The notes: generated by a model from the sequence alone, not told the origin. Shown: positions 1 through 57,380, numbered from the stretch's first letter. The stretch: 57,380 bases of DNA from a virus (IMGVR_UViG_3300005077_000022:1-57380), one strand, 5' to 3'. Translations and numbers: made by a program.

Positions 1-99
1 CGGTGAGGTAGGGATTGCTCATGCGGCCCTCCTCGCTCGCGTGTCCCGCAGGCCGTGCACGGTGCGGAGTGACGCGAACCAACCCGGCACCTGCGCCGC
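1..99. repeat. 99-bp terminal direct repeat, identical to 57282..57380 (circular-assembly overlap or short terminal redundancy)
   Basis: Read directly: cggtgaggtagggattgctcatgcgg...cacctgcgccgc occurs at both ends of the window. Confidence 0.9.
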
Positions 100-258
100 C
101 TGCAGGCGGTCGCGGCAGTCGTGGCAGTACGGGCGGGGATCGACCGAGGGCGCGGGCCGCTCACAGCCACGCGGGCAGCGGTAGGCGTACGCATGGCGGA
201 TGGCGCAGGCGTCACACACGATCATCGTCGCGCCGCAGTGGCCGCAGACGACGGTCAC
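19..258 (-). CDS. Small Cys-rich (zinc-ribbon-like) protein, 79 aa
   Basis: C-terminal part of ORF 19..570. GTG at 258 overlaps the stop of 255..956 (GTGA). Cys pairs VVCGHCGATMIVCDAC, RCPRGC, YCHDC. Its stop overlaps (tcat at 19-22 = ATGA) the ATG of the gene whose body lies at 57109..57303. Confidence 0.45.
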   Translation of the reverse strand: MTVVCGHCGATMIVCDACAIRHAYAYRCPRGCERPAPSVDPRPYCHDCRDRLQAAQVPGWFASLRTVHGLRDTRARRAA

Positions 259-956
259 GGGTAGTACCTCGGCCCTTCGTAGTCGGCGGGCACCTCGCAC
301 TCCGGTCGCCAGTTCGTTTCGTGCGTGGCCTCCGGTCGCCCGTACTGCCGCCACTCGTCGGACAGAATGTGCTGCAACTCGTGGCCCCACATCGTCTGGC
401 CGGGCTGCCACGTCAATCCGTCTGCGAGCGTGCAGGTGGATGGCTGAAGGATCACGTAGTGCCGAAAGCACTGGCTCGACATCGTGGCCTTCGCCTTGCG
501 CCACGTCGTGCCGTCCCACCACGGCGGATAGGCGTCGATGCAACAGCGCAAGCCCGGCTGCTGCGGGCACTCCACGGCAGGCATTTCACGCAGCCAGACC
601 GTGTCCGGGGTGACCCACTTCCGCGTAGCGCCCGGCGTCGGGTACGGCGGCGGCGGCGGATACTCCGGCGTGTCAAGGCAGTCGCGAATCGCATAGTAGC
701 ACGATCCGCTTCCGAGCGTGGGCGTGGACCCCGCCGTCTGCACCGGCACCGGCGTCCACGTCGCCGTTGGCGTGCTCGTGCGCGTCGGGGTGCGCGTTGC
801 CGTGGACACCGCGCTCGTGCGCGTGCGGGTGGGGGTGGGGATGCGCGTGCGTCGGTATTCGGGCGGGGTGGACCAGTACGTCCAGCGGGCGTGTGCCTCG
901 GAGGCCACGAACAGGGCCACCGCCAGCACAACGCAGCAGTGCCACCACCGGGTCAT
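255..956 (-). CDS. Secreted protein (signal peptide, Thr/Pro/Arg-rich linker, Cys/Trp-rich C-terminal domain); near the distal end of the lysis cluster
   Basis: ATG at 956 inside ORF 255..1409 gives MTRWWHCCVVLAVALFVASEAHA followed by TPTRTRT-type linker. ATGA overlap with 953..1429. Confidence 0.6.
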   Translation of the reverse strand: MTRWWHCCVVLAVALFVASEAHARWTYWSTPPEYRRTRIPTPTRTRTSAVSTATRTPTRTSTPTATWTPVPVQTAGSTPTLGSGSCYYAIRDCLDTPEYPPPPPYPTPGATRKWVTPDTVWLREMPAVECPQQPGLRCCIDAYPPWWDGTTWRKAKATMSSQCFRHYVILQPSTCTLADGLTWQPGQTMWGHELQHILSDEWRQYGRPEATHETNWRPECEVPADYEGPRYYP

Positions 957-1429
957 GGCACACTCCCCACGATGAGGCGGGGCGGGGTCATGGGCAACGG
1001 AGTGGGTTCCTTCACGTTGCTGGCGACACTGAGGACACCGTCCCGGCTTCGCGCCCACGCCACCCAGCGGTTCAGCAGGCCGGGTCCCGTGAGGCCGATG
1101 GCTCGCGGGTCCACCACAATCCACGCCGTGGTGGGATCGTCCGGGCACAGGGCTTGGTGCTCCACGGGGACGGGTGTGCGGGTGGGGGGAATGGGAATGG
1201 TGGCCACGGGAGTCACCCCGGACGGGGGCACCGGCGGCACCGGGGACGCGCCGAAGTTCCACAGCTCGATGCTTGCCACGTTGGCCATGTCGGGCTGGCA
1301 GATGCCCAGCCACGGTCCGTCCTGTGCCCGTGCGGCGTACACCGCCACGAGCATGAGCCACACGAGGCCCCCCAGCACAAAGGCTCCCATGAGCACCCAC
1401 GTCCGCCACGATGCGTGATCCGCCACCAT
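953..1429 (-). CDS. Membrane-anchored Pro-rich protein (N-terminal TM helix); spanin-like position
   Basis: ATG at 1429 inside ORF 953..1498: MVADHASWRTWVLMGAFVLGGLVWLMLVAVYAARAQ. It starts 2 nt after the stop of 1431..1700. Confidence 0.55.
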   Translation of the reverse strand: MVADHASWRTWVLMGAFVLGGLVWLMLVAVYAARAQDGPWLGICQPDMANVASIELWNFGASPVPPVPPSGVTPVATIPIPPTRTPVPVEHQALCPDDPTTAWIVVDPRAIGLTGPGLLNRWVAWARSRDGVLSVASNVKEPTPLPMTPPRLIVGSVP

Positions 1430-1430
1430 G

Positions 1431-1700
1431 TTACTTGGCCTCCGTGTGCATCCGGTCCATCTGCGACCGGAGGATATCCTGTTCGCGCCGAATGTCATGC
1501 ACGGCGTCCACCAGCCGCTTTTCCAGTTCCCGCTGGAACACCTCCGTTTGCGCCATGCGCAGGTCGAGCAGGAACAACTTGTTGCGGATGTCCCGGAGGA
1601 GCTTGGAGATGATCCCGAGGATCACGGCGACCACCGTCTGCACCAGTGGCAGCAACGCACTCAAGTGCCCCATCACCGCCGTTTGTTCATCCATCCCCAT
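1431..1700 (-). CDS. Small membrane plus coiled-coil protein (lysis-associated, function unknown)
   Basis: 89-aa ORF. Hydrophobic LSALLPLVQTVVAVILGIISKLL followed by a charged heptad-like tail. Sits between the holin-like gene and the membrane-anchored protein. Confidence 0.55.
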   Translation of the reverse strand: MGMDEQTAVMGHLSALLPLVQTVVAVILGIISKLLRDIRNKLFLLDLRMAQTEVFQRELEKRLVDAVHDIRREQDILRSQMDRMHTEAK

Positions 1701-1911
1701 GCCGCACCTCTGCCACCCGGGCTTTCAGCCGCTCCTGACACGCCGGGCAGAGCAGGGAGGGATCGCTCAAGGCGATGCACTGGTTGAGGCCGGTTCGCAA
1801 GCACACGGGTTCCGACCGTGGCGGTTGGACGCGAAACATCTTCCACACCGTGACCAGCACAACAATCAGCAGCCCGCAGTTGATGGCGGGAATGATGAAG
1901 TGACTGTACAT
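1687..1911 (-). CDS. Holin-like small membrane protein
   Basis: 74 aa with TM segment IIPAINCGLLIVVLVTVWKMF. RBS GGGAAGGGAGGG upstream of ATG 1911. Immediately downstream of the amidase. Confidence 0.5.
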   Translation of the reverse strand: MYSHFIIPAINCGLLIVVLVTVWKMFRVQPPRSEPVCLRTGLNQCIALSDPSLLCPACQERLKARVAEVRHGDG

Positions 1912-1943
1912 CGCCGCCCTCCCTTCCCAGCGTCCGGTGCCGT

Positions 1944-2498
1944 CTACGCACAGGATGGGGTGGCAGGCGGGGTAGGGTCAAGCGGCGGCATCCACACGAG
2001 GAGGTGGCGCGCCACGCGGAGGAGGAACGGGATCCACGGAAATGCGGGGCCGGGGTCTGGCTTGCGGCCACGCGGGACGCACACGGCATTGTGCCCTACC
2101 ACTCCGTGCAAGGGGATGTTGTACCGCAGGCACCGGAGGGCCACCCAGCACGCGGCCATCTGCAGTTGGGGAGTGGGGAAGTCCGTGCCGGTGCCCACTA
2201 ACTCCACGCCGAGGGAGAAGGCGTTGACGCTGCCTTCCACATGGCACCCGTGCAGGGTTGAGGCCCCGGCGTGCCACGCCTTGGCGTAGTCGGGCACGCA
2301 GCGGTAGATGGTGCCGTCCCGGTCCACCACGACGTGGGCCGACACTTCGGCTGACCGGGTGGCGAACCAGCCCAGCGTGCTGTTGACCGAGGTGGCACCC
2401 GTGTAGTGGATGACCACGGCGGTGATGGCATGGCCGTTGCGGGCCGAGTGGTTCGGCGACGGGTGGGGGTGCTCGATGAGGACCGGGGTGGTGCTCAT
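1944..2498 (-). CDS. Endolysin, N-acetylmuramoyl-L-alanine amidase (Amidase_2/PGRP fold)
   Basis: Motifs AVVIHYTG, AHVVVDRDGTIYRCVP, AWHAG, NAFSLGVELVG, HNAVC..RKPDPGP. Start taken at ATG 2498 (MSTTPVLIEHP); the ORF track start is 2519. Confidence 0.85.
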   Translation of the reverse strand: MSTTPVLIEHPHPSPNHSARNGHAITAVVIHYTGATSVNSTLGWFATRSAEVSAHVVVDRDGTIYRCVPDYAKAWHAGASTLHGCHVEGSVNAFSLGVELVGTGTDFPTPQLQMAACWVALRCLRYNIPLHGVVGHNAVCVPRGRKPDPGPAFPWIPFLLRVARHLLVWMPPLDPTPPATPSCA

Positions 2499-2598
2499 GG
2501 CAACCACCCCCACCCCCACGGGGACGAGGTGGCACCCGTGGGAGTGGGGCGCGCATCCGGTGCCGATGGGGGGCGGTCGAGGATGCGCGGTTGATGGC

Positions 2599-2925
2599 TT
2601 ACTTGGGCACCACGGTGACGGTGACGCCGAGGTTGGCGGCCTTGGCCATCGTCACGGTGAACTGCAGGATCTCCACGATGGCTTCCACGCCCTCGCCGAG
2701 GTCGGCGTCGGCGCGGACCTCCACCTCCGCGTAGCCCGGGGCGTCCCCGGACGGGATCTCGCACGACAGGCCGTCCGCACTGGCCGTCAGTGCGCCGAGG
2801 AATTCGGCTCCGGTGAGCACGGACCACACCGGGGCACCGTCCACCTGTGCCGGTTGGCCGGTGGCGGTGGTGATGTTCAAGGCGACGAGGGCCTTCTCTG
2901 CGGTGGTGAGCTTGACGTCGATCAT
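2599..2925 (-). CDS. Beta-rich, Ig-like-domain hypothetical protein
   Basis: 108-aa ORF MIDVKLTTAEKALVALNITTATGQPAQVDG...; composition and alternation resemble bacterial Ig-like domains. ATGA coupling to the upstream mini-gene. Confidence 0.45.
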   Translation of the reverse strand: MIDVKLTTAEKALVALNITTATGQPAQVDGAPVWSVLTGAEFLGALTASADGLSCEIPSGDAPGYAEVEVRADADLGEGVEAIVEILQFTVTMAKAANLGVTVTVVPK

Positions 2926-3068
2926 GGGGCAGGTTCCTCCTTCGGCAGTTTGGGGACGATGTGGACGATCAGGGTGACGCGACCCCTACGGCCGCGCCGC
3001 CAGTGGCGGTAGAGCATCCAGCCGATGGCCACGCCGAACCAGAACGCGAACACGGCGAGTAGCAGCAC
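2922..3068 (-). CDS. Small TM protein, 48 aa (not in ORF track)
   Basis: Hand translation from GTG 3068: MLLLAVFAFWFGVAIGWMLYRHWRRGRRGRVTLIVHIVPKLPKEEPAP. Its stop overlaps ATG 2925 (ATGA). Confidence 0.35.
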   Translation of the reverse strand: MLLLAVFAFWFGVAIGWMLYRHWRRGRRGRVTLIVHIVPKLPKEEPAP

Positions 3069-3069
3069 G

Positions 3070-3300
3070 TCACGCGGCGTCCTTGGCCAGCCACGACAGG
3101 GCGTAGATGAGCACGGCGAACGCGAACTGGAGCCACTCCTCCTGCGAGTCGGGGAAGCGCGCCCCCACGGTGGACAGGTAGAACGCGGACCCGGCTCCCA
3201 TGCCCGCGAGGGTGGTCTTGTTGTTCACGAGGCCAGCGGTGAACAGGTCCTTCATGCACCGCGATATACCACGCTGGGGCGGGGTGGGGGAATCGGGCAC
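3070..3300 (-). CDS. Two-TM small membrane protein (second holin-like candidate)
   Basis: MKDLFTAGLVNNKTTLAGMGAGSAFYLSTVGARFPDSQEEWLQFAFAVLIYALSWLAKDAA. The start is either GTG 3300 or ATG 3255. Confidence 0.45.
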   Translation of the reverse strand: MPDSPTPPQRGISRCMKDLFTAGLVNNKTTLAGMGAGSAFYLSTVGARFPDSQEEWLQFAFAVLIYALSWLAKDAA

Positions 3301-3301
3301 G

Positions 3302-3718
3302 TTACAGGGGCATCTCCTGTTGGCGTTCGTCCGTGGTCATGGGTCGTTCGGTAAGGATCTCGCCGGTGTCCTCGCGGGTGCGGACGATCTGCCCACGGCG
3401 GTAGTCGTGGACGATGCGGACAGTGACAGGTCGATCCACCGATTGGGTCCGAATGCACTTCCGCAGTTCGCGGATCTTGCTGTTCTGATCTTCGATCTGC
3501 TCCTTGAACCGATCAGCGGCGTCCTTGCGTTCGCGCTCGATCTCATCGCGGCGGGCGAGTTCGGCTTCGAGGTTGCGGCCCACTTCGACCAATTCGTAGT
3601 TCGCCAGCCGGCACGGCAGGATTTCCTTGGTGAACGTCTCCGCAATGGCCCCGATGTCTTCCGGTGCCGTTGGGGACGACTCGGGGGTGGTGAGGGGGAG
3701 GTCGGGTGTGGTGGTCAT
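3302..3718 (-). CDS. Hypothetical coiled-coil protein, 138 aa
   Basis: ATG 3718 (MTTTPDLPLTT...) preceded by GGAGAAAG. Charged helical core RNLEAELARRDEIERERKDAADRFKEQIEDQNSKIRELRK. ATGA overlap with 3715..4200. Confidence 0.6.
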   Translation of the reverse strand: MTTTPDLPLTTPESSPTAPEDIGAIAETFTKEILPCRLANYELVEVGRNLEAELARRDEIERERKDAADRFKEQIEDQNSKIRELRKCIRTQSVDRPVTVRIVHDYRRGQIVRTREDTGEILTERPMTTDERQQEMPL

Positions 3719-4200
3719 GGTCGTTTTCTTTCTCCGTTGGTTAGGCCCCGCACCCGCAGTGCTGGGGTGAGGGGACGTGGGATAACACGCACGATGCGAC
3801 ACGGGCACGGGCGGTCCCAAATGCCGGGCACGTTGCACACGGGGCAGTGGGCGGACTTGAGGGCGCGGCGAATGCCGTCCGCGTCGAGGGGCGGGACGTT
3901 GGCGACGACGAAGTCGAGGCCGATTGGTTCGGTGTTGACGTGATCGAACCACACCCGCGCCGACTCCCACAGGCGGGGGTCCACGGCGGACGCCGACGAG
4001 GCGAAGCACACGCCGAGGTCGTGGAGAGCTTGGGTGAGCACGGCCACGCACAGGCGGACTTCCGGGATGGCGAGGCGGTGGGTGGTCCACACCACGTCCC
4101 ACGGGGCCATCTCCGCAGCGGTGAGGCGCGGCAACAGACCCTCCCCGGTGAGGGACATGGTGACCGGCTGCTGGGCCGCATCGCTGTGGGACGCACGCAT
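3715..4200 (-). CDS. Hypothetical protein, 161 aa
   Basis: ORF with protein-like composition. ATG 4200 lies 1 nt after the stop of 4202..4393 and is preceded by the conserved GGAGGAGGAGTGA junction. Confidence 0.55.
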   Translation of the reverse strand: MRASHSDAAQQPVTMSLTGEGLLPRLTAAEMAPWDVVWTTHRLAIPEVRLCVAVLTQALHDLGVCFASSASAVDPRLWESARVWFDHVNTEPIGLDFVVANVPPLDADGIRRALKSAHCPVCNVPGIWDRPCPCRIVRVIPRPLTPALRVRGLTNGERKRP

Positions 4201-4201
4201 C

Positions 4202-4393
4202 TCACTCCTCCTCCGTGGCGTTCAATGCGGCCATCACCCGCCGGTACGCCGGCCCCACGACGCGGGTGATGATCCGGTCAACGTCGCATGGCAGCGGACT
4301 GGCCCCGAGACGCTGGAAGTCAAGGCGGCTCCGCATCACCTCCTCGTGGATGGCTCGGTAGATGGCCTCGCGGCGTTTGCTGGACAGGCGCAT
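4202..4393 (-). CDS. Hypothetical small protein, 63 aa
   Basis: ORF MRLSSKRREAIYRAIHEEVMRSRLDFQRLG... preceded by the junction motif CCACGGGAGGGGAGTGAA-ATG. Confidence 0.5.
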   Translation of the reverse strand: MRLSSKRREAIYRAIHEEVMRSRLDFQRLGASPLPCDVDRIITRVVGPAYRRVMAALNATEEE

Positions 4394-4417
4394 TTCACTC
4401 CCCTCCCGTGGCGTGCG

Positions 4418-4675
4418 TCACCACCAGTACCCACCGATCAGCCAGCCAATCACCAGCCCGGCGACACCCGACGCGACCGAAAAGTCGCGGCGCTGCTGCG
4501 CGTTCTCGGCGCGCAACCGGGCGTTCTCGGCGCGCAGGGCGGCGTTCTCCTCGCGCAGCGATGCGTTCTCGGCCAGCATTTGGCTCAGCGCTTTTCCGGT
4601 CGCCGTTGCGCCGCACTGCACGCAGCACCCATCATCGTCGATGCGGCATGGGCCGCATTCAGGACAGAACCCCAT
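4418..4675 (-). CDS. Tail-anchored membrane protein: zinc ribbon, heptad coiled coil, C-terminal TM
   Basis: ATG 4675: MGFCPECGPCRIDDDGCCVQCG, then ENAxLRxENA heptads, then VASGVAGLVIGWLIGGYWW. Confidence 0.6.
   Translation of the reverse strand: MGFCPECGPCRIDDDGCCVQCGATATGKALSQMLAENASLREENAALRAENARLRAENAQQRRDFSVASGVAGLVIGWLIGGYWW
4500..4583. repeat. Four tandem 21-bp units (gcgttctcggcgcgca...) encoding the ENAxLRx heptads
   Basis: Read directly: units begin at 4500, 4521, 4542 and 4563. Confidence 0.8.
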
Positions 4676-5082
4676 CACTCTCCTCCCGTGGCGCGCAGCG
4701 TGGCGTAGATGAGCAAGTGCCCACCCCACCTGCCCATGTCGAGCGTCCCTGCCGCCTTTTCGAGCGCAGCGTCATGGCTGGGGCTGTTGCCGATCAGGTG
4801 CCGCAGCGCCGCGTGGCAGGTCTCCAAATCCAAATACAGCGCCAGTACGGCATCTTCCCGTTCGGTGAGTTCGCGATCCATCCGCTCGACCGCCGCGACG
4901 ACCCGCTCCTCGTCGCAATCCGCGTCGTACAGGCTGACGTGCTCTTCGTTCGGCAGACCGAGTGCGTAGTCGATGCGCGAGATTGCTGCGGCGAGCCGTG
5001 CATAGGCAACACGCAGTCGTTCATGCTCGGCACGTAGGCCGGTATTCTCCATAATCAAGCGCCCCACATAGTCGTGGCTCAT
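4675..5082 (-). CDS. Hypothetical protein, 135 aa
   Basis: ATG 5082 (MSHDYVGRLIMENTGLRAEHERLR...). The stop overlaps the next ATG (TGATG). The C-terminus ...RATGGE encodes the next gene's RBS. Confidence 0.55.
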   Translation of the reverse strand: MSHDYVGRLIMENTGLRAEHERLRVAYARLAAAISRIDYALGLPNEEHVSLYDADCDEERVVAAVERMDRELTEREDAVLALYLDLETCHAALRHLIGNSPSHDAALEKAAGTLDMGRWGGHLLIYATLRATGGE

Positions 5083-5083
5083 G

Positions 5084-5275
5084 TCACTCCCCTCCCGTGG
5101 CGTCGGCACCGTGCTGGGGGGCGTTGGACCACGCCTCCACGAACACGACCCGGTGCGCCTTGAGTGCGTGGTACAGGTCGCACACCACGCAGCCCTCCCC
5201 CGGCCCCCGGCCCCCGCACGCGCAGGCGTCCATGGTCAGGCGTTCCACGTCCCGCCACAGCACCCCTTCAGTCAT
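5084..5275 (-). CDS. Small Cys-rich protein, 63 aa
   Basis: ATG 5275: MTEGVLWRDVERLTMDACACGGRGPGEGCVVCDLYHALKAHRVVF...; ends ...DATGGE. Confidence 0.5.
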   Translation of the reverse strand: MTEGVLWRDVERLTMDACACGGRGPGEGCVVCDLYHALKAHRVVFVEAWSNAPQHGADATGGE

Positions 5276-5595
5276 TCGGCCCCTCCCGTGGGGCACGGGG
5301 CCACGCACGCGAACCCCACCACGGCGGTGCTCCAGTCGTAGGCGGTGGACCGTTCCTCGATCAGGGCCACGCACCACCCACCCCCATCTGTGGTCAGCCG
5401 CTCCAGCCACCGTTTGGGCCAGTGGACGAATGGGGTGGGCATCACCACGGGGGCCGGGGGGGCGGCGGCCGGTGCCGCAGGGGTGGGAGGAAGAGCTTGG
5501 GGCAGCCGTGCCTGTACCAACAGGGCCAGCGTCCCCCCGACGAGCAGGGTGGCGACCAGCAGCGCAGTGGGCAGGTGGGTGGGTGAACGGTTCAC
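5272..5595 (-). CDS. Membrane-anchored hypothetical protein, 107 aa
   Basis: GTG 5595 preceded by AGGAGG (5602-5607). TM LPTALLVATLLVGGTLALLV. GTGA overlap with 5592..5861. Confidence 0.45.
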   Translation of the reverse strand: MNRSPTHLPTALLVATLLVGGTLALLVQARLPQALPPTPAAPAAAPPAPVVMPTPFVHWPKRWLERLTTDGGGWCVALIEERSTAYDWSTAVVGFACVAPCPTGGAE

Positions 5596-5861
5596 GACGG
5601 ACCTCCTAGCGCCAGTTGGCGTGGGTCTGTGGCCGGGGTTGGCTTGAACCGGCGGCGTGGTCCCACGGGGGTCCAGTGACGCAGGGCACGCCGGGTCTCC
5701 CGTTCCAGCCGGGTGGCGTACCTCCGGGTGATCGCGGCATACGCTCGTTGCCACTCGTGCTTGCAGGACACCGAGCACGTCTTGCGGGTGGCGAACGTGG
5801 CGTGCCCCTCGTAGCGCCGCTGGACGAGCGGTTGCTTACACACGGCACACCGGGAACTCAC
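5592..5861 (-). CDS. Zinc-finger small protein, 89 aa
   Basis: MSSRCAVCKQPLVQRRYEGHATFATRKTCSVSCKHEW (CxxC...CxxxC). GTG start overlapping the upstream stop (GTGA). Confidence 0.55.
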   Translation of the reverse strand: MSSRCAVCKQPLVQRRYEGHATFATRKTCSVSCKHEWQRAYAAITRRYATRLERETRRALRHWTPVGPRRRFKPTPATDPRQLALGGPS

Positions 5862-6079
5862 AGCGGCTCCTGCGCGCCGGTGTCCCGTTCGAGGATCACG
5901 CCCCCCCGGAGGGCCGTGACCACGGCGCGGACGGCCCGGATGGCACTGGCCCGGGTGGCATACCCCTCGCCGCTGTCGGCGGTGATGCGCCCGTTGGCCG
6001 CTTCGAGGTGCCAGCGGAACTGGCCCGTGACGTCCTTGAGGATGGCCATGCGGGTGCGGGTCTTGGTGGTCTTCGTCAT
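5858..6079 (-). CDS. YegP/DUF1508-like protein
   Basis: MAILKDVTGQFRWHLEAANGRITADSGEGYATRASAIRAVRAVV matches the DUF1508 repeat pattern. ATG 6079 is preceded by CAGGAGGAACG. Confidence 0.65.
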   Translation of the reverse strand: MTKTTKTRTRMAILKDVTGQFRWHLEAANGRITADSGEGYATRASAIRAVRAVVTALRGGVILERDTGAQEPL

Positions 6080-6624
6080 CGTTCCTCCTGTGGCCCCGTA
6101 GGGCGCATTCGGCGGCGGATCACGCACAACACGGCGTCGAAGCACCCGTGCGGATCCGCTCGCAGTTGGTGGGTGGTGAACTCCAGCAGCATCCAGTCAT
6201 GCGTGGCGGCGTGCACCCGCTTCTCGCAGTCGCGGGCGAACCCGCTCCCCCGGACATGTCGTCCCCCGGCCCATGCTCCCCCGTGGACCTCCACGGCCGT
6301 GCGCGACGGGGTGTGGGCGAGGTCGAACCGGAACCGACGCTCCGTGCAGCACCGAACCTCACGTTCCAGATGAACTCCGGTGCCGTAAGCCTGCCACATC
6401 GTGAGGAATTCGGCGGCCGCGTCCGACCACAACCGCTTTTTTACCGGCGGGGGGGTGCGGGGTGTGGCCCCTCCCACGGGTCTGCCCGCCCGTGCACGAA
6501 TGCCCCGCATTGCCCCGGAAACAGGGGTAGGCGGGGCTTTTGGGGGTGGGGTGGGGGCTAGGTACCACCCGGTGCCTCGCGTGCGCCTACGGGCTTGTTT
6601 GGGGGTGGCACGGGGGGTGGTCAT
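6076..6624 (-). CDS. PD-(D/E)XK-type endonuclease domain protein (DUF559/Vsr-like), basic Pro-rich N-terminus
   Basis: C-terminal ERRFRFDLAHTPSRTAVEVHGGAWAGGRHVRGSGFARDCEKRVHAATHDWMLLEFT resembles the D...E(V)xG...K core. ATGA overlap with the helicase gene at 6621-6624. Confidence 0.55.
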   Translation of the reverse strand: MTTPRATPKQARRRTRGTGWYLAPTPPPKAPPTPVSGAMRGIRARAGRPVGGATPRTPPPVKKRLWSDAAAEFLTMWQAYGTGVHLEREVRCCTERRFRFDLAHTPSRTAVEVHGGAWAGGRHVRGSGFARDCEKRVHAATHDWMLLEFTTHQLRADPHGCFDAVLCVIRRRMRPTGPQEER

Positions 6625-7892
6625 CGGGTGCGCCAGTCGTCGTCGGGGTCCGGGTGGGGGTGGTGGGGGTCGGGGGTGAGGGAGTCGATTTCGCCGAACG
6701 TGAGGCGGTCGGGGTCGAACAGGAGGCGGAACTGGCCGGTGGCCCCGTCGCGGTTCTTGATCACGGCGGCGGTGGCGGCGAGGGGGTCGTCGCCGGTGGG
6801 GGCGCGGTGGAGGGTGACGACGATGTCGGCGTCGTGTTCGAGTTGACCGGACTCGCGCATGACGGCGAGGTCGTGGGGGTTGTGGGTGCGGCTGCCGCGT
6901 TCCGGGCGACCCACGGAGGAGATGACCACCACGGCCAGTTGGCGCTGGAGGGCGAGGGCCTTGAGGCCGGCGGACACCGCTTCGACTTCGGCCCGCTTGT
7001 CCCGTTGGGGGCGGGTGGCGGTGCGTTGGAGCAGCTGCAGATAGTCCACGAACACGGCGCGGGGTGGGGTGGTGCACAGGGCAAGGGCGGCGACGATCTC
7101 GTCCAGTGCGGTGGGGGCGTCCGTGAGCCACAGAGGGGCGTCGTAGAGCCGGTGCATGGTATCGGCGACCCGTTCCCACGGCACGTCGCGGCCGGTGCGG
7201 AGGGCGGACAGGGGCACCCCGGACTGCTGGGTGAGGAGGCGGCGGCCGATGGCCACGTTGCTCATTTCGCGGGACACGATGAGGGTGGGGATGCCGTGGA
7301 GGGCAGCGTGCATGGCCCACTGGGACGTGGCGAGGGACTTGCCCACGGCGGGCCGGGCGGCCACGTAGCACAGGTCACCGGGGCGCAGGCCCCCGGCGGT
7401 GAGGCGGTTGAACTCGGGCCACGGGGCGGGCACCACCCGGTGGGTGACGGTGGGGGCCTCTTCGGCGGCGCGCACCACGGCGGCCCCCACGTCGCGGAAC
7501 CGGGTGACGGGAAGGACGTGGCGGATGGGCGCGGAGCGGGTGGTGGCTGGGGTGGGAAGGCCCCGGCGTTCGAGGCGGCGGCGTTCGATCTCCTCGGCCA
7601 CGAGGCACTCGGCGTCGAGGAGGATGGACAGGGCGGTGGTGGCCGCCCGGCGGTCGTCCAAGCCGGGGGTGGCCCGCTGCAGGGCGGTGATGAGCTTGGG
7701 CAGGTACGCCAGCCCTTGGGTGTGGCGAATCTGGATGGCCGCGAGGGTGGCGTCCAGCGGGGCGTCCCCGTGGAGGAGGAGTTCGGTGAGCCACAGGACG
7801 GCTCCCACGTCCACGGGGCACGAGCGGTCGGGCCAGTGCGGGGGGTGGGCGAACAGTTCCAGCAGATCGGCGATGGGGTCGTTGGTGATCAT
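6621..7892 (-). CDS. dnaB: Replicative DNA helicase, DnaB-like
   Basis: Walker A ARPAVGKS, Walker B AVFVDYLQLL, RESGQLEHDADIVV, VIKNRDGATG. ATG 7892 (MITNDPIADLL) in ATGA overlap with the initiator gene. Confidence 0.85.
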   Translation of the reverse strand: MITNDPIADLLELFAHPPHWPDRSCPVDVGAVLWLTELLLHGDAPLDATLAAIQIRHTQGLAYLPKLITALQRATPGLDDRRAATTALSILLDAECLVAEEIERRRLERRGLPTPATTRSAPIRHVLPVTRFRDVGAAVVRAAEEAPTVTHRVVPAPWPEFNRLTAGGLRPGDLCYVAARPAVGKSLATSQWAMHAALHGIPTLIVSREMSNVAIGRRLLTQQSGVPLSALRTGRDVPWERVADTMHRLYDAPLWLTDAPTALDEIVAALALCTTPPRAVFVDYLQLLQRTATRPQRDKRAEVEAVSAGLKALALQRQLAVVVISSVGRPERGSRTHNPHDLAVMRESGQLEHDADIVVTLHRAPTGDDPLAATAAVIKNRDGATGQFRLLFDPDRLTFGEIDSLTPDPHHPHPDPDDDWRTR

Positions 7893-8932
7893 GGGGCACC
7901 TCCGGTGGCAACGGGCATGGGGGGGAGATCGGGGCAGCGGCGGTCGGCGGGGATCACGGGGGATTCGTGACACCCCCACCGGCACTGCGGGTTCCCCACG
8001 CACCGCCAGACGTGGTTGAGGGTGGCGGGGGGGTCGGTGGGGTCGGGGAGCCAGTCGGCGAACGTGCGGGCGAAGATCTCCGGGGTGAGGAAGCCGGGGT
8101 CCTTGGGCTGGTCGAGGTAGGTGGCCAGTGCGGCGGCGACGACGGGTGGTGGGTGGTGCTTGAGCAGCGGGGTGACGGCCTTGGCGATGCGTCCCCCGCT
8201 GGCCGTGCCCTTGCCGAACCGGGCCTCCCATGCGGCGATGCACAGGCCCACCCCGGTGGGTGCCAGAGGGTCCCCGCCCGCGCCGCGTTTTTTCAGCGGT
8301 GCGGGGGGTTCGCTTTTCCCGTGGGTACCGGGAAACAACGGGGAACCTTGCGTTACGGTACTAGGTTCTCCGTTCTTCTTTCTGTCTGTGTCTGTGTCTG
8401 TGTCTGTGAAAGAAGTTACATTTTGGTTTGTAACCGGGTTACCCGTCAAGCGGGAGTTGTTCTTGTTGTGTCGCCACCGACCCATCTTTTCCTTGTATTT
8501 CTGGCGGTTTGCGGCGATTTGGTCGGCGGTGCGATTGTACCGTGCCCACGTTTGCGGGGGTACCTTCAGGCTCCCCGTGGGTCGCCCGTGGGCTCCCCGC
8601 GGGCTCCCCGCGGGCTCCCCGCGGGCATCCCGTGGGCATCCCGTGGGCACTTCGTGAAGGGGGGGCTGGGGGTTGTCGTTGGGGTCCCACAGCAGCAGTC
8701 CGCACCCCACGAGGGCGTCCACGGCGCGGCGCAGGGCGGTGCGCTTTTGGGGGGCCGCTGGCAGGCGGGCCGCGACCCGCATGGTGACCACCCCGTCCGT
8801 CTCGTGCCGTTGGGCGTGAAGCAGGATGTTGAGGTACAGTTCGCGGGCCTCGCGGGACAACACGGCTACCCGGTCATCCTCGAAGAATCCGCACGACAGG
8901 CGCAACCATGGCTGGCGACGGTCACTCCCCAT
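7889..8932 (-). CDS. Replication initiator / replisome-organiser-like protein
   Basis: N-terminus MGSDRRQPWLRLSCGFFEDDRVAVLSREARELYLNILLHAQRHETDGVV resembles phage replisome-organiser winged-helix domains. Sits directly upstream of the helicase. Its low-complexity linker is encoded by the iteron/AT-rich DNA. Alternative ATG at 8968. Confidence 0.55.
   Translation of the reverse strand: MGSDRRQPWLRLSCGFFEDDRVAVLSREARELYLNILLHAQRHETDGVVTMRVAARLPAAPQKRTALRRAVDALVGCGLLLWDPNDNPQPPLHEVPTGCPRDARGEPAGSPRGAHGRPTGSLKVPPQTWARYNRTADQIAANRQKYKEKMGRWRHNKNNSRLTGNPVTNQNVTSFTDTDTDTDRKKNGEPSTVTQGSPLFPGTHGKSEPPAPLKKRGAGGDPLAPTGVGLCIAAWEARFGKGTASGGRIAKAVTPLLKHHPPPVVAAALATYLDQPKDPGFLTPEIFARTFADWLPDPTDPPATLNHVWRCVGNPQCRWGCHESPVIPADRRCPDLPPMPVATGGAP
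8336..8470. other. Locally AT-rich tract with (TCTGTG)x4 and palindrome GTAACCgGGTTAC, inside the initiator gene (candidate DNA-unwinding element)
   Basis: Read directly: by eye this is the least GC-rich stretch of the window. tctgtgtctgtgtctgtgtctgtg at about 8380-8408; gtaaccgggttac at 8431-8443. Confidence 0.5.
8568..8655. repeat. Eight tandem 11-bp units (consensus GGGCNYCCCGY); candidate origin iterons inside the initiator gene
   Basis: Read directly: aggctccccgt gggtcgcccgt gggctccccgc x3 gggcatcccgt x2 gggcacttcgt. Confidence 0.75.
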
Positions 8933-9329
8933 CTGTCCCCTCCCCGGCTCCGTCCGCCTCCTCCACATCCGCCACCGCCGGGGTGCGGGTCGTGCTGTCC
9001 ACCACGGGGTCCGTCTCGGTCCCGTCGTCCGGTTCCGTGCGCTCGTCTGGCTCCCCCTCCAGCCGCGCCAGTGTGTCCCAGACCGCCGTCAGCGGTTCGT
9101 GCCACTCCTTTCGCAGCCGCTGGGCGTCCTGCCGCAACAGGGCGGCGATGTACGCACTGATGCTCTGGTACCCACGGGCCACGGCCATGGCCCGCAGGGC
9201 TCGCCCGTTCCACGCCCCCGGCAGGGAGACGGACCCGTAGAACCGCCCGAACCGCCGGTGGCCCTTGAACTGCCGGCCGTCGTTCGGTGCCAACTCCTCG
9301 TCTATGCCCTCTAATGCTTGTATGGTCAT
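8922..9329 (-). CDS. Putative ribbon-helix-helix (CopG/Arc-like) regulator with acidic tail
   Basis: FKGHRRFGRFYGSVSLPGAWNGRALRAMAVARGYQSISAYIAALLRQD fits a beta-strand plus two-helix RHH layout. First minus-strand gene at the divergent control region. Start ATG 9329 or GTG 9353. Confidence 0.45.
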   Translation of the reverse strand: MTIQALEGIDEELAPNDGRQFKGHRRFGRFYGSVSLPGAWNGRALRAMAVARGYQSISAYIAALLRQDAQRLRKEWHEPLTAVWDTLARLEGEPDERTEPDDGTETDPVVDSTTRTPAVADVEEADGAGEGTDGE

Positions 9330-9378
9330 GAGCGTGTACTTACCACTGGGCACACACGGTGGTCAAGCAAGTTCCGCA

Positions 9379-9407
9379 TTGACCTCGGCGCAATACCATA
9401 GTATTGT
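9379..9407 (+). promoter_or_regulatory. Sigma70-like promoter TTGACC-N17-TATTGT with 16-bp palindromic operator CAATACCATAGTATTG (9391..9406) across the -10
   Basis: Read directly in the only divergent intergenic region (9330..9446), upstream of recT. Confidence 0.5.
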
Positions 9408-9446
9408 GCGACCGCACGACTTCCCGTGCCACAGGAGGACAGCCAG

Positions 9447-10622
9447 ATGAACGACTCAGCACCGACCGTCCCCGTACCAGCGGGGCGGCCCCCCGCCGTG
9501 GAGTACGAGGTCCCCGTGGCGTTCAGCCGCGAGTGGATCGACCTCTGCAAGCGCACCATCTGCCCCGGCAGTACCGATGACGAGTTCCGGTATTTCCTCA
9601 CCGTCGCCAAGCGCACCGGGCTGGACCCGTTTGCCCGGCAGATCTACAGCGTGCCCCGCTGGAACTCCAAGACGCAGCGGGAGGAGCGGGCCATCCAAGT
9701 GTCCATCGACGGGTTCCGCTTGATCGCCGAACGCACCGGGCAGTACGAGGGACAGTGCGGCCCCCTGTGGTGCGGGCCGGACGGGGTGTGGAAGGAGGTG
9801 TGGGTGGGGCCGGGCCACCCCGTGGCGGCCAAGGTGGGGGTGTGGCGCACCGGGTTCCGCGAACCCCTGTGGGCGGTGGCGCGCTACGTCAGCTACGCGC
9901 AGAGGGACCGGCAGGGGAATCCCACTCAGTTCTGGAACCGGATGGACGACCTGATGATCGCCAAGGTCGCCGAAGCGTTGGCCCTGCGCCGGGCGTTCCC
10001 GCAGGACCTGAGCGGTCTGTACACGGACGACGAGATGGCACAGGCCACCACCGTGGACGCCGTGGTGGTGCCCCCCACGGAGGGGGGGATGGCGGACACG
10101 GTGCGGCAGGCCATGCAGCAGAAGCGGCCCGCCCTGCCCCCCGCTGGCAGTCCCCCGGCCCAGCCCGAGCCGCCGCCCATCACCCCACCCGTTGCACCGC
10201 CTCCTGCCGAGCAGCGGTGGATGGACCCCCCGGCCGGACTGGACACCCCCACCCCCACCCCCACCCCGCCCACTGCGTCCGATGACCCGGACGACGCGCC
10301 CCCGGAGGTGGAGTGCCCGGAGCACCCGGAGCGCATCATGCTGTGGTGGGAGGAGAAAGCGGACGGCACCCCGCTCAAGCCCCCCCGGTACGAGTGCCCG
10401 GAGGAGGGGTGCACCGTGGCCCTCTACCGCCCCACCACCGCGCAGTTGCGAATGCTGTTCAAGGTGATCTCCACCGCCAACCTCGATCCCAAGGACGTGC
10501 GGCGGTATATGCTCGATCACTTCGGCACTCTTCACACCAAGTTCCTCACCACCAACCGCCAGCGGCAGGGGTCGTTCGACCAACTGCTGGCCGAACTGCA
10601 GTCCACAGGAGAACCCGCATGA
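9447..10622 (+). CDS. recT: RecT-family single-strand annealing recombinase with Pro-rich linker and extra C-terminal Cys-containing domain
   Basis: [61 protein letters not shown] 9447 lies 8 nt after AGGAGG. The C-terminus has ECPEHP...YECPEEGC. Confidence 0.85.
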
Positions 10623-11566
10623 CCGCGACCGCCGTGGATACCGGCATCGACACCACCGACCGTCCCCGCTGGCTGGAGGCCCGCCGCTCCGGTCTCGGGG
10701 GCAGCGACGCCGCCGCCGTGATGGGGGTGGACCCGTACCGCACCCCGCTCGACGTGTACCTCGACAAGCTGGGGCAGGGGGAGGACCGGCCCGACACCAC
10801 CCGGATGCGCGCCGGGCGACTGCTGGAACCCGTGGTGGCCCAGTTGTGGGAGGAGGACACGGGGAAGACGTGCACGCCGTACACCAGACTGCTGCGGCAC
10901 CCGGACCACCCCGAATTGCTCGCCTCACTGGACCGGACGTTCATGGGGGCACACGGGCGCGGGGTGCTGGAGTTGAAGACCACCCAGCAGCGCAACCTCG
11001 ACGCGGCGTTGGCCAAGGGCCTCGTCGCCATCCCCACCCATTGGGTACAGGTGCAGCACTACTTGATGGTGACCGGGTGGGAGGAGGCCGAGTTGGCGTA
11101 CCTGTGCGACGGGCACGCCTTCTACCGCACCCCCGTGGAGCGGAACGACGCGTTCATCGCCACCATGTTTCAGCGGGAGGTGAACTTCTGGAACGGGCAC
11201 GTCCTGCCCCGGGTGCCCCCGCCCCCGCAGGTGGGGGAGGACGTGCTCAAGCTGTTCCCCCGCCACACCCCGGCCAAGGTGTTGCACGCCGACGACGCGC
11301 TGCTGGCGCAGATCGCCGAGTTGAAGGCCGTGCGGGAAGCCCGTGGCGAGGTGGCACACCGGGAGGAGGACCTGTCGCGGGCCGTGCAGGCGGCGATGCG
11401 GGATGCAGAGGCCGTGCTGGGGCCGGGTGGGGAAGTGCTGGTGACGTGGAAGGCCGCAGCGGACTCGGAGCGCATCGACGCCAAGCAACTCCGTGAGCAG
11501 TTCCCCGACGCCTACGCCGCGTGCTGCGTCCTGCGGCCCGGTGGGCGGCGGTTCCTCGTCAAGTAA
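10619..11566 (+). CDS. YqaJ-like (lambda Exo-type) recombination exonuclease
   Basis: [30 protein letters not shown]...GVLELKT (D..ExK), [17 protein letters not shown] overlap with recT. Confidence 0.85.
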
Positions 11567-11668
11567 CGCCCTGTCACGTCCGCCCCGGAATCGGTACACC
11601 CACGCCGTTGGGATGCCGGTTCCGGGGCGCGGTCCAACAGTTCATGCGTGGCCACAGAGGAGGGTGTC

Positions 11669-11869
11669 ATGGTGATAAGGGACGTCCGAGCGGATGTCTT
11701 TCCGTGTTCTGCGGCAACACACCCACGCAATGCTCCACCGCCAGCGGTGGAAATCATCATGTGGGGGTACGCAGAGGGTGACGTGGCACTGTGCCGTTCC
11801 TGTGCCCTTCAGCTTGCGCGGAAGCTGCTGGAGGACCTGTGCGAACTGGCTGGGGATCGACACGGGTAA
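11669..11869 (+). CDS. Small Cys-containing hypothetical protein, 66 aa
   Basis: ATG 11669 preceded by GAGGAGGG: MVIRDVRADVFPCSAA...ALCRSCALQLARKLLEDL. Confidence 0.4.
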   Translation: MVIRDVRADVFPCSAATHPRNAPPPAVEIIMWGYAEGDVALCRSCALQLARKLLEDLCELAGDRHG

Positions 11870-11893
11870 TCGCTGTACGCTCGGAATGTGAAC

Positions 11894-11940
11894 GGGCCAG
11901 AACGGCCCAAGGGAAGGACGGCCGGGCGCGAGGCCCGGCC
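11894..11940. terminator. Two GC hairpins between convergent modules (GGGCC-agaac-GGCCC; GGCCGGG-cgcgagg-CCCGGCC); candidate bidirectional terminator
   Basis: Read directly between the plus-strand stop (11869) and the minus-strand stop (11953). No clear U tract. Confidence 0.35.
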
Positions 11941-11952
11941 GCATGGGGCAGG

Positions 11953-12201
11953 TTACACGTAGCGGTGTCTCGGCCAGTCCGCGTTGCACGGATCGGCGTC
12001 CGGGGTGAGTACGGTGGCGGGCGCGGGTTCACTGATGCGCCGCACCACGCACGCGGTCAGGTAGATCATCCACGCCCACTGCGGCATGGAGCGGTACGGG
12101 GTCACCGCGAGGTTCCACACCACCACCACGTTGATGAACGGGGTGATGTACTCGGTGTCGTCCGCCCAGAACGGCACGGTCATGCCAACATCCACGGTCA
12201 T
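11953..12201 (-). CDS. Hydrophobic small protein, 82 aa
   Basis: ORF with ITPFINVVVVWNLAVTPY and WAWMIYLTACVV segments. ATGA overlap with 12198..13142, and ACAGGAGGAG embedded upstream. Confidence 0.45.
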   Translation of the reverse strand: MTVDVGMTVPFWADDTEYITPFINVVVVWNLAVTPYRSMPQWAWMIYLTACVVRRISEPAPATVLTPDADPCNADWPRHRYV

Positions 12202-13142
12202 GGCTTCTCCTCCTGTGGTTGGGGGGCGTGCACCTCGACCACATGGTCCACGCGCCCCGCGTGTGCGGTCCCCCGGACGTGCTGGGGGAACCAGAATGTG
12301 CCCACGGCGCGGCCCAACAGGGGCCGCTGGTCCGTGTACGTCTTGAAGTGGCCCCGCACGAGGTGCAGGGCCTGCCGGATACCGACGTGCTCCACTCGTC
12401 CCTCGCGCCGCAACGCCTCCCGCATGGGGTCGATGACCAGCGTCACCGTGCGGGTGATGGGCAACCGGCCCCGAGCGGCCCGGCGGCGTTGGAGCTTCGG
12501 GTCAACGTGCTGCACGTCCTGCCGCACGTTGCGGCAGTTGGCGAAGCACAGGCCCAGCAACGCCGGCTCCAACGTCAGGCCCCGGTAGGCATCCACCTGA
12601 CCGGAGTCCCTGACCGGCATTGGATAGATCAGCCCTTCCAACACCGGCGCAATGGCATTCTCGACCGACCCATCGTGACGCACACTCACCACCCACGTCA
12701 CATACAGGCCAAGCCGGTCGGTGTTGCCAACGGCCACGGCGCGGGCGAGATACAGCCACCGCACCGCATCGGGCGGCTGGACCAATTCCTCCAGTGACAC
12801 CCGCAACTGTTCGTCTGCCGCGTCGGTTTGGCGGTCCACGGCGGACACGAGCAGTCCGAACCGCCACCCGAACATGGGATGCTCGACCCGCCCCAGCTTG
12901 GCCGTCACCACCCAGCGGGGTTGCGTCCATTCCGCCCACATGGCCCGCCACGGGGGAGCGACGTTCGGGAAGTCCCCGGGATTGCCGAACTCGGCATCGG
13001 TGCCCGCCCAATAGTACTCCACCACGTTTTGCAGGCGGATCATGGTGACGTGGGGTTCTGAGAGTGCCGCGATGAACAGCGGTCCGCCGAACATATCGGG
13101 CGTGGCGGGAAGGTGCCGCTTCACGACTTCGTCGGCGAACAT
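12198..13142 (-). CDS. Hypothetical protein, 314 aa
   Basis: Long ORF with balanced composition (…HLVRGHFKTYTDQRPLLGRAVGTFWFPQHVRG…). RBS GGAAAGGAG upstream of ATG 13142. No family recognised. Confidence 0.6.
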   Translation of the reverse strand: MFADEVVKRHLPATPDMFGGPLFIAALSEPHVTMIRLQNVVEYYWAGTDAEFGNPGDFPNVAPPWRAMWAEWTQPRWVVTAKLGRVEHPMFGWRFGLLVSAVDRQTDAADEQLRVSLEELVQPPDAVRWLYLARAVAVGNTDRLGLYVTWVVSVRHDGSVENAIAPVLEGLIYPMPVRDSGQVDAYRGLTLEPALLGLCFANCRNVRQDVQHVDPKLQRRRAARGRLPITRTVTLVIDPMREALRREGRVEHVGIRQALHLVRGHFKTYTDQRPLLGRAVGTFWFPQHVRGTAHAGRVDHVVEVHAPQPQEEKP

Positions 13143-13143
13143 C

Positions 13144-13446
13144 TCACCACCGCTCCTTTCCCCGCCGCCATGCCAGCATCACCCCACGGGCGGTGCGTTC
13201 GGCGTTGGTGGCAACCAACAGGCCCCCGTCTGCGTTCAGCAGGGTGAACCGCCGGGGCCACGTTTCCCGGCGGGCCTCCACCGGGTGTTCCACGACGATC
13301 CGCAGCACGGCACCGGACGGGGCGCGGACCGCGAACGTGGGGGGCGCACCCGCCACGCTCACGTCCTCCACCCACCCCCGGACCAGTGCACGGACCAACC
13401 AGACCGGCACCGCGAAGTGCCGGCCGCACTGTTTGACCCAACCCAT
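13144..13446 (-). CDS. Hypothetical protein, 100 aa
   Basis: ATG 13446 preceded by AGGAGG and cassette A. Confidence 0.55.
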   Translation of the reverse strand: MGWVKQCGRHFAVPVWLVRALVRGWVEDVSVAGAPPTFAVRAPSGAVLRIVVEHPVEARRETWPRRFTLLNADGGLLVATNAERTARGVMLAWRRGKERW

Positions 13447-13515
13447 ATGACCTCCTCTGCCCGGACTTGGGACCGGGCGTGTGCATTAACGCGGCCCCGT
13501 GGCCGCGCCCCTCTG
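13447..13515 (-). promoter_or_regulatory. Intercistronic two-hairpin cassette, copy A
   Basis: Minus strand: TAG-CAGAGGGG-[CGCGGCC acgg GGCCGCG]-TTAATGCACAC-[GCCCGG TCCCAAGT CCGGGC]-AGAGGAGGTCAT-ATG. Confidence 0.8.
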
Positions 13516-13953
13516 CTACTCCTTCGTGGATGCCAGCGCGGTGGCAAGGGCCTCGATCATCCACTCCGGGTCGCCCTGCACGCTCCAGTGCAGGTACGGG
13601 TTCCGGGGGTCGTCGTCGTCATCGCGGGCAACAGCACATGAGGCGCACCCGGCCGTTGCCACCAACGGGCAGCGTTCGCACCCACTCTGCGGGTCGTAGA
13701 ACTTCTGGCACAGGGTGCACGAGTCGATACCGAAGGCGAACTCCACGGGCCGCTCGCCGTCCCGGTTCTTCTCCGCGATGTACCCGCCGTGCTGCACCTT
13801 GACCAGTCCGTGTCGGCGCAGCACGGTCGGCCTGAGCCCCTGCCACTTGCGGATGGTTGCTTTGAGCAGCGGTCGGACTCGGTCCCCGGCGCGCTCGGCG
13901 GTGATCCCGGCCGGTTCGGGATAGTACTTGGCCTTCCACGTTGCCATGCTCAT
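13516..13953 (-). CDS. Hypothetical Cys-rich protein, 145 aa
   Basis: ATG 13953 (MSMATWKAKYYPEPAG...). CTLCQKFYDPQSGCERCPLVATAGCASC. Preceded by cassette B. Confidence 0.6.
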   Translation of the reverse strand: MSMATWKAKYYPEPAGITAERAGDRVRPLLKATIRKWQGLRPTVLRRHGLVKVQHGGYIAEKNRDGERPVEFAFGIDSCTLCQKFYDPQSGCERCPLVATAGCASCAVARDDDDDPRNPYLHWSVQGDPEWMIEALATALASTKE

Positions 13954-14044
13954 GGTGTCCTCCTGTGACTGCGGTTGTGATTGCACGGGCTTGGGACCGT
14001 GCCGCCGCATTGCAGGCACGCCGTCGCGTGCCTCCCCTCTGCGA
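13954..14044 (-). promoter_or_regulatory. Intercistronic two-hairpin cassette, copy B
   Basis: Minus strand: TGA-TCGCAGAGGGGA-[GGCACGC gacg GCGTGCC]-TGCAATGCGGCG-[GCACGG TCCCAAGC CCGTGC]-AATCACAACCGCAGTCACAGGAGGACACC-ATG. Confidence 0.8.
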
Positions 14045-14584
14045 TCAGATGGGCAATGCCCCCACGGGGTGCGGTGGGGGTGTGGGCTTGGGTGCCGCCG
14101 GGCGCTTGGCCGGTGGGGCACGCCGCACGGGAGCCGGTGCGGACCGGCGGACCGGCGGCGGAACCTGCATGGCCCGATACTGCGCTTCGAACGTGTCGCA
14201 GATTCGCAACATCGGCGTGGCCCATTCGGCGGTGTTGGTCAGCAAGAACACCGCGTGGCCGCTGGCCCCGTGAGCACGGCACACCGCCGCGCACTCTCGG
14301 GCCAGTGCGATGCACGCCCCAACGGTGTCCACGCACACCTTGGCCGTGGCCAGCCATGCGGTGGCGGTGTTCCGTTCCGCCCCCCATCGGTCCGTGGCCG
14401 TCATCAGGGCCTGCCGTTTCGCCAACAGCCGGTCAGCACACCCCTGACACGCTGGGTCCGTGGCGGTCGGTGCCGGCGTGCTCGGTGCCACGGGGGCCGG
14501 GGGCACCGTGGGATAATGGACCGTGGGGGTGGCACACCCGGCCAGCCACACCCCCACGGCCCCTGCCAGTGCACAGCGGATCAT
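14045..14584 (-). CDS. Putative lipoprotein, 179 aa
   Basis: ATG 14584: MIRCALAGAVGVWLAGC (lipobox LAGC) followed by a Pro-rich linker. ATGA overlap with radC. RBS GGAAGGAGGG. Confidence 0.6.
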   Translation of the reverse strand: MIRCALAGAVGVWLAGCATPTVHYPTVPPAPVAPSTPAPTATDPACQGCADRLLAKRQALMTATDRWGAERNTATAWLATAKVCVDTVGACIALARECAAVCRAHGASGHAVFLLTNTAEWATPMLRICDTFEAQYRAMQVPPPVRRSAPAPVRRAPPAKRPAAPKPTPPPHPVGALPI

Positions 14585-15159
14585 AGGTACCCTCCTTCCG
14601 TGAAGCTGCAATACGGCGGGTGCTGCCCGATCACGAGGTGATCCACCACGCGGATGCCCAGCAGTTGGGCGCACTCCCGCAATCGCCGGGTGAGGATGAT
14701 GTCCTCCTGACTCGGCGTGGGGTCGCCGCTGGGGTGGTTGTGCACGAACATCACGGCGGCGGCGGCGGCCACCACCGCCGGGCGCAACACGTCTCGTGGC
14801 ACCACCACGCTGGCCGTCAACGACCCGTGGCTCACCCGCAGGGTGCGGGTGATGCGGTGCTTCTGGTTCAGCATCACGAGGTGGAACTCCTCGTGTTGGA
14901 GCGGCCGCATCCACGCGAACAGCGCGGCCACGTCCGCCGGGGCCTTCACCGCCGTGCGGGGCTCCCGCACGTAGTAGGCCACGGCGAACTCGCACACGGC
15001 GGCTATCGCCTCCTGCTCCCGTGTGCCCACTCCACAGGCCCGCCACTCGTCGGCGGGTACCTGCCACAGGTCCCCGAGGGCGTCCACCCACTCGGGCACC
15101 AGCAACGCGGGGCGGCGCACCGCTCGGCGCAGCCGCTCCAGATCTTCCGGCTTCAACAT
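14581..15159 (-). CDS. radC: RadC-like JAB/MPN+ domain protein
   Basis: FVHNHPSGDPTPSQEDIILTRRLRECAQLLGIRVVDHLVIG (JAMM motif). ATG 15159 preceded by AAGGAGGAACC. Confidence 0.85.
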   Translation of the reverse strand: MLKPEDLERLRRAVRRPALLVPEWVDALGDLWQVPADEWRACGVGTREQEAIAAVCEFAVAYYVREPRTAVKAPADVAALFAWMRPLQHEEFHLVMLNQKHRITRTLRVSHGSLTASVVVPRDVLRPAVVAAAAAVMFVHNHPSGDPTPSQEDIILTRRLRECAQLLGIRVVDHLVIGQHPPYCSFTEGGYL

Positions 15160-15256
15160 GGTTCCTCCTTGCTGGAGGCCTCGGCGGGGTGTAGAACGAC
15201 CGTACTCCTGTGACCCGCCGGACCTGACCTCCGGTGTGGTGTGTGTGCTGCGAAAC

Positions 15257-15287
15257 GGGCCGGGGTGCCGATCATGCACCCCGGCCC
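15257..15287 (-). terminator. 12-bp GC hairpin (GGGCCGGGGTGC-atgatcg-GCACCCCGGCCC) just after the stop of 15297..15539; lies in a degenerate version of the cassette (15160..15296)
   Basis: Read directly. This gap lacks the AATGC box and the TCCCAAG loop. A second hairpin CCGGA-ggtcagg-TCCGG follows. Confidence 0.4.
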
Positions 15288-15296
15288 GTGTCGCGT

Positions 15297-15539
15297 TCAG
15301 CGGACCTCGAAGCGCTCTGCCAAAATGCGAAGGAGATGGTCGTAGTCACCGGCCATCGCCTCCTTCTGCACTTCCGCCCACTGCTCTTCGGTCCACCCGT
15401 TCTTCTTGGCCGCTGCCCGGCACCGCCCCAGCAACGCGAACGCGTTGCCGTCGGTGCCAATCAGCTTGACCCGTGGGCGCTGCACGAACTTCTTCTTGCG
15501 CCGCTCGGAGGCCAGCACTATCGGGGCCTTCTTGGTCAT
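15297..15539 (-). CDS. Small basic protein, 80 aa
   Basis: ATG 15539: MTKKAPIVLASERRKKKFVQRPRVKLIGTDGNAFALLGRCRAAAKKNGWTEEQWAEVQKEAMAGDYDHLLRIL. Preceded by cassette C. Confidence 0.55.
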   Translation of the reverse strand: MTKKAPIVLASERRKKKFVQRPRVKLIGTDGNAFALLGRCRAAAKKNGWTEEQWAEVQKEAMAGDYDHLLRILAERFEVR

Positions 15540-15631
15540 CGTTTCCTCCTGTGACTGCGGTTGAAGTTGGCCGGGGCTTGGGACCCGGCCTGCCGCATTA
15601 AGCAGGGGCCGTTGCCCCTGCCCCCTCTGCG
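15540..15631 (-). promoter_or_regulatory. Intercistronic two-hairpin cassette, copy C
   Basis: Minus strand: TAG-CGCAGAGGGGG-[CAGGGGC aacg GCCCCTG]-CTTAATGCGGCAG-[GCCGGG TCCCAAGC CCCGGC]-CAACTTCAACCGCAGTCACAGGAGGAAACG-ATG. Confidence 0.8.
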
Positions 15632-16015
15632 CTACGCCCGCGCTGCACTGGTCACTTCGCGAATGACGTCCCTGTACACGGCCACGATCATCTGCGGGTC
15701 CATTCCGGCGGGACCGATGTGCTCTTGCGCGGCCCCGGAAAGCACCTTCAGCAGCCCGTCCGGGTCGATGTCCAGCAGCCCCATCAGCTTGAACCACTCC
15801 CGTCCGCGATACCCCGCGTGTGCCCCCACGGTGATCGCCGTGAGGGCACAGTTGAGCAGCTTCGCCTTCACGGCCGCGTCGTTATCCACCGCATCTTCCA
15901 GCCGGTGGATGATGATCGCAACGAGGTCCCTCGCTGCCATCATCAGGTCCACCGCCAGCTCCCCTTGTACCGGCTCGAAGGCCTGCTCCTGCTTCTGTTC
16001 CCGTTTCCTTGCCAT
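15632..16015 (-). CDS. Hypothetical protein, 127 aa; paralogue of 18039..18434
   Basis: ATG 16015. ...ITVGAHAGYRGREWFKLMGLLDIDPDGLLKVLSGAA..GPAGMDPQMIVAVYRDVI aligns with ...ITVAYHTGTSAQEWFHLIRLLGVRPDNLRNVLNGSV..APAGMDVEWVVRKYEEVL. Confidence 0.6.
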   Translation of the reverse strand: MARKREQKQEQAFEPVQGELAVDLMMAARDLVAIIIHRLEDAVDNDAAVKAKLLNCALTAITVGAHAGYRGREWFKLMGLLDIDPDGLLKVLSGAAQEHIGPAGMDPQMIVAVYRDVIREVTSAARA

Positions 16016-16104
16016 GACATCCTCCTGTGCTGCGGTGTGAGTTGCACGGGCTTGGGACCGTGCGGCCGCATTGCCGGGGGGCCTGTGCCCCCCGCCCCTC
16101 TGCG
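16016..16104 (-). promoter_or_regulatory. Intercistronic two-hairpin cassette, copy D
   Basis: Minus strand: TAA-CGCAGAGGGGC-[GGGGGGC acag GCCCCCC]-GGCAATGCGGCC-[GCACGG TCCCAAGC CCGTGC]-AACTCACACCGCAGCACAGGAGGATGTC-ATG. Confidence 0.8.
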
Positions 16105-16593
16105 TTACGCGGCCTTGTGGCCGATCTTCTTGGCGAGCGCCGCGAGCGCTGCGCCCTTCACCCGCGCCACGGGTGGCACGGCAACCTCCCGCACCTTCTT
16201 CTCGCGTGGCTTGCGCTCCTTCGGCTCCCGCACCTTCTTCTCGCGGGGCTTGCGCTCCTTCGGCGGCTCCGGTGGTGGCAAGCTCACCCTGCACCCCGTG
16301 CCCGGCACGTCCACCGTGTGCACGCCCCGGTTGAGGGTCCACCCCTCCATCGCGTCTCCACGCAGGGCCAGCCCGATGCCCTCGCTCGCCTTCTCGGCGC
16401 GGCGCTGGTACCGACGCGCCTTCGTCGCCAGCCCCTTGAGTGCAGCGCGCCTGAACGCGGCCGCTGCCTTCAAGATCACTGCCAGCGCGCCAACGACCTC
16501 CGTGGCGACGTGCGAGTCTGGCACCACTCGCCCGCACTGGTACAGAAACACCGCTCGTTCCGTTCCGCTCGCTTTCGCGGTCATCTTGGCCAT
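16105..16593 (-). CDS. Lys/Arg-rich protein with tandem KERKPREKKVREP repeat (possible nucleic-acid binding)
   Basis: 162-aa ORF. The C-terminal half is PPPEPPKERKPREKKVREPKERKPREKKVRE...AALAALAKKIGHKAA. Confidence 0.55.
   Translation of the reverse strand: MAKMTAKASGTERAVFLYQCGRVVPDSHVATEVVGALAVILKAAAAFRRAALKGLATKARRYQRRAEKASEGIGLALRGDAMEGWTLNRGVHTVDVPGTGCRVSLPPPEPPKERKPREKKVREPKERKPREKKVREVAVPPVARVKGAALAALAKKIGHKAA
16188..16265. repeat. Two tandem 39-bp units (2 mismatches) inside 16105..16593
   Basis: Read directly: cccgcaccttcttctcgcg(t/g)ggcttgcgctccttcggc(t/g). Confidence 0.85.
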
Positions 16594-16682
16594 GATTGGC
16601 CTCCTTCTCCTGTCCGGTCGTGTGTGTGTGCTGACCGTGAGCAGGAGGAAGGGGGCACGGCCCCCTTCCCTCTACCAGCGTG
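16594..16682 (-). promoter_or_regulatory. Degenerate cassette (hairpin 1 only)
   Basis: Minus strand: TGA-cacgctggtAGAGGGAA-[GGGGGC cgt GCCCCC]-TTCC...ACAGGAGAAGGAGGCCAATC-ATG. No TCCCAAG hairpin. Confidence 0.5.
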
Positions 16683-16868
16683 TCAGTCCTCCTCTCGCTC
16701 CCCGTGGGTCCCGTGGGTGTCGCACCACCACACCGCCACCCACACCGGCCCCGTGTCCGGGGGGCCAGCATCCAGTTCGTCCACGATCACGCAGTGACAA
16801 CCCTGCACATGGCAGCACGGGCAGGGTTCTGCGTGGTCCGTCACGCAGCGGCGGCGACCCGCTTCCAT
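16683..16868 (-). CDS. Small Cys/His-rich protein, 61 aa
   Basis: MEAGRRRCVTDHAEPCPCCHVQGCHCVIVDE...WWCDTHGTH. ATG 16868 overlaps the end of the DUF932 gene by 28 nt. Confidence 0.4.
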   Translation of the reverse strand: MEAGRRRCVTDHAEPCPCCHVQGCHCVIVDELDAGPPDTGPVWVAVWWCDTHGTHGEREED

Positions 16869-17905
16869 TCGCCCTCGGGCAGGGTGAGCACCTGCCCCCC
16901 TCCCCGCTCCATCTCCACGGAGCGGTCGTAATCCTCAGTGTCCTGTGCGGCCCGCGTCACCGCGTTCACCAGCCCCCACCGGGACAACGCGCCCCCGGTG
17001 ACGAGGTGCCGGAGGACGTTCACCCGCTCCCCGTCCGTGAGGGACAGGACCTTGCCCACCGCCTCCACGGCCTTCACCGGGTCGCCCGTGATGGGTTCCC
17101 CGGCAGCGCTCCGCATCCGCTCCAGCACGGGCTGGAACGTGGCCTCGCTCAACGCCCCCCGCACCACGTCCCTGACCTTGAGGAGGAAGGCGTGGTCGTC
17201 CGCCTTCAACGCCTCGTCGGTGAGCATCTTGTAGACCTCGCCCTCATCCAGCCGGGTCTGCGCCCCGACGTGCTGCTGCCGCAACTTTCGGTCGGGCAGC
17301 ACCAGTCCGTTGAGGCACACCAACCTCAGCACCAGCGGGGTCACCGCCAGTGCCCCGAGGCCGATCTCGGAGTTCGTGATCTCCAGCCCGGCCTCCACGA
17401 CGTCCCCCTTGGCCACCTCCCCCTGCACCCGGGGGGTGGTCACCCGCACGTACAGCCGCCGTTCCGTCACGGCCAAGGACCGCACTTGCAGATCCGGCAT
17501 CTCCCCCAGCACCGGGAGGATGATGCCCAGCACGTCCGCGTGGTCGATCCTCTGGTACCGGTCGCTGAGGAACGCCCGCATCCGGGTCCCGTGTGCCCGG
17601 ATCATCCGTCGCTCCGGGGCGGCCGTGAACCAGTGGTTCACGTTGTCCGCGAGCAGGGCGGGCGCTTCCGCCCTCATCCGCTCGTAGTACGGGGCCGGGA
17701 TCTTCAACCGCGCCGCCACCTGTCCGTGGGCGGTGTCCGTGGCGGTGAGGTCGTGGGTGGTGCCGATCCGGTCGAGGTCCACCCGAAAGTTCCCGTCCGC
17801 ATCCATCCGCAGGGACCGGGTGTCCACCACCATGTCCCGCTTCTGTTCGGCGTCAGCCAGCACGCGCTCGGCCAACGCCTCCACCGATTCGATCTGTTGC
17901 AACAT
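16841..17905 (-). CDS. DUF932-family protein (phage/plasmid-associated)
   Basis: ATG 17905 (MLQQIESVEALAERV...). LKIPAPYYERMRAEAPALLADNVNHWF and RAFLSDRYQRIDHADVL match the family pattern as I recall it. Confidence 0.75.
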   Translation of the reverse strand: MLQQIESVEALAERVLADAEQKRDMVVDTRSLRMDADGNFRVDLDRIGTTHDLTATDTAHGQVAARLKIPAPYYERMRAEAPALLADNVNHWFTAAPERRMIRAHGTRMRAFLSDRYQRIDHADVLGIILPVLGEMPDLQVRSLAVTERRLYVRVTTPRVQGEVAKGDVVEAGLEITNSEIGLGALAVTPLVLRLVCLNGLVLPDRKLRQQHVGAQTRLDEGEVYKMLTDEALKADDHAFLLKVRDVVRGALSEATFQPVLERMRSAAGEPITGDPVKAVEAVGKVLSLTDGERVNVLRHLVTGGALSRWGLVNAVTRAAQDTEDYDRSVEMERGGGQVLTLPEGEWKRVAAAA

Positions 17906-18038
17906 GACGTCCTCCTGCCCGGCGCGGGGCCGGGCGTGTGTGTGCGCCGCACGTCGGGTGCGGCTCCGAACGGGTCTGCACGGGCTTGGGACCGTGCCGC
18001 CGCATTGCCGGGGGCCTCGCGGCCCCCGTCCCTCTGCG
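17906..18038 (-). promoter_or_regulatory. Intercistronic two-hairpin cassette, copy E (with about 60-nt insertion carrying two extra hairpins)
   Basis: Minus strand: TGA-CGCAGAGGGAC-[GGGGGCC gcga GGCCCCC]-GGCAATGCGGCG-[GCACGG TCCCAAGC CCGTGC]-...[GCCGCAC ccgac GTGCGGC]...[CCCGGC cccgc GCCGGG]-CAGGAGGACGTC-ATG. Confidence 0.8.
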
Positions 18039-18434
18039 TCACTTGGCATCCGGCTTCGCCAACACCTCCTCGTATTTGCGGACCACCCACTCCACGTCCA
18101 TCCCCGCCGGTGCCACCCCGGCGGCCACGGACCCGTTCAGCACGTTCCGGAGGTTGTCGGGGCGCACCCCCAGCAACCGGATGAGGTGGAACCACTCCTG
18201 CGCCGACGTGCCGGTGTGATAGGCGACGGTGATGCACATCAGCGCCGTCCCTAAAAACAGACTCTTGATCTCCGCGTTGAACCCCTTTTCGGGGCCGAGA
18301 GCGATCACTACGGTCACCAGATCCCGGCACACCTCGGTGAATGACAGGGCCAGTGCCTGCATCGTCACCCCGTGTTCCCGCCACGCCCCACCGACCAACT
18401 CCTCCACTGCGTCCAACTGCGCTTTCTTGGCCAT
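18039..18434 (-). CDS. Hypothetical protein, 131 aa; paralogue of 15632..16015
   Basis: ATG 18434 (MAKKAQLDAVEELVGG...). See the alignment under 15632..16015. Confidence 0.6.
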   Translation of the reverse strand: MAKKAQLDAVEELVGGAWREHGVTMQALALSFTEVCRDLVTVVIALGPEKGFNAEIKSLFLGTALMCITVAYHTGTSAQEWFHLIRLLGVRPDNLRNVLNGSVAAGVAPAGMDVEWVVRKYEEVLAKPDAK

Positions 18435-18526
18435 GATCTCCTCCTGTGCTGCGGTGTGATGTGGCCGGGGCTTGGGACCCGGCCTGCCGCATTGCCGGGG
18501 GGCACAGGCCCCCCGCCCCTCTGCGA
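18435..18526 (-). promoter_or_regulatory. Intercistronic two-hairpin cassette, copy F
   Basis: Minus strand: TAG-TCGCAGAGGGGC-[GGGGGGC ctgt GCCCCCC]-GGCAATGCGGCAG-[GCCGGG TCCCAAGC CCCGGC]-CACATCACACCGCAGCACAGGAGGAGATC-ATG. Confidence 0.8.
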
Positions 18527-18979
18527 CTACATCTGCAACGCTTCGATGTGCTCGGCGGTGGTGGCTTCCGCTTTGGCCCGGCGTTCCACCCCCTGCGCCT
18601 TGTACACCGCGTCCTGTTCGATCCCCTTCGTCACTCCCCGGAGGAACGCGGATCGCCCCTCGCTGGCGACGTTGGTGCGCAATCCGATGTGCCGCTCCAC
18701 TGCCTCCACCAGCGACACGTCCTCGAAGCACTCGTCTCCGTCCCCCGGCCGGATGCGCCGCTTGAGGAACGCCCCGTGCACCCGCTCCAGCACCGCCAGC
18801 CGCACGCGCCACTCGTGTGCGTTCTTGGCGTTTATGTGGCCCAGCTTCACGTTCATCGCCACCCAAACGAGGGCGTGCGTTTCGGGCCGCATCACCGTCT
18901 TGCCGGGATGGTCGGGGTCGTCCATCCAACACACGGTCTGCCACTCTGCGATCTGCTCCAGACTCCACGTTAAGGCCAT
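18527..18979 (-). CDS. Hypothetical protein, 150 aa
   Basis: ORF MALTWSLEQIAEWQTVCWMDDPDHPGKTVMRPETHALVWVAMNVKLGHINAKNAHEW... preceded by cassette G. No family recognised. Confidence 0.6.
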   Translation of the reverse strand: MALTWSLEQIAEWQTVCWMDDPDHPGKTVMRPETHALVWVAMNVKLGHINAKNAHEWRVRLAVLERVHGAFLKRRIRPGDGDECFEDVSLVEAVERHIGLRTNVASEGRSAFLRGVTKGIEQDAVYKAQGVERRAKAEATTAEHIEALQM

Positions 18980-19058
18980 CGTGTCCTCCTGTGTTGTGGC
19001 CGGGACTTGGGACCCGGCTGTGCATTAACGGGGGCCATGCAGCCCCCGTCCCTCTGCG
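18980..19058 (-). promoter_or_regulatory. Intercistronic two-hairpin cassette, copy G
   Basis: Minus strand: TAG-CGCAGAGGGAC-[GGGGGC tgcatg GCCCCC]-GTTAATGCACA-[GCCGGG TCCCAAGT CCCGGC]-CACAACACAGGAGGACACG-ATG. Confidence 0.8.
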
Positions 19059-19595
19059 CTACGCCACCGCGAGGTCGCTGACCCGGCCACCGACCAGCCG
19101 GGCCACGGCCTTCAGCATGGCCTCGGAGTGGGAAGTCCCACACCGATAGTCCACCACCTCCACCGCCCCCCGCCGCGTCACGAACGCGAACAACCGCTCC
19201 CCGCATAGTACGGCGCGGGGGGAGTCGGGGTGGCAGTCCGTCCGGTCCAGCGTGGCGGTCAGGGTCAGGAGCCTCGGGGCTTCGTCGGTGCAGTCAGGCT
19301 CGCCGCCGAACGTCACGGTGAGCCGGTACGGCATCATCGCCTGAGTGCCCGCGAAGCGGGTCAGCACCCGCACCACCGCCTTCCGCTGCGAGGCGGTGAG
19401 GCCATCCGGGGCAGCACCCATCGCAGCCCGCACTGACGCCGCCACGTTCAGCGGGTCCGGTTCCGGGCTGGCTTCGTTCAACATCACCCGCCACCGCAGG
19501 TGTTCAGCGGGCTGGTCCACCGGGCACGGGGCACCGACCAGCGTGCAGCACGGATCGTCCGCCGTGCATCCACACGAACAGCAAACATGGGCCAT
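19059..19595 (-). CDS. Hypothetical protein, 178 aa, Cys-rich N-terminus; first gene of the cassette module
   Basis: ATG 19595: MAHVCCSCGCTADDPCCTLVGAPCPVDQ... preceded by cassette H. Confidence 0.6.
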   Translation of the reverse strand: MAHVCCSCGCTADDPCCTLVGAPCPVDQPAEHLRWRVMLNEASPEPDPLNVAASVRAAMGAAPDGLTASQRKAVVRVLTRFAGTQAMMPYRLTVTFGGEPDCTDEAPRLLTLTATLDRTDCHPDSPRAVLCGERLFAFVTRRGAVEVVDYRCGTSHSEAMLKAVARLVGGRVSDLAVA

Positions 19596-19675
19596 CGTCT
19601 CCTCCTGTGTTGTGGCCGGGACTTGGGACCCGGCGTGTGCATTAGAGGCGCCGTTGCGCCTCCCCTCTGCAACGG
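19596..19675 (-). promoter_or_regulatory. Two-hairpin cassette, copy H (leader copy, no gene upstream)
   Basis: Minus strand: TTGCAGAGGGGA-[GGCGC aacg GCGCC]-TCTAATGCACAC-[GCCGGG TCCCAAGT CCCGGC]-CACAACACAGGAGGAGACG-ATG. Confidence 0.8.
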
Positions 19676-20131
19676 ACCAGCAACCTGCGTCGCCAGTCCG
19701 TGAGGGGCCATGTCGCGTGCCCCTCTCGTGCGCGTTGATTCCGATTGGGCCTTTCGTCCGTAGCCAGACGGGCCGTTGTGCGTGTGTCCCCACCCTCCAA
19801 CCGTGCATGGGTGCCCTTGCGGCTTCCCTCCGGGGCCATGCACCGCTGTCACCACCACACCACGCACCACCGCCCGCCAGCCAAGCCGCCTGCGCGCCCT
19901 GCGCGCCCCCGTACCCCCCACCACCGTCTCGGCCTACCGGGTCACATCCAACCGTCCTCTCCGCGTCTCCCCCACCGTCACCGCTCACCGGGGCTTATCC
20001 CCCGGTGGCTTCCCCCTGACGGCTCGCCTTGGCCTTCTCACAGGGGGCTATGGCCCGCGCTCCTCGCCTCCACCGGCCCGGCTAAGGGGCAGTGGGGGGT
20101 GTGGCGAGTGGCGGACACGCGCCGCCCGGGG

Positions 20132-20185
20132 TCAGTAGACCCACCCCCGGTCGGCGGCCACGTACTTTGGGCTCTGTTTTGGCAT
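20132..20185 (-). CDS. 17-codon mini-ORF (MPKQSPKYVAADRGWVY) with strong RBS in the otherwise non-coding region
   Basis: Hand translation. GGAGAGGAAG lies immediately upstream of ATG 20185. Could be a leader peptide or chance. Confidence 0.15.
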   Translation of the reverse strand: MPKQSPKYVAADRGWVY

Positions 20186-20300
20186 CTTCCTCTCCTGCCT
20201 GATGGTAACGCACCGCCGACGTTGGTACAAGGACCCGGCGCAACAAAGTTCCGCAAGGAAAACAGGGAGTTAGGCCATCCCTAGAACTCTGGGACGCACG

Positions 20301-20480
20301 GGGGCTACGGGCGGGGGCCACGGGCCACAGGCAGGGCCACGGGGGGCCACGGGGGGCCACAGGGGAGCCACAGGCTTGGGCCACAGGGGGGCCACGGGGC
20401 CACGGGGCGTGGCCGGGAGGGACGTGCCTAGCCACGGGCGACCGCGCCGCGTGGTGGCCCTGTATGGGGCTACAGGGGGC
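20301..20480. repeat. Array of about 10 direct GCCAC(G/A)GG repeats at 7-13 bp (mostly 10-11 bp) spacing, plus variants and 2 inverted copies
   Basis: Read directly: GCCAC begins at 20317, 20324, 20336, 20346, 20356, 20367, 20380, 20391, 20399 and 20431. GCTAC variants near 20304 and 20469. Inverted GTGGC near 20409 and 20454. Confidence 0.75.
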
Positions 20481-23382
20481 CGAGTGGCATCCCCCGCGAC
20501 CGGGGAGTGCTGGGGGGCGGGGTGGGGGTGATGGTCGGGGTGATGGTCGGGGTGATCCCGCCGGGGGTGGGGGTGTCCGGGGGGGTCAGGGGGGGGGTCA
20601 GGGTGGGGGTCAGGGCGGGGGTGTCGGTGGGCGTCACCGTGGGGGTGTCGGTGGCCACAGGCGTCGGCGTGTGCGGGTACCCCTGTACCTCCTCGTCCAG
20701 CGGCGGGGTGGGGGTCACAGTCGGGGTCTCGGTCTGGGTGATGGTCGGCGACGGCGACGGTGTGTGGGGGTACCCCTGCGCTTCATCGTCCAGCGGAGCC
20801 GTGGGGGTGGCCGTGGGGGTCTCGGTCGGGGTGATGGTCGGGGTCTGTGTCGGCGAGGCCGTGGGGGTGTGGGGGTACCCGTCCACCTCATCATCCAACG
20901 GCGGGGTGGGAGTCACCGTCGGGGTCTCCGTTGCCCCCCCGGTTGGCGTCAGCGTCGGGGTCACGGTCGGGGTGATAGTTGGCGTCGGCGTCAACGTCGG
21001 CGTCAACGTGGGCGAGGCAGTCGGGGTGTGGGGGTAAGCATCCACCTCATCATCCAACGGCGGCGTCGGCGTTGCCGTGGCACCAGTAGTCGGGGTGATG
21101 GTCGGGGTGAACGTCAGCGTAGGAGTGGCCGTGGGCGTGTGGGTGCGCGTTGGACGCGGTGTGTCCGTGGGGGCAGGCGTCTGCAGTTGGTAGACCACCA
21201 CGATGCCCGGCCCCGGATACAGGGTGGAGTTGCGCGGCCGCACCGACAACTGGTTCAGCCCCGTGGGTGCCCCGCCGTCCACGAACAGGCGCAGGCTCGT
21301 GTCCCCCGTGCGGCTCACGGTGGCCGGGCTGGTCAACGGCACCGAGAAGTCCCCGGCGGCGGTGATGCCAGACAGGGGCGTGGAGAACGCGGAACTGGAG
21401 GCCGTGGTGGTCCAGTCGTCCGCGCATTCGAATCGTGCCCCCCAATCGTACCACTCCCCGGTGAACGCCCGGGCGTCCGCCGACGTGGCCGCGCCCCACG
21501 CCGCGAACGTCACCGTGGCGCTGGTCACCGTGGCGGCGTCCGGGATCGCCGAGGTGTCCCACTGCACCCCGCCGATGGCCACCTGATAGGACCCGCCTGT
21601 TCCGTTGCGGGCCACGGTGAGCAACGTGGCGTCCGTCTCGGAGGCGCAGGTGGCGGGCGGATACGTGGCGGACGTGGCGCTGGTCAACTGGACGTCCTGC
21701 TCGTTGTACCCACTGCACACCGCGTAGCCGGGGGTGGTGCAGGCGGTGTCTACCGCGCACGCCCGGTACTGCACCCCTCCCGTGCCCCCATCCGTGTCCT
21801 CCGGGGCACACCCCGTGCGGTCCGCCGCGCACACCCCCAGCCGGCACGCCAGCGTGTAGGTCACCGCCGTGGGCGTTGGCGTCGGGGTGATGGTCGGGGT
21901 GAGCGTCGGGGTGAACGTGGCCGTGGCCGTTGGCGTGTGCGGGTACCCGTCCACCTCATCATCCAGCGGAGCCGTTGGGGTCGGCGACGGCAGGCCCGTG
22001 GGGGTAGCCGTCAGGGTGGGCGTGATGGTCGGCGTCAGGGTCGGCGTCGGCGTGGTCGTCACCGTGGGGGTGTGGGGGTACCCGTCTACCTCATCGTCCA
22101 GTGGCGGCGTCGGCGTGTGAGTGGCCGTGGCCGTTGGGGTGATGGTCGCCGTCAACGTCGGCGTGTGCGTGCGCGTGGGGGTCAGGGTGGGGGTGAGCGT
22201 CGGCGTGTGCGTGCGCGTCGGCGTCAAGGTCGGCGTCAAGGTCGGCGTGTTCGTGGGGGTCCGCGTCGGCGTGTGAGGGTACCCGTCCACCTCATCATCC
22301 AACGGCGGCGTCGGCGTTGCCGTGGGCATCCCCGTGGGGGTGACCGTCGCCGTGTTGGTGGGCGTCAGCGTCGGCGTGTGGGTGGCCGTCCGAGTTGGGG
22401 TCGAAGTCGGGGTGGCCGTCCCCGTGCGCGTGGGCGTGTGCGTGGGGGTGTGGGTGGGAGTGAGCGTGGGCGTGTTGGTGGCCGTCACCGTGGGGGTGTG
22501 GGGGTACCCGTCCACCTCGTCGTCCAGCGGCGGCGTGGGGGTCGAGGTGGCCGTGTTGGTCGGGGTGATTGTCGCCGTCCGCGTGGGAGTAGACGTCGGC
22601 GTGCGCGTCGGCGTGTGGGTGGCCGTCCGCGTCGGCGTGCGCGTGGCCGTGTGGGTGGGGGTTCGGGTCGGCGTCAGGGTCGGCGTCGGGGTCGCAACAG
22701 CCTCGTGGCACACCTCAAGCTGTGGCGGGTTCGTTTGCCCGTACCCTTCCACGGTCAGGTAGTTGTCGCTCGTGGGGGTTGTGCTGTCGCACGTCCACCG
22801 GAATCCCGTGGACCCCTTGCGGTCGATGGCGTCGATCAACGCCAGCGAAAAGGCATGGTACGCCCCGGAGGAAATCGCCGTGATGGCCGTCCCAGCGTGC
22901 GCGTTGCCGCCCGCCACCTCCGTGTAGTCTCCCGTGGTGAGCGGCGGTGTCCATGTGTAGTAACTGCCAAGCACGGAGGCCGTGCCAGCCTTCGCGGCGA
23001 TGTACAGGGACAGGGTGGCACTCGTGATGGTGGCATCGTCAGGCAGGGACGAGGTGTCAAACCGGAACACCCCGTTGTAATTCGTGTAGGACGGTGCCGC
23101 CTGCTTCATAATGCGGACGTAGCTGGTGGTGGACACGGCCGTGGCCGTGGGGATGGGCCACGAGGCGCTGGTGCCGTAGACGTGGCCGTCCTCTCCGTCT
23201 GTCGGCACGGCGAACGTGACGCACACGGTCGGCACGGGCGTCACCGTGGGGGTGTGGGTCGGGGTGTGGGGGTACCCAGCGACCTCGTCACTCAGTGGCG
23301 GCGTGGGGGTGGCGGTCTGTGCCCTCGCGGTTGCCGCCAGTGCGAGAATCAGCCAGACCGCGCAACGGGCGGCACGAGCAAT
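20470..23382 (-). CDS. Large secreted repeat protein: signal peptide, two paralogous beta-rich domains, (TPT)n linkers, nine [14 protein letters not shown] motifs
   Basis: ORF track starts at GTG 23244. The frame is open upstream and encodes (I/M)[41 protein letters not shown], so the start is proposed at ATT 23382 or CTG 23397. The domains share [20 protein letters not shown] / [19 protein letters not shown]. Confidence 0.65.
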
Positions 23383-23393
23383 CGGCGCACCCG

Positions 23394-23963
23394 TCAGTCG
23401 GTGGTGGTGATGACAAGGCCGCGATAATCGACTTCAGCCCCGGCGATGCCCTTGTTCGCCAGCACCTTGCACGTCACTTCCGCACTGGCACACGCGGTGC
23501 CAACCGCACATTGGGCTCCGGTGGCCTGATTGTACAGGGGCCATCCAGCGGACGAATCCACGTTGAGCAACCGTTGCCCTGCACTGACTCCACCAGCGGC
23601 ACCCCAACTACTCCCGTAGGTGCTGACGACGTCGGTAGCCCCGTCTGTGATGGCAATGCAATACACGTCCCATTCTACGCTAGTTGAGGTGTTGGTCGAT
23701 TCCGTGCGCCACCGCACTTGCGCGTAATAGTTGCGGCTCCCGTCCGGGAGGTTCTTGAAATGGAGGTAGAAGTACTCGCCCTCGTTGCACGCCACCACCG
23801 GCTGGGGCACCGTGGAGTCGCGAGTGGTGACCACACACGCATTCGACGCAGGCAGGGTGATGCCCGCCAGTCCCACTTGAATGGTTCCGGCGGCGAACGC
23901 CGCGCCGCTCAGGCTCGCCCACAGGGCCACTGCTGCCAATGCCACTCGCGCTGCGTGCTTCAT
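23394..23963 (-). CDS. Secreted hypothetical protein, 189 aa
   Basis: ATG 23963 after GGGAGGGA: [26 protein letters not shown] (signal peptide). Cys-containing beta-rich body. Confidence 0.6.
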
Positions 23964-24003
23964 CGTGTCCCTCCCGTTTGTCCTTCCGTCCGTCTGCCTC
24001 ACG

Positions 24004-25671
24004 TTACCACTCGTCCCCGGCCGGCCACAACGGCAACCGCACCCACACCCCCCGCATCCGCACGTCCGCGTGCTGATCGAGGGCTACCACGCTCCCCTGC
24101 CACTCCAGCCAGTCACCCGGCTGGCATCCGCAGTCCACCGGCACGCTGGACGCTTGCTCGTCGCCGTACTGCACCCCGTCATAGGTGTCCGTCACCCGCG
24201 CCACGTAGGTCGCCCAAACGTTGCTCAGGGCTTCCCCCGCCGTGGTGCAGCGGCACTGGAAATCCACCGTAATGGTGCCGGATGGCGATGGGTTGACGTT
24301 ATTGTACTGGAGGCCGAAGGCGATGGGGGCACGGGCCGGGAACGACGGGGGCAATCGGACGCCACCCGACAGGAACCCGCCCGTGTCGCACGTCACCGCG
24401 TAGGCGGTCGGGCCGTTGTTGAACGTGGTGCGCGCCGGATCGAGGCACACGCTGCCATCGCCCGTCAGCGCCACCCCCGGCCACACCACCGTTCGCATCA
24501 CCGGCCCCAGCACGCTGGCCCGCTGCTGGGTGGTGGACAGCAACGCCTGCCCCGGCAGGGCCAGACATCGGGTGCCCCACGCCCCGGCGCTGTCCCCGCC
24601 CGTGTCCACGCACACCGTGGCCCCGGCCAACTGGCCGATGACCAGCCCGTCCAGCGGCGCTCGGTACACCAGCAGGTCCGCCAGCGCCACGTGCACCTGA
24701 TTGCTCCCGTCCTCCCGTGCCGCCACGCTCAGGCCCGGTGTGGTGTCCGCCTCAAGGGCGAACGCGCACGCGGCGTTCCGTCCCACAATCGTCCCGTCCC
24801 GGTAGGTGGTCCACACGTTGCCCGGCGCGTCGTACACCCACGCGACGTGATGCCACGTCAGGTCGAGGCCCCCGATGGCACCCCCGGTGGCCGGATTGCA
24901 GGCTCCGGTGTATCCACCCGGGGCCTCGAACGTCAGGGCCTCTCCGGTGTCCAGCGACACGCGCCACGCCCCCGACTGCACCACCGTGCCGCTCTGGTCC
25001 AGCGCCGCCAGTCGGATCCACATGGCCACGGTGAATGAGTCCTGCAGGCCCGTGGTGTACGTGGGGGCGGTGGTGGTGGCGGCATAGCTGGTGCCGCTGA
25101 ACACCATTCCGGCCCCCTGTTCGCTGGGGCGCGGCGGTCCCACCAGCGGCGTCGGGGTGCCCACGATGGTCAGGCCGAGGCTCCAACCGGACGGTGCGCC
25201 CACATTGGCGATGGTGCTCCCGGTGCCGTCGAACCGCCAGAACGCCACCGGATTCCAGTTCAATGCCGTGCTGCGGGCCGCGCTGCGGAACGGCTGGCCC
25301 GTGGGGGTCAGGGTGGGGGTGGCCGTGGCCACACCCGCCGTCGCCGTCACTGATCCCGTGGCCGTGGGCGTGCCCGTGGCCGTGGGCGTGCGCGTGGGGG
25401 TGCCGGCCGCGCCTGTCGCGGTCACGGACGGCGTGCGCGTCGGGGTCCGGGTCTTGGTGTTGGTGGGAGTGAACGTCCCCTTCACGGTGCGCGTGGGGGT
25501 GTGCGTCGGCGTGTGCGTGGACGCAGCAGGCGTGACGGGCGTGGGGGTCGGGGTCCACGGGTACAGCCCCACCTCGTCGTCCAGCGGATCGGTGGGGGTC
25601 GGGGTCTGCGCCCATCCGGCGTTGCACATCACCACCACCCACAGGGCCACCACCGCCAGCCATCGGGTCAT
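24004..25671 (-). CDS. Secreted LamG/concanavalin-A-like lectin domain protein with TPT linker
   Basis: ATG 25671: MTRWLAVVALWVVVMCNAGWAQTPTPTDPLDDEVGLYPWTPT. LamG-like core: FWRFDG..., SFTVAMWIRL, LTWHHVAWVYD, NVWTTYRDG, LADLLVYRAPL. ATGA overlap upstream. Confidence 0.65.
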   Translation of the reverse strand: MTRWLAVVALWVVVMCNAGWAQTPTPTDPLDDEVGLYPWTPTPTPVTPAASTHTPTHTPTRTVKGTFTPTNTKTRTPTRTPSVTATGAAGTPTRTPTATGTPTATGSVTATAGVATATPTLTPTGQPFRSAARSTALNWNPVAFWRFDGTGSTIANVGAPSGWSLGLTIVGTPTPLVGPPRPSEQGAGMVFSGTSYAATTTAPTYTTGLQDSFTVAMWIRLAALDQSGTVVQSGAWRVSLDTGEALTFEAPGGYTGACNPATGGAIGGLDLTWHHVAWVYDAPGNVWTTYRDGTIVGRNAACAFALEADTTPGLSVAAREDGSNQVHVALADLLVYRAPLDGLVIGQLAGATVCVDTGGDSAGAWGTRCLALPGQALLSTTQQRASVLGPVMRTVVWPGVALTGDGSVCLDPARTTFNNGPTAYAVTCDTGGFLSGGVRLPPSFPARAPIAFGLQYNNVNPSPSGTITVDFQCRCTTAGEALSNVWATYVARVTDTYDGVQYGDEQASSVPVDCGCQPGDWLEWQGSVVALDQHADVRMRGVWVRLPLWPAGDEW

Positions 25672-26120
25672 GGGGCCTCCAGCACGAAGTACGCAGTGCG
25701 GAGGAGCACCGACCCTCCGGTGAACGTCCCATCCCGCGCCGTCAACCGCACCGGCCGTGCGGCCGCGCCCGTGGCAATCAGGTCGCTCGCCGTGAACTGG
25801 CCGGAAGTGACCAGCGTCCCGGCCCCCACGGACAGCCACGCGCCCCATGCCTCCGGGAGGGCAGCCGTGCCCAACGACCATGCGGCGCACCCGGTGAGGT
25901 CCGTGAGCACCCGGGCCGTCACTCCGAGTATCAACGCCCCGACTGGCAGTTGCCCCGCCACGTCGTACACCACCCCGGTGGGGGACACCGTCTGGTCCGC
26001 CGTGCACAGGCACACCCCGCCGCCGTCGAACTCGGCCTCGGTGGCAGACGTGGCCCGCAGAATGGCCCCCACGGTCAACGCCCCCTGTCGGGTCCAGCCC
26101 GTCTCGCGGTTGTAGCCCAT
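25668..26120 (-). CDS. Tail-associated small protein, 150 aa; paralogous to the C-terminus of 26120..29053
   Basis: ATG 26120 overlaps the upstream stop (TGATG). LTGCAAWSLGTAALPEAWG...FTGGSVLLRTAYFVLEAP aligns with ITGATKWSLGTPTDPDAWG...FTGGVVEVTIHYYLLTPP. Confidence 0.55.
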   Translation of the reverse strand: MGYNRETGWTRQGALTVGAILRATSATEAEFDGGGVCLCTADQTVSPTGVVYDVAGQLPVGALILGVTARVLTDLTGCAAWSLGTAALPEAWGAWLSVGAGTLVTSGQFTASDLIATGAAARPVRLTARDGTFTGGSVLLRTAYFVLEAP

Positions 26121-29053
26121 CAGGCATCCGGCGGCGTGAGCAGATAGTAGTGGATGGTCACCTCCACCACCCCGCCCGTGAACGCCGCATCCCCGGTGAA
26201 CACCAGATCCGTAGGCGCGTACAGGTTCACCGGACTGAGCACCGTGCCGTCGTTGGCCCCGATGACCGTCCCTGCCGCCGGGGACAGGTCCAGCCCCCAT
26301 GCATCCGGGTCAGTCGGCGTGCCGAGGCTCCACTTGGTGGCTCCGGTGATGGCCGTCGTCACCCGACCCGTCACCTGCGTGATGACCGAATTCGCCGGGT
26401 GTGCCCCCGCCACCGCTCTGGTGGTCCCGCCGATCAGCAGCACCGTGGCAGAGTAGTGCCCCAGCGTTGTCCCGTGGGCCACCGCGTTACTGGCGCGCAC
26501 GGTAACGTCCCCGGGCTGCAACACGGCGGGGTCCACCCCCCAGCGGGGGGAGCGGTGCCAGTGGGAGGGCTTGTGCTGATGCCGCCCCACGGCCTCAAGT
26601 TGCACGGCGTCCACGCGCATGGTCAAGCCGGTCAACTCCCATCCGATGACCAGCGTGGCCGCGTCAGTGGGGGTGCGGAGAATGGCATAGTGCCGCTTCC
26701 ACCCGTTCCCGTTGCGGTCGTTGGGATCCACCCGGATCGGTGGGGCCTCCCAGTCGGCGTGGAGTGCCAGCCCGGCGCTGTCGTAACAGGCGTAGATGAA
26801 CCGCCAGCCCTCTGTCTGATCCGTGTACAGGCTCACCAAGAACAACGCCCGAGGGGGACAGGCGATCCCCGTGCGAGCGGATGCCACCGTGGGGTCGGAC
26901 GTCATAAACGCCCGCACCTTGGACGTGCTCGTGTCCGGGTTGGCAGTGAGGTACGCGGTGCCGTAGCACCCCCGGGCGACATCGGTGTTCCGGGTCACCG
27001 ACCACGCCGCGTCAACCACCCCCTCCAGCCACCAGCCCGGGATGGCGCTGCGGGCCGCGTCGGAGGACACCCGTGCGGCCAGATCCGTGGAGCGCACCCC
27101 GGCGGTGAAGTCTGGATTCACCACGAGGTTGACGCCCGCGCCCGGCACTCGGGTACGCACGTCGGTGGTGTCCGCGTCGGCTTGAGTCTGCGCCCCGTCC
27201 CCGTCGTACCCGATGGCGTCGGGGTCGTAGGTGTACGCATTCGCGTCGTACCCCTCCACGGTGAGGTCCGCCGTCAGCAAGCCCCGCTCGATCCGCAAGA
27301 CCCGATACGCCCCATCCACCCCCGCGTCTGGGGCCACGATGGTCACCAGATGCCCCACGCTGACGCTCTCCACGTCCTCCGCGTAGCACGTCAGGTCGAT
27401 CACTTCGTCCCCGGCGGCCATGCGCCGGGCCATGTAGTACGCCACCCGACCGGCACTGGCCGTGCCCGCCAACCACGAAGACGTCACCACCACATCCGAC
27501 GCCGCCCACCCCAGCACATCGACGTGCAACTGGAACCGGGCGTCGTTCAACGGCGTCAACTGCGCTCCCACGTCGCGGACGTGGCTGGCCTTGACCCGGT
27601 GCCCGTACCGCATGGTGAGCCGCCCCACGGCGTTCGGCAGCGGACTGCGCCGCCGCCCACGGAACGACACGATGTTCTGGTGCAGGCCGTCCCCGTAGCC
27701 CAGCGTCACCGTGGGGGAGACAGCGTTACTGTCCACCGTGATGGTCCACGCGCCCCCGCCCGTGGGCAGGTACCGCAACCGCGCCCCCCGCAACGCCAGC
27801 AGTTCGTTCAGCACGTCCACCGCCGGTCGTTGCTGCCGATCCCCGCCGAGCGCGCCATTCACGGCGGCATCCAGACCGGCGGCGGCGAACTCCGATTCCG
27901 CTGCCGCGAAGGATGCCGCATTCACGGTCTGGCCGAGGCCCCACACCGGATTCCGCAGGATCTCTTCGATCACCCGGGCAGGGTTCTGCAAGGGACGATG
28001 TACCCGTGCCACCACCGTGCCCGCCTCCACCGCGAAGAACCGCAGGGACGCGAGGGATCCCCCGGCGTTGGTGTACCGCCCCCGCTCCACGAAGTAGTCG
28101 GCCCCGCCCAGCAATTCCACGTCGCTCAGCCCAGCGCCAACCACGTTATCCCCCACCTGTACGGTGCCCGTGCCCCCCGGGGTGGATCCGGGGTAAAACG
28201 CGATGACGTGAGTCGTGATCCACGCACCGGCACTGGCCGTGGTCTTGAACCGGATGGGGGTGCCGCCGAACACCGCCGCCACGTACACGGCGTCCAGTTG
28301 CGTCCCCGTCACCTCGAACGTGGATGGGTTGGCGGTCGGAGTGAACGCCGTCCCCGGTGCAGGATTCCACGACGTGGCCAGTTCCAGTTCCGCCGTGCCG
28401 GGCGTCAAGTCCCACCACGCCTGTTGCACTTCAAGGTCGATCAGCGCCCCGTCCGCATCGTGGATGTCCGCGAGGAGGTAGTCAGTGCCGCCGGGGTCCA
28501 CGGCGGTGATCTCCTCACTGTCCGGGTCGTGCACCCCGCACACGGGCGCGGAGATGTACGCCGTGCCGAACGGCACAGGGATCGCCGCCCCCACGTCCAG
28601 TGCGGACGGGAACTCGTCCACGTTGACGATCGTGCGGGGGATGGGGGTGCGGAGGATGCTCTGGTCGTAGCTGGCGAGCGTCATCTCCGCCCCCACCCCC
28701 GTCCACACCACCTCACTCACCACCCCATCGAACACGTAAGCCAAGCTCCCGGTGTCCCGGTCGTACCGCACCAGCCGCGCACGATACCGCCGCCAGTCGA
28801 TCTCGGTGGGGTTCGGCGTGCTCCACCCGTCCAGTTCCCACTCCAGCGTCACCGTCTGTGGCGCATCGACCCCCCCGCCGGTGGGCATCTCCTCCGTGAC
28901 ACGGATGGCGTCAGCGTTCCGCAACCGGCGCTCTGGAATCGCCCCGACGAACACCCCGGCTGCGAGGGATTCGGACAGGTCGTCGGACGCCCCGCGTTCC
29001 ACCAGCACCCCGGCGTCGTCGTACAGGGCGCACACCCACGCCAGCGAGCGCAC
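26120..29053 (-). CDS. Large tail tip / host-specificity-type protein, 977 aa
   Basis: Position directly after the distal tail protein, and size. GTG start 1 nt after the upstream stop. No specific catalytic motif recognised. Confidence 0.6.
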   Translation of the reverse strand: MRSLAWVCALYDDAGVLVERGASDDLSESLAAGVFVGAIPERRLRNADAIRVTEEMPTGGGVDAPQTVTLEWELDGWSTPNPTEIDWRRYRARLVRYDRDTGSLAYVFDGVVSEVVWTGVGAEMTLASYDQSILRTPIPRTIVNVDEFPSALDVGAAIPVPFGTAYISAPVCGVHDPDSEEITAVDPGGTDYLLADIHDADGALIDLEVQQAWWDLTPGTAELELATSWNPAPGTAFTPTANPSTFEVTGTQLDAVYVAAVFGGTPIRFKTTASAGAWITTHVIAFYPGSTPGGTGTVQVGDNVVGAGLSDVELLGGADYFVERGRYTNAGGSLASLRFFAVEAGTVVARVHRPLQNPARVIEEILRNPVWGLGQTVNAASFAAAESEFAAAGLDAAVNGALGGDRQQRPAVDVLNELLALRGARLRYLPTGGGAWTITVDSNAVSPTVTLGYGDGLHQNIVSFRGRRRSPLPNAVGRLTMRYGHRVKASHVRDVGAQLTPLNDARFQLHVDVLGWAASDVVVTSSWLAGTASAGRVAYYMARRMAAGDEVIDLTCYAEDVESVSVGHLVTIVAPDAGVDGAYRVLRIERGLLTADLTVEGYDANAYTYDPDAIGYDGDGAQTQADADTTDVRTRVPGAGVNLVVNPDFTAGVRSTDLAARVSSDAARSAIPGWWLEGVVDAAWSVTRNTDVARGCYGTAYLTANPDTSTSKVRAFMTSDPTVASARTGIACPPRALFLVSLYTDQTEGWRFIYACYDSAGLALHADWEAPPIRVDPNDRNGNGWKRHYAILRTPTDAATLVIGWELTGLTMRVDAVQLEAVGRHQHKPSHWHRSPRWGVDPAVLQPGDVTVRASNAVAHGTTLGHYSATVLLIGGTTRAVAGAHPANSVITQVTGRVTTAITGATKWSLGTPTDPDAWGLDLSPAAGTVIGANDGTVLSPVNLYAPTDLVFTGDAAFTGGVVEVTIHYYLLTPPDA

Positions 29054-29054
29054 G

Positions 29055-29819
29055 TCAGGCGTACTCCTCCAACACGCACTGCCCCATGGACAGTGCCGTG
29101 GCCGTGGCGAACTCGGCAGTCAGGGTGCCCAACTTGCGGCACAGGTAGGCGTGCGAGGTGTGGGTGTCGTTGCGGTAGAACACCAACGGGTCGGCTTCCG
29201 TCTGCCCCATGAGCCACAGCACGTCGTCCAATGCCGTTGCGGTGATGATGTCCGAGGATAGAGTCCACCGGGCGGCGCGCAGGCGATCCAACCGCACGGC
29301 TTCCCCCGTGCGTCCCCCGTAGTCGGCCACCATCATGGCGGCCACGGTCCCCACACCGACCCGTTGTGGACTGTCCACCCATTCTCGTGCCGTGGCGCAG
29401 CACGCCAACGACCCCACCCGCATCAGTCCCGTGCCATCCGCAGTGGCGTTGTCGCGGGCATAGAATCGCACGTACCGGGCGCTGATGGGGGCGGCGGGGA
29501 CGTAACAGTCCTTGTAGCGCCCATCCACGGGATCGAGGTTCGGGCTGACCGAGACCCACGTCCATGCGCTACCGTTGCTGGAGTACACCCACGACGCCTT
29601 CTCCACGTTCACGTCGTCGGCGAACAAGAGGGCGATGGACTTGACGGCCCCGAGGTCCATCCCAACGTAGGTGGTGTCTGCCACGCACGTCGTCCCCTGC
29701 CAGTACAGGGCCGGTCGGGTGATGCGTCCCACGTTCCCCTTCGGATACCGGGAGGTGTCCCCGCTGGAGGCATACCCCGTGGGGGTGAACGGGGAGTGAC
29801 CGAAGATGAACGCGCTCAT
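29055..29819 (-). CDS. Distal tail protein-like, with galactose-binding/discoidin-like signature
   Basis: Immediately downstream of the tape measure (ATGA overlap). ISARYVRFYARDNATADG resembles F5/8 type C domains. Confidence 0.5.
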   Translation of the reverse strand: MSAFIFGHSPFTPTGYASSGDTSRYPKGNVGRITRPALYWQGTTCVADTTYVGMDLGAVKSIALLFADDVNVEKASWVYSSNGSAWTWVSVSPNLDPVDGRYKDCYVPAAPISARYVRFYARDNATADGTGLMRVGSLACCATAREWVDSPQRVGVGTVAAMMVADYGGRTGEAVRLDRLRAARWTLSSDIITATALDDVLWLMGQTEADPLVFYRNDTHTSHAYLCRKLGTLTAEFATATALSMGQCVLEEYA

Positions 29820-32800
29820 CCCCGTCCCACCACCACGTCCCGGATGGCACGACGGACAGAGGGATCACTCCGCAACGCCCGCAACAGGCCCGCCCGCCCT
29901 CGTGGGGTGTCCACCGTGCTCCCCCGCTCCTGCACCACCACCACCCCGCCATCCCCGGCGCTCCGCTTCCGCATCTCGGCGGTCAACTGCTGCACGGCGG
30001 TCGTGTTCTCCTGTAGTGCCCCCGTGGCATCCATCTGCGCGTCCGCCAGCCCTTCGTACAAACTGGCGGTGCTTTCCAACACGCCAGTGCCAAACATCAC
30101 CTCCCGGCGGTACCGGGCGCTCCCCTGCCGGTACGTCCCGGCCCCGCTGGTGATGTCCCGCCCGAGCTGTGCCCGCTCGCCGAGCAGTTCCAGCACCCGC
30201 GCCGCTTCGTCCGGAGCCACTCCACCCGCCCGCAACGCCGTCAGTTCGGTGTCCAACTCCGTCAACTTGGTGCGACGGCGGGCTTCCTGCTGTCGCGGGG
30301 ACAACAGCAACCGGGTCCGGGTGTCTTCGGCTTCCTCGCGGAGCGTGGTGGCGCTTTCCCGCAACGTGTCGGGTTGCATCTGCAACATGGCCGCCAGTTG
30401 CCGCTGGGCCACCGACCATGCCTCCACCAGCGGGAGTGCGTCGGTGGCGAACGTGGACAACGCTCCGGTGATGGCCGCCAAATCGAACCCTTCCGGCCCT
30501 GCGGCCACTCCGGTGCCAATGACCGTCTGCAGGGCTTCGAACGACGGTAGAGCCGTGATGCTCGCCCACGCCTGCTCCACCATCGCCGTCTGGATGCCGG
30601 TGACCACCTCCTCGGTCATCGCCTTGCGGAACGCCGCCGCGCCATCTTCCCCGGCGGCCAACGCCTCGTTGAACGCGGCAACGCCGTTGCGCGCTGCGCT
30701 CTTGCTGGCCTCTTCAAGGTCCTCGAACACCTTGATGATGCGCTCGATCTCGGTGGCGGCCTTCTCGGTGTCCAGCACGTTACCGTAGGCGAACTCCCCG
30801 TAATTCTTCCCCGGCCGCACTGGCACCCGCACCTCGTGCCACAGGGCTTGAATGTTGGGGGGCAGGCTTTCGTTCCCACGGAAGCGCAGTTGCGCGTCGG
30901 CACCCAGCATGGTGGCGAGGTTGACCCCTTTGGGCATCCCCGGTGCCAGCAGATCGGCGAGGCCAATGATGCCCTGTGCGTAGGTGGATGGCACCATCTC
31001 CCCGGCCAGCACCTGTTTCTCCAACTCCTTGAGGGCCGAGCGGGGCGTCACCCCACTTTCCATCGCGATGTCGTACAGCCGTTGCTGCGTGTACTTGGGA
31101 TCCTCCTGATACAGCAGGGCGTTGTTCACCACGATGTTTTGGAATCGGTCCGCTTCCTCCACGCTCAAGCCCAGAACCTTGCCCAGCGCCCATGCGCCCT
31201 TGTTCCGGTGCATGACGTCGTCTCGGGAGGTGTTGGGATTGTCCACCCCGTACAGCGTCCGGTAAATGAGGCTGTCCCGTGCGCGCTGCTCGGCCTCGAA
31301 GCGCCACAGGATCTGGTTGGCTTTGTTCACCGTGCGGCCGTCATTCCACACCGACCCTTGCGCCGGGGTCCCGGGTCCGCCCATCGGCGGCCCCTCGTAG
31401 TACGGACCCAGCACCGCGTTGAACAACTGAAGGTCCTTGGCGGTGCGGAGGTCGCGGGCGATCTGATACACCCCACGTCCCTCAAGCCCGATGTTGGCCA
31501 GCGGATCCGGCAGGCCGATTTCGCGGATGGCCTTCCGCGCCACGGTCGTGGTCAAGTTCTCCTGCGTGGGTGGCTTGAAAATTTGGTCTTTGAGGGCGTA
31601 CAGGATCCCCGCCACCACCGCTCCCAGCACGATGCCGATGAGGCCCCCAGCGGCACTCCCCGCGAGGATGGTGCCGATGGAGGCTCCACCGCTGGCCCCC
31701 AGCAACGCCGCCCCACCCGCCGTGGCCCCGACGACGCCGCCCACGATGCCCCCGGCCAGACCGCCGTATGTCACCCCCTGTCCCACCCAACTCTGCGCGT
31801 CCTGTCCACCCACCGCTCCAGCGATCAACGGAGCAGCCAGTCCCACCCCGCCCGCGATCAGCCCCAGTGCCCCCAGTCCCACTCCACCGCCGGTCCCGGA
31901 CGACGACGGGTAGACATACCCGCTCGCCCACGGGCCGGGAGTGGCTACCGTGGTGCCGCCCCCGCTGGGTGCCAAAACGGTGCCGGTGCCGGGGGCCACG
32001 GCGCTGCCACCGCCGAACAACTCGGGCAGGTTCGCCAACGCGGCGATGTTCCCCACCCCCGGCACGTTCCGCAGGGTGCCCCCCACCTGTGCCGCCGTGC
32101 TGGCCGCACTGCTCTCGATGCCAGTGAACGCCGTGTCGAACGCCCCCGACATGAGCTTCGCCCCGATGCCGAACACCCCGGGGAGCTTGACGGTGAAGTT
32201 CTCCGTGACCATCACGTCAAACTCGTTCTTCTTCAGCTGCGCTTCGAGCAGTCCGCCGATGAACTCCGATGCCAACGCCTGCCCGGTACCCTTGAGCGCG
32301 TTCTCCAGCGTGAAGCCTTGTTGCCCCGTCAGCAACCCGTCCACCGCCCGCTGGATGGACGAGTTGAGTGTGTCCCCCAACGACCGGACCACTGTGTGCG
32401 CCCGCTTGAACTCCTCGGTGATCTGCTGGACGCGCCGTGGCCCCTCGGCCAACTTCGCGTCCACCCCGTCCATCTCCACCCGGAGCACTTGCGCTTCGGC
32501 GCGAAGCACTTGGAGGTCGCCACCCGTGAGATTGTTGGCCTGCTGCTTGGCAGCATTGGTGGCCAGTTGGGCTTCCAGTTGTGCCCGTTGAGCTAACAGC
32601 ACCCGCTGTTCCGCCCCCTCGATGCGCGCCGCCGCCTGCACCTGTTGTTCCAGCGAGGCGTCCTGCCCCTGCATGGTGGTCAACTGCTGCTGAAGCACAC
32701 CGAGTTCGTTCTGCCGGGACATGAGCACGGCCCGCGCGAGGATCTCTTGGGCCTGCATGGACTTGGCCTTCTCGGCGTCGGATTCCCGAAGCCGCTTGGC

Positions 32801-34228
32801 GGCGTCAGCCACTTCTTGATCGACGGTGCGGCCCCCGTCGTCACCACCACCACCACGGCCTCGCTGCCCCAACGCTCGGTCCAGTGCCCCGAGGTCCGGG
32901 CCACCGTAGCCACCCCGTGGGGTCCACGACGGTGCAGGGGTCATCAACTGTTCCGGCGGCGTGTCGGCGGGCGCTTGGGACATCCCGCCCCAGTACGATC
33001 CCTCCAAGCTCACGCGGGGCCGGTAGATGCCCAGCCGCTTGGCCACTTGCTCGTCCGTCTCCCGGCGGATGAGGACGGTGCCCCCTTCCGTGGTCGGGGC
33101 ATACCCCCGGTTCGCCGCGATGCGGGCCTGTTCGCCGATGGTGTATTCCATCGCGGACTGGTCCATGTAGTTCTGGAAGTTGGGGTTGGCGAACGAGAAC
33201 CGCTCACTGGCCCCGTACAGGAGGCCGAGTCCCACGCCGATGGGACTGCCCCGCGTTACGGCCCCGCCGATGATGGCCCACTGCAATTCCGGCGGCAGGG
33301 CCTTCCACGTATCCACGAAGCCCCGCACGCTGTTGGACAGGGACAGGAAGTCCTGTGCCGCCTGCCCTGCGCTGGTGGCGATGCCCCGGACGTGCCCGGC
33401 GATGTCCTGCACGAGCAGTCCCCGGTTGGCCTCGATCCACCGGAACACCTCATCCACCACGTTTTGGACATGGGGCAGGGCCTGCATCATGGCGTCCCGG
33501 AGCACGGAGTCCACGACCCGGCCCAGCATGGTCAGCGAGTCGTTGAACTGATCCGCCGCTCGCGCCGCTTCCGTCCCGTAGGCCAAGCCCAGCCGCTTCA
33601 CCCACTCCACCTGTGAGCGGATGCCTGCCTCACCCAAGTTGAGGAACGTGATCATGGACATCCCGCCGCGCCCGAAGATCTCGCGGGCGATGTTCATCTT
33701 CCGGGTGCCGTCCTCCAACTGCCCCATTGCCCCGGCCATCGCCATGATGGCTTCCTCGGGCTTGGCGTCGGCGAAGGCGCGGGCGTCCACGTTCAACGCC
33801 TTCAACACGTTGCTGATCTTGCTTCCTTCCTCGCGGGCCTCCACCTGTGCACGAGCGAGGAACCGCATCCCCGCCGCGAGTTGGCCGATGGGCAGTTCGG
33901 CGTCTTCGGCTACCACCCCCAACGTGGACAGGCTTTCCACCGCGATGCCCATGCGCTGGGCCATCGCGTTGATCTGCTCCATCTGCTGGAGGGGGGCGGT
34001 GAGCTTCCCCCACACCTGTTCCACCCCGGCCCATGCCTGCCGCAGAGCGTTCAACGCCTGCGAGGCGGTGACCACCGCCGCCTGCCATCCGGCGAACCCG
34101 GCACGCCCCTGCGTGGTGGCCCGGTCGGCGGCGTCCCCCAGCCGGCGCAGTTCGGTTCCCATGTGGTCGAGGACGCGGACGGCTCCGTTGTCGTCCACCA
34201 CGAAGGAGATTTTGACTTCGTCAGCCAT
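29816..34228 (-). CDS. Tail tape measure protein, 1470 aa
   Basis: Size, helical/coiled-coil composition, Gly-rich hydrophobic block (GGVGLGALGLIAGGVGLAAPLIAGAVGG...) and position after the G/T chaperones. Confidence 0.9.
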   Translation of the reverse strand: MADEVKISFVVDDNGAVRVLDHMGTELRRLGDAADRATTQGRAGFAGWQAAVVTASQALNALRQAWAGVEQVWGKLTAPLQQMEQINAMAQRMGIAVESLSTLGVVAEDAELPIGQLAAGMRFLARAQVEAREEGSKISNVLKALNVDARAFADAKPEEAIMAMAGAMGQLEDGTRKMNIAREIFGRGGMSMITFLNLGEAGIRSQVEWVKRLGLAYGTEAARAADQFNDSLTMLGRVVDSVLRDAMMQALPHVQNVVDEVFRWIEANRGLLVQDIAGHVRGIATSAGQAAQDFLSLSNSVRGFVDTWKALPPELQWAIIGGAVTRGSPIGVGLGLLYGASERFSFANPNFQNYMDQSAMEYTIGEQARIAANRGYAPTTEGGTVLIRRETDEQVAKRLGIYRPRVSLEGSYWGGMSQAPADTPPEQLMTPAPSWTPRGGYGGPDLGALDRALGQRGRGGGGDDGGRTVDQEVADAAKRLRESDAEKAKSMQAQEILARAVLMSRQNELGVLQQQLTTMQGQDASLEQQVQAAARIEGAEQRVLLAQRAQLEAQLATNAAKQQANNLTGGDLQVLRAEAQVLRVEMDGVDAKLAEGPRRVQQITEEFKRAHTVVRSLGDTLNSSIQRAVDGLLTGQQGFTLENALKGTGQALASEFIGGLLEAQLKKNEFDVMVTENFTVKLPGVFGIGAKLMSGAFDTAFTGIESSAASTAAQVGGTLRNVPGVGNIAALANLPELFGGGSAVAPGTGTVLAPSGGGTTVATPGPWASGYVYPSSSGTGGGVGLGALGLIAGGVGLAAPLIAGAVGGQDAQSWVGQGVTYGGLAGGIVGGVVGATAGGAALLGASGGASIGTILAGSAAGGLIGIVLGAVVAGILYALKDQIFKPPTQENLTTTVARKAIREIGLPDPLANIGLEGRGVYQIARDLRTAKDLQLFNAVLGPYYEGPPMGGPGTPAQGSVWNDGRTVNKANQILWRFEAEQRARDSLIYRTLYGVDNPNTSRDDVMHRNKGAWALGKVLGLSVEEADRFQNIVVNNALLYQEDPKYTQQRLYDIAMESGVTPRSALKELEKQVLAGEMVPSTYAQGIIGLADLLAPGMPKGVNLATMLGADAQLRFRGNESLPPNIQALWHEVRVPVRPGKNYGEFAYGNVLDTEKAATEIERIIKVFEDLEEASKSAARNGVAAFNEALAAGEDGAAAFRKAMTEEVVTGIQTAMVEQAWASITALPSFEALQTVIGTGVAAGPEGFDLAAITGALSTFATDALPLVEAWSVAQRQLAAMLQMQPDTLRESATTLREEAEDTRTRLLLSPRQQEARRRTKLTELDTELTALRAGGVAPDEAARVLELLGERAQLGRDITSGAGTYRQGSARYRREVMFGTGVLESTASLYEGLADAQMDATGALQENTTAVQQLTAEMRKRSAGDGGVVVVQERGSTVDTPRGRAGLLRALRSDPSVRRAIRDVVVGRG

Positions 34229-34655
34229 CGTCGTCAGGGGTGTGATGGGTCAGCCGCTTCACGGCCGGTTCGTTGAGCGTGTTGCGGACAGTGAGCATGG
34301 CCTCCACTACCAGTGGGGCCGGGTCGATCATCACCGCATCGTGGGCCACCGTGAACAACAGGTGCAACGCTGCCCAGTCGATGGAGTAGTGCTTTCTCCC
34401 GGTCTTGGCATCCGCCAACTCGGCAGACCCCACCATCATCCACACCTCGTACATCCGTTCCGGGAAGCCGAAGAACTGCGAGCGGAAGCAGCGCGTGCGA
34501 CACTTGACGGCGGCCTTCCACGGGTGTTGCGGATTCTGGCTCCACTTCGCGCATTGATCGCAGCTTCTTGGGTACCGTGGATCACCTGCGATGCGCGCAT
34601 AGCGGATTAAGGCGTCGAGCCGACGGTGGGCATCAAGTCCCGCAGGGTCACCATC
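34221..34655 (-). CDS. gpT-like -1 frame extension of the tail assembly chaperone
   Basis: Hand translation: this frame is open from 34655 with no ATG/GTG/TTG until ATG 34454. It overlaps the last 49 nt of 34607..35044 in the -1 frame and ends 8 nt inside the tape-measure gene. Confidence 0.5.
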   Translation of the reverse strand, partial: DGDPAGLDAHRRLDALIRYARIAGDPRYPRSCDQCAKWSQNPQHPWKAAVKCRTRCFRSQFFGFPERMYEVWMMVGSAELADAKTGRKHYSIDWAALHLLFTVAHDAVMIDPAPLVVEAMLTVRNTLNEPAVKRLTHHTPDDDG

Positions 34656-35044
34656 TCACGGGACAGGTTGCTGATGGGGGTGGCGAACCGATCCGCGTGG
34701 GACGCCTTCCACAGGATCCGGGCGTTCTCCACGCTGTACCGGATGCCCCCCTCGTCGTCCATGTCGGGCTGCTCGTCGTCGGCCACCACCCCCAACTCCC
34801 GCAGCACGTTCGCCGTCAATCCGGTCCACCCGGCGATGAAGAAGTCCGGGGCGAGGTCGTTGTAGAGGTCGTCGTCGTGCTGCATGGTGAGCCGCCCGGT
34901 GGCCGGATCTGGCTTCAGCTTGGTGCAGCGGTCGTAGAACTGCTGGAGCTGGAATTTCGTGTACCCGCGCACCATGACCTTGAACCCACCACGCAGGGTC
35001 ATCTCGTGCTGGAGTTCCACCGTCTCCTTGATCTTCAGAGCCAC
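34607..35044 (-). CDS. Tail assembly chaperone (gpG-like)
   Basis: 145-aa acidic ORF between the major tail protein and the tape measure. Confidence 0.65.
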   Translation of the reverse strand: MALKIKETVELQHEMTLRGGFKVMVRGYTKFQLQQFYDRCTKLKPDPATGRLTMQHDDDLYNDLAPDFFIAGWTGLTANVLRELGVVADDEQPDMDDEGGIRYSVENARILWKASHADRFATPISNLSREMVTLRDLMPTVGSTP

Positions 35045-35119
35045 AGAACCTCCCGGTTGGTGGCGGGATGATCCCGCCGGGGGCAGTGTAGCCCACCCCC
35101 CCGGCGGTGGGGAAGCGGA

Positions 35120-36127
35120 TCAAGTGAAGGTCAGGGTGAACTCGGCTTCGTTCGTCGCGTTCTGCAGCTTGTACTGCAGTTGGATGGTCCGGTACCCGTT
35201 CTGCGATCCCTCCGAAATGCGGATCAACTGCGCGTCGTTGAACGCGAACGCGGCTTCCATCCCGGCCCCGGCTCCGTCGCCCAACGTCCACGCGAGGTCG
35301 TGCGTGGTCGAGTTGACGAGGTAGCCGAAGATGTCGTCGTACTGGAGATTGTTGTCCGTGGTGGACAGGTCCGTGGCCAGCGTCAGGCGCAGCGTGGGGG
35401 CGCGGTCCACGAACAGGGTACGCTTCATCCCGGTGGCGCTGTTCATGTCCCGGATGCGCTCCACCCGAATGCCGAGGTCCCATTCGAACGAGTCCATCAC
35501 CCCGGTGTACGCGGAGCCACCGCTGGGGGTGATGCTGCCTGAAATGTTGTAGCAGGGCTGCGCCCGGTTGGTGCCGCCCGTCCACCCGGTGAGGGCGGAC
35601 ATCACCGGGGCGTTGTAGAGGCCGAGGCCGCTGTACCGGCATTCCACCCCTGCCTCCGGGTTCCCGGCGAACACGATGTTCCCCATCAGGCCCGTGACGG
35701 CCTTGGTGACCCCGCCACCCGGATCGGTCTTGAGCGTGGCGCTGGCGATGTCGGCGATCGCCGCTGGGGTGTAGACGATGGACACCCCGGCCGACACCGT
35801 CTCCTTCAAGCCCGCCGACCGCAGCAACGCGGACTGACCGGAGAACCCGTTGACCACCTTGTCCCCGGCGGTGCCGCTGCCCTGAAGCAGGAACGTGAGG
35901 TTCACCGGCTGCCAGCGGGCACCGATGATGTCCTTACGATGGGTGAACGACGACCCGTGGGGACGGAACGGGAACGTGCTGGCTTCGAAGCCCACGATGT
36001 TGGGGCTGTTGATGGCCAGCACGTCGTCGGTGCCCCCGGCGGGGGTGCTGTCCGTGCCGTAGGTGGTCTCCACCTTGGCCACGGTCGCGCAGATGCGCTC
36101 ACGAGAGGGATCGAAATTCCATGCCAT
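35120..36127 (-). CDS. Major tail (tube) protein
   Basis: 335-aa beta-rich ORF at the canonical position upstream of the chaperones. Confidence 0.6.
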   Translation of the reverse strand: MAWNFDPSRERICATVAKVETTYGTDSTPAGGTDDVLAINSPNIVGFEASTFPFRPHGSSFTHRKDIIGARWQPVNLTFLLQGSGTAGDKVVNGFSGQSALLRSAGLKETVSAGVSIVYTPAAIADIASATLKTDPGGGVTKAVTGLMGNIVFAGNPEAGVECRYSGLGLYNAPVMSALTGWTGGTNRAQPCYNISGSITPSGGSAYTGVMDSFEWDLGIRVERIRDMNSATGMKRTLFVDRAPTLRLTLATDLSTTDNNLQYDDIFGYLVNSTTHDLAWTLGDGAGAGMEAAFAFNDAQLIRISEGSQNGYRTIQLQYKLQNATNEAEFTLTFT

Positions 36128-36130
36128 TGG

Positions 36131-36592
36131 TCAACCCTCCTTGGGTTCGGAATCCACCTGCGCGAACGGACGCCCCAGCGGCATCCAGTATTTGAGGGCG
36201 AAGGACCGAAACAGCACGCCCAAGTTGGCTCGGTGTTCGGCGAGGTCGCCCAAGACCGTGCCGGTGGGGAGCAGCGAATACGCCACCCCGCCGACCCGTT
36301 GGTCCGTGTCCAGAATCTCGTGCAACCGTGCCGCCAGCACGTTGCCCTGCCAGCGGAAGTCCCCGGCGTCGGTGTAGGGATAGGCGATGGCCACCCCCAC
36401 GTTGAGCGTGCAGAACAACTGGCCGCTGGCCCGGGGGTCGTACTCCTCGTCGTACTCCCACAGGTACGCCCACGGCAGATCCTGCCGGTCGTATTCGAAC
36501 GGCACCTCCACACTCACTCCGCGCACCTCGCGGGAGGCCAGCAGCTTGCCCGCGATGGCGTTGACGCACTGATACCGCAGGGGCACGTCCAT
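36131..36592 (-). CDS. Tail terminator / tail-completion-like protein
   Basis: 153-aa ORF by position between the head-tail joining genes and the tube protein. TGATG coupling. Confidence 0.4.
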   Translation of the reverse strand: MDVPLRYQCVNAIAGKLLASREVRGVSVEVPFEYDRQDLPWAYLWEYDEEYDPRASGQLFCTLNVGVAIAYPYTDAGDFRWQGNVLAARLHEILDTDQRVGGVAYSLLPTGTVLGDLAEHRANLGVLFRSFALKYWMPLGRPFAQVDSEPKEG

Positions 36593-37224
36593 CAGTCCCC
36601 TCGCAGCGTGCGGACGCTCTCCGGTCCCAAGCGGCGCACCAACTCCTCACGGGTCCGGGGCTGCATGGGCTTCAACGCCGGTCGCCCCGGCACCGTCACT
36701 TGCTGGTGCAGCGAGAACAGGAACAGCAGACCCCCGCGCCCGTGATTCGGCCCCTTGAAAGCGTTGACCGCCAGCACGTTGGTTCCCGGCACCCGGAACA
36801 ATCCCACCCAGTCACGCGGTCCACCCCGCGCCACCCCCGCAGGGGTGAGGGCCGGGGAGTCGGGGATGGGGAGGGTCAGTGCCCCGGCGTTCTTGGGGCG
36901 GATGACCGTCACCCCGTCCTTCTCGTGGACGGCAGCGTACTTGAGCACGGCGGCAGCGGTACCTGTGTCCCGGAGGATGCCGAGGTCCAGCGTGATGTTC
37001 CCCCGGTCGTCACGCACCTTGGCGGTGTACGCCCGGCGCAGTGCCCCGGTACGGACCCCGGTGGACGTGGCCGAGTGGCGAGTGCGGTATTCCTGCCGCA
37101 ACGTCCGCACGGCTCCCTGCCCCACGGAGTTGACCACCCGCATGATGGTCTGGCGCAGCGCGGCCTTGCGCCCGCTCATGCGGGCCAGCAGCTCGCTCAA
37201 GGCAGTGAGGCGCACGCCGATCAT
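36592..37224 (-). CDS. HK97 gp10-like head-tail joining protein
   Basis: ATG 37224 (MIGVRLTALSELLARMSGRKAALRQ...). TGALRRAY...YAAVHEKDG...PKNAGALTLPIP pattern. ATGA overlap upstream. Confidence 0.45.
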   Translation of the reverse strand: MIGVRLTALSELLARMSGRKAALRQTIMRVVNSVGQGAVRTLRQEYRTRHSATSTGVRTGALRRAYTAKVRDDRGNITLDLGILRDTGTAAAVLKYAAVHEKDGVTVIRPKNAGALTLPIPDSPALTPAGVARGGPRDWVGLFRVPGTNVLAVNAFKGPNHGRGGLLFLFSLHQQVTVPGRPALKPMQPRTREELVRRLGPESVRTLRGD

Positions 37225-37700
37225 TCCGTGGGGTCCTTGGTAGTGTCTGCGGTCGGCCACCCCGCTTGGACGTCGTCGTGGAGTCCCACCCGGAAGTACG
37301 GCTGCGTCTCGTCCTCGTCGTTTCCCTGCTCGTCCTTCCGCGTCACGCGCACCGCTGCGGACCACGGGGCCACGGCCAGCGTCATGGATTCCCGGAGGCT
37401 CGTTGCCAGCTTGCGGTATCGGTCGGCCCGGCTGGACAGGGCGAGGTTCGTGCTCCCGCCGCCGGGGGTGCTGACCGACTTGTCGATCTCCCGGGTGTAG
37501 TACGCCGCCAGAAACTCGGCGACCGCCACCGCCGCCTTGACGGTGTTGTTCCCCGCGTCAGCCAGCGCAGCCGCGATCTCCTCGTCGCTACACTGGCGGT
37601 CCGTGTCCTCCACGTCGCCGACCAGCCAGCGCACCTTGTCGCGGGCGGTTCCCGCCGGGTTGCCGCTGTATGTCCATCGACCGATGATGGTCCGTGGCAT
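37221..37700 (-). CDS. Head-tail adaptor-like protein
   Basis: ATG 37700 (MPRTIIGRWTYSGNPAGTARDKVRWLVGDVEDTDRQCSDEEIAAAL...). Assigned by position in the connector block. Confidence 0.4.
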   Translation of the reverse strand: MPRTIIGRWTYSGNPAGTARDKVRWLVGDVEDTDRQCSDEEIAAALADAGNNTVKAAVAVAEFLAAYYTREIDKSVSTPGGGSTNLALSSRADRYRKLATSLRESMTLAVAPWSAAVRVTRKDEQGNDEDETQPYFRVGLHDDVQAGWPTADTTKDPTE

Positions 37701-37707
37701 GAACGCC

Positions 37708-38223
37708 TCACGGTGCCGTTTGGACGAACCCCGCCGTGCAGGCCACGTTGGCCGTGGTGGACGACGTGAGCATGACCGCCGTGTCGGGCGGTGCGCACAT
37801 GGGATACCCCGGGTCGATGGTGGCGGTTTGAGTCCCCGCTCCCGTGAACCGCAGGGGTGGAACGAGGTTGTGCCCCCCACCGGTCACCGACACCACGGCG
37901 GCCCCATCCGCCGCACACCCGAAATGGGTGAGGAGCGTTTGCTGGCCCGGGGTGGCAGGGGCATTGACCAACGGCACGGGCGTGGTGTTGGCCACGGCTT
38001 GCGCGACGTGGGCAATGCGGCCACGGGCCACGTCGGCACGGGCCGAGAGGTCCACGGGCACCTGACACACCACACCCGCGCCCGCCGTGGGGGTACGGGT
38101 GGGCGTGTTGGTCGGCGTCACGGTCGGTGTGTTGGTCGGAGTGGGCGACTGACCAACGGCAGGCGTGCTGACCGCAGCCAGCAGCGCCGCCGCGAGAAGC
38201 GCCCGCGCAGCGGCGCATCGCAT
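37708..38223 (-). CDS. Secreted protein with signal peptide and TPT linker, embedded in the head/connector module
   Basis: ATG 38223: MRCAAARALLAAALLAAVSTPAVGQSPTPTNTPTVTPTNTPTRTPT... Confidence 0.6.
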   Translation of the reverse strand: MRCAAARALLAAALLAAVSTPAVGQSPTPTNTPTVTPTNTPTRTPTAGAGVVCQVPVDLSARADVARGRIAHVAQAVANTTPVPLVNAPATPGQQTLLTHFGCAADGAAVVSVTGGGHNLVPPLRFTGAGTQTATIDPGYPMCAPPDTAVMLTSSTTANVACTAGFVQTAP

Positions 38224-38227
38224 GGGT

Positions 38228-38803
38228 TCACCCTCCGGGCTGGTAGATGACGGACAGCCGCTTGCTCCCGTCGTAGGTGCTGCCACTGACGTCCACGCCC
38301 GACGTGCTCTTGCCCGCCGCCAGCGTGGGGCTGGCGATCCGGGCGTTGGCGAACTGGACGTGCTTGACGGCGGACGTGTTGACGATGTCGTTGGCGAGGC
38401 CGATCACGTTCCCGCACCCCACCTTGATCATGTCCGCACTGCCGCCCGTGATGGTGCCCGTGATCCCGGCCACGGTGGCGCTCGTGACGCTCTTGAAGAT
38501 CTTGGTCCCCGTGAGGGTCTTGGCCGAGGCGAAGTTCAGCACCTCGGTCACGGCACGCCCCTGCGGGTCCAGACCGACCACCGTGCAGGTGCCCCCGGTG
38601 ATGGAACTGTTGGCATCGGTGAGGGTCACGGTGATGTTGCGAGGCGTGTCGGGCTGCGCCTGCACCGTCAATGCCTGCGTGCCGGTGGTGGGCGCGACGT
38701 TGGCGACGATGGTGTCCGTCGCCGCCAAGGCCGGTGCGCCAAGGTCCTCACGGACGTGGATGCCGGGGAAGTCGATCAGCGTTCGACCACGAAGCCTGAT
38801 CAT
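38228..38803 (-). CDS. Hypothetical structural-module protein, 191 aa
   Basis: Beta-rich ORF with Thr/Gly/Val-rich composition, between the capsid and connector genes. Confidence 0.55.
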   Translation of the reverse strand: MIRLRGRTLIDFPGIHVREDLGAPALAATDTIVANVAPTTGTQALTVQAQPDTPRNITVTLTDANSSITGGTCTVVGLDPQGRAVTEVLNFASAKTLTGTKIFKSVTSATVAGITGTITGGSADMIKVGCGNVIGLANDIVNTSAVKHVQFANARIASPTLAAGKSTSGVDVSGSTYDGSKRLSVIYQPGG

Positions 38804-38806
38804 GGG

Positions 38807-39007
38807 TCACCCTCCCGCTCGCGCCGGGCGCTCCCGGCGCTCGCTGCTCGCCACCGTTTGGGGTGGCGGGATGTACCGCTCCAGCAGCCTGCCTGCCACG
38901 AGCGAACCGACGTTGCGCCAGTCCCCGGCCTCGACCAGTTCGTCCGGCTGGTACCGGCGGCCGTTCTGGCCGGGGAACGAGCGCAGCACCCTGTAGATGT
39001 CCGCCAC
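38807..39007 (-). CDS. Small hypothetical protein, 66 aa
   Basis: GTG start. MADIYRVLRSFPGQNGRRYQPDELVEAGDWRNVGSLVAGRLLERY. Confidence 0.45.
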   Translation of the reverse strand: MADIYRVLRSFPGQNGRRYQPDELVEAGDWRNVGSLVAGRLLERYIPPPQTVASSERRERPARAGG

Positions 39008-39016
39008 AGACCCCCC

Positions 39017-39982
39017 TTACGCCACGGCTCCGTTGAAGAAGTAGCCGAGGTCCGACCCCGTGACGACGTTGTCCCACGCCATCTCGATCTCGTACCGCAT
39101 CGCCTTGATCAGCGGCGCCTCGATGGACGCGATGGCGATGGTGCCACTCCCGTCCCCCACCCCGGTCCACATGAAGGTGTAGCCCGCGCTCGGGGACACC
39201 TTGGACGGGGCCGGGGCCGAGTAGCACAGGAGGGCGTGCTTGCCGTGGATGAAGTCGTACGCGGCCGTCTCGCCTTCCACGTTGGTCGCCTTGACCGCAC
39301 TGGCCACCACCACCCGCTCCACTTCGAACAGGGCGGCGAGGGCCTGCGTGGTCACCGTGGCAGGCTGCCCCGGCGAACCGGCGTACTTGATCCGGTCGAT
39401 GACGTCGGGGTGGTGCTTCAGGATCTTGTAGACCTGATACCCCAGCACCAGCCGGTTCGGCATGAAGCCGGTGTTCTGGCACACCGTCTCCTTGCCCACT
39501 TCCACGTCGCCGATGGGGTCGCTCGTGGCGTAGTCGCTCCACAGGGCGGTCGGCGTCTTGTCCGTCCCCCACACCGACGTGGTGAAGAAGTCGGAGGCCC
39601 ACTGGCGCTCCATCTTCTGGAGGCCCTGCATGGTGAGGAACTGCGCGATCTTCTCCTCGGGCGATCCCAGCCCCGGTGCGTCCCAGTCGGCGGCGGTCTG
39701 GTTGTCCAGATCCTTGTGCAAGCCGAACGTGACGCAGCGGTAGTTGGAGTTCGACACCTTGAAGCCACTGCCGGCGGACTCCGTGGCCGGGGGCCGCACG
39801 GCCATGTCGTCACGGAGGAACGCTTCCTTGTCGAAGACGAAGTACTTGTCGGACGACTTGGCCACCGGGACCACCGGGAACACCTGTGAGGCGATGAATG
39901 CACTCTGCTGTTGCAGGTACATGATCGCTACGTCGGTCAGCGGTTGGTCGATGTGGACTTCGTTGCGGGTGGGCTGCGGCAT
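39017..39982 (-). CDS. Major capsid protein (lambda gpE-like family)
   Basis: N-terminus ...LTDVAIMYLQQQSAFIASQVFPVVPVAKSSDKYFVFDKEAFLRDDMAVRPPATES fits the gpE-type family pattern. RBS GAAGGAGA. Follows the decoration and scaffold genes. Confidence 0.8.
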   Translation of the reverse strand: MPQPTRNEVHIDQPLTDVAIMYLQQQSAFIASQVFPVVPVAKSSDKYFVFDKEAFLRDDMAVRPPATESAGSGFKVSNSNYRCVTFGLHKDLDNQTAADWDAPGLGSPEEKIAQFLTMQGLQKMERQWASDFFTTSVWGTDKTPTALWSDYATSDPIGDVEVGKETVCQNTGFMPNRLVLGYQVYKILKHHPDVIDRIKYAGSPGQPATVTTQALAALFEVERVVVASAVKATNVEGETAAYDFIHGKHALLCYSAPAPSKVSPSAGYTFMWTGVGDGSGTIAIASIEAPLIKAMRYEIEMAWDNVVTGSDLGYFFNGAVA

Positions 39983-40016
39983 GGTTGGTCTCCTTCGCTA
40001 CGTCGCGCCGCGCCGG

Positions 40017-40415
40017 TCAGGCGAGCGTGCGTGCCCCGACGCAGTTGACGACGGCGGTGATCAGACCCCCCGCCGCTGCGTTGTCCTCGATCACGGTGCC
40101 CACGATGTACTTCGTGGTATCGCTGGCCGTGTACGCCGCCGCCTGCCCGTCGGCGCTGGTGCCGATGCTGTCGCCGTAGGCCAGATCCGCATCCCCTTGG
40201 ACCTTGGTCTGGCCGATGGCGACCACTTCGGCCGGGTCGCCCGTGTAGGGGCGATTCTGCAGCACGCCGATGGGCTTGTCGGTCGCGGCGGCGCATAGAC
40301 CGATGGTCCGTGCGGCCGTGAGCTTGACGAACTTGTACTGATTGCCCACGGCGGTCAGGTCGGCACCGGCAATCAGGCCGGTGATCTTGAGGGGCTGCGG
40401 TCCTTCGAATGCCAT
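40017..40415 (-). CDS. DUF2190-like head decoration/cement protein
   Basis: 132 aa. GADLTAVGNQYKFVKL...KPIGVLQNRPYTGDPAEVVAIGQTKVQ...GTVIEDNAAAGGLITAVV pattern. Position directly upstream of the capsid gene. Confidence 0.65.
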   Translation of the reverse strand: MAFEGPQPLKITGLIAGADLTAVGNQYKFVKLTAARTIGLCAAATDKPIGVLQNRPYTGDPAEVVAIGQTKVQGDADLAYGDSIGTSADGQAAAYTASDTTKYIVGTVIEDNAAAGGLITAVVNCVGARTLA

Positions 40416-40454
40416 GTCGGATCTCCTCTCAGGTCGTCCCGTTGTGGGCGGCGA

Positions 40455-48771: not shown

Positions 48772-49626
48772 TCAATCCCCTTCCGTCCAGTCCCCACGGG
48801 CAAGGGCCAGAAACTCGGCACGGGCCGCGCCGTCTACCCGCAACACCCCGGTCAAACTGCTCGTCACCATTTCCCCGTTCGCTCGCACGCCGCGAATGGC
48901 CATGCAGGAGTGGCGCGCCCGTACTACGCACCCCGCTCCCAGCGCGCCGAGGTGGGTGTCCAGTGCGGCCGTGATCTGCTGTGTCAGGCGTTCTTGGACT
49001 TGTAGCCGCCGGGCAAAGCACAACACCAGCCGGGCCAGCTTCGACAATCCCACCACCCGGCCCGGCTGCGGCACGTAGCCCACGGTCGCCGTGCCGGTGA
49101 ACGGCAGCATATGGTGCTCGCACAGGGACGAGAACCGCACCCCTCGAACCACGATCATCTGGTCCACGCCGTCTTCCGGGAACTGGACCGCCAGCAGGGC
49201 ACCGGGGTTCTCCTTGTAGCCACTGGTCAGTTCGCCCAACGCCCGCAGCACGCGGGCGGGGGTGGCCTGCAAGCCCGGTCGCATGGGGTCCTCCCCGATC
49301 CACTCCAGTTGGCGGCGCACCGTGTCTTCCAGTTCCGCCGTTGTGTCGTGGTGCTCCCACGGGAACCGCAGCCAGCCGTCCCCGGCGTGCTTGGTCACAA
49401 GCGCCCACGTCCGCTTCGCGGGGTAGAGGGTGCGGTACCGAGCCATCGTGGCCCCGCTGTCGATCACGTCGTCCACGATGGCGTCGGCACTCTCCACGTC
49501 CTCCACGGCCCGCCCGGTCAGGCCAGCCACGATTGCCCCCCCACGGGGGATGCCCCACAGCCGCCCGTGGGGGGCACGAGCGAGACCCCGGTAGACCTCG
49601 GCCCACGTTATCGAACGGCCCACCAT
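48772..49626 (-). CDS. folE: GTP cyclohydrolase I (FolE) with N-terminal Gpt-like phosphoribosyltransferase domain
   Basis: FolE core: GEDPMRPGLQATPARV, FSSLCEHHMLPF, VVGLSKLARLV, QVQERLT, HSCMAIRGV. N-terminal ~100 aa: ITWAEVY...GIPRGGAIVAG...AIVDDVIDSGATMARYRTLYP...LRFPWE (PRPP-binding motif). Start ATG 49626 or GTG 49653. Confidence 0.8.
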   Translation of the reverse strand: MVGRSITWAEVYRGLARAPHGRLWGIPRGGAIVAGLTGRAVEDVESADAIVDDVIDSGATMARYRTLYPAKRTWALVTKHAGDGWLRFPWEHHDTTAELEDTVRRQLEWIGEDPMRPGLQATPARVLRALGELTSGYKENPGALLAVQFPEDGVDQMIVVRGVRFSSLCEHHMLPFTGTATVGYVPQPGRVVGLSKLARLVLCFARRLQVQERLTQQITAALDTHLGALGAGCVVRARHSCMAIRGVRANGEMVTSSLTGVLRVDGAARAEFLALARGDWTEGD

Positions 49627-50216
49627 TTGTGCTGCTGACACGACAACCTCCACTCCGGGTATTCACGGCACAGGTCGATGCACCACGCCAACGCTCGCGG
49701 GTCGATGGCGTCACCCGCCCACACCGGACTCAGGAGCTTCCACTGCGCCTGCACCACTGTATGGGGGATGCCCTGCCCGTGTGCCCGCACGTACTTGACC
49801 TCGTGCGCCCACCGCTGCGCCACGGCGTGCTCGGCCACCTTGGGCGACACGGTGATCCAGTCGTAGGACGTCGCCGACAGGGCTACGGTGCCGTTGGTTT
49901 CGATGGCGACCCGGAACCCGGCGGACCGCAGGGCGGCCAGCAACGGCGCGTCAATCTGCAAGCCCGGTTCGCCACCCGTGAGGATGACCCAGCGGCACGC
50001 ACCGGCCTCGGCGCGGATGGCATCCAGCAGCGTCGCCTCCGTGTAGGTGCGCCCGCTGATGAACTCCGTGTCGCAGTCGAACCCACCGGGGGACCGGGGA
50101 CCGGGGACACGACTGCACCGAAGGTTGCACCCGGTGAACCGCACGAACACGTTTGCCGTGCCTGCCCGTACGCCTTCCCCTTGCAGGGACAGGAAGATCT
50201 CGTTCACCCGGTACAT
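49608..50216 (-). CDS. queE: 7-carboxy-7-deazaguanine synthase (QueE, radical SAM)
   Basis: ATG 50216: MYRVNEIFLSLQGEGVRAGTANVFVRFTGCNLRC...CDTEF...VILTGGEP...IETNG...QQHKWW. Confidence 0.85.
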   Translation of the reverse strand: MYRVNEIFLSLQGEGVRAGTANVFVRFTGCNLRCSRVPGPRSPGGFDCDTEFISGRTYTEATLLDAIRAEAGACRWVILTGGEPGLQIDAPLLAALRSAGFRVAIETNGTVALSATSYDWITVSPKVAEHAVAQRWAHEVKYVRAHGQGIPHTVVQAQWKLLSPVWAGDAIDPRALAWCIDLCREYPEWRLSCQQHKWWAVR

Positions 50217-50223
50217 GGTGCCG

Positions 50224-50601
50224 TCACGTCTCGTATCGGCAGGCGGTGGTGCACGTCTCCTCGATTTCCACCGCCACGAGCAACGGCAGTGCGGGCCGGA
50301 TGGTGTCGTACAGCCACCGCGCCAGTTCTTCGCTTGTGGGGTTGTCGAGGCCCGTGGAGTCGTTGAGGTGATAGTGATCAAGCGACCGCTCAACGACGGG
50401 GGACACGACGGCGGACAGATCCCCGTAGTCCATCACCATCCCCTGTCGCGGTGAGGGTGGCGGCACCAGCGCCGTCCCCTTCACCTCCACCCACGCCACC
50501 CACGAGTGCCCGTGCAGGCGGGCGCATTTGCCGCCCTGATGGGGCAGTACGTGGCTGGCTTCGAACCGGAAGCGTTTGCGGAGTGTCCACACGCCCATCA
50601 T
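50224..50601 (-). CDS. queD: 6-carboxy-5,6,7,8-tetrahydropterin synthase (QueD/PTPS)
   Basis: FRFEASHVLPHQGGKCARLHGHSWVAWVEVKG...MVMDYGDL...LDHYHLND. Confidence 0.85.
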   Translation of the reverse strand: MMGVWTLRKRFRFEASHVLPHQGGKCARLHGHSWVAWVEVKGTALVPPPSPRQGMVMDYGDLSAVVSPVVERSLDHYHLNDSTGLDNPTSEELARWLYDTIRPALPLLVAVEIEETCTTACRYET

Positions 50602-51323
50602 AGTACGGCCTCCTTGTCGGCAGCGGCTGGCGGGGGCTCCAGCAGGTGCAGCCGTCCAGCGCGCTCCAAGACGTGCCGAATCGCCGCTTGCCGTCGTGGC
50701 AAGTAGGTGGGCAGAGCGCGGAGATGTTCCCGCAAGGCCGCGTCGCTCGGCATCGGCACGTCAATGTCGTTTGCCAGCAGGGCCAGTGCCCACCGCACGC
50801 ACGCACGGCACTGTCCGCACCGCTTGGGGTACGTTGTGGCCTCGTAGCAACTCCACGTCTGGCGCAGCCAGTTCGCAATCCCCCCGTGTCGCAGGTAGTC
50901 GGCGACGACCTCGTGCTTGCAGAGTTCGGCGAAGGGCGACCAGACGCGCACGTCGTATCCCGCCTGTGCGGTCAGTATCGCCGACATGGCTTGTGCGGCG
51001 ATCGGATTGTTGTCCGCCGCCGCATCGTCGGCCACGGACGTTAGCACGATGCGTGCCCCGTACCGGACGGCCACGCACGTCAGGAGCAGGTTGCGGGCGG
51101 GCACGAACCAGTGATCCCGGCGGGCCACCGGGCGGGCAATGACGGCGGCGTGCTCGATGCGACGGGAGGGGAACAGCACGCGCAACGCGGTCCATTCGGC
51201 CAACACCTCCTTCTGCCCGTGGTTGATGAACAGCAGCGTCGCCTCCGGGTACCGCACGGCGGCGAGCGAGGAATCAATCCCGGACGAGGCCAGCACCACC
51301 GTCCCATCGGTACGCTCATCCAC
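50598..51323 (-). CDS. queC: QueC-like 7-cyano-7-deazaguanine synthase (divergent PP-loop ATPase)
   Basis: VVLASSGIDSS (PP-loop), FVPARNLLLTCVAV, TWSCYEATTYPKRCGQCRACVRW (zinc Cys cluster). Shorter than canonical QueC. Confidence 0.7.
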   Translation of the reverse strand: MDERTDGTVVLASSGIDSSLAAVRYPEATLLFINHGQKEVLAEWTALRVLFPSRRIEHAAVIARPVARRDHWFVPARNLLLTCVAVRYGARIVLTSVADDAAADNNPIAAQAMSAILTAQAGYDVRVWSPFAELCKHEVVADYLRHGGIANWLRQTWSCYEATTYPKRCGQCRACVRWALALLANDIDVPMPSDAALREHLRALPTYLPRRQAAIRHVLERAGRLHLLEPPPAAADKEAVL

Positions 51324-52167
51324 AGGGGCTACCCCCTGTCCATCGCGGATCGTTCGCCAACATGTCCTCCAGCGTTATCATGTCCGCTCGCCACTTACGC
51401 CGGGCCTCGGCTTCAATCTTGAGGTGATGCAGCACTTCGCCACGTATGTCCTGCTTGCCACCCCGCCAGCTCAGGCCCGGCAGGGACTGCCAGTTGCCGA
51501 AACGGGTGGGTCCCGCTTCCCAGTTGGTCGCGTCCGTGCTGTGGAACGGAACGTCGAGCACCGCCGCACCGCCGAACCCGAATCCGTGCACAGGCTTCGG
51601 CCACACCCGACTGAGACATTGCAGCGCCCAGTGAATCTTCTTCGGACCCTTGAGGGGAGGGTTGCCCACGGCAATCTTGGGGTAATCGCGGGCGATGCCT
51701 CGCAGCACGTCCTCCGGCTCTCCGCAGTGGAAGCACGGAATGGCGCGGACACCCTGACGCCACATCTCCTCCGTGTTTCGCAGCCCGGCTCGCCAGTCCC
51801 CAATCACGTCCAGCGCAAAGACCTCCGTGAGGGTGGGGTCAGTGGCCTGCAGGGCTTTCACCGTGTCGATGTACTGCTGCAGGTCGATGGTGGCCCCGGA
51901 ATGTCGCACCGAGAAGGCCCCCGAGTCCATGACCCAATCCCGATAGGACAACTCGCGCTGAATCTTCAAGAAGGGACGAAGATACACGAACGACACCAGC
52001 AGCGCCGGGCGCGAGGACTGATACGGGTTGCCATTCGTGGGGAAGGAGCCACCCTCGTCGCCGCCGAGTGCGGTGACGGTGCGCGGATTGTAGCGGTAGC
52101 AGACCGCCAAGCGGGACGTGGGCGCAGCAAGTGCGGCCTGTTTCATGCCCTGAGAGACACCGGACAT
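51316..52167 (-). CDS. dpdA: DpdA-like DNA guanine transglycosylase (TGT superfamily)
   Basis: ALLVSFVYLRPF...WVMDSGAFSV...VFALDVIGD...AIPCFHCGEP...HGFGFGG...FHSTDATNW resembles phage/bacterial DpdA. Co-located with queCDE/folE. Start uncertain (ATG 52167 or 52146). Confidence 0.7.
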   Translation of the reverse strand: MSGVSQGMKQAALAAPTSRLAVCYRYNPRTVTALGGDEGGSFPTNGNPYQSSRPALLVSFVYLRPFLKIQRELSYRDWVMDSGAFSVRHSGATIDLQQYIDTVKALQATDPTLTEVFALDVIGDWRAGLRNTEEMWRQGVRAIPCFHCGEPEDVLRGIARDYPKIAVGNPPLKGPKKIHWALQCLSRVWPKPVHGFGFGGAAVLDVPFHSTDATNWEAGPTRFGNWQSLPGLSWRGGKQDIRGEVLHHLKIEAEARRKWRADMITLEDMLANDPRWTGGSPCG

Positions 52168-52250
52168 GGCGAGGCGAGCGTGCGGGGACAGTGCAAGACG
52201 CAGAGTTTCCGGGGGGCCATTCCATGCCAGCCGCACGTCAGGCGCGGGGG

Positions 52251-52922
52251 CTAGTCTTGCCCCGGCGGGAGTGTCGTGTCCCGCAGGTACGCCTGAGCCA
52301 GTTGCACCAGCCCCCGCGCCACTCGCCGTGGCAGCGGGGCCGGGTCGTCCTCGGGTACGAGCGCGTCCAGACATCGCGTAATCACCTCCGCTTGTTGCGG
52401 ATCAAATGTGACGTGCAGAGAGCCATCAGGTGCAGTCGGCTCGGGGAGCGGTACCGTATCCAGCGGCGCGAACGTGCCGTGCAACAGCGGCTCGACCACG
52501 AAGTCGGGGAAGACCATCCGGTACAGGTCCTCCCCACGCGCCTCGTGTGCGGCGAACAGGTCGGCAAGGCGGCGGGCATCCCGGTCGGCCATTGCCGCGA
52601 GTGGATCGAGCACCGTCAGCATCAGCTCGGCCTCCTGCTCGTCGAGGTCGGTGATGACCACCGGCACCATTTGGTCCCCGAGTTCCGATGCGCGCAGGTG
52701 GCCGTCGATGATCTGCAACGCCCCGTCTTGCGTGCGCCGGGTCAGCACCACGTCCACGAACCCGAGCCGGTCGAAGCTGGCTCGCAGCGCGGCCGCTTGT
52801 GACTCCGGGTGAACGCGCCAGTTGAGCGGGTGCGGTACGAGGGACGATGCGGGCACCCGTTCAAGTGCCACGATGCGGTCCCGAATCAAACCCGACGGCT
52901 TGGGCTTTGCCCGTTGTGTCAT
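52251..52922 (-). CDS. ParB/Srx N-terminal domain protein
   Basis: LVPHPLNWRVHPESQAAALRASFDRLGFVDVVLTRRTQDGALQIIDGHLR is the ParB-like nuclease domain signature. ATGA overlap with terL. Confidence 0.75.
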   Translation of the reverse strand: MTQRAKPKPSGLIRDRIVALERVPASSLVPHPLNWRVHPESQAAALRASFDRLGFVDVVLTRRTQDGALQIIDGHLRASELGDQMVPVVITDLDEQEAELMLTVLDPLAAMADRDARRLADLFAAHEARGEDLYRMVFPDFVVEPLLHGTFAPLDTVPLPEPTAPDGSLHVTFDPQQAEVITRCLDALVPEDDPAPLPRRVARGLVQLAQAYLRDTTLPPGQD

Positions 52923-54388
52923 TGTCCGCCTTTCCAGTACGACGCCGCCGTAAGGCCAGCGGGGGCCACCAGCGGAATCTGCCGGTCACTGTCCGCGAAG
53001 GCCAGCGCCAGTGCGTCCGCCCGGTCGGGGCTGGGTACACCCCGGCGGGCCATGTCATCCTTGGACTCCAGCTTCACTTGCCCGCGTGGGGTGATCTCGT
53101 ACCGCAACGCCACCAACTGGCCGAGCATCCGGTCGTCGGTGATCCCCCCGATGTCTCCCGCCTGCAGCCGGTCGCGCAGGCCCCAGAAGATCTCGGCGCG
53201 GCGGTTGAGGAACCGCTCGGTGTCGTTCGCCGCTTCGCCCACGTTCACCATATCCACCGTGAACCCGCAGTCGCGCAAGTGCAGCGCAAAGTTGTACCCG
53301 ATCCCCACGGCGTCCACGCGCACTCGCAGGGGCGTGCCCGGACGCGCCCTCCACGGGCCGAGAGCGTGCACGACGGCTCCCCGTGGGTCGGCTTCGGGGA
53401 ACACCATGCAGCACTGCACCTGCGGGCCGTGGCGGATGACCACCACCGTCTCCGCGCTGCCCGGCCCCGCCACGTCCACCCCGGCCACCAGCGGATCACC
53501 CACCCGCACCTCACACTGCCGCCGCGCTGCCGCTTCGGCCCACGCCAGTGCCACGAGCGCATCCGCACCCTGTGCGGGGAACTCTCCCATCACCCGCGAG
53601 GCCCACAGGGGATGCCCCGGCCCCCAATCCGCCAGCTTCTCCCGCACCCACCGCCGGGACACGAGGTACGGGCGGGGGCACACGTCCAGTTCGGTCTCCG
53701 ACAAGGCGGCCAGCGACTCCGGGGTCAGGCCGGTGAGGTTTGGCGTGTCGAACGCTCCGATGGACAGGCAGTGCCATGCGTCCCGCTGCGACGTGAACGC
53801 CTCGTAAAAGGGGCCGCTGGGGACCGTGGGGTTACCGAGCGCCAGCACTCGCACGTCGCCACCGGCGCGGATGCCTTCGATGGCCTCCCAAATGTCCGGA
53901 AGCACGCCGGGGGCCTCGTCCAGCACCAGCAGGATGCGCCCGTGGAAGCCTTGAAACCGGACCCCCTCGTTGGTGGACAAGCCAATGGCATAGTTCCCCG
54001 CGCCGATGTGCAGGGCCGTTTGCAGGGGCATGGGATAGGCGATCAGTGACATGGCCGCTTGGCGGCGAATCTCTCCCCACAGCACCCGCTCCACCTGTGC
54101 CCACGTCGGCGCGGTGGTGATGGCGATGCCGTCACTGTACCGGGTGATCCACCACAACACGGCAGCGGCCGCGCTGTGGCTCTTGGACGAGGCGTGACAC
54201 GCCTTCACCGCCACGCGGGGGTGAGTGGCGATGGCGGCGAGCAGTTCCGCCTGCTTGTCCCACAGGTCGTGGCCGAGGATGGCGCGGGCATACCGCACGG
54301 GGTCGAGGCAGAACCACGCCAGTTGCTGCGGTGGAGTGAGCCGACGAATGGAGGACCGCTTGGTCGGGTCCACGTCGGCCAACGTCAT
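52919..54388 (-). CDS. terL: Terminase large subunit
   Basis: Walker A-like VAVKACHASSKSH, Walker B RILLVLDEAPGV, nuclease-domain acidic motifs LVAGVDVAG, VRVDAVGIG, SPDRADALALAF. ATG 54388 in ATGA overlap with terS; the ORF track start is 54427. Confidence 0.85.
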   Translation of the reverse strand: MTLADVDPTKRSSIRRLTPPQQLAWFCLDPVRYARAILGHDLWDKQAELLAAIATHPRVAVKACHASSKSHSAAAAVLWWITRYSDGIAITTAPTWAQVERVLWGEIRRQAAMSLIAYPMPLQTALHIGAGNYAIGLSTNEGVRFQGFHGRILLVLDEAPGVLPDIWEAIEGIRAGGDVRVLALGNPTVPSGPFYEAFTSQRDAWHCLSIGAFDTPNLTGLTPESLAALSETELDVCPRPYLVSRRWVREKLADWGPGHPLWASRVMGEFPAQGADALVALAWAEAAARRQCEVRVGDPLVAGVDVAGPGSAETVVVIRHGPQVQCCMVFPEADPRGAVVHALGPWRARPGTPLRVRVDAVGIGYNFALHLRDCGFTVDMVNVGEAANDTERFLNRRAEIFWGLRDRLQAGDIGGITDDRMLGQLVALRYEITPRGQVKLESKDDMARRGVPSPDRADALALAFADSDRQIPLVAPAGLTAASYWKGGQ

Positions 54389-54825
54389 GCCGTGTTCTTT
54401 CCGTGGCCTGCCGCGTTGTTTGGACACAGGCGATCCAGCGCCACCCGCACCACGTCAATCGGCACCAGTGGCGACCCCTGCGGCCCGCTCACTTCCTGCC
54501 GGTCCGTCTGCCCCAACAGGTTCTTGCCGAGGAAGATGGCCATGGCCGGGTTGGTCTTCGCCATCTCGAATTGCGTGCGGCGCAGGCTGGCGCGGCCCCC
54601 CGCCGAGAACTTGTCGAAGGCTTCGGAAAACGTGAGGTGATAGTGCGCGCCGACCTGTGCCGTGATCCACCGTTCGTTGCGTCCCATCACCGCTGCCACT
54701 TCCACCAGCGTGCACTGGATCCGGCACAAGCCCTCGAAGACATCCCGGTTGAACTCGGCGTTGGGCGCGGCCCACTTGCGGCTGCGCTTCGGCTTGACGA
54801 CGGCGGGGAGGGTTGTGCCCTTCAT
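54385..54825 (-). CDS. terS: Terminase small subunit
   Basis: MKGTTLPAVVKPKRSRKW..., HTH-like CTLVEVAAVMGRNERWI, and NPAMAIFLGKNLLGQTD, typical of small terminases. Directly upstream of terL. Confidence 0.65.
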   Translation of the reverse strand: MKGTTLPAVVKPKRSRKWAAPNAEFNRDVFEGLCRIQCTLVEVAAVMGRNERWITAQVGAHYHLTFSEAFDKFSAGGRASLRRTQFEMAKTNPAMAIFLGKNLLGQTDRQEVSGPQGSPLVPIDVVRVALDRLCPNNAAGHGKNTA

Positions 54826-55253
54826 ACGGTGGATCGCAGCACGCACAGGCCGGTGAGGACGTGGGCTACGGTGCCCGTGGCGTCCGTAACGAGCAGATCA
54901 TACGGTGCGGCCAGCCACCCGGACAAGGCCGCCGTTTGCGCTGCCGTCAGGCGAACCCGAATGTTCGGCGTGTCGTCGGAAAGCTCGATGGCCGTGGGGC
55001 TGGTCAACTGGCAGCGGATGACCCCGCCCGGTTCGTCCCTGACGGTGAGGGTGGCGGCACCGGAGGCCAGCGGCACCGGGGTCTCCACGGTGGCGTCAAT
55101 CCACGTCAGGCGCAGATCGAAGTTGGCCCCCTTGATGATGGCAAAGTCCAGCGCGCCGGGGTCGCCGATGGCCCCATACCGGCGCACGGTGTGGCCGTGG
55201 GTGGTGATCTGCACCACAGGACGGACGGTGCTGGGTGGGGTGACGAGGCTCAT
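54822..55253 (-). CDS. Hypothetical beta-rich protein, 143 aa
   Basis: ATG 55253 ([16 protein letters not shown]...). ...AIIKGANFDLRLTW...TLTVRDEPGG...RVRLTAAQTAALSGWLAAPYDLLVTDATGTV resembles Ig-like phage accessory domains. ATGA overlaps on both sides. Confidence 0.5.
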   Translation of the reverse strand: MSLVTPPSTVRPVVQITTHGHTVRRYGAIGDPGALDFAIIKGANFDLRLTWIDATVETPVPLASGAATLTVRDEPGGVIRCQLTSPTAIELSDDTPNIRVRLTAAQTAALSGWLAAPYDLLVTDATGTVAHVLTGLCVLRSTV

Positions 55254-55765
55254 GGGACCACAACCTCCTGTCGCACGTCGAGGCGTAAGACGGCGACGGG
55301 CCGGTTGCCGCTGTCCTCGACGGGTTGCATTCGCAGTTCGTAGACGTTCCCCGCCCGGCACTGTGGGATGGGGGTAATGGTGGGGGTGCGCGTCGGCCCG
55401 GCCGGCGTGGTTGTGGGGGTGTGGGTGGCCACGGGTGACCCCGTGGGGGTGACGGTGACGGTGCGCGTGGCGGTGGGGGATGGGGACGGGCACCCGGCGG
55501 CAGCGTCGAGCGTGATCAACACGTCGTTGGTTCCCGACAGGGCCGTGGACAGCACCATGTCACCCGGGGCGGCGTCCGTCGTGTGCGCGCCCCGTACCCG
55601 CACGCTCAGGGCACCGGGGGACGTGAGGGTACGACCCAGCCAGCGCACCGTGTAGGTGTCGCGGGCGGTGGGGTCCAGCGGGTCCATCACCAGCGGGTCT
55701 GCCACGGCCAGTCCCACGGCCAGCAGGATGGCCGTTCCCGCACCAACGATTGTCACGTTCCGCAT
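55250..55765 (-). CDS. Membrane-anchored/secreted protein with TPT linker, 171 aa
   Basis: [24 protein letters not shown]..., later [39 protein letters not shown]. Confidence 0.55.
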
Positions 55766-55792
55766 CGCGTCACCTCGTGGTCGTTGTATCGC

Positions 55793-57133
55793 TCACGTCA
55801 GGGGCACGTCCACACGCGCCGGTTGTGGCACCTCCATCCGCGCCGGTTCCGGCACCAGCAGGATTCGCAGGTTCCGTGGCGTTGGGGTGACGGTCGGCGT
55901 GACGGTCGGCGTGTCCGTCACCGCCGGGGTGGGCGTCACCGTGGGGGTGTCGGTTTGGGTGGGTGTGGCCGTCACGGTCGGGGTGGCCGTTGGAGTGTTC
56001 GTCGGCGTCTGTGTGGGGGTCACGGTGGGAGTCACAGTCGGAGTCGCGGTCGGCGTGTGGGTCGGGGTGGCGGTCGGCGTGTTGGTTGGAGTGATCGTTG
56101 GCGTCTCCGTGGGAGTTGCGATGGGGGTGAGGGTCGGGGTGTCGGTAGGAGTTGCTGTCGGGGTGACTGTTGGGGTCAGGGTCGGCGTGCTGGTGGGAGT
56201 GGACGTGGGCGTGATCGTCGGGGTCAGGGTCGGCGTGAGCGTCGGGGTGATGGTCGGGGTGATCGTGGCGGCGCTGGTCGGCGTTGGCGTGTACGGGCAG
56301 CAGACGTAGCCGTTTGCGTAGCTCGCGGTGCCGTTCAGAGTGGCGGTATGCCCGTTGCCGCTCCAGTCTGCGCCGCTGTCCTCCCACTTCCATCCGCCCC
56401 ACAGGTGCGTAGTGTCGCCGCCACACGTTCCGCCGCTGCTGTTGTAGATGGCGGCGATGGCGGCAGCGTCAAGTGCCGTGGTGTAGAGGCGCGAATCGGC
56501 GAGCAGCCCGGTGCCGCTGTACCCATCGCCATACGTGCCAAGCCGTACCGGGCTGGATGTCGTGGCCATCGTTGCGCCGGTGGCGCTGCACGTCTTCGCC
56601 TCCGTGCCGTTCAGGTAGATGCGGATTGTCTCATCGACGGCGGACCACGTCGCCGCCATGTGCCGCCACGTAGCGTAATTCGCCCCATTCATGGGCAGTT
56701 TGCAGGTGGTCGTGCCGACATTGGTCGCGAACCGCACATAGACATCATCGCCGTGCGAGTAGCCCTCCAGCAGCAGCGCAATCTTGCCGGTACTCTGGCT
56801 GATGCCCAGCGTTTGCCCGCCGCCGGTGAGGTTCACCCACGTCGCCAGCGTCATGCCGGTGTTCCCGGTGAAGTCGACCGCTGCCGTCGTGGCCCCGTTG
56901 GCACCGCCTTTCACCGATAATGCCCGCCGCGTGCCTGCATCACACGTCGGCGTGGCAAGCGGGGTGGGGGTAATCGTCGGAGTGTTCGTGGGCGTGCTCG
57001 TCGGCGTGATCGTCGGAGTCGGCGTGGCGGTCTGCGCCGTTGCGGTGGTGGCCAACAGGCACACGAGCGCCACCGTGCACGCCAGCGTGAGGCACGCACG
57101 GGGCTGAGTCAGTCCGGTTGTCGGTCGTGGCAT
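55793..57133 (-). CDS. Secreted LamG/ConA-like lectin domain protein with ~150-aa (TPT)n tail
   Basis: ATG 57133: [41 protein letters not shown]. LamG-like: [43 protein letters not shown]. Alternative upstream starts reach 57187. Confidence 0.65.
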
Positions 57134-57303
57134 TCGCCCGTTCCCCATGCGATTCCCCATGCGTGACTGAGCAGTTCGGCCACGCACCCCACAGCGTGCC
57201 GCTGTTCGTCACGGGACATGGCGTTGAGCAACGTGGCGAAGTCGTCCAGCAACTCGGCCAGCCGTTGATTCCGGTGTGTTTCGGTGAGGTAGGGATTGCT
57301 CAT
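57109..57303 (-). CDS. Small hypothetical protein, 64 aa; its start lies in the terminal repeat
   Basis: ATG 57303 (= position 22): [49 protein letters not shown]. Confidence 0.5.

Positions 57304-57380: not shown

Follow-up and report, generated by a model that had tools for sequence, protein, structure and literature searches.

Eight probable type-P5 twister ribozymes in a leftward gene module of a siphovirus-like phage

The window analysed here, that is, the whole stretch of 57,380 nt, is the genome of a siphovirus-like phage; the GC content is 68%, and Portal_Mu and Mu F-like genes are present. Its minus strand carries a gene module whose intergenic gaps contain a repeated element (Table 1). 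A previous sequence-only reading described eight copies of this element, each built of two hairpins, and we confirmed on the sequence both their location and the order of their parts: stop codon, GCAGAGGG, hairpin 1, NAATGC, hairpin 2, spacer, AGGAGG and ATG. The stop codon lies 0-1 nt from GCAGAGGG or overlaps it by 2 nt. In agreement with the claim that the motif is found nowhere else in the window, the exact 12-mer GGTCCCAAGYCC occurs eight times, at these sites only, and looser matches with 2 mismatches allowed are at chance level. On the minus strand the shorter GCAGAGGGR marks exactly these 8 sites and no others; on the plus strand it has one unrelated match. The elements stand between consecutive genes, as had been noticed, but they do not part every pair, and about 12 genes are distributed over 7 segments.

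Table 1. Features of the module. Scores refer to the RF02684 model; ^ marks the predicted scissile bond; MFE, minimum-free-energy folding
Feature	Position	Strand	Score (bits)	Predicted cleavage	T2	Basis	Remarks
Ribozyme-cut gene module	13516..19595	-					178-aa, 150-aa, 131-aa, 61-aa, 162-aa and 145-aa genes among members
tw1	19617..19671	-	55.0 (E 1.4e-9; model 1-58 of 58)	19644 (U)^19643 (A)	AC:GU	segment parse; MFE gives P2, P1, P4	leader before gene 19595..19059; P4 extends to ~19614
tw2	19001..19058	-	54.4	19027^19026 (U^A)	AC:GU	parse + MFE	
tw3	18466..18525	-	51.4	18494^18493 (C^A)	GC:GC	parse + MFE	downstream CCGCA box able to pair with new 5' end UGCGG
tw4	17980..18038	-	56.3	18007^18006 (C^A)		parse + MFE	followed by long 101-nt leader with two extra hairpins, ahead of DUF932 gene
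DUF932 gene	17905..16841	-					in module
127-aa gene	in module	-					paralogue of 131-aa gene
Decayed twister copy	16594..16682	-				alignment to four intact copies	
tw5	16046..16104	-	51.7	16073^16072 (C^A)		parse + MFE	
tw6	15572..15631	-	61.3	15600^15599 (U^A)	GC:GC	parse + MFE	
phrog_1933 gene	15539..15297	-					in module
Non-twister intergenic gap	15160..15296	-				read from sequence	before RadC gene
RadC/JAB gene	15159..14581	-					in module
Lipoprotein-like gene	14584..14045	-					in module
tw7	13985..14043	-	53.0	14012^14011 (C^A)		parse + MFE	
tw8	13461..13517	-	61.8	13488^13487 (U^A)	AC:GU	parse + MFE	upstream stop TAG, 2-nt overlap with ribozyme

The sequence-only reading took the element for an undescribed family and proposed an Rfam search. 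This search, performed on the whole 57-kb window, returned eight matches to Twister-P5 (RF02684) and nothing besides at E<=0.5; hammerheads and other Rfam self-cleaving classes gave no match at this threshold. With scores of 51.4-61.8 bits, all eight copies exceeded the gathering score (37.6) by 14-24 bits (E 1e-8 to 1e-11), and their alignments covered model positions 1-58 of 58, none being truncated. The upper-case positions of the RF02684 consensus are all matched, save N-1 and a compensated T2 change, and the A immediately 3' of the scissile bond is kept in every model alignment. Judging from these sequences, the eight cassettes are very probably type-P5 twister self-cleaving ribozymes within one leftward polycistronic phage transcript, and their catalytic activity is predicted from the complete match to a biochemically characterised family. 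The kind of element is already described, the twister class by Roth et al. 2014 (cited in PMC6765202 and PMC5408937), and the copies presented here are additional members, not a new family. They resemble type-P5 twisters in the full-length match, the conserved bases, the covariation pattern and the order of parts (P2 strand, T1 strand, closed P1 hairpin, N^AA, P2 strand, T2 dinucleotide, P4 with UCCCAAGY loop), with no defining difference. A P5 stem is not evident, because what flanks the element on its 5' side is the end of the preceding coding sequence; inspection of the 5' and 3' flanks by eye only revealed no consistent pairing for this optional stem, and the Rfam model is itself without P5 pairs.

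In terms of the twister fold, GCAGAGGG comprises one P2 strand and the strand of pseudoknot T1, hairpin 1 is P1, N^AATGC holds the cleavage site together with the second P2 strand, and hairpin 2 is P4. P2 is formed by CGCA paired with UGCG, T1 by GGG of GAGGG with CCC of loop L4, and pseudoknot T2 by the two bases after AAUGC(G) with GY of L4. Segment parsing gives the type-P5 circular order of helices, with P1 closed by its loop and the ends open after P4, and MFE folding independently recovers the three nested helices P2, P1 and P4 in 8/8 copies. The pairing of hairpin 1 is kept, as had been claimed, pairs 2-7 being canonical in all eight copies with 2-3 pair types each, but the 5-8 bp stem size did not hold, since 7-10 pairs and a 4-nt loop are predicted by MFE. 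The compensatory changes reported for hairpin 2 fall on pair 3 (G-C in four copies, C-G in four) and pair 4 (C-G in five, A-U in three), and P4 pairs 3-6 are canonical throughout, with several pair types. Both helices covary in the window and across 106 other instances, where P1 pairs 2-7 and P4 pairs 3-6 are canonical in 92-106 cases (at least 101 at most positions), which bears out the initial description of a structured RNA with covarying stems and a fixed loop.

As to the pseudoknots, GAGGG and UCCCAA are invariant in the eight copies, so that T1 is shown by presence only, without covariation; the pairing as found here matches the description in PMC5408937. For T2, GC stands with AAGC in five copies and AC with AAGU in three. 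Among 108 other instances, AC goes with U in 50 (53 when one-base-offset cases are counted), GC or GGC with C in 44 and GC with U, a wobble, in 10, and the mismatch of AC with C occurs in 0. The two "subfamilies" of the sequence-only reading are a compensatory T2 change from GC:GC to AC:GU, but copy 15572-15631 mixes the subfamilies, combining TTAATGC with GGC/AAGC/ACCGCAG. The copies contain two minor variants with respect to the family. One is a 3-bp P2 in the ACA copies; the other concerns N-1, reported as non-conserved (PMC5408937), where four copies have U and the other four C (C in 10/108 other instances). The P1-closing pair beside the active site is non-canonical (G-G or A-G) in 3-4 of the four copies with C at N-1.

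Two further gaps had been regarded as degenerate versions of the element. Gap 16594-16682 is indeed a decayed copy: GTAGAGGG and a P1-like hairpin are kept, NAATGCGGC (the cleavage-site/P2 box) and loop L4 are lost, and the Rfam models do not detect it at E<=5 or E<=0.5. Gap 15160-15296, on the other hand, bears no similarity to the element in any test and has no Rfam ribozyme match; it contains a long GC hairpin followed by TTT, plus a CGCAGCACAC stretch.

The interval 11500-21000 yielded no minus-strand intrinsic terminator and no sigma-70-like promoter, which fits one long transcript, and a single transcript across the module is assumed in what follows. According to the known chemistry of the family, self-cleavage would take place at the N^A bond of N^AAUGC. 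The upstream RNA would then end about 30 nt past its stop codon in a stable P1 hairpin bearing a 2',3'-cyclic phosphate, and the downstream RNA would start with 5'-OH-AAUGC and carry the P4 hairpin, followed by AGGAGG and ATG of the next gene, the distance from the new 5' end to the start codon being 47-101 nt. In this way the 6.2-kb leftward module would give seven RNAs. Five would carry one gene each (473-617 nt) and two would carry three genes (1588 and 1934 nt), and all would have uniform structured ends that should resist exonucleases. Stability and translation of every RNA may become independent of the neighbouring cistrons, in which case the array would be a naturally occurring ribozyme insulator of accessory or early genes; for bacterial and phage twisters in general, a physiological benefit in stability or insulation has yet to be established (PMC6765202). 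The original suggestion of an intercistronic processing site finds its support in the twister-family match with its predicted cleavage. Hairpin 1, proposed to be a U-less terminator or a 3' stabiliser, would become the 3'-terminal hairpin of the upstream RNA, but we rejected an intrinsic (Rho-independent) terminator, as P1 precedes N-AAUGC, not U's, and the interval named above has no minus-strand terminator-like site.

The layout of stop codon, twister, SD and ATG was found in 82/100 independent viral instances versus 4.8% at random positions, with the stop within -2 to +6 nt and SD plus start at a median of ~27 nt after P4. Same-strand arrays of 5-12 Twister-P5 are present in other IMG/VR viral contigs. 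The arrangement itself has been described before, for genes of phages as well as of prophages, and ribozyme clusters around phage genes have appeared in the literature since 2011 (Perreault et al., PMC3088659). Clustered hammerheads in prophages flank single genes or short blocks, anti-restriction-type genes included, and cleave in vitro and in vivo (PMC3088659). As in our window, several same-strand ribozymes bracket individual phage-origin accessory genes, and cutting of long phage transcripts into gene-length mRNAs was proposed; the fold is unrelated, however, and two or three ribozymes were published as against eight here. Twisters and hammerheads have gene neighbours in common, and the association is strongest for Mu-like phage genes (PMC10085705, PMC6765202). 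Self-cleaving ribozymes between cistrons, twister included, are also used in ribozyme-assisted polycistronic expression (pRAP), which lets every ORF be translated from a separate RNA whose 5' end is defined (PMC9872166). Those constructs are engineered, whereas the arrangement described here is natural and its benefit putative. The same difference applies to synthetic ribozyme insulators, of which RiboJ is one. In phage T7, RNase III processing sites are intercistronic hairpins, and a host protein enzyme that recognises double-stranded RNA converts the long transcript into defined mRNAs with 3'-terminal hairpins; here, by comparison, the RNA should cut itself, leaving 5'-OH and 2',3'-cyclic phosphate ends.

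With active ribozymes, selection may nevertheless act on the modularity of the cassettes, as context-independent units whose conserved ~60-nt boundaries are homologous stretches through which accessory genes could be duplicated, exchanged and inserted between phages, a possibility that we hold only tentatively. It is suggested by two array paralogues (38% identity), each with its own flanking twisters, by the DUF932, RadC and phrog_1933 homologues (23-53% identity) that are twister-flanked in distant contigs, by the decay of one array copy (16594-16682), and by the interchangeable class of ribozyme at such positions, where a type II hammerhead follows the RadC homologue of contig L007 instead of a twister and a hammerhead III-like one is seen in L083. 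The latter contig encodes the closest DUF932 relative (46% identity) and has no ribozyme at Rfam gathering level, so ribozymes are dispensable for this gene family. Recombination junctions are hypothetical, though, the exact stretches shared by the copies are short because P1 and P4 differ among them, and modularity would complement RNA processing, not replace it.

Conditional cleavage appears unlikely. On this view a ribosome that terminates at the stop codon would open P2 and T1 as well as the base of P1, thereby tying cleavage to the timing of upstream translation and tuning the ratio of processed to unprocessed RNA; the close spacing of stop codon and ribozyme in the window, and of -2 to +1 nt in most other instances, is what such a mechanism would use. 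Yet genome compaction alone can explain tight spacing, no alternative fold was identified upstream, and twisters rank with the fastest self-cleaving RNAs and should cut while transcription proceeds.

We give still less credence to the cistrons between twisters being non-covalently closed or ligated into circular, exonuclease-resistant mRNAs. An excised RNA would begin with the 3' half of a ribozyme (5'-OH-AAUGC, T2 dinucleotide, P4/L4) and finish with the 5' half of the following one (CGCA, GAGGG, P1, 2',3'-cyclic phosphate). As the P2 and T1 interfaces do not vary between copies, both ends of such a molecule could come together in cis as a nicked twister, which would juxtapose the 5'-OH and the cyclic phosphate, the substrates of an RtcB-type ligase. 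Such mRNAs would have an engineered parallel in the circularisation of RNA by means of twisters. No RNA ligase gene was found in the window, and circular products sought by Perreault et al. from hammerhead clusters were not seen (PMC3088659).

It is scarcely conceivable that the eight copies are inactive relics, once-active ribozymes reduced to hairpins that act as 3' stabilisers or pause sites, as a clearly decayed copy and non-canonical P1 closing pairs in 4 copies might suggest, for they retain every conserved core position, score far over the threshold, compensate the T2 change and, unlike the real relic at 16594-16682, are detected by the model. Just as improbable is the proposal of the sequence-only reading that the loop of hairpin 2 is displayed to a phage or host protein for antitermination (nut/boxB-like), as a translational operator or as an RNase site: the loop is invariant over covarying stems and small basic proteins are encoded within the module, but all conserved bases (loop, GCAGAGGG, AAUGC) fit the twister catalytic core and its two pseudoknots, CCC of L4 pairing with GGG of GCAGAGGG and GY with GC/AC after AAUGC, and the loop Y covaries with a base 15-20 nt upstream, a demand of T2 that is needless for protein display. 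Lambda boxB likewise belongs to an early phage transcript and is a small hairpin whose loop is conserved; it has a short stem and a pentaloop bound by N protein, and occurs once per early operon, preceded by boxA. A lambda-type site was rejected here, as the loop is of 8 nt and its bases are engaged with other RNA segments in T1 and T2, the copies are eight, and an N-like dependency is not indicated. A protein-read loop is also disfavoured by the finding of the same element in unrelated phages beside unrelated genes.

Read on the minus strand of 13300-19900, the eight elements lie in the gaps where the sequence-only reading had placed them and follow the order that it gave, i.e. stop codon, GCAGAGGG, GC-rich hairpin, NAATGC, hairpin with a TCCCAAGY loop, spacer, AGGAGG and ATG. 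Its statement that the motif occurs nowhere else in the window also held: the exact 12-mer GGTCCCAAGYCC has eight occurrences in the 57,380 nt, all at element sites and all on the minus strand, while with two mismatches allowed 23 were found against 21.4 expected, which is the chance level. GCAGAGGGR on the minus strand is matched exactly at those eight sites. The eight-copy pattern is real and highly non-random.

The whole window was scanned with Rfam 15 at gathering thresholds, and this gave eight matches, every one of them to the type-P5 twister ribozyme (RF02684). All lie on the minus strand and cover the model in full (positions 1-58 of 58); they score 51.4-61.8 bits, where the gathering score is 37.6, and have E-values from 1.7e-10 to 8.3e-8. 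Type P5 is one of three published twister permutations (PMC5408937, PMC10085705). The earlier opinion that the cassette was not a described family is thus refuted for 8/8 copies, by the very kind of Rfam check which had been proposed with it. The eight cassettes add new members to a known ribozyme family, and their genomic arrangement is likewise of a type already described; in genome annotation the right label for the gaps is twister ribozyme rather than terminator or unknown repeat. No further ribozymes were detected with Rfam at E<=0.5 in the whole window or at E<=5 in 12500-21000, and no tRNAs are present in the window.

Parts of the cassette were assigned with the RF02684 alignments and a structural review (PMC5408937). 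The (c)GCA is one P2 strand, and GAGGG is the internal-loop strand, the GGG of which pairs with CCC of the L4 loop (pseudoknot T1). Hairpin 1 corresponds to P1, loop-closed in the type-P5 permutation, and is followed by the cleavage site N^AA, at which the RNA would be cut on the 5' side of the conserved A. UGC(G) is the second P2 strand, and the two bases after it contribute the L2 side of pseudoknot T2; P4 is formed by hairpin 2, whose loop UCCCAAGY is L4, in which GY provides the other T2 half.

Twister-P5 copies (tw1 to tw8) and annotated genes of the window
Feature	Position	Strand	Predicted N-1
tw1	19617-19671	(-)	19644
tw2	19001-19058	(-)	19027
tw3	18466-18525	(-)	18494
tw4	17980-18038	(-)	18007
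tw5	16046-16104	(-)	16073
tw6	15572-15631	(-)	15600
tw7	13985-14043	(-)	14012
tw8	13461-13517	(-)	13488
DUF932	17905..16841	(-)	
phrog_1933 protein	15539..15297	(-)	
RadC/JAB protein	15159..14581	(-)	
DnaB-type helicase	6621-7892		
RecT	9447-10622		
YqaJ exonuclease	10313-11566		
Tape measure protein	29816-33964		
Major head protein	39017-39982		
Mu F-like protein	42549-43379		
Mu-type portal	45714-48605		
Terminase	52919-54085		

The module punctuated by the ribozymes encodes, besides the three proteins listed in the table, one lipoprotein-like protein and several without a family match; for DUF932, no record with an identical protein was found. Genes such as DUF932 and RadC are characteristic of the accessory or anti-restriction neighbourhoods of mobile elements. 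The gene 14045-14584 (-), for which no family match was obtained, overlaps the stop codon of RadC (ATGA) and starts with MIRCALAGAVGVWLAGC, a lipoprotein signal peptide with lipobox; its product may be a membrane or superinfection-exclusion-type accessory protein. Genes 18039-18434 (-) and 15632-16015 (-) encode paralogous proteins that align over 99 aa with 38% identity (E 1e-21). Each gene has its own twister before and after it, suggesting that a cassette bounded by ribozymes was duplicated. It is plausible, in view of paralogous cassettes at this level of identity, that modularity or recombination of cassettes is itself the selected trait, a reading that complements RNA processing.

The region 11500-21000 yielded neither a sigma-70-like promoter nor an intrinsic terminator on the minus strand, which is consistent with one long transcript of the module. 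The ribozymes would then lie within one polycistronic precursor and, going by the characterised chemistry of the family, cleave themselves at N^AA. Eight cuts would yield seven internal RNAs: five with a single gene (617, 533, 487, 473 and 524 nt), a three-gene RNA of 1934 nt (DUF932, 61 aa, 162 aa) and another of 1588 nt (phrog_1933, RadC, lipoprotein). Each should carry a 3' tail of 28-33 nt past the stop codon with the P1 hairpin at its end, and a 5' leader of 47-60 nt (101 nt for DUF932), beginning with AAUGC and the P4 hairpin; cleavage of tw1 is expected to strip the primary 5' end from the mRNA of the first gene. With P1 as a hairpin at the 3' end and a structured leader starting at a 5'-OH, such separate RNAs could uncouple the stability and translation of a cistron from those of its neighbours, and the logic is the same as that of engineered ribozyme insulators (PMC9872166). 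Since the stop codons abut the ribozymes, it is possible that cleavage depends on translation.

The leader between tw4 and DUF932 (17906-17979, minus strand) exceeds the other leaders by about 40 nt and contains two additional GC hairpins, GCCGCAC..GUGCGGC and GCCCGGCC..GCCGGGC. Of these, the second stops right at the SD and may control translation of DUF932.

Two gaps had been described as holding degenerate versions of the element. The one at 16594-16682, inside the 1934-nt block, is indeed related: GTAGAGGG and a P1-like hairpin are kept, the NAAUGCGGC box is lost together with the greater part of L4, and there is no Rfam match in either the window scan (E<=0.5) or that of 12500-21000 (E<=5); by its sequence it is a decayed twister. 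The other, at 15160-15296 in the 1588-nt block, has only a long hairpin, unrelated to the twister element. With a true relic present for comparison and their own core intact, tw1 to tw8 are unlikely to be inactive relics.

Unconstrained MFE folding of the 58-63-nt cores recovered P2, P1 and P4 in 8/8 copies. Hairpin 1 is present as claimed, only its size differs: the stem is predicted to have 7-10 pairs, and the loop is 4 nt long. The covariation that had been noticed in the stems was confirmed: P1 pairs 2-7 are canonical in all eight window copies, with 2-3 pair types each, and among these copies P4 pair 3 alternates between G-C and C-G and pair 4 between C-G and A-U. At the corresponding positions 92-106 of 106 instances from other contigs are canonical (mostly at least 101), with 4-6 pair types. 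In tw1, tw2 and tw8 UGC-AC is paired with AAGU, and in tw3 to tw7 UGCG-GC with AAGC, so that the two proposed subfamilies represent a compensatory change in T2; the two states stand, the clean split into subfamilies does not, as the copy at 15572-15631 combines features of both subfamilies. Among 108 distinct other instances AC is found with U in 50 (53 including one-base-offset cases), GC or GGC with C in 44, GC with U (wobble) in 10, and AC with C in none. Because L4 covaries with the upstream dinucleotide and is engaged in pseudoknots, it is very unlikely that the loop is read by a protein in the manner of nut/boxB or an operator hairpin. The RNA processing element of the earlier interpretation is therefore retained, and its unrecognised, protein-read loop is not.

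Four window copies have U as the N-1 base and the other four have C, which also occurs in 10/108 other instances; the N-1 base is non-conserved and hardly contacts the active site (PMC5408937). Among the C(N-1) copies, three or four have G-G or A-G as the closing pair of P1. In tw3, tw5, tw6 and tw7 a post-cleavage helix is predicted between the new 5' end UGCGG and downstream CCGCA, with P4 enclosed. Elsewhere it is found in 15/113 instances against 6.7 +/- 1.9 in permutations, a modest enrichment, so this modelled helix is not a general feature and we regard it as a minor possibility. Complementary twister halves stand at both ends of every excised RNA, and still we consider it highly improbable that such RNA is closed or ligated into a circle. 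Terminators were rejected for want of a U tract, and integron attC-like ssDNA sites, prompted by the gene-repeat-gene layout, were dismissed as the twister model accounts for every conserved base.

The same arrangement recurs in other viruses. An exact-pattern scan of IMG/VR gave at least 80 stretches, many of them multi-copy, and 79 Twister-P5 matches in 16 of these loci were confirmed with Rfam, on a single strand in every locus: 12 in 9.2 kb of L033, 11 in L054, seven each in L002, L060 and L051, six in L042, and five each in L064 and L066. An ORF of at least 50 codons ending -15..+8 nt from the ribozyme start, and then an SD, a start codon and an ORF, were both found for 82/100 instances with enough flank, compared to 4.8% at random same-strand positions; the upstream ORF end has its mode at a 2-nt overlap with the ribozyme, and the downstream SD/start lies at a median of ~27 nt past P4. 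Homologues of DUF932, RadC and phrog_1933 (23-53% identity) are flanked by Twister-P5 in L003, L013, L037, L047, L016, L079 and L061. One copy compared by BLAST with phages gave only weak partial matches, the best of which, Streptomyces phage PumpkinSpice, is antisense to local genes, has no Rfam support and was rejected as a ribozyme. A 29-nt subfamily-specific pattern had no match in IMG/VR and one in an Acidobacteriota MAG (Terracidiphilus sp.), where the similarity is confined to the ribozyme core.

Locus L007 has a type II hammerhead (249-312, plus strand, 48.3 bits) directly 3' of a RadC homologue and a Twister-P5 at 1764-1819, i.e. two ribozyme classes in one kind of gap. L083 (IMGVR_UViG_3300018080_000439), with the closest DUF932 relative (46% identity), has no gathering-level Rfam ribozyme. 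The ribozyme class is thus interchangeable and not obligatory, which agrees with the literature. Upstream of, and adjoining, the SD/ATG of the gene after the DUF932 homologue of L083 there is a sub-threshold type III hammerhead (9286-9343, plus strand, 35.4 bits against gathering 48.5, E 6.5e-5), with the core CCGAUGAG in place of CUGAUGAG; it is preceded by a hairpin resembling a terminator and by a TTGACA/TATAAT-like stretch. The next gap (10076-10170, plus strand) holds a twister-like element of type-P1 order, parsed by eye, in which L4 UGGCAAGU replaces UCCCAAGU and GCAGAGCC replaces GCAGAGGG. It reaches only 21 bits against Twister-P5 (E 0.46), and a compensatory change in the normally invariant T1, from CCC:GGG to GGC:GCC, is possible from its sequence.

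In prophages, multiple hammerheads that cleave in vitro and in vivo flank single genes or short gene blocks, ardA included, and the processing of long phage transcripts to gene-length mRNAs was proposed for such clusters (Perreault et al. 2011, PMC3088659). Gene neighbourhoods common with hammerheads led to the recognition of twister as a ribozyme, and self-cleaving ribozymes cluster together for an unknown reason (PMC6765202); the strongest gene associations are with Mu-like phage genes (PMC10085705). Arrays as long as those of the IMG/VR loci above were not found described in the literature searched, the primary twister papers being outside its reach, and no novelty is claimed for array length. 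Eight intact copies, a decayed one, both T2 states and paralogous cassettes in one genome with a Mu-type portal make the window a well-formed test case of why phages put self-cleaving ribozymes between accessory genes (PMC6765202, PMC10085705).

The window has 68% GC and its gene set points to a tailed phage. We found no close relative among GenBank phages, BLAST with the module giving one 119-nt match at chance level, and the nearest cultured relatives of the capsid are Arthrobacter, Roseobacter and Pseudomonas phages at 40-45% identity. On the minus strand of 48772-51203 GTP cyclohydrolase I (48772-49641), QueD/PTPS (50224-50601) and QueC (50598-51203) form a trio of the 7-deazaguanine (preQ0) pathway, which is used by some phages for DNA modification against restriction. 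Roughly 790 nt at 19676-20469 are without codon bias, with the module downstream on the minus strand. An iteron- or operator-like array (20291-20406), located ~650 nt upstream of the first twister, includes eight exact GGCCACRGG repeats in 91 nt (20316-20406, plus strand) and the near-copies GGCTACGGG and AGCCACAGG; in the whole window GGCCACRGG occurs 18 times against 5.9 expected. The array could serve as an origin, as an operator array or as the promoter control region of the module.
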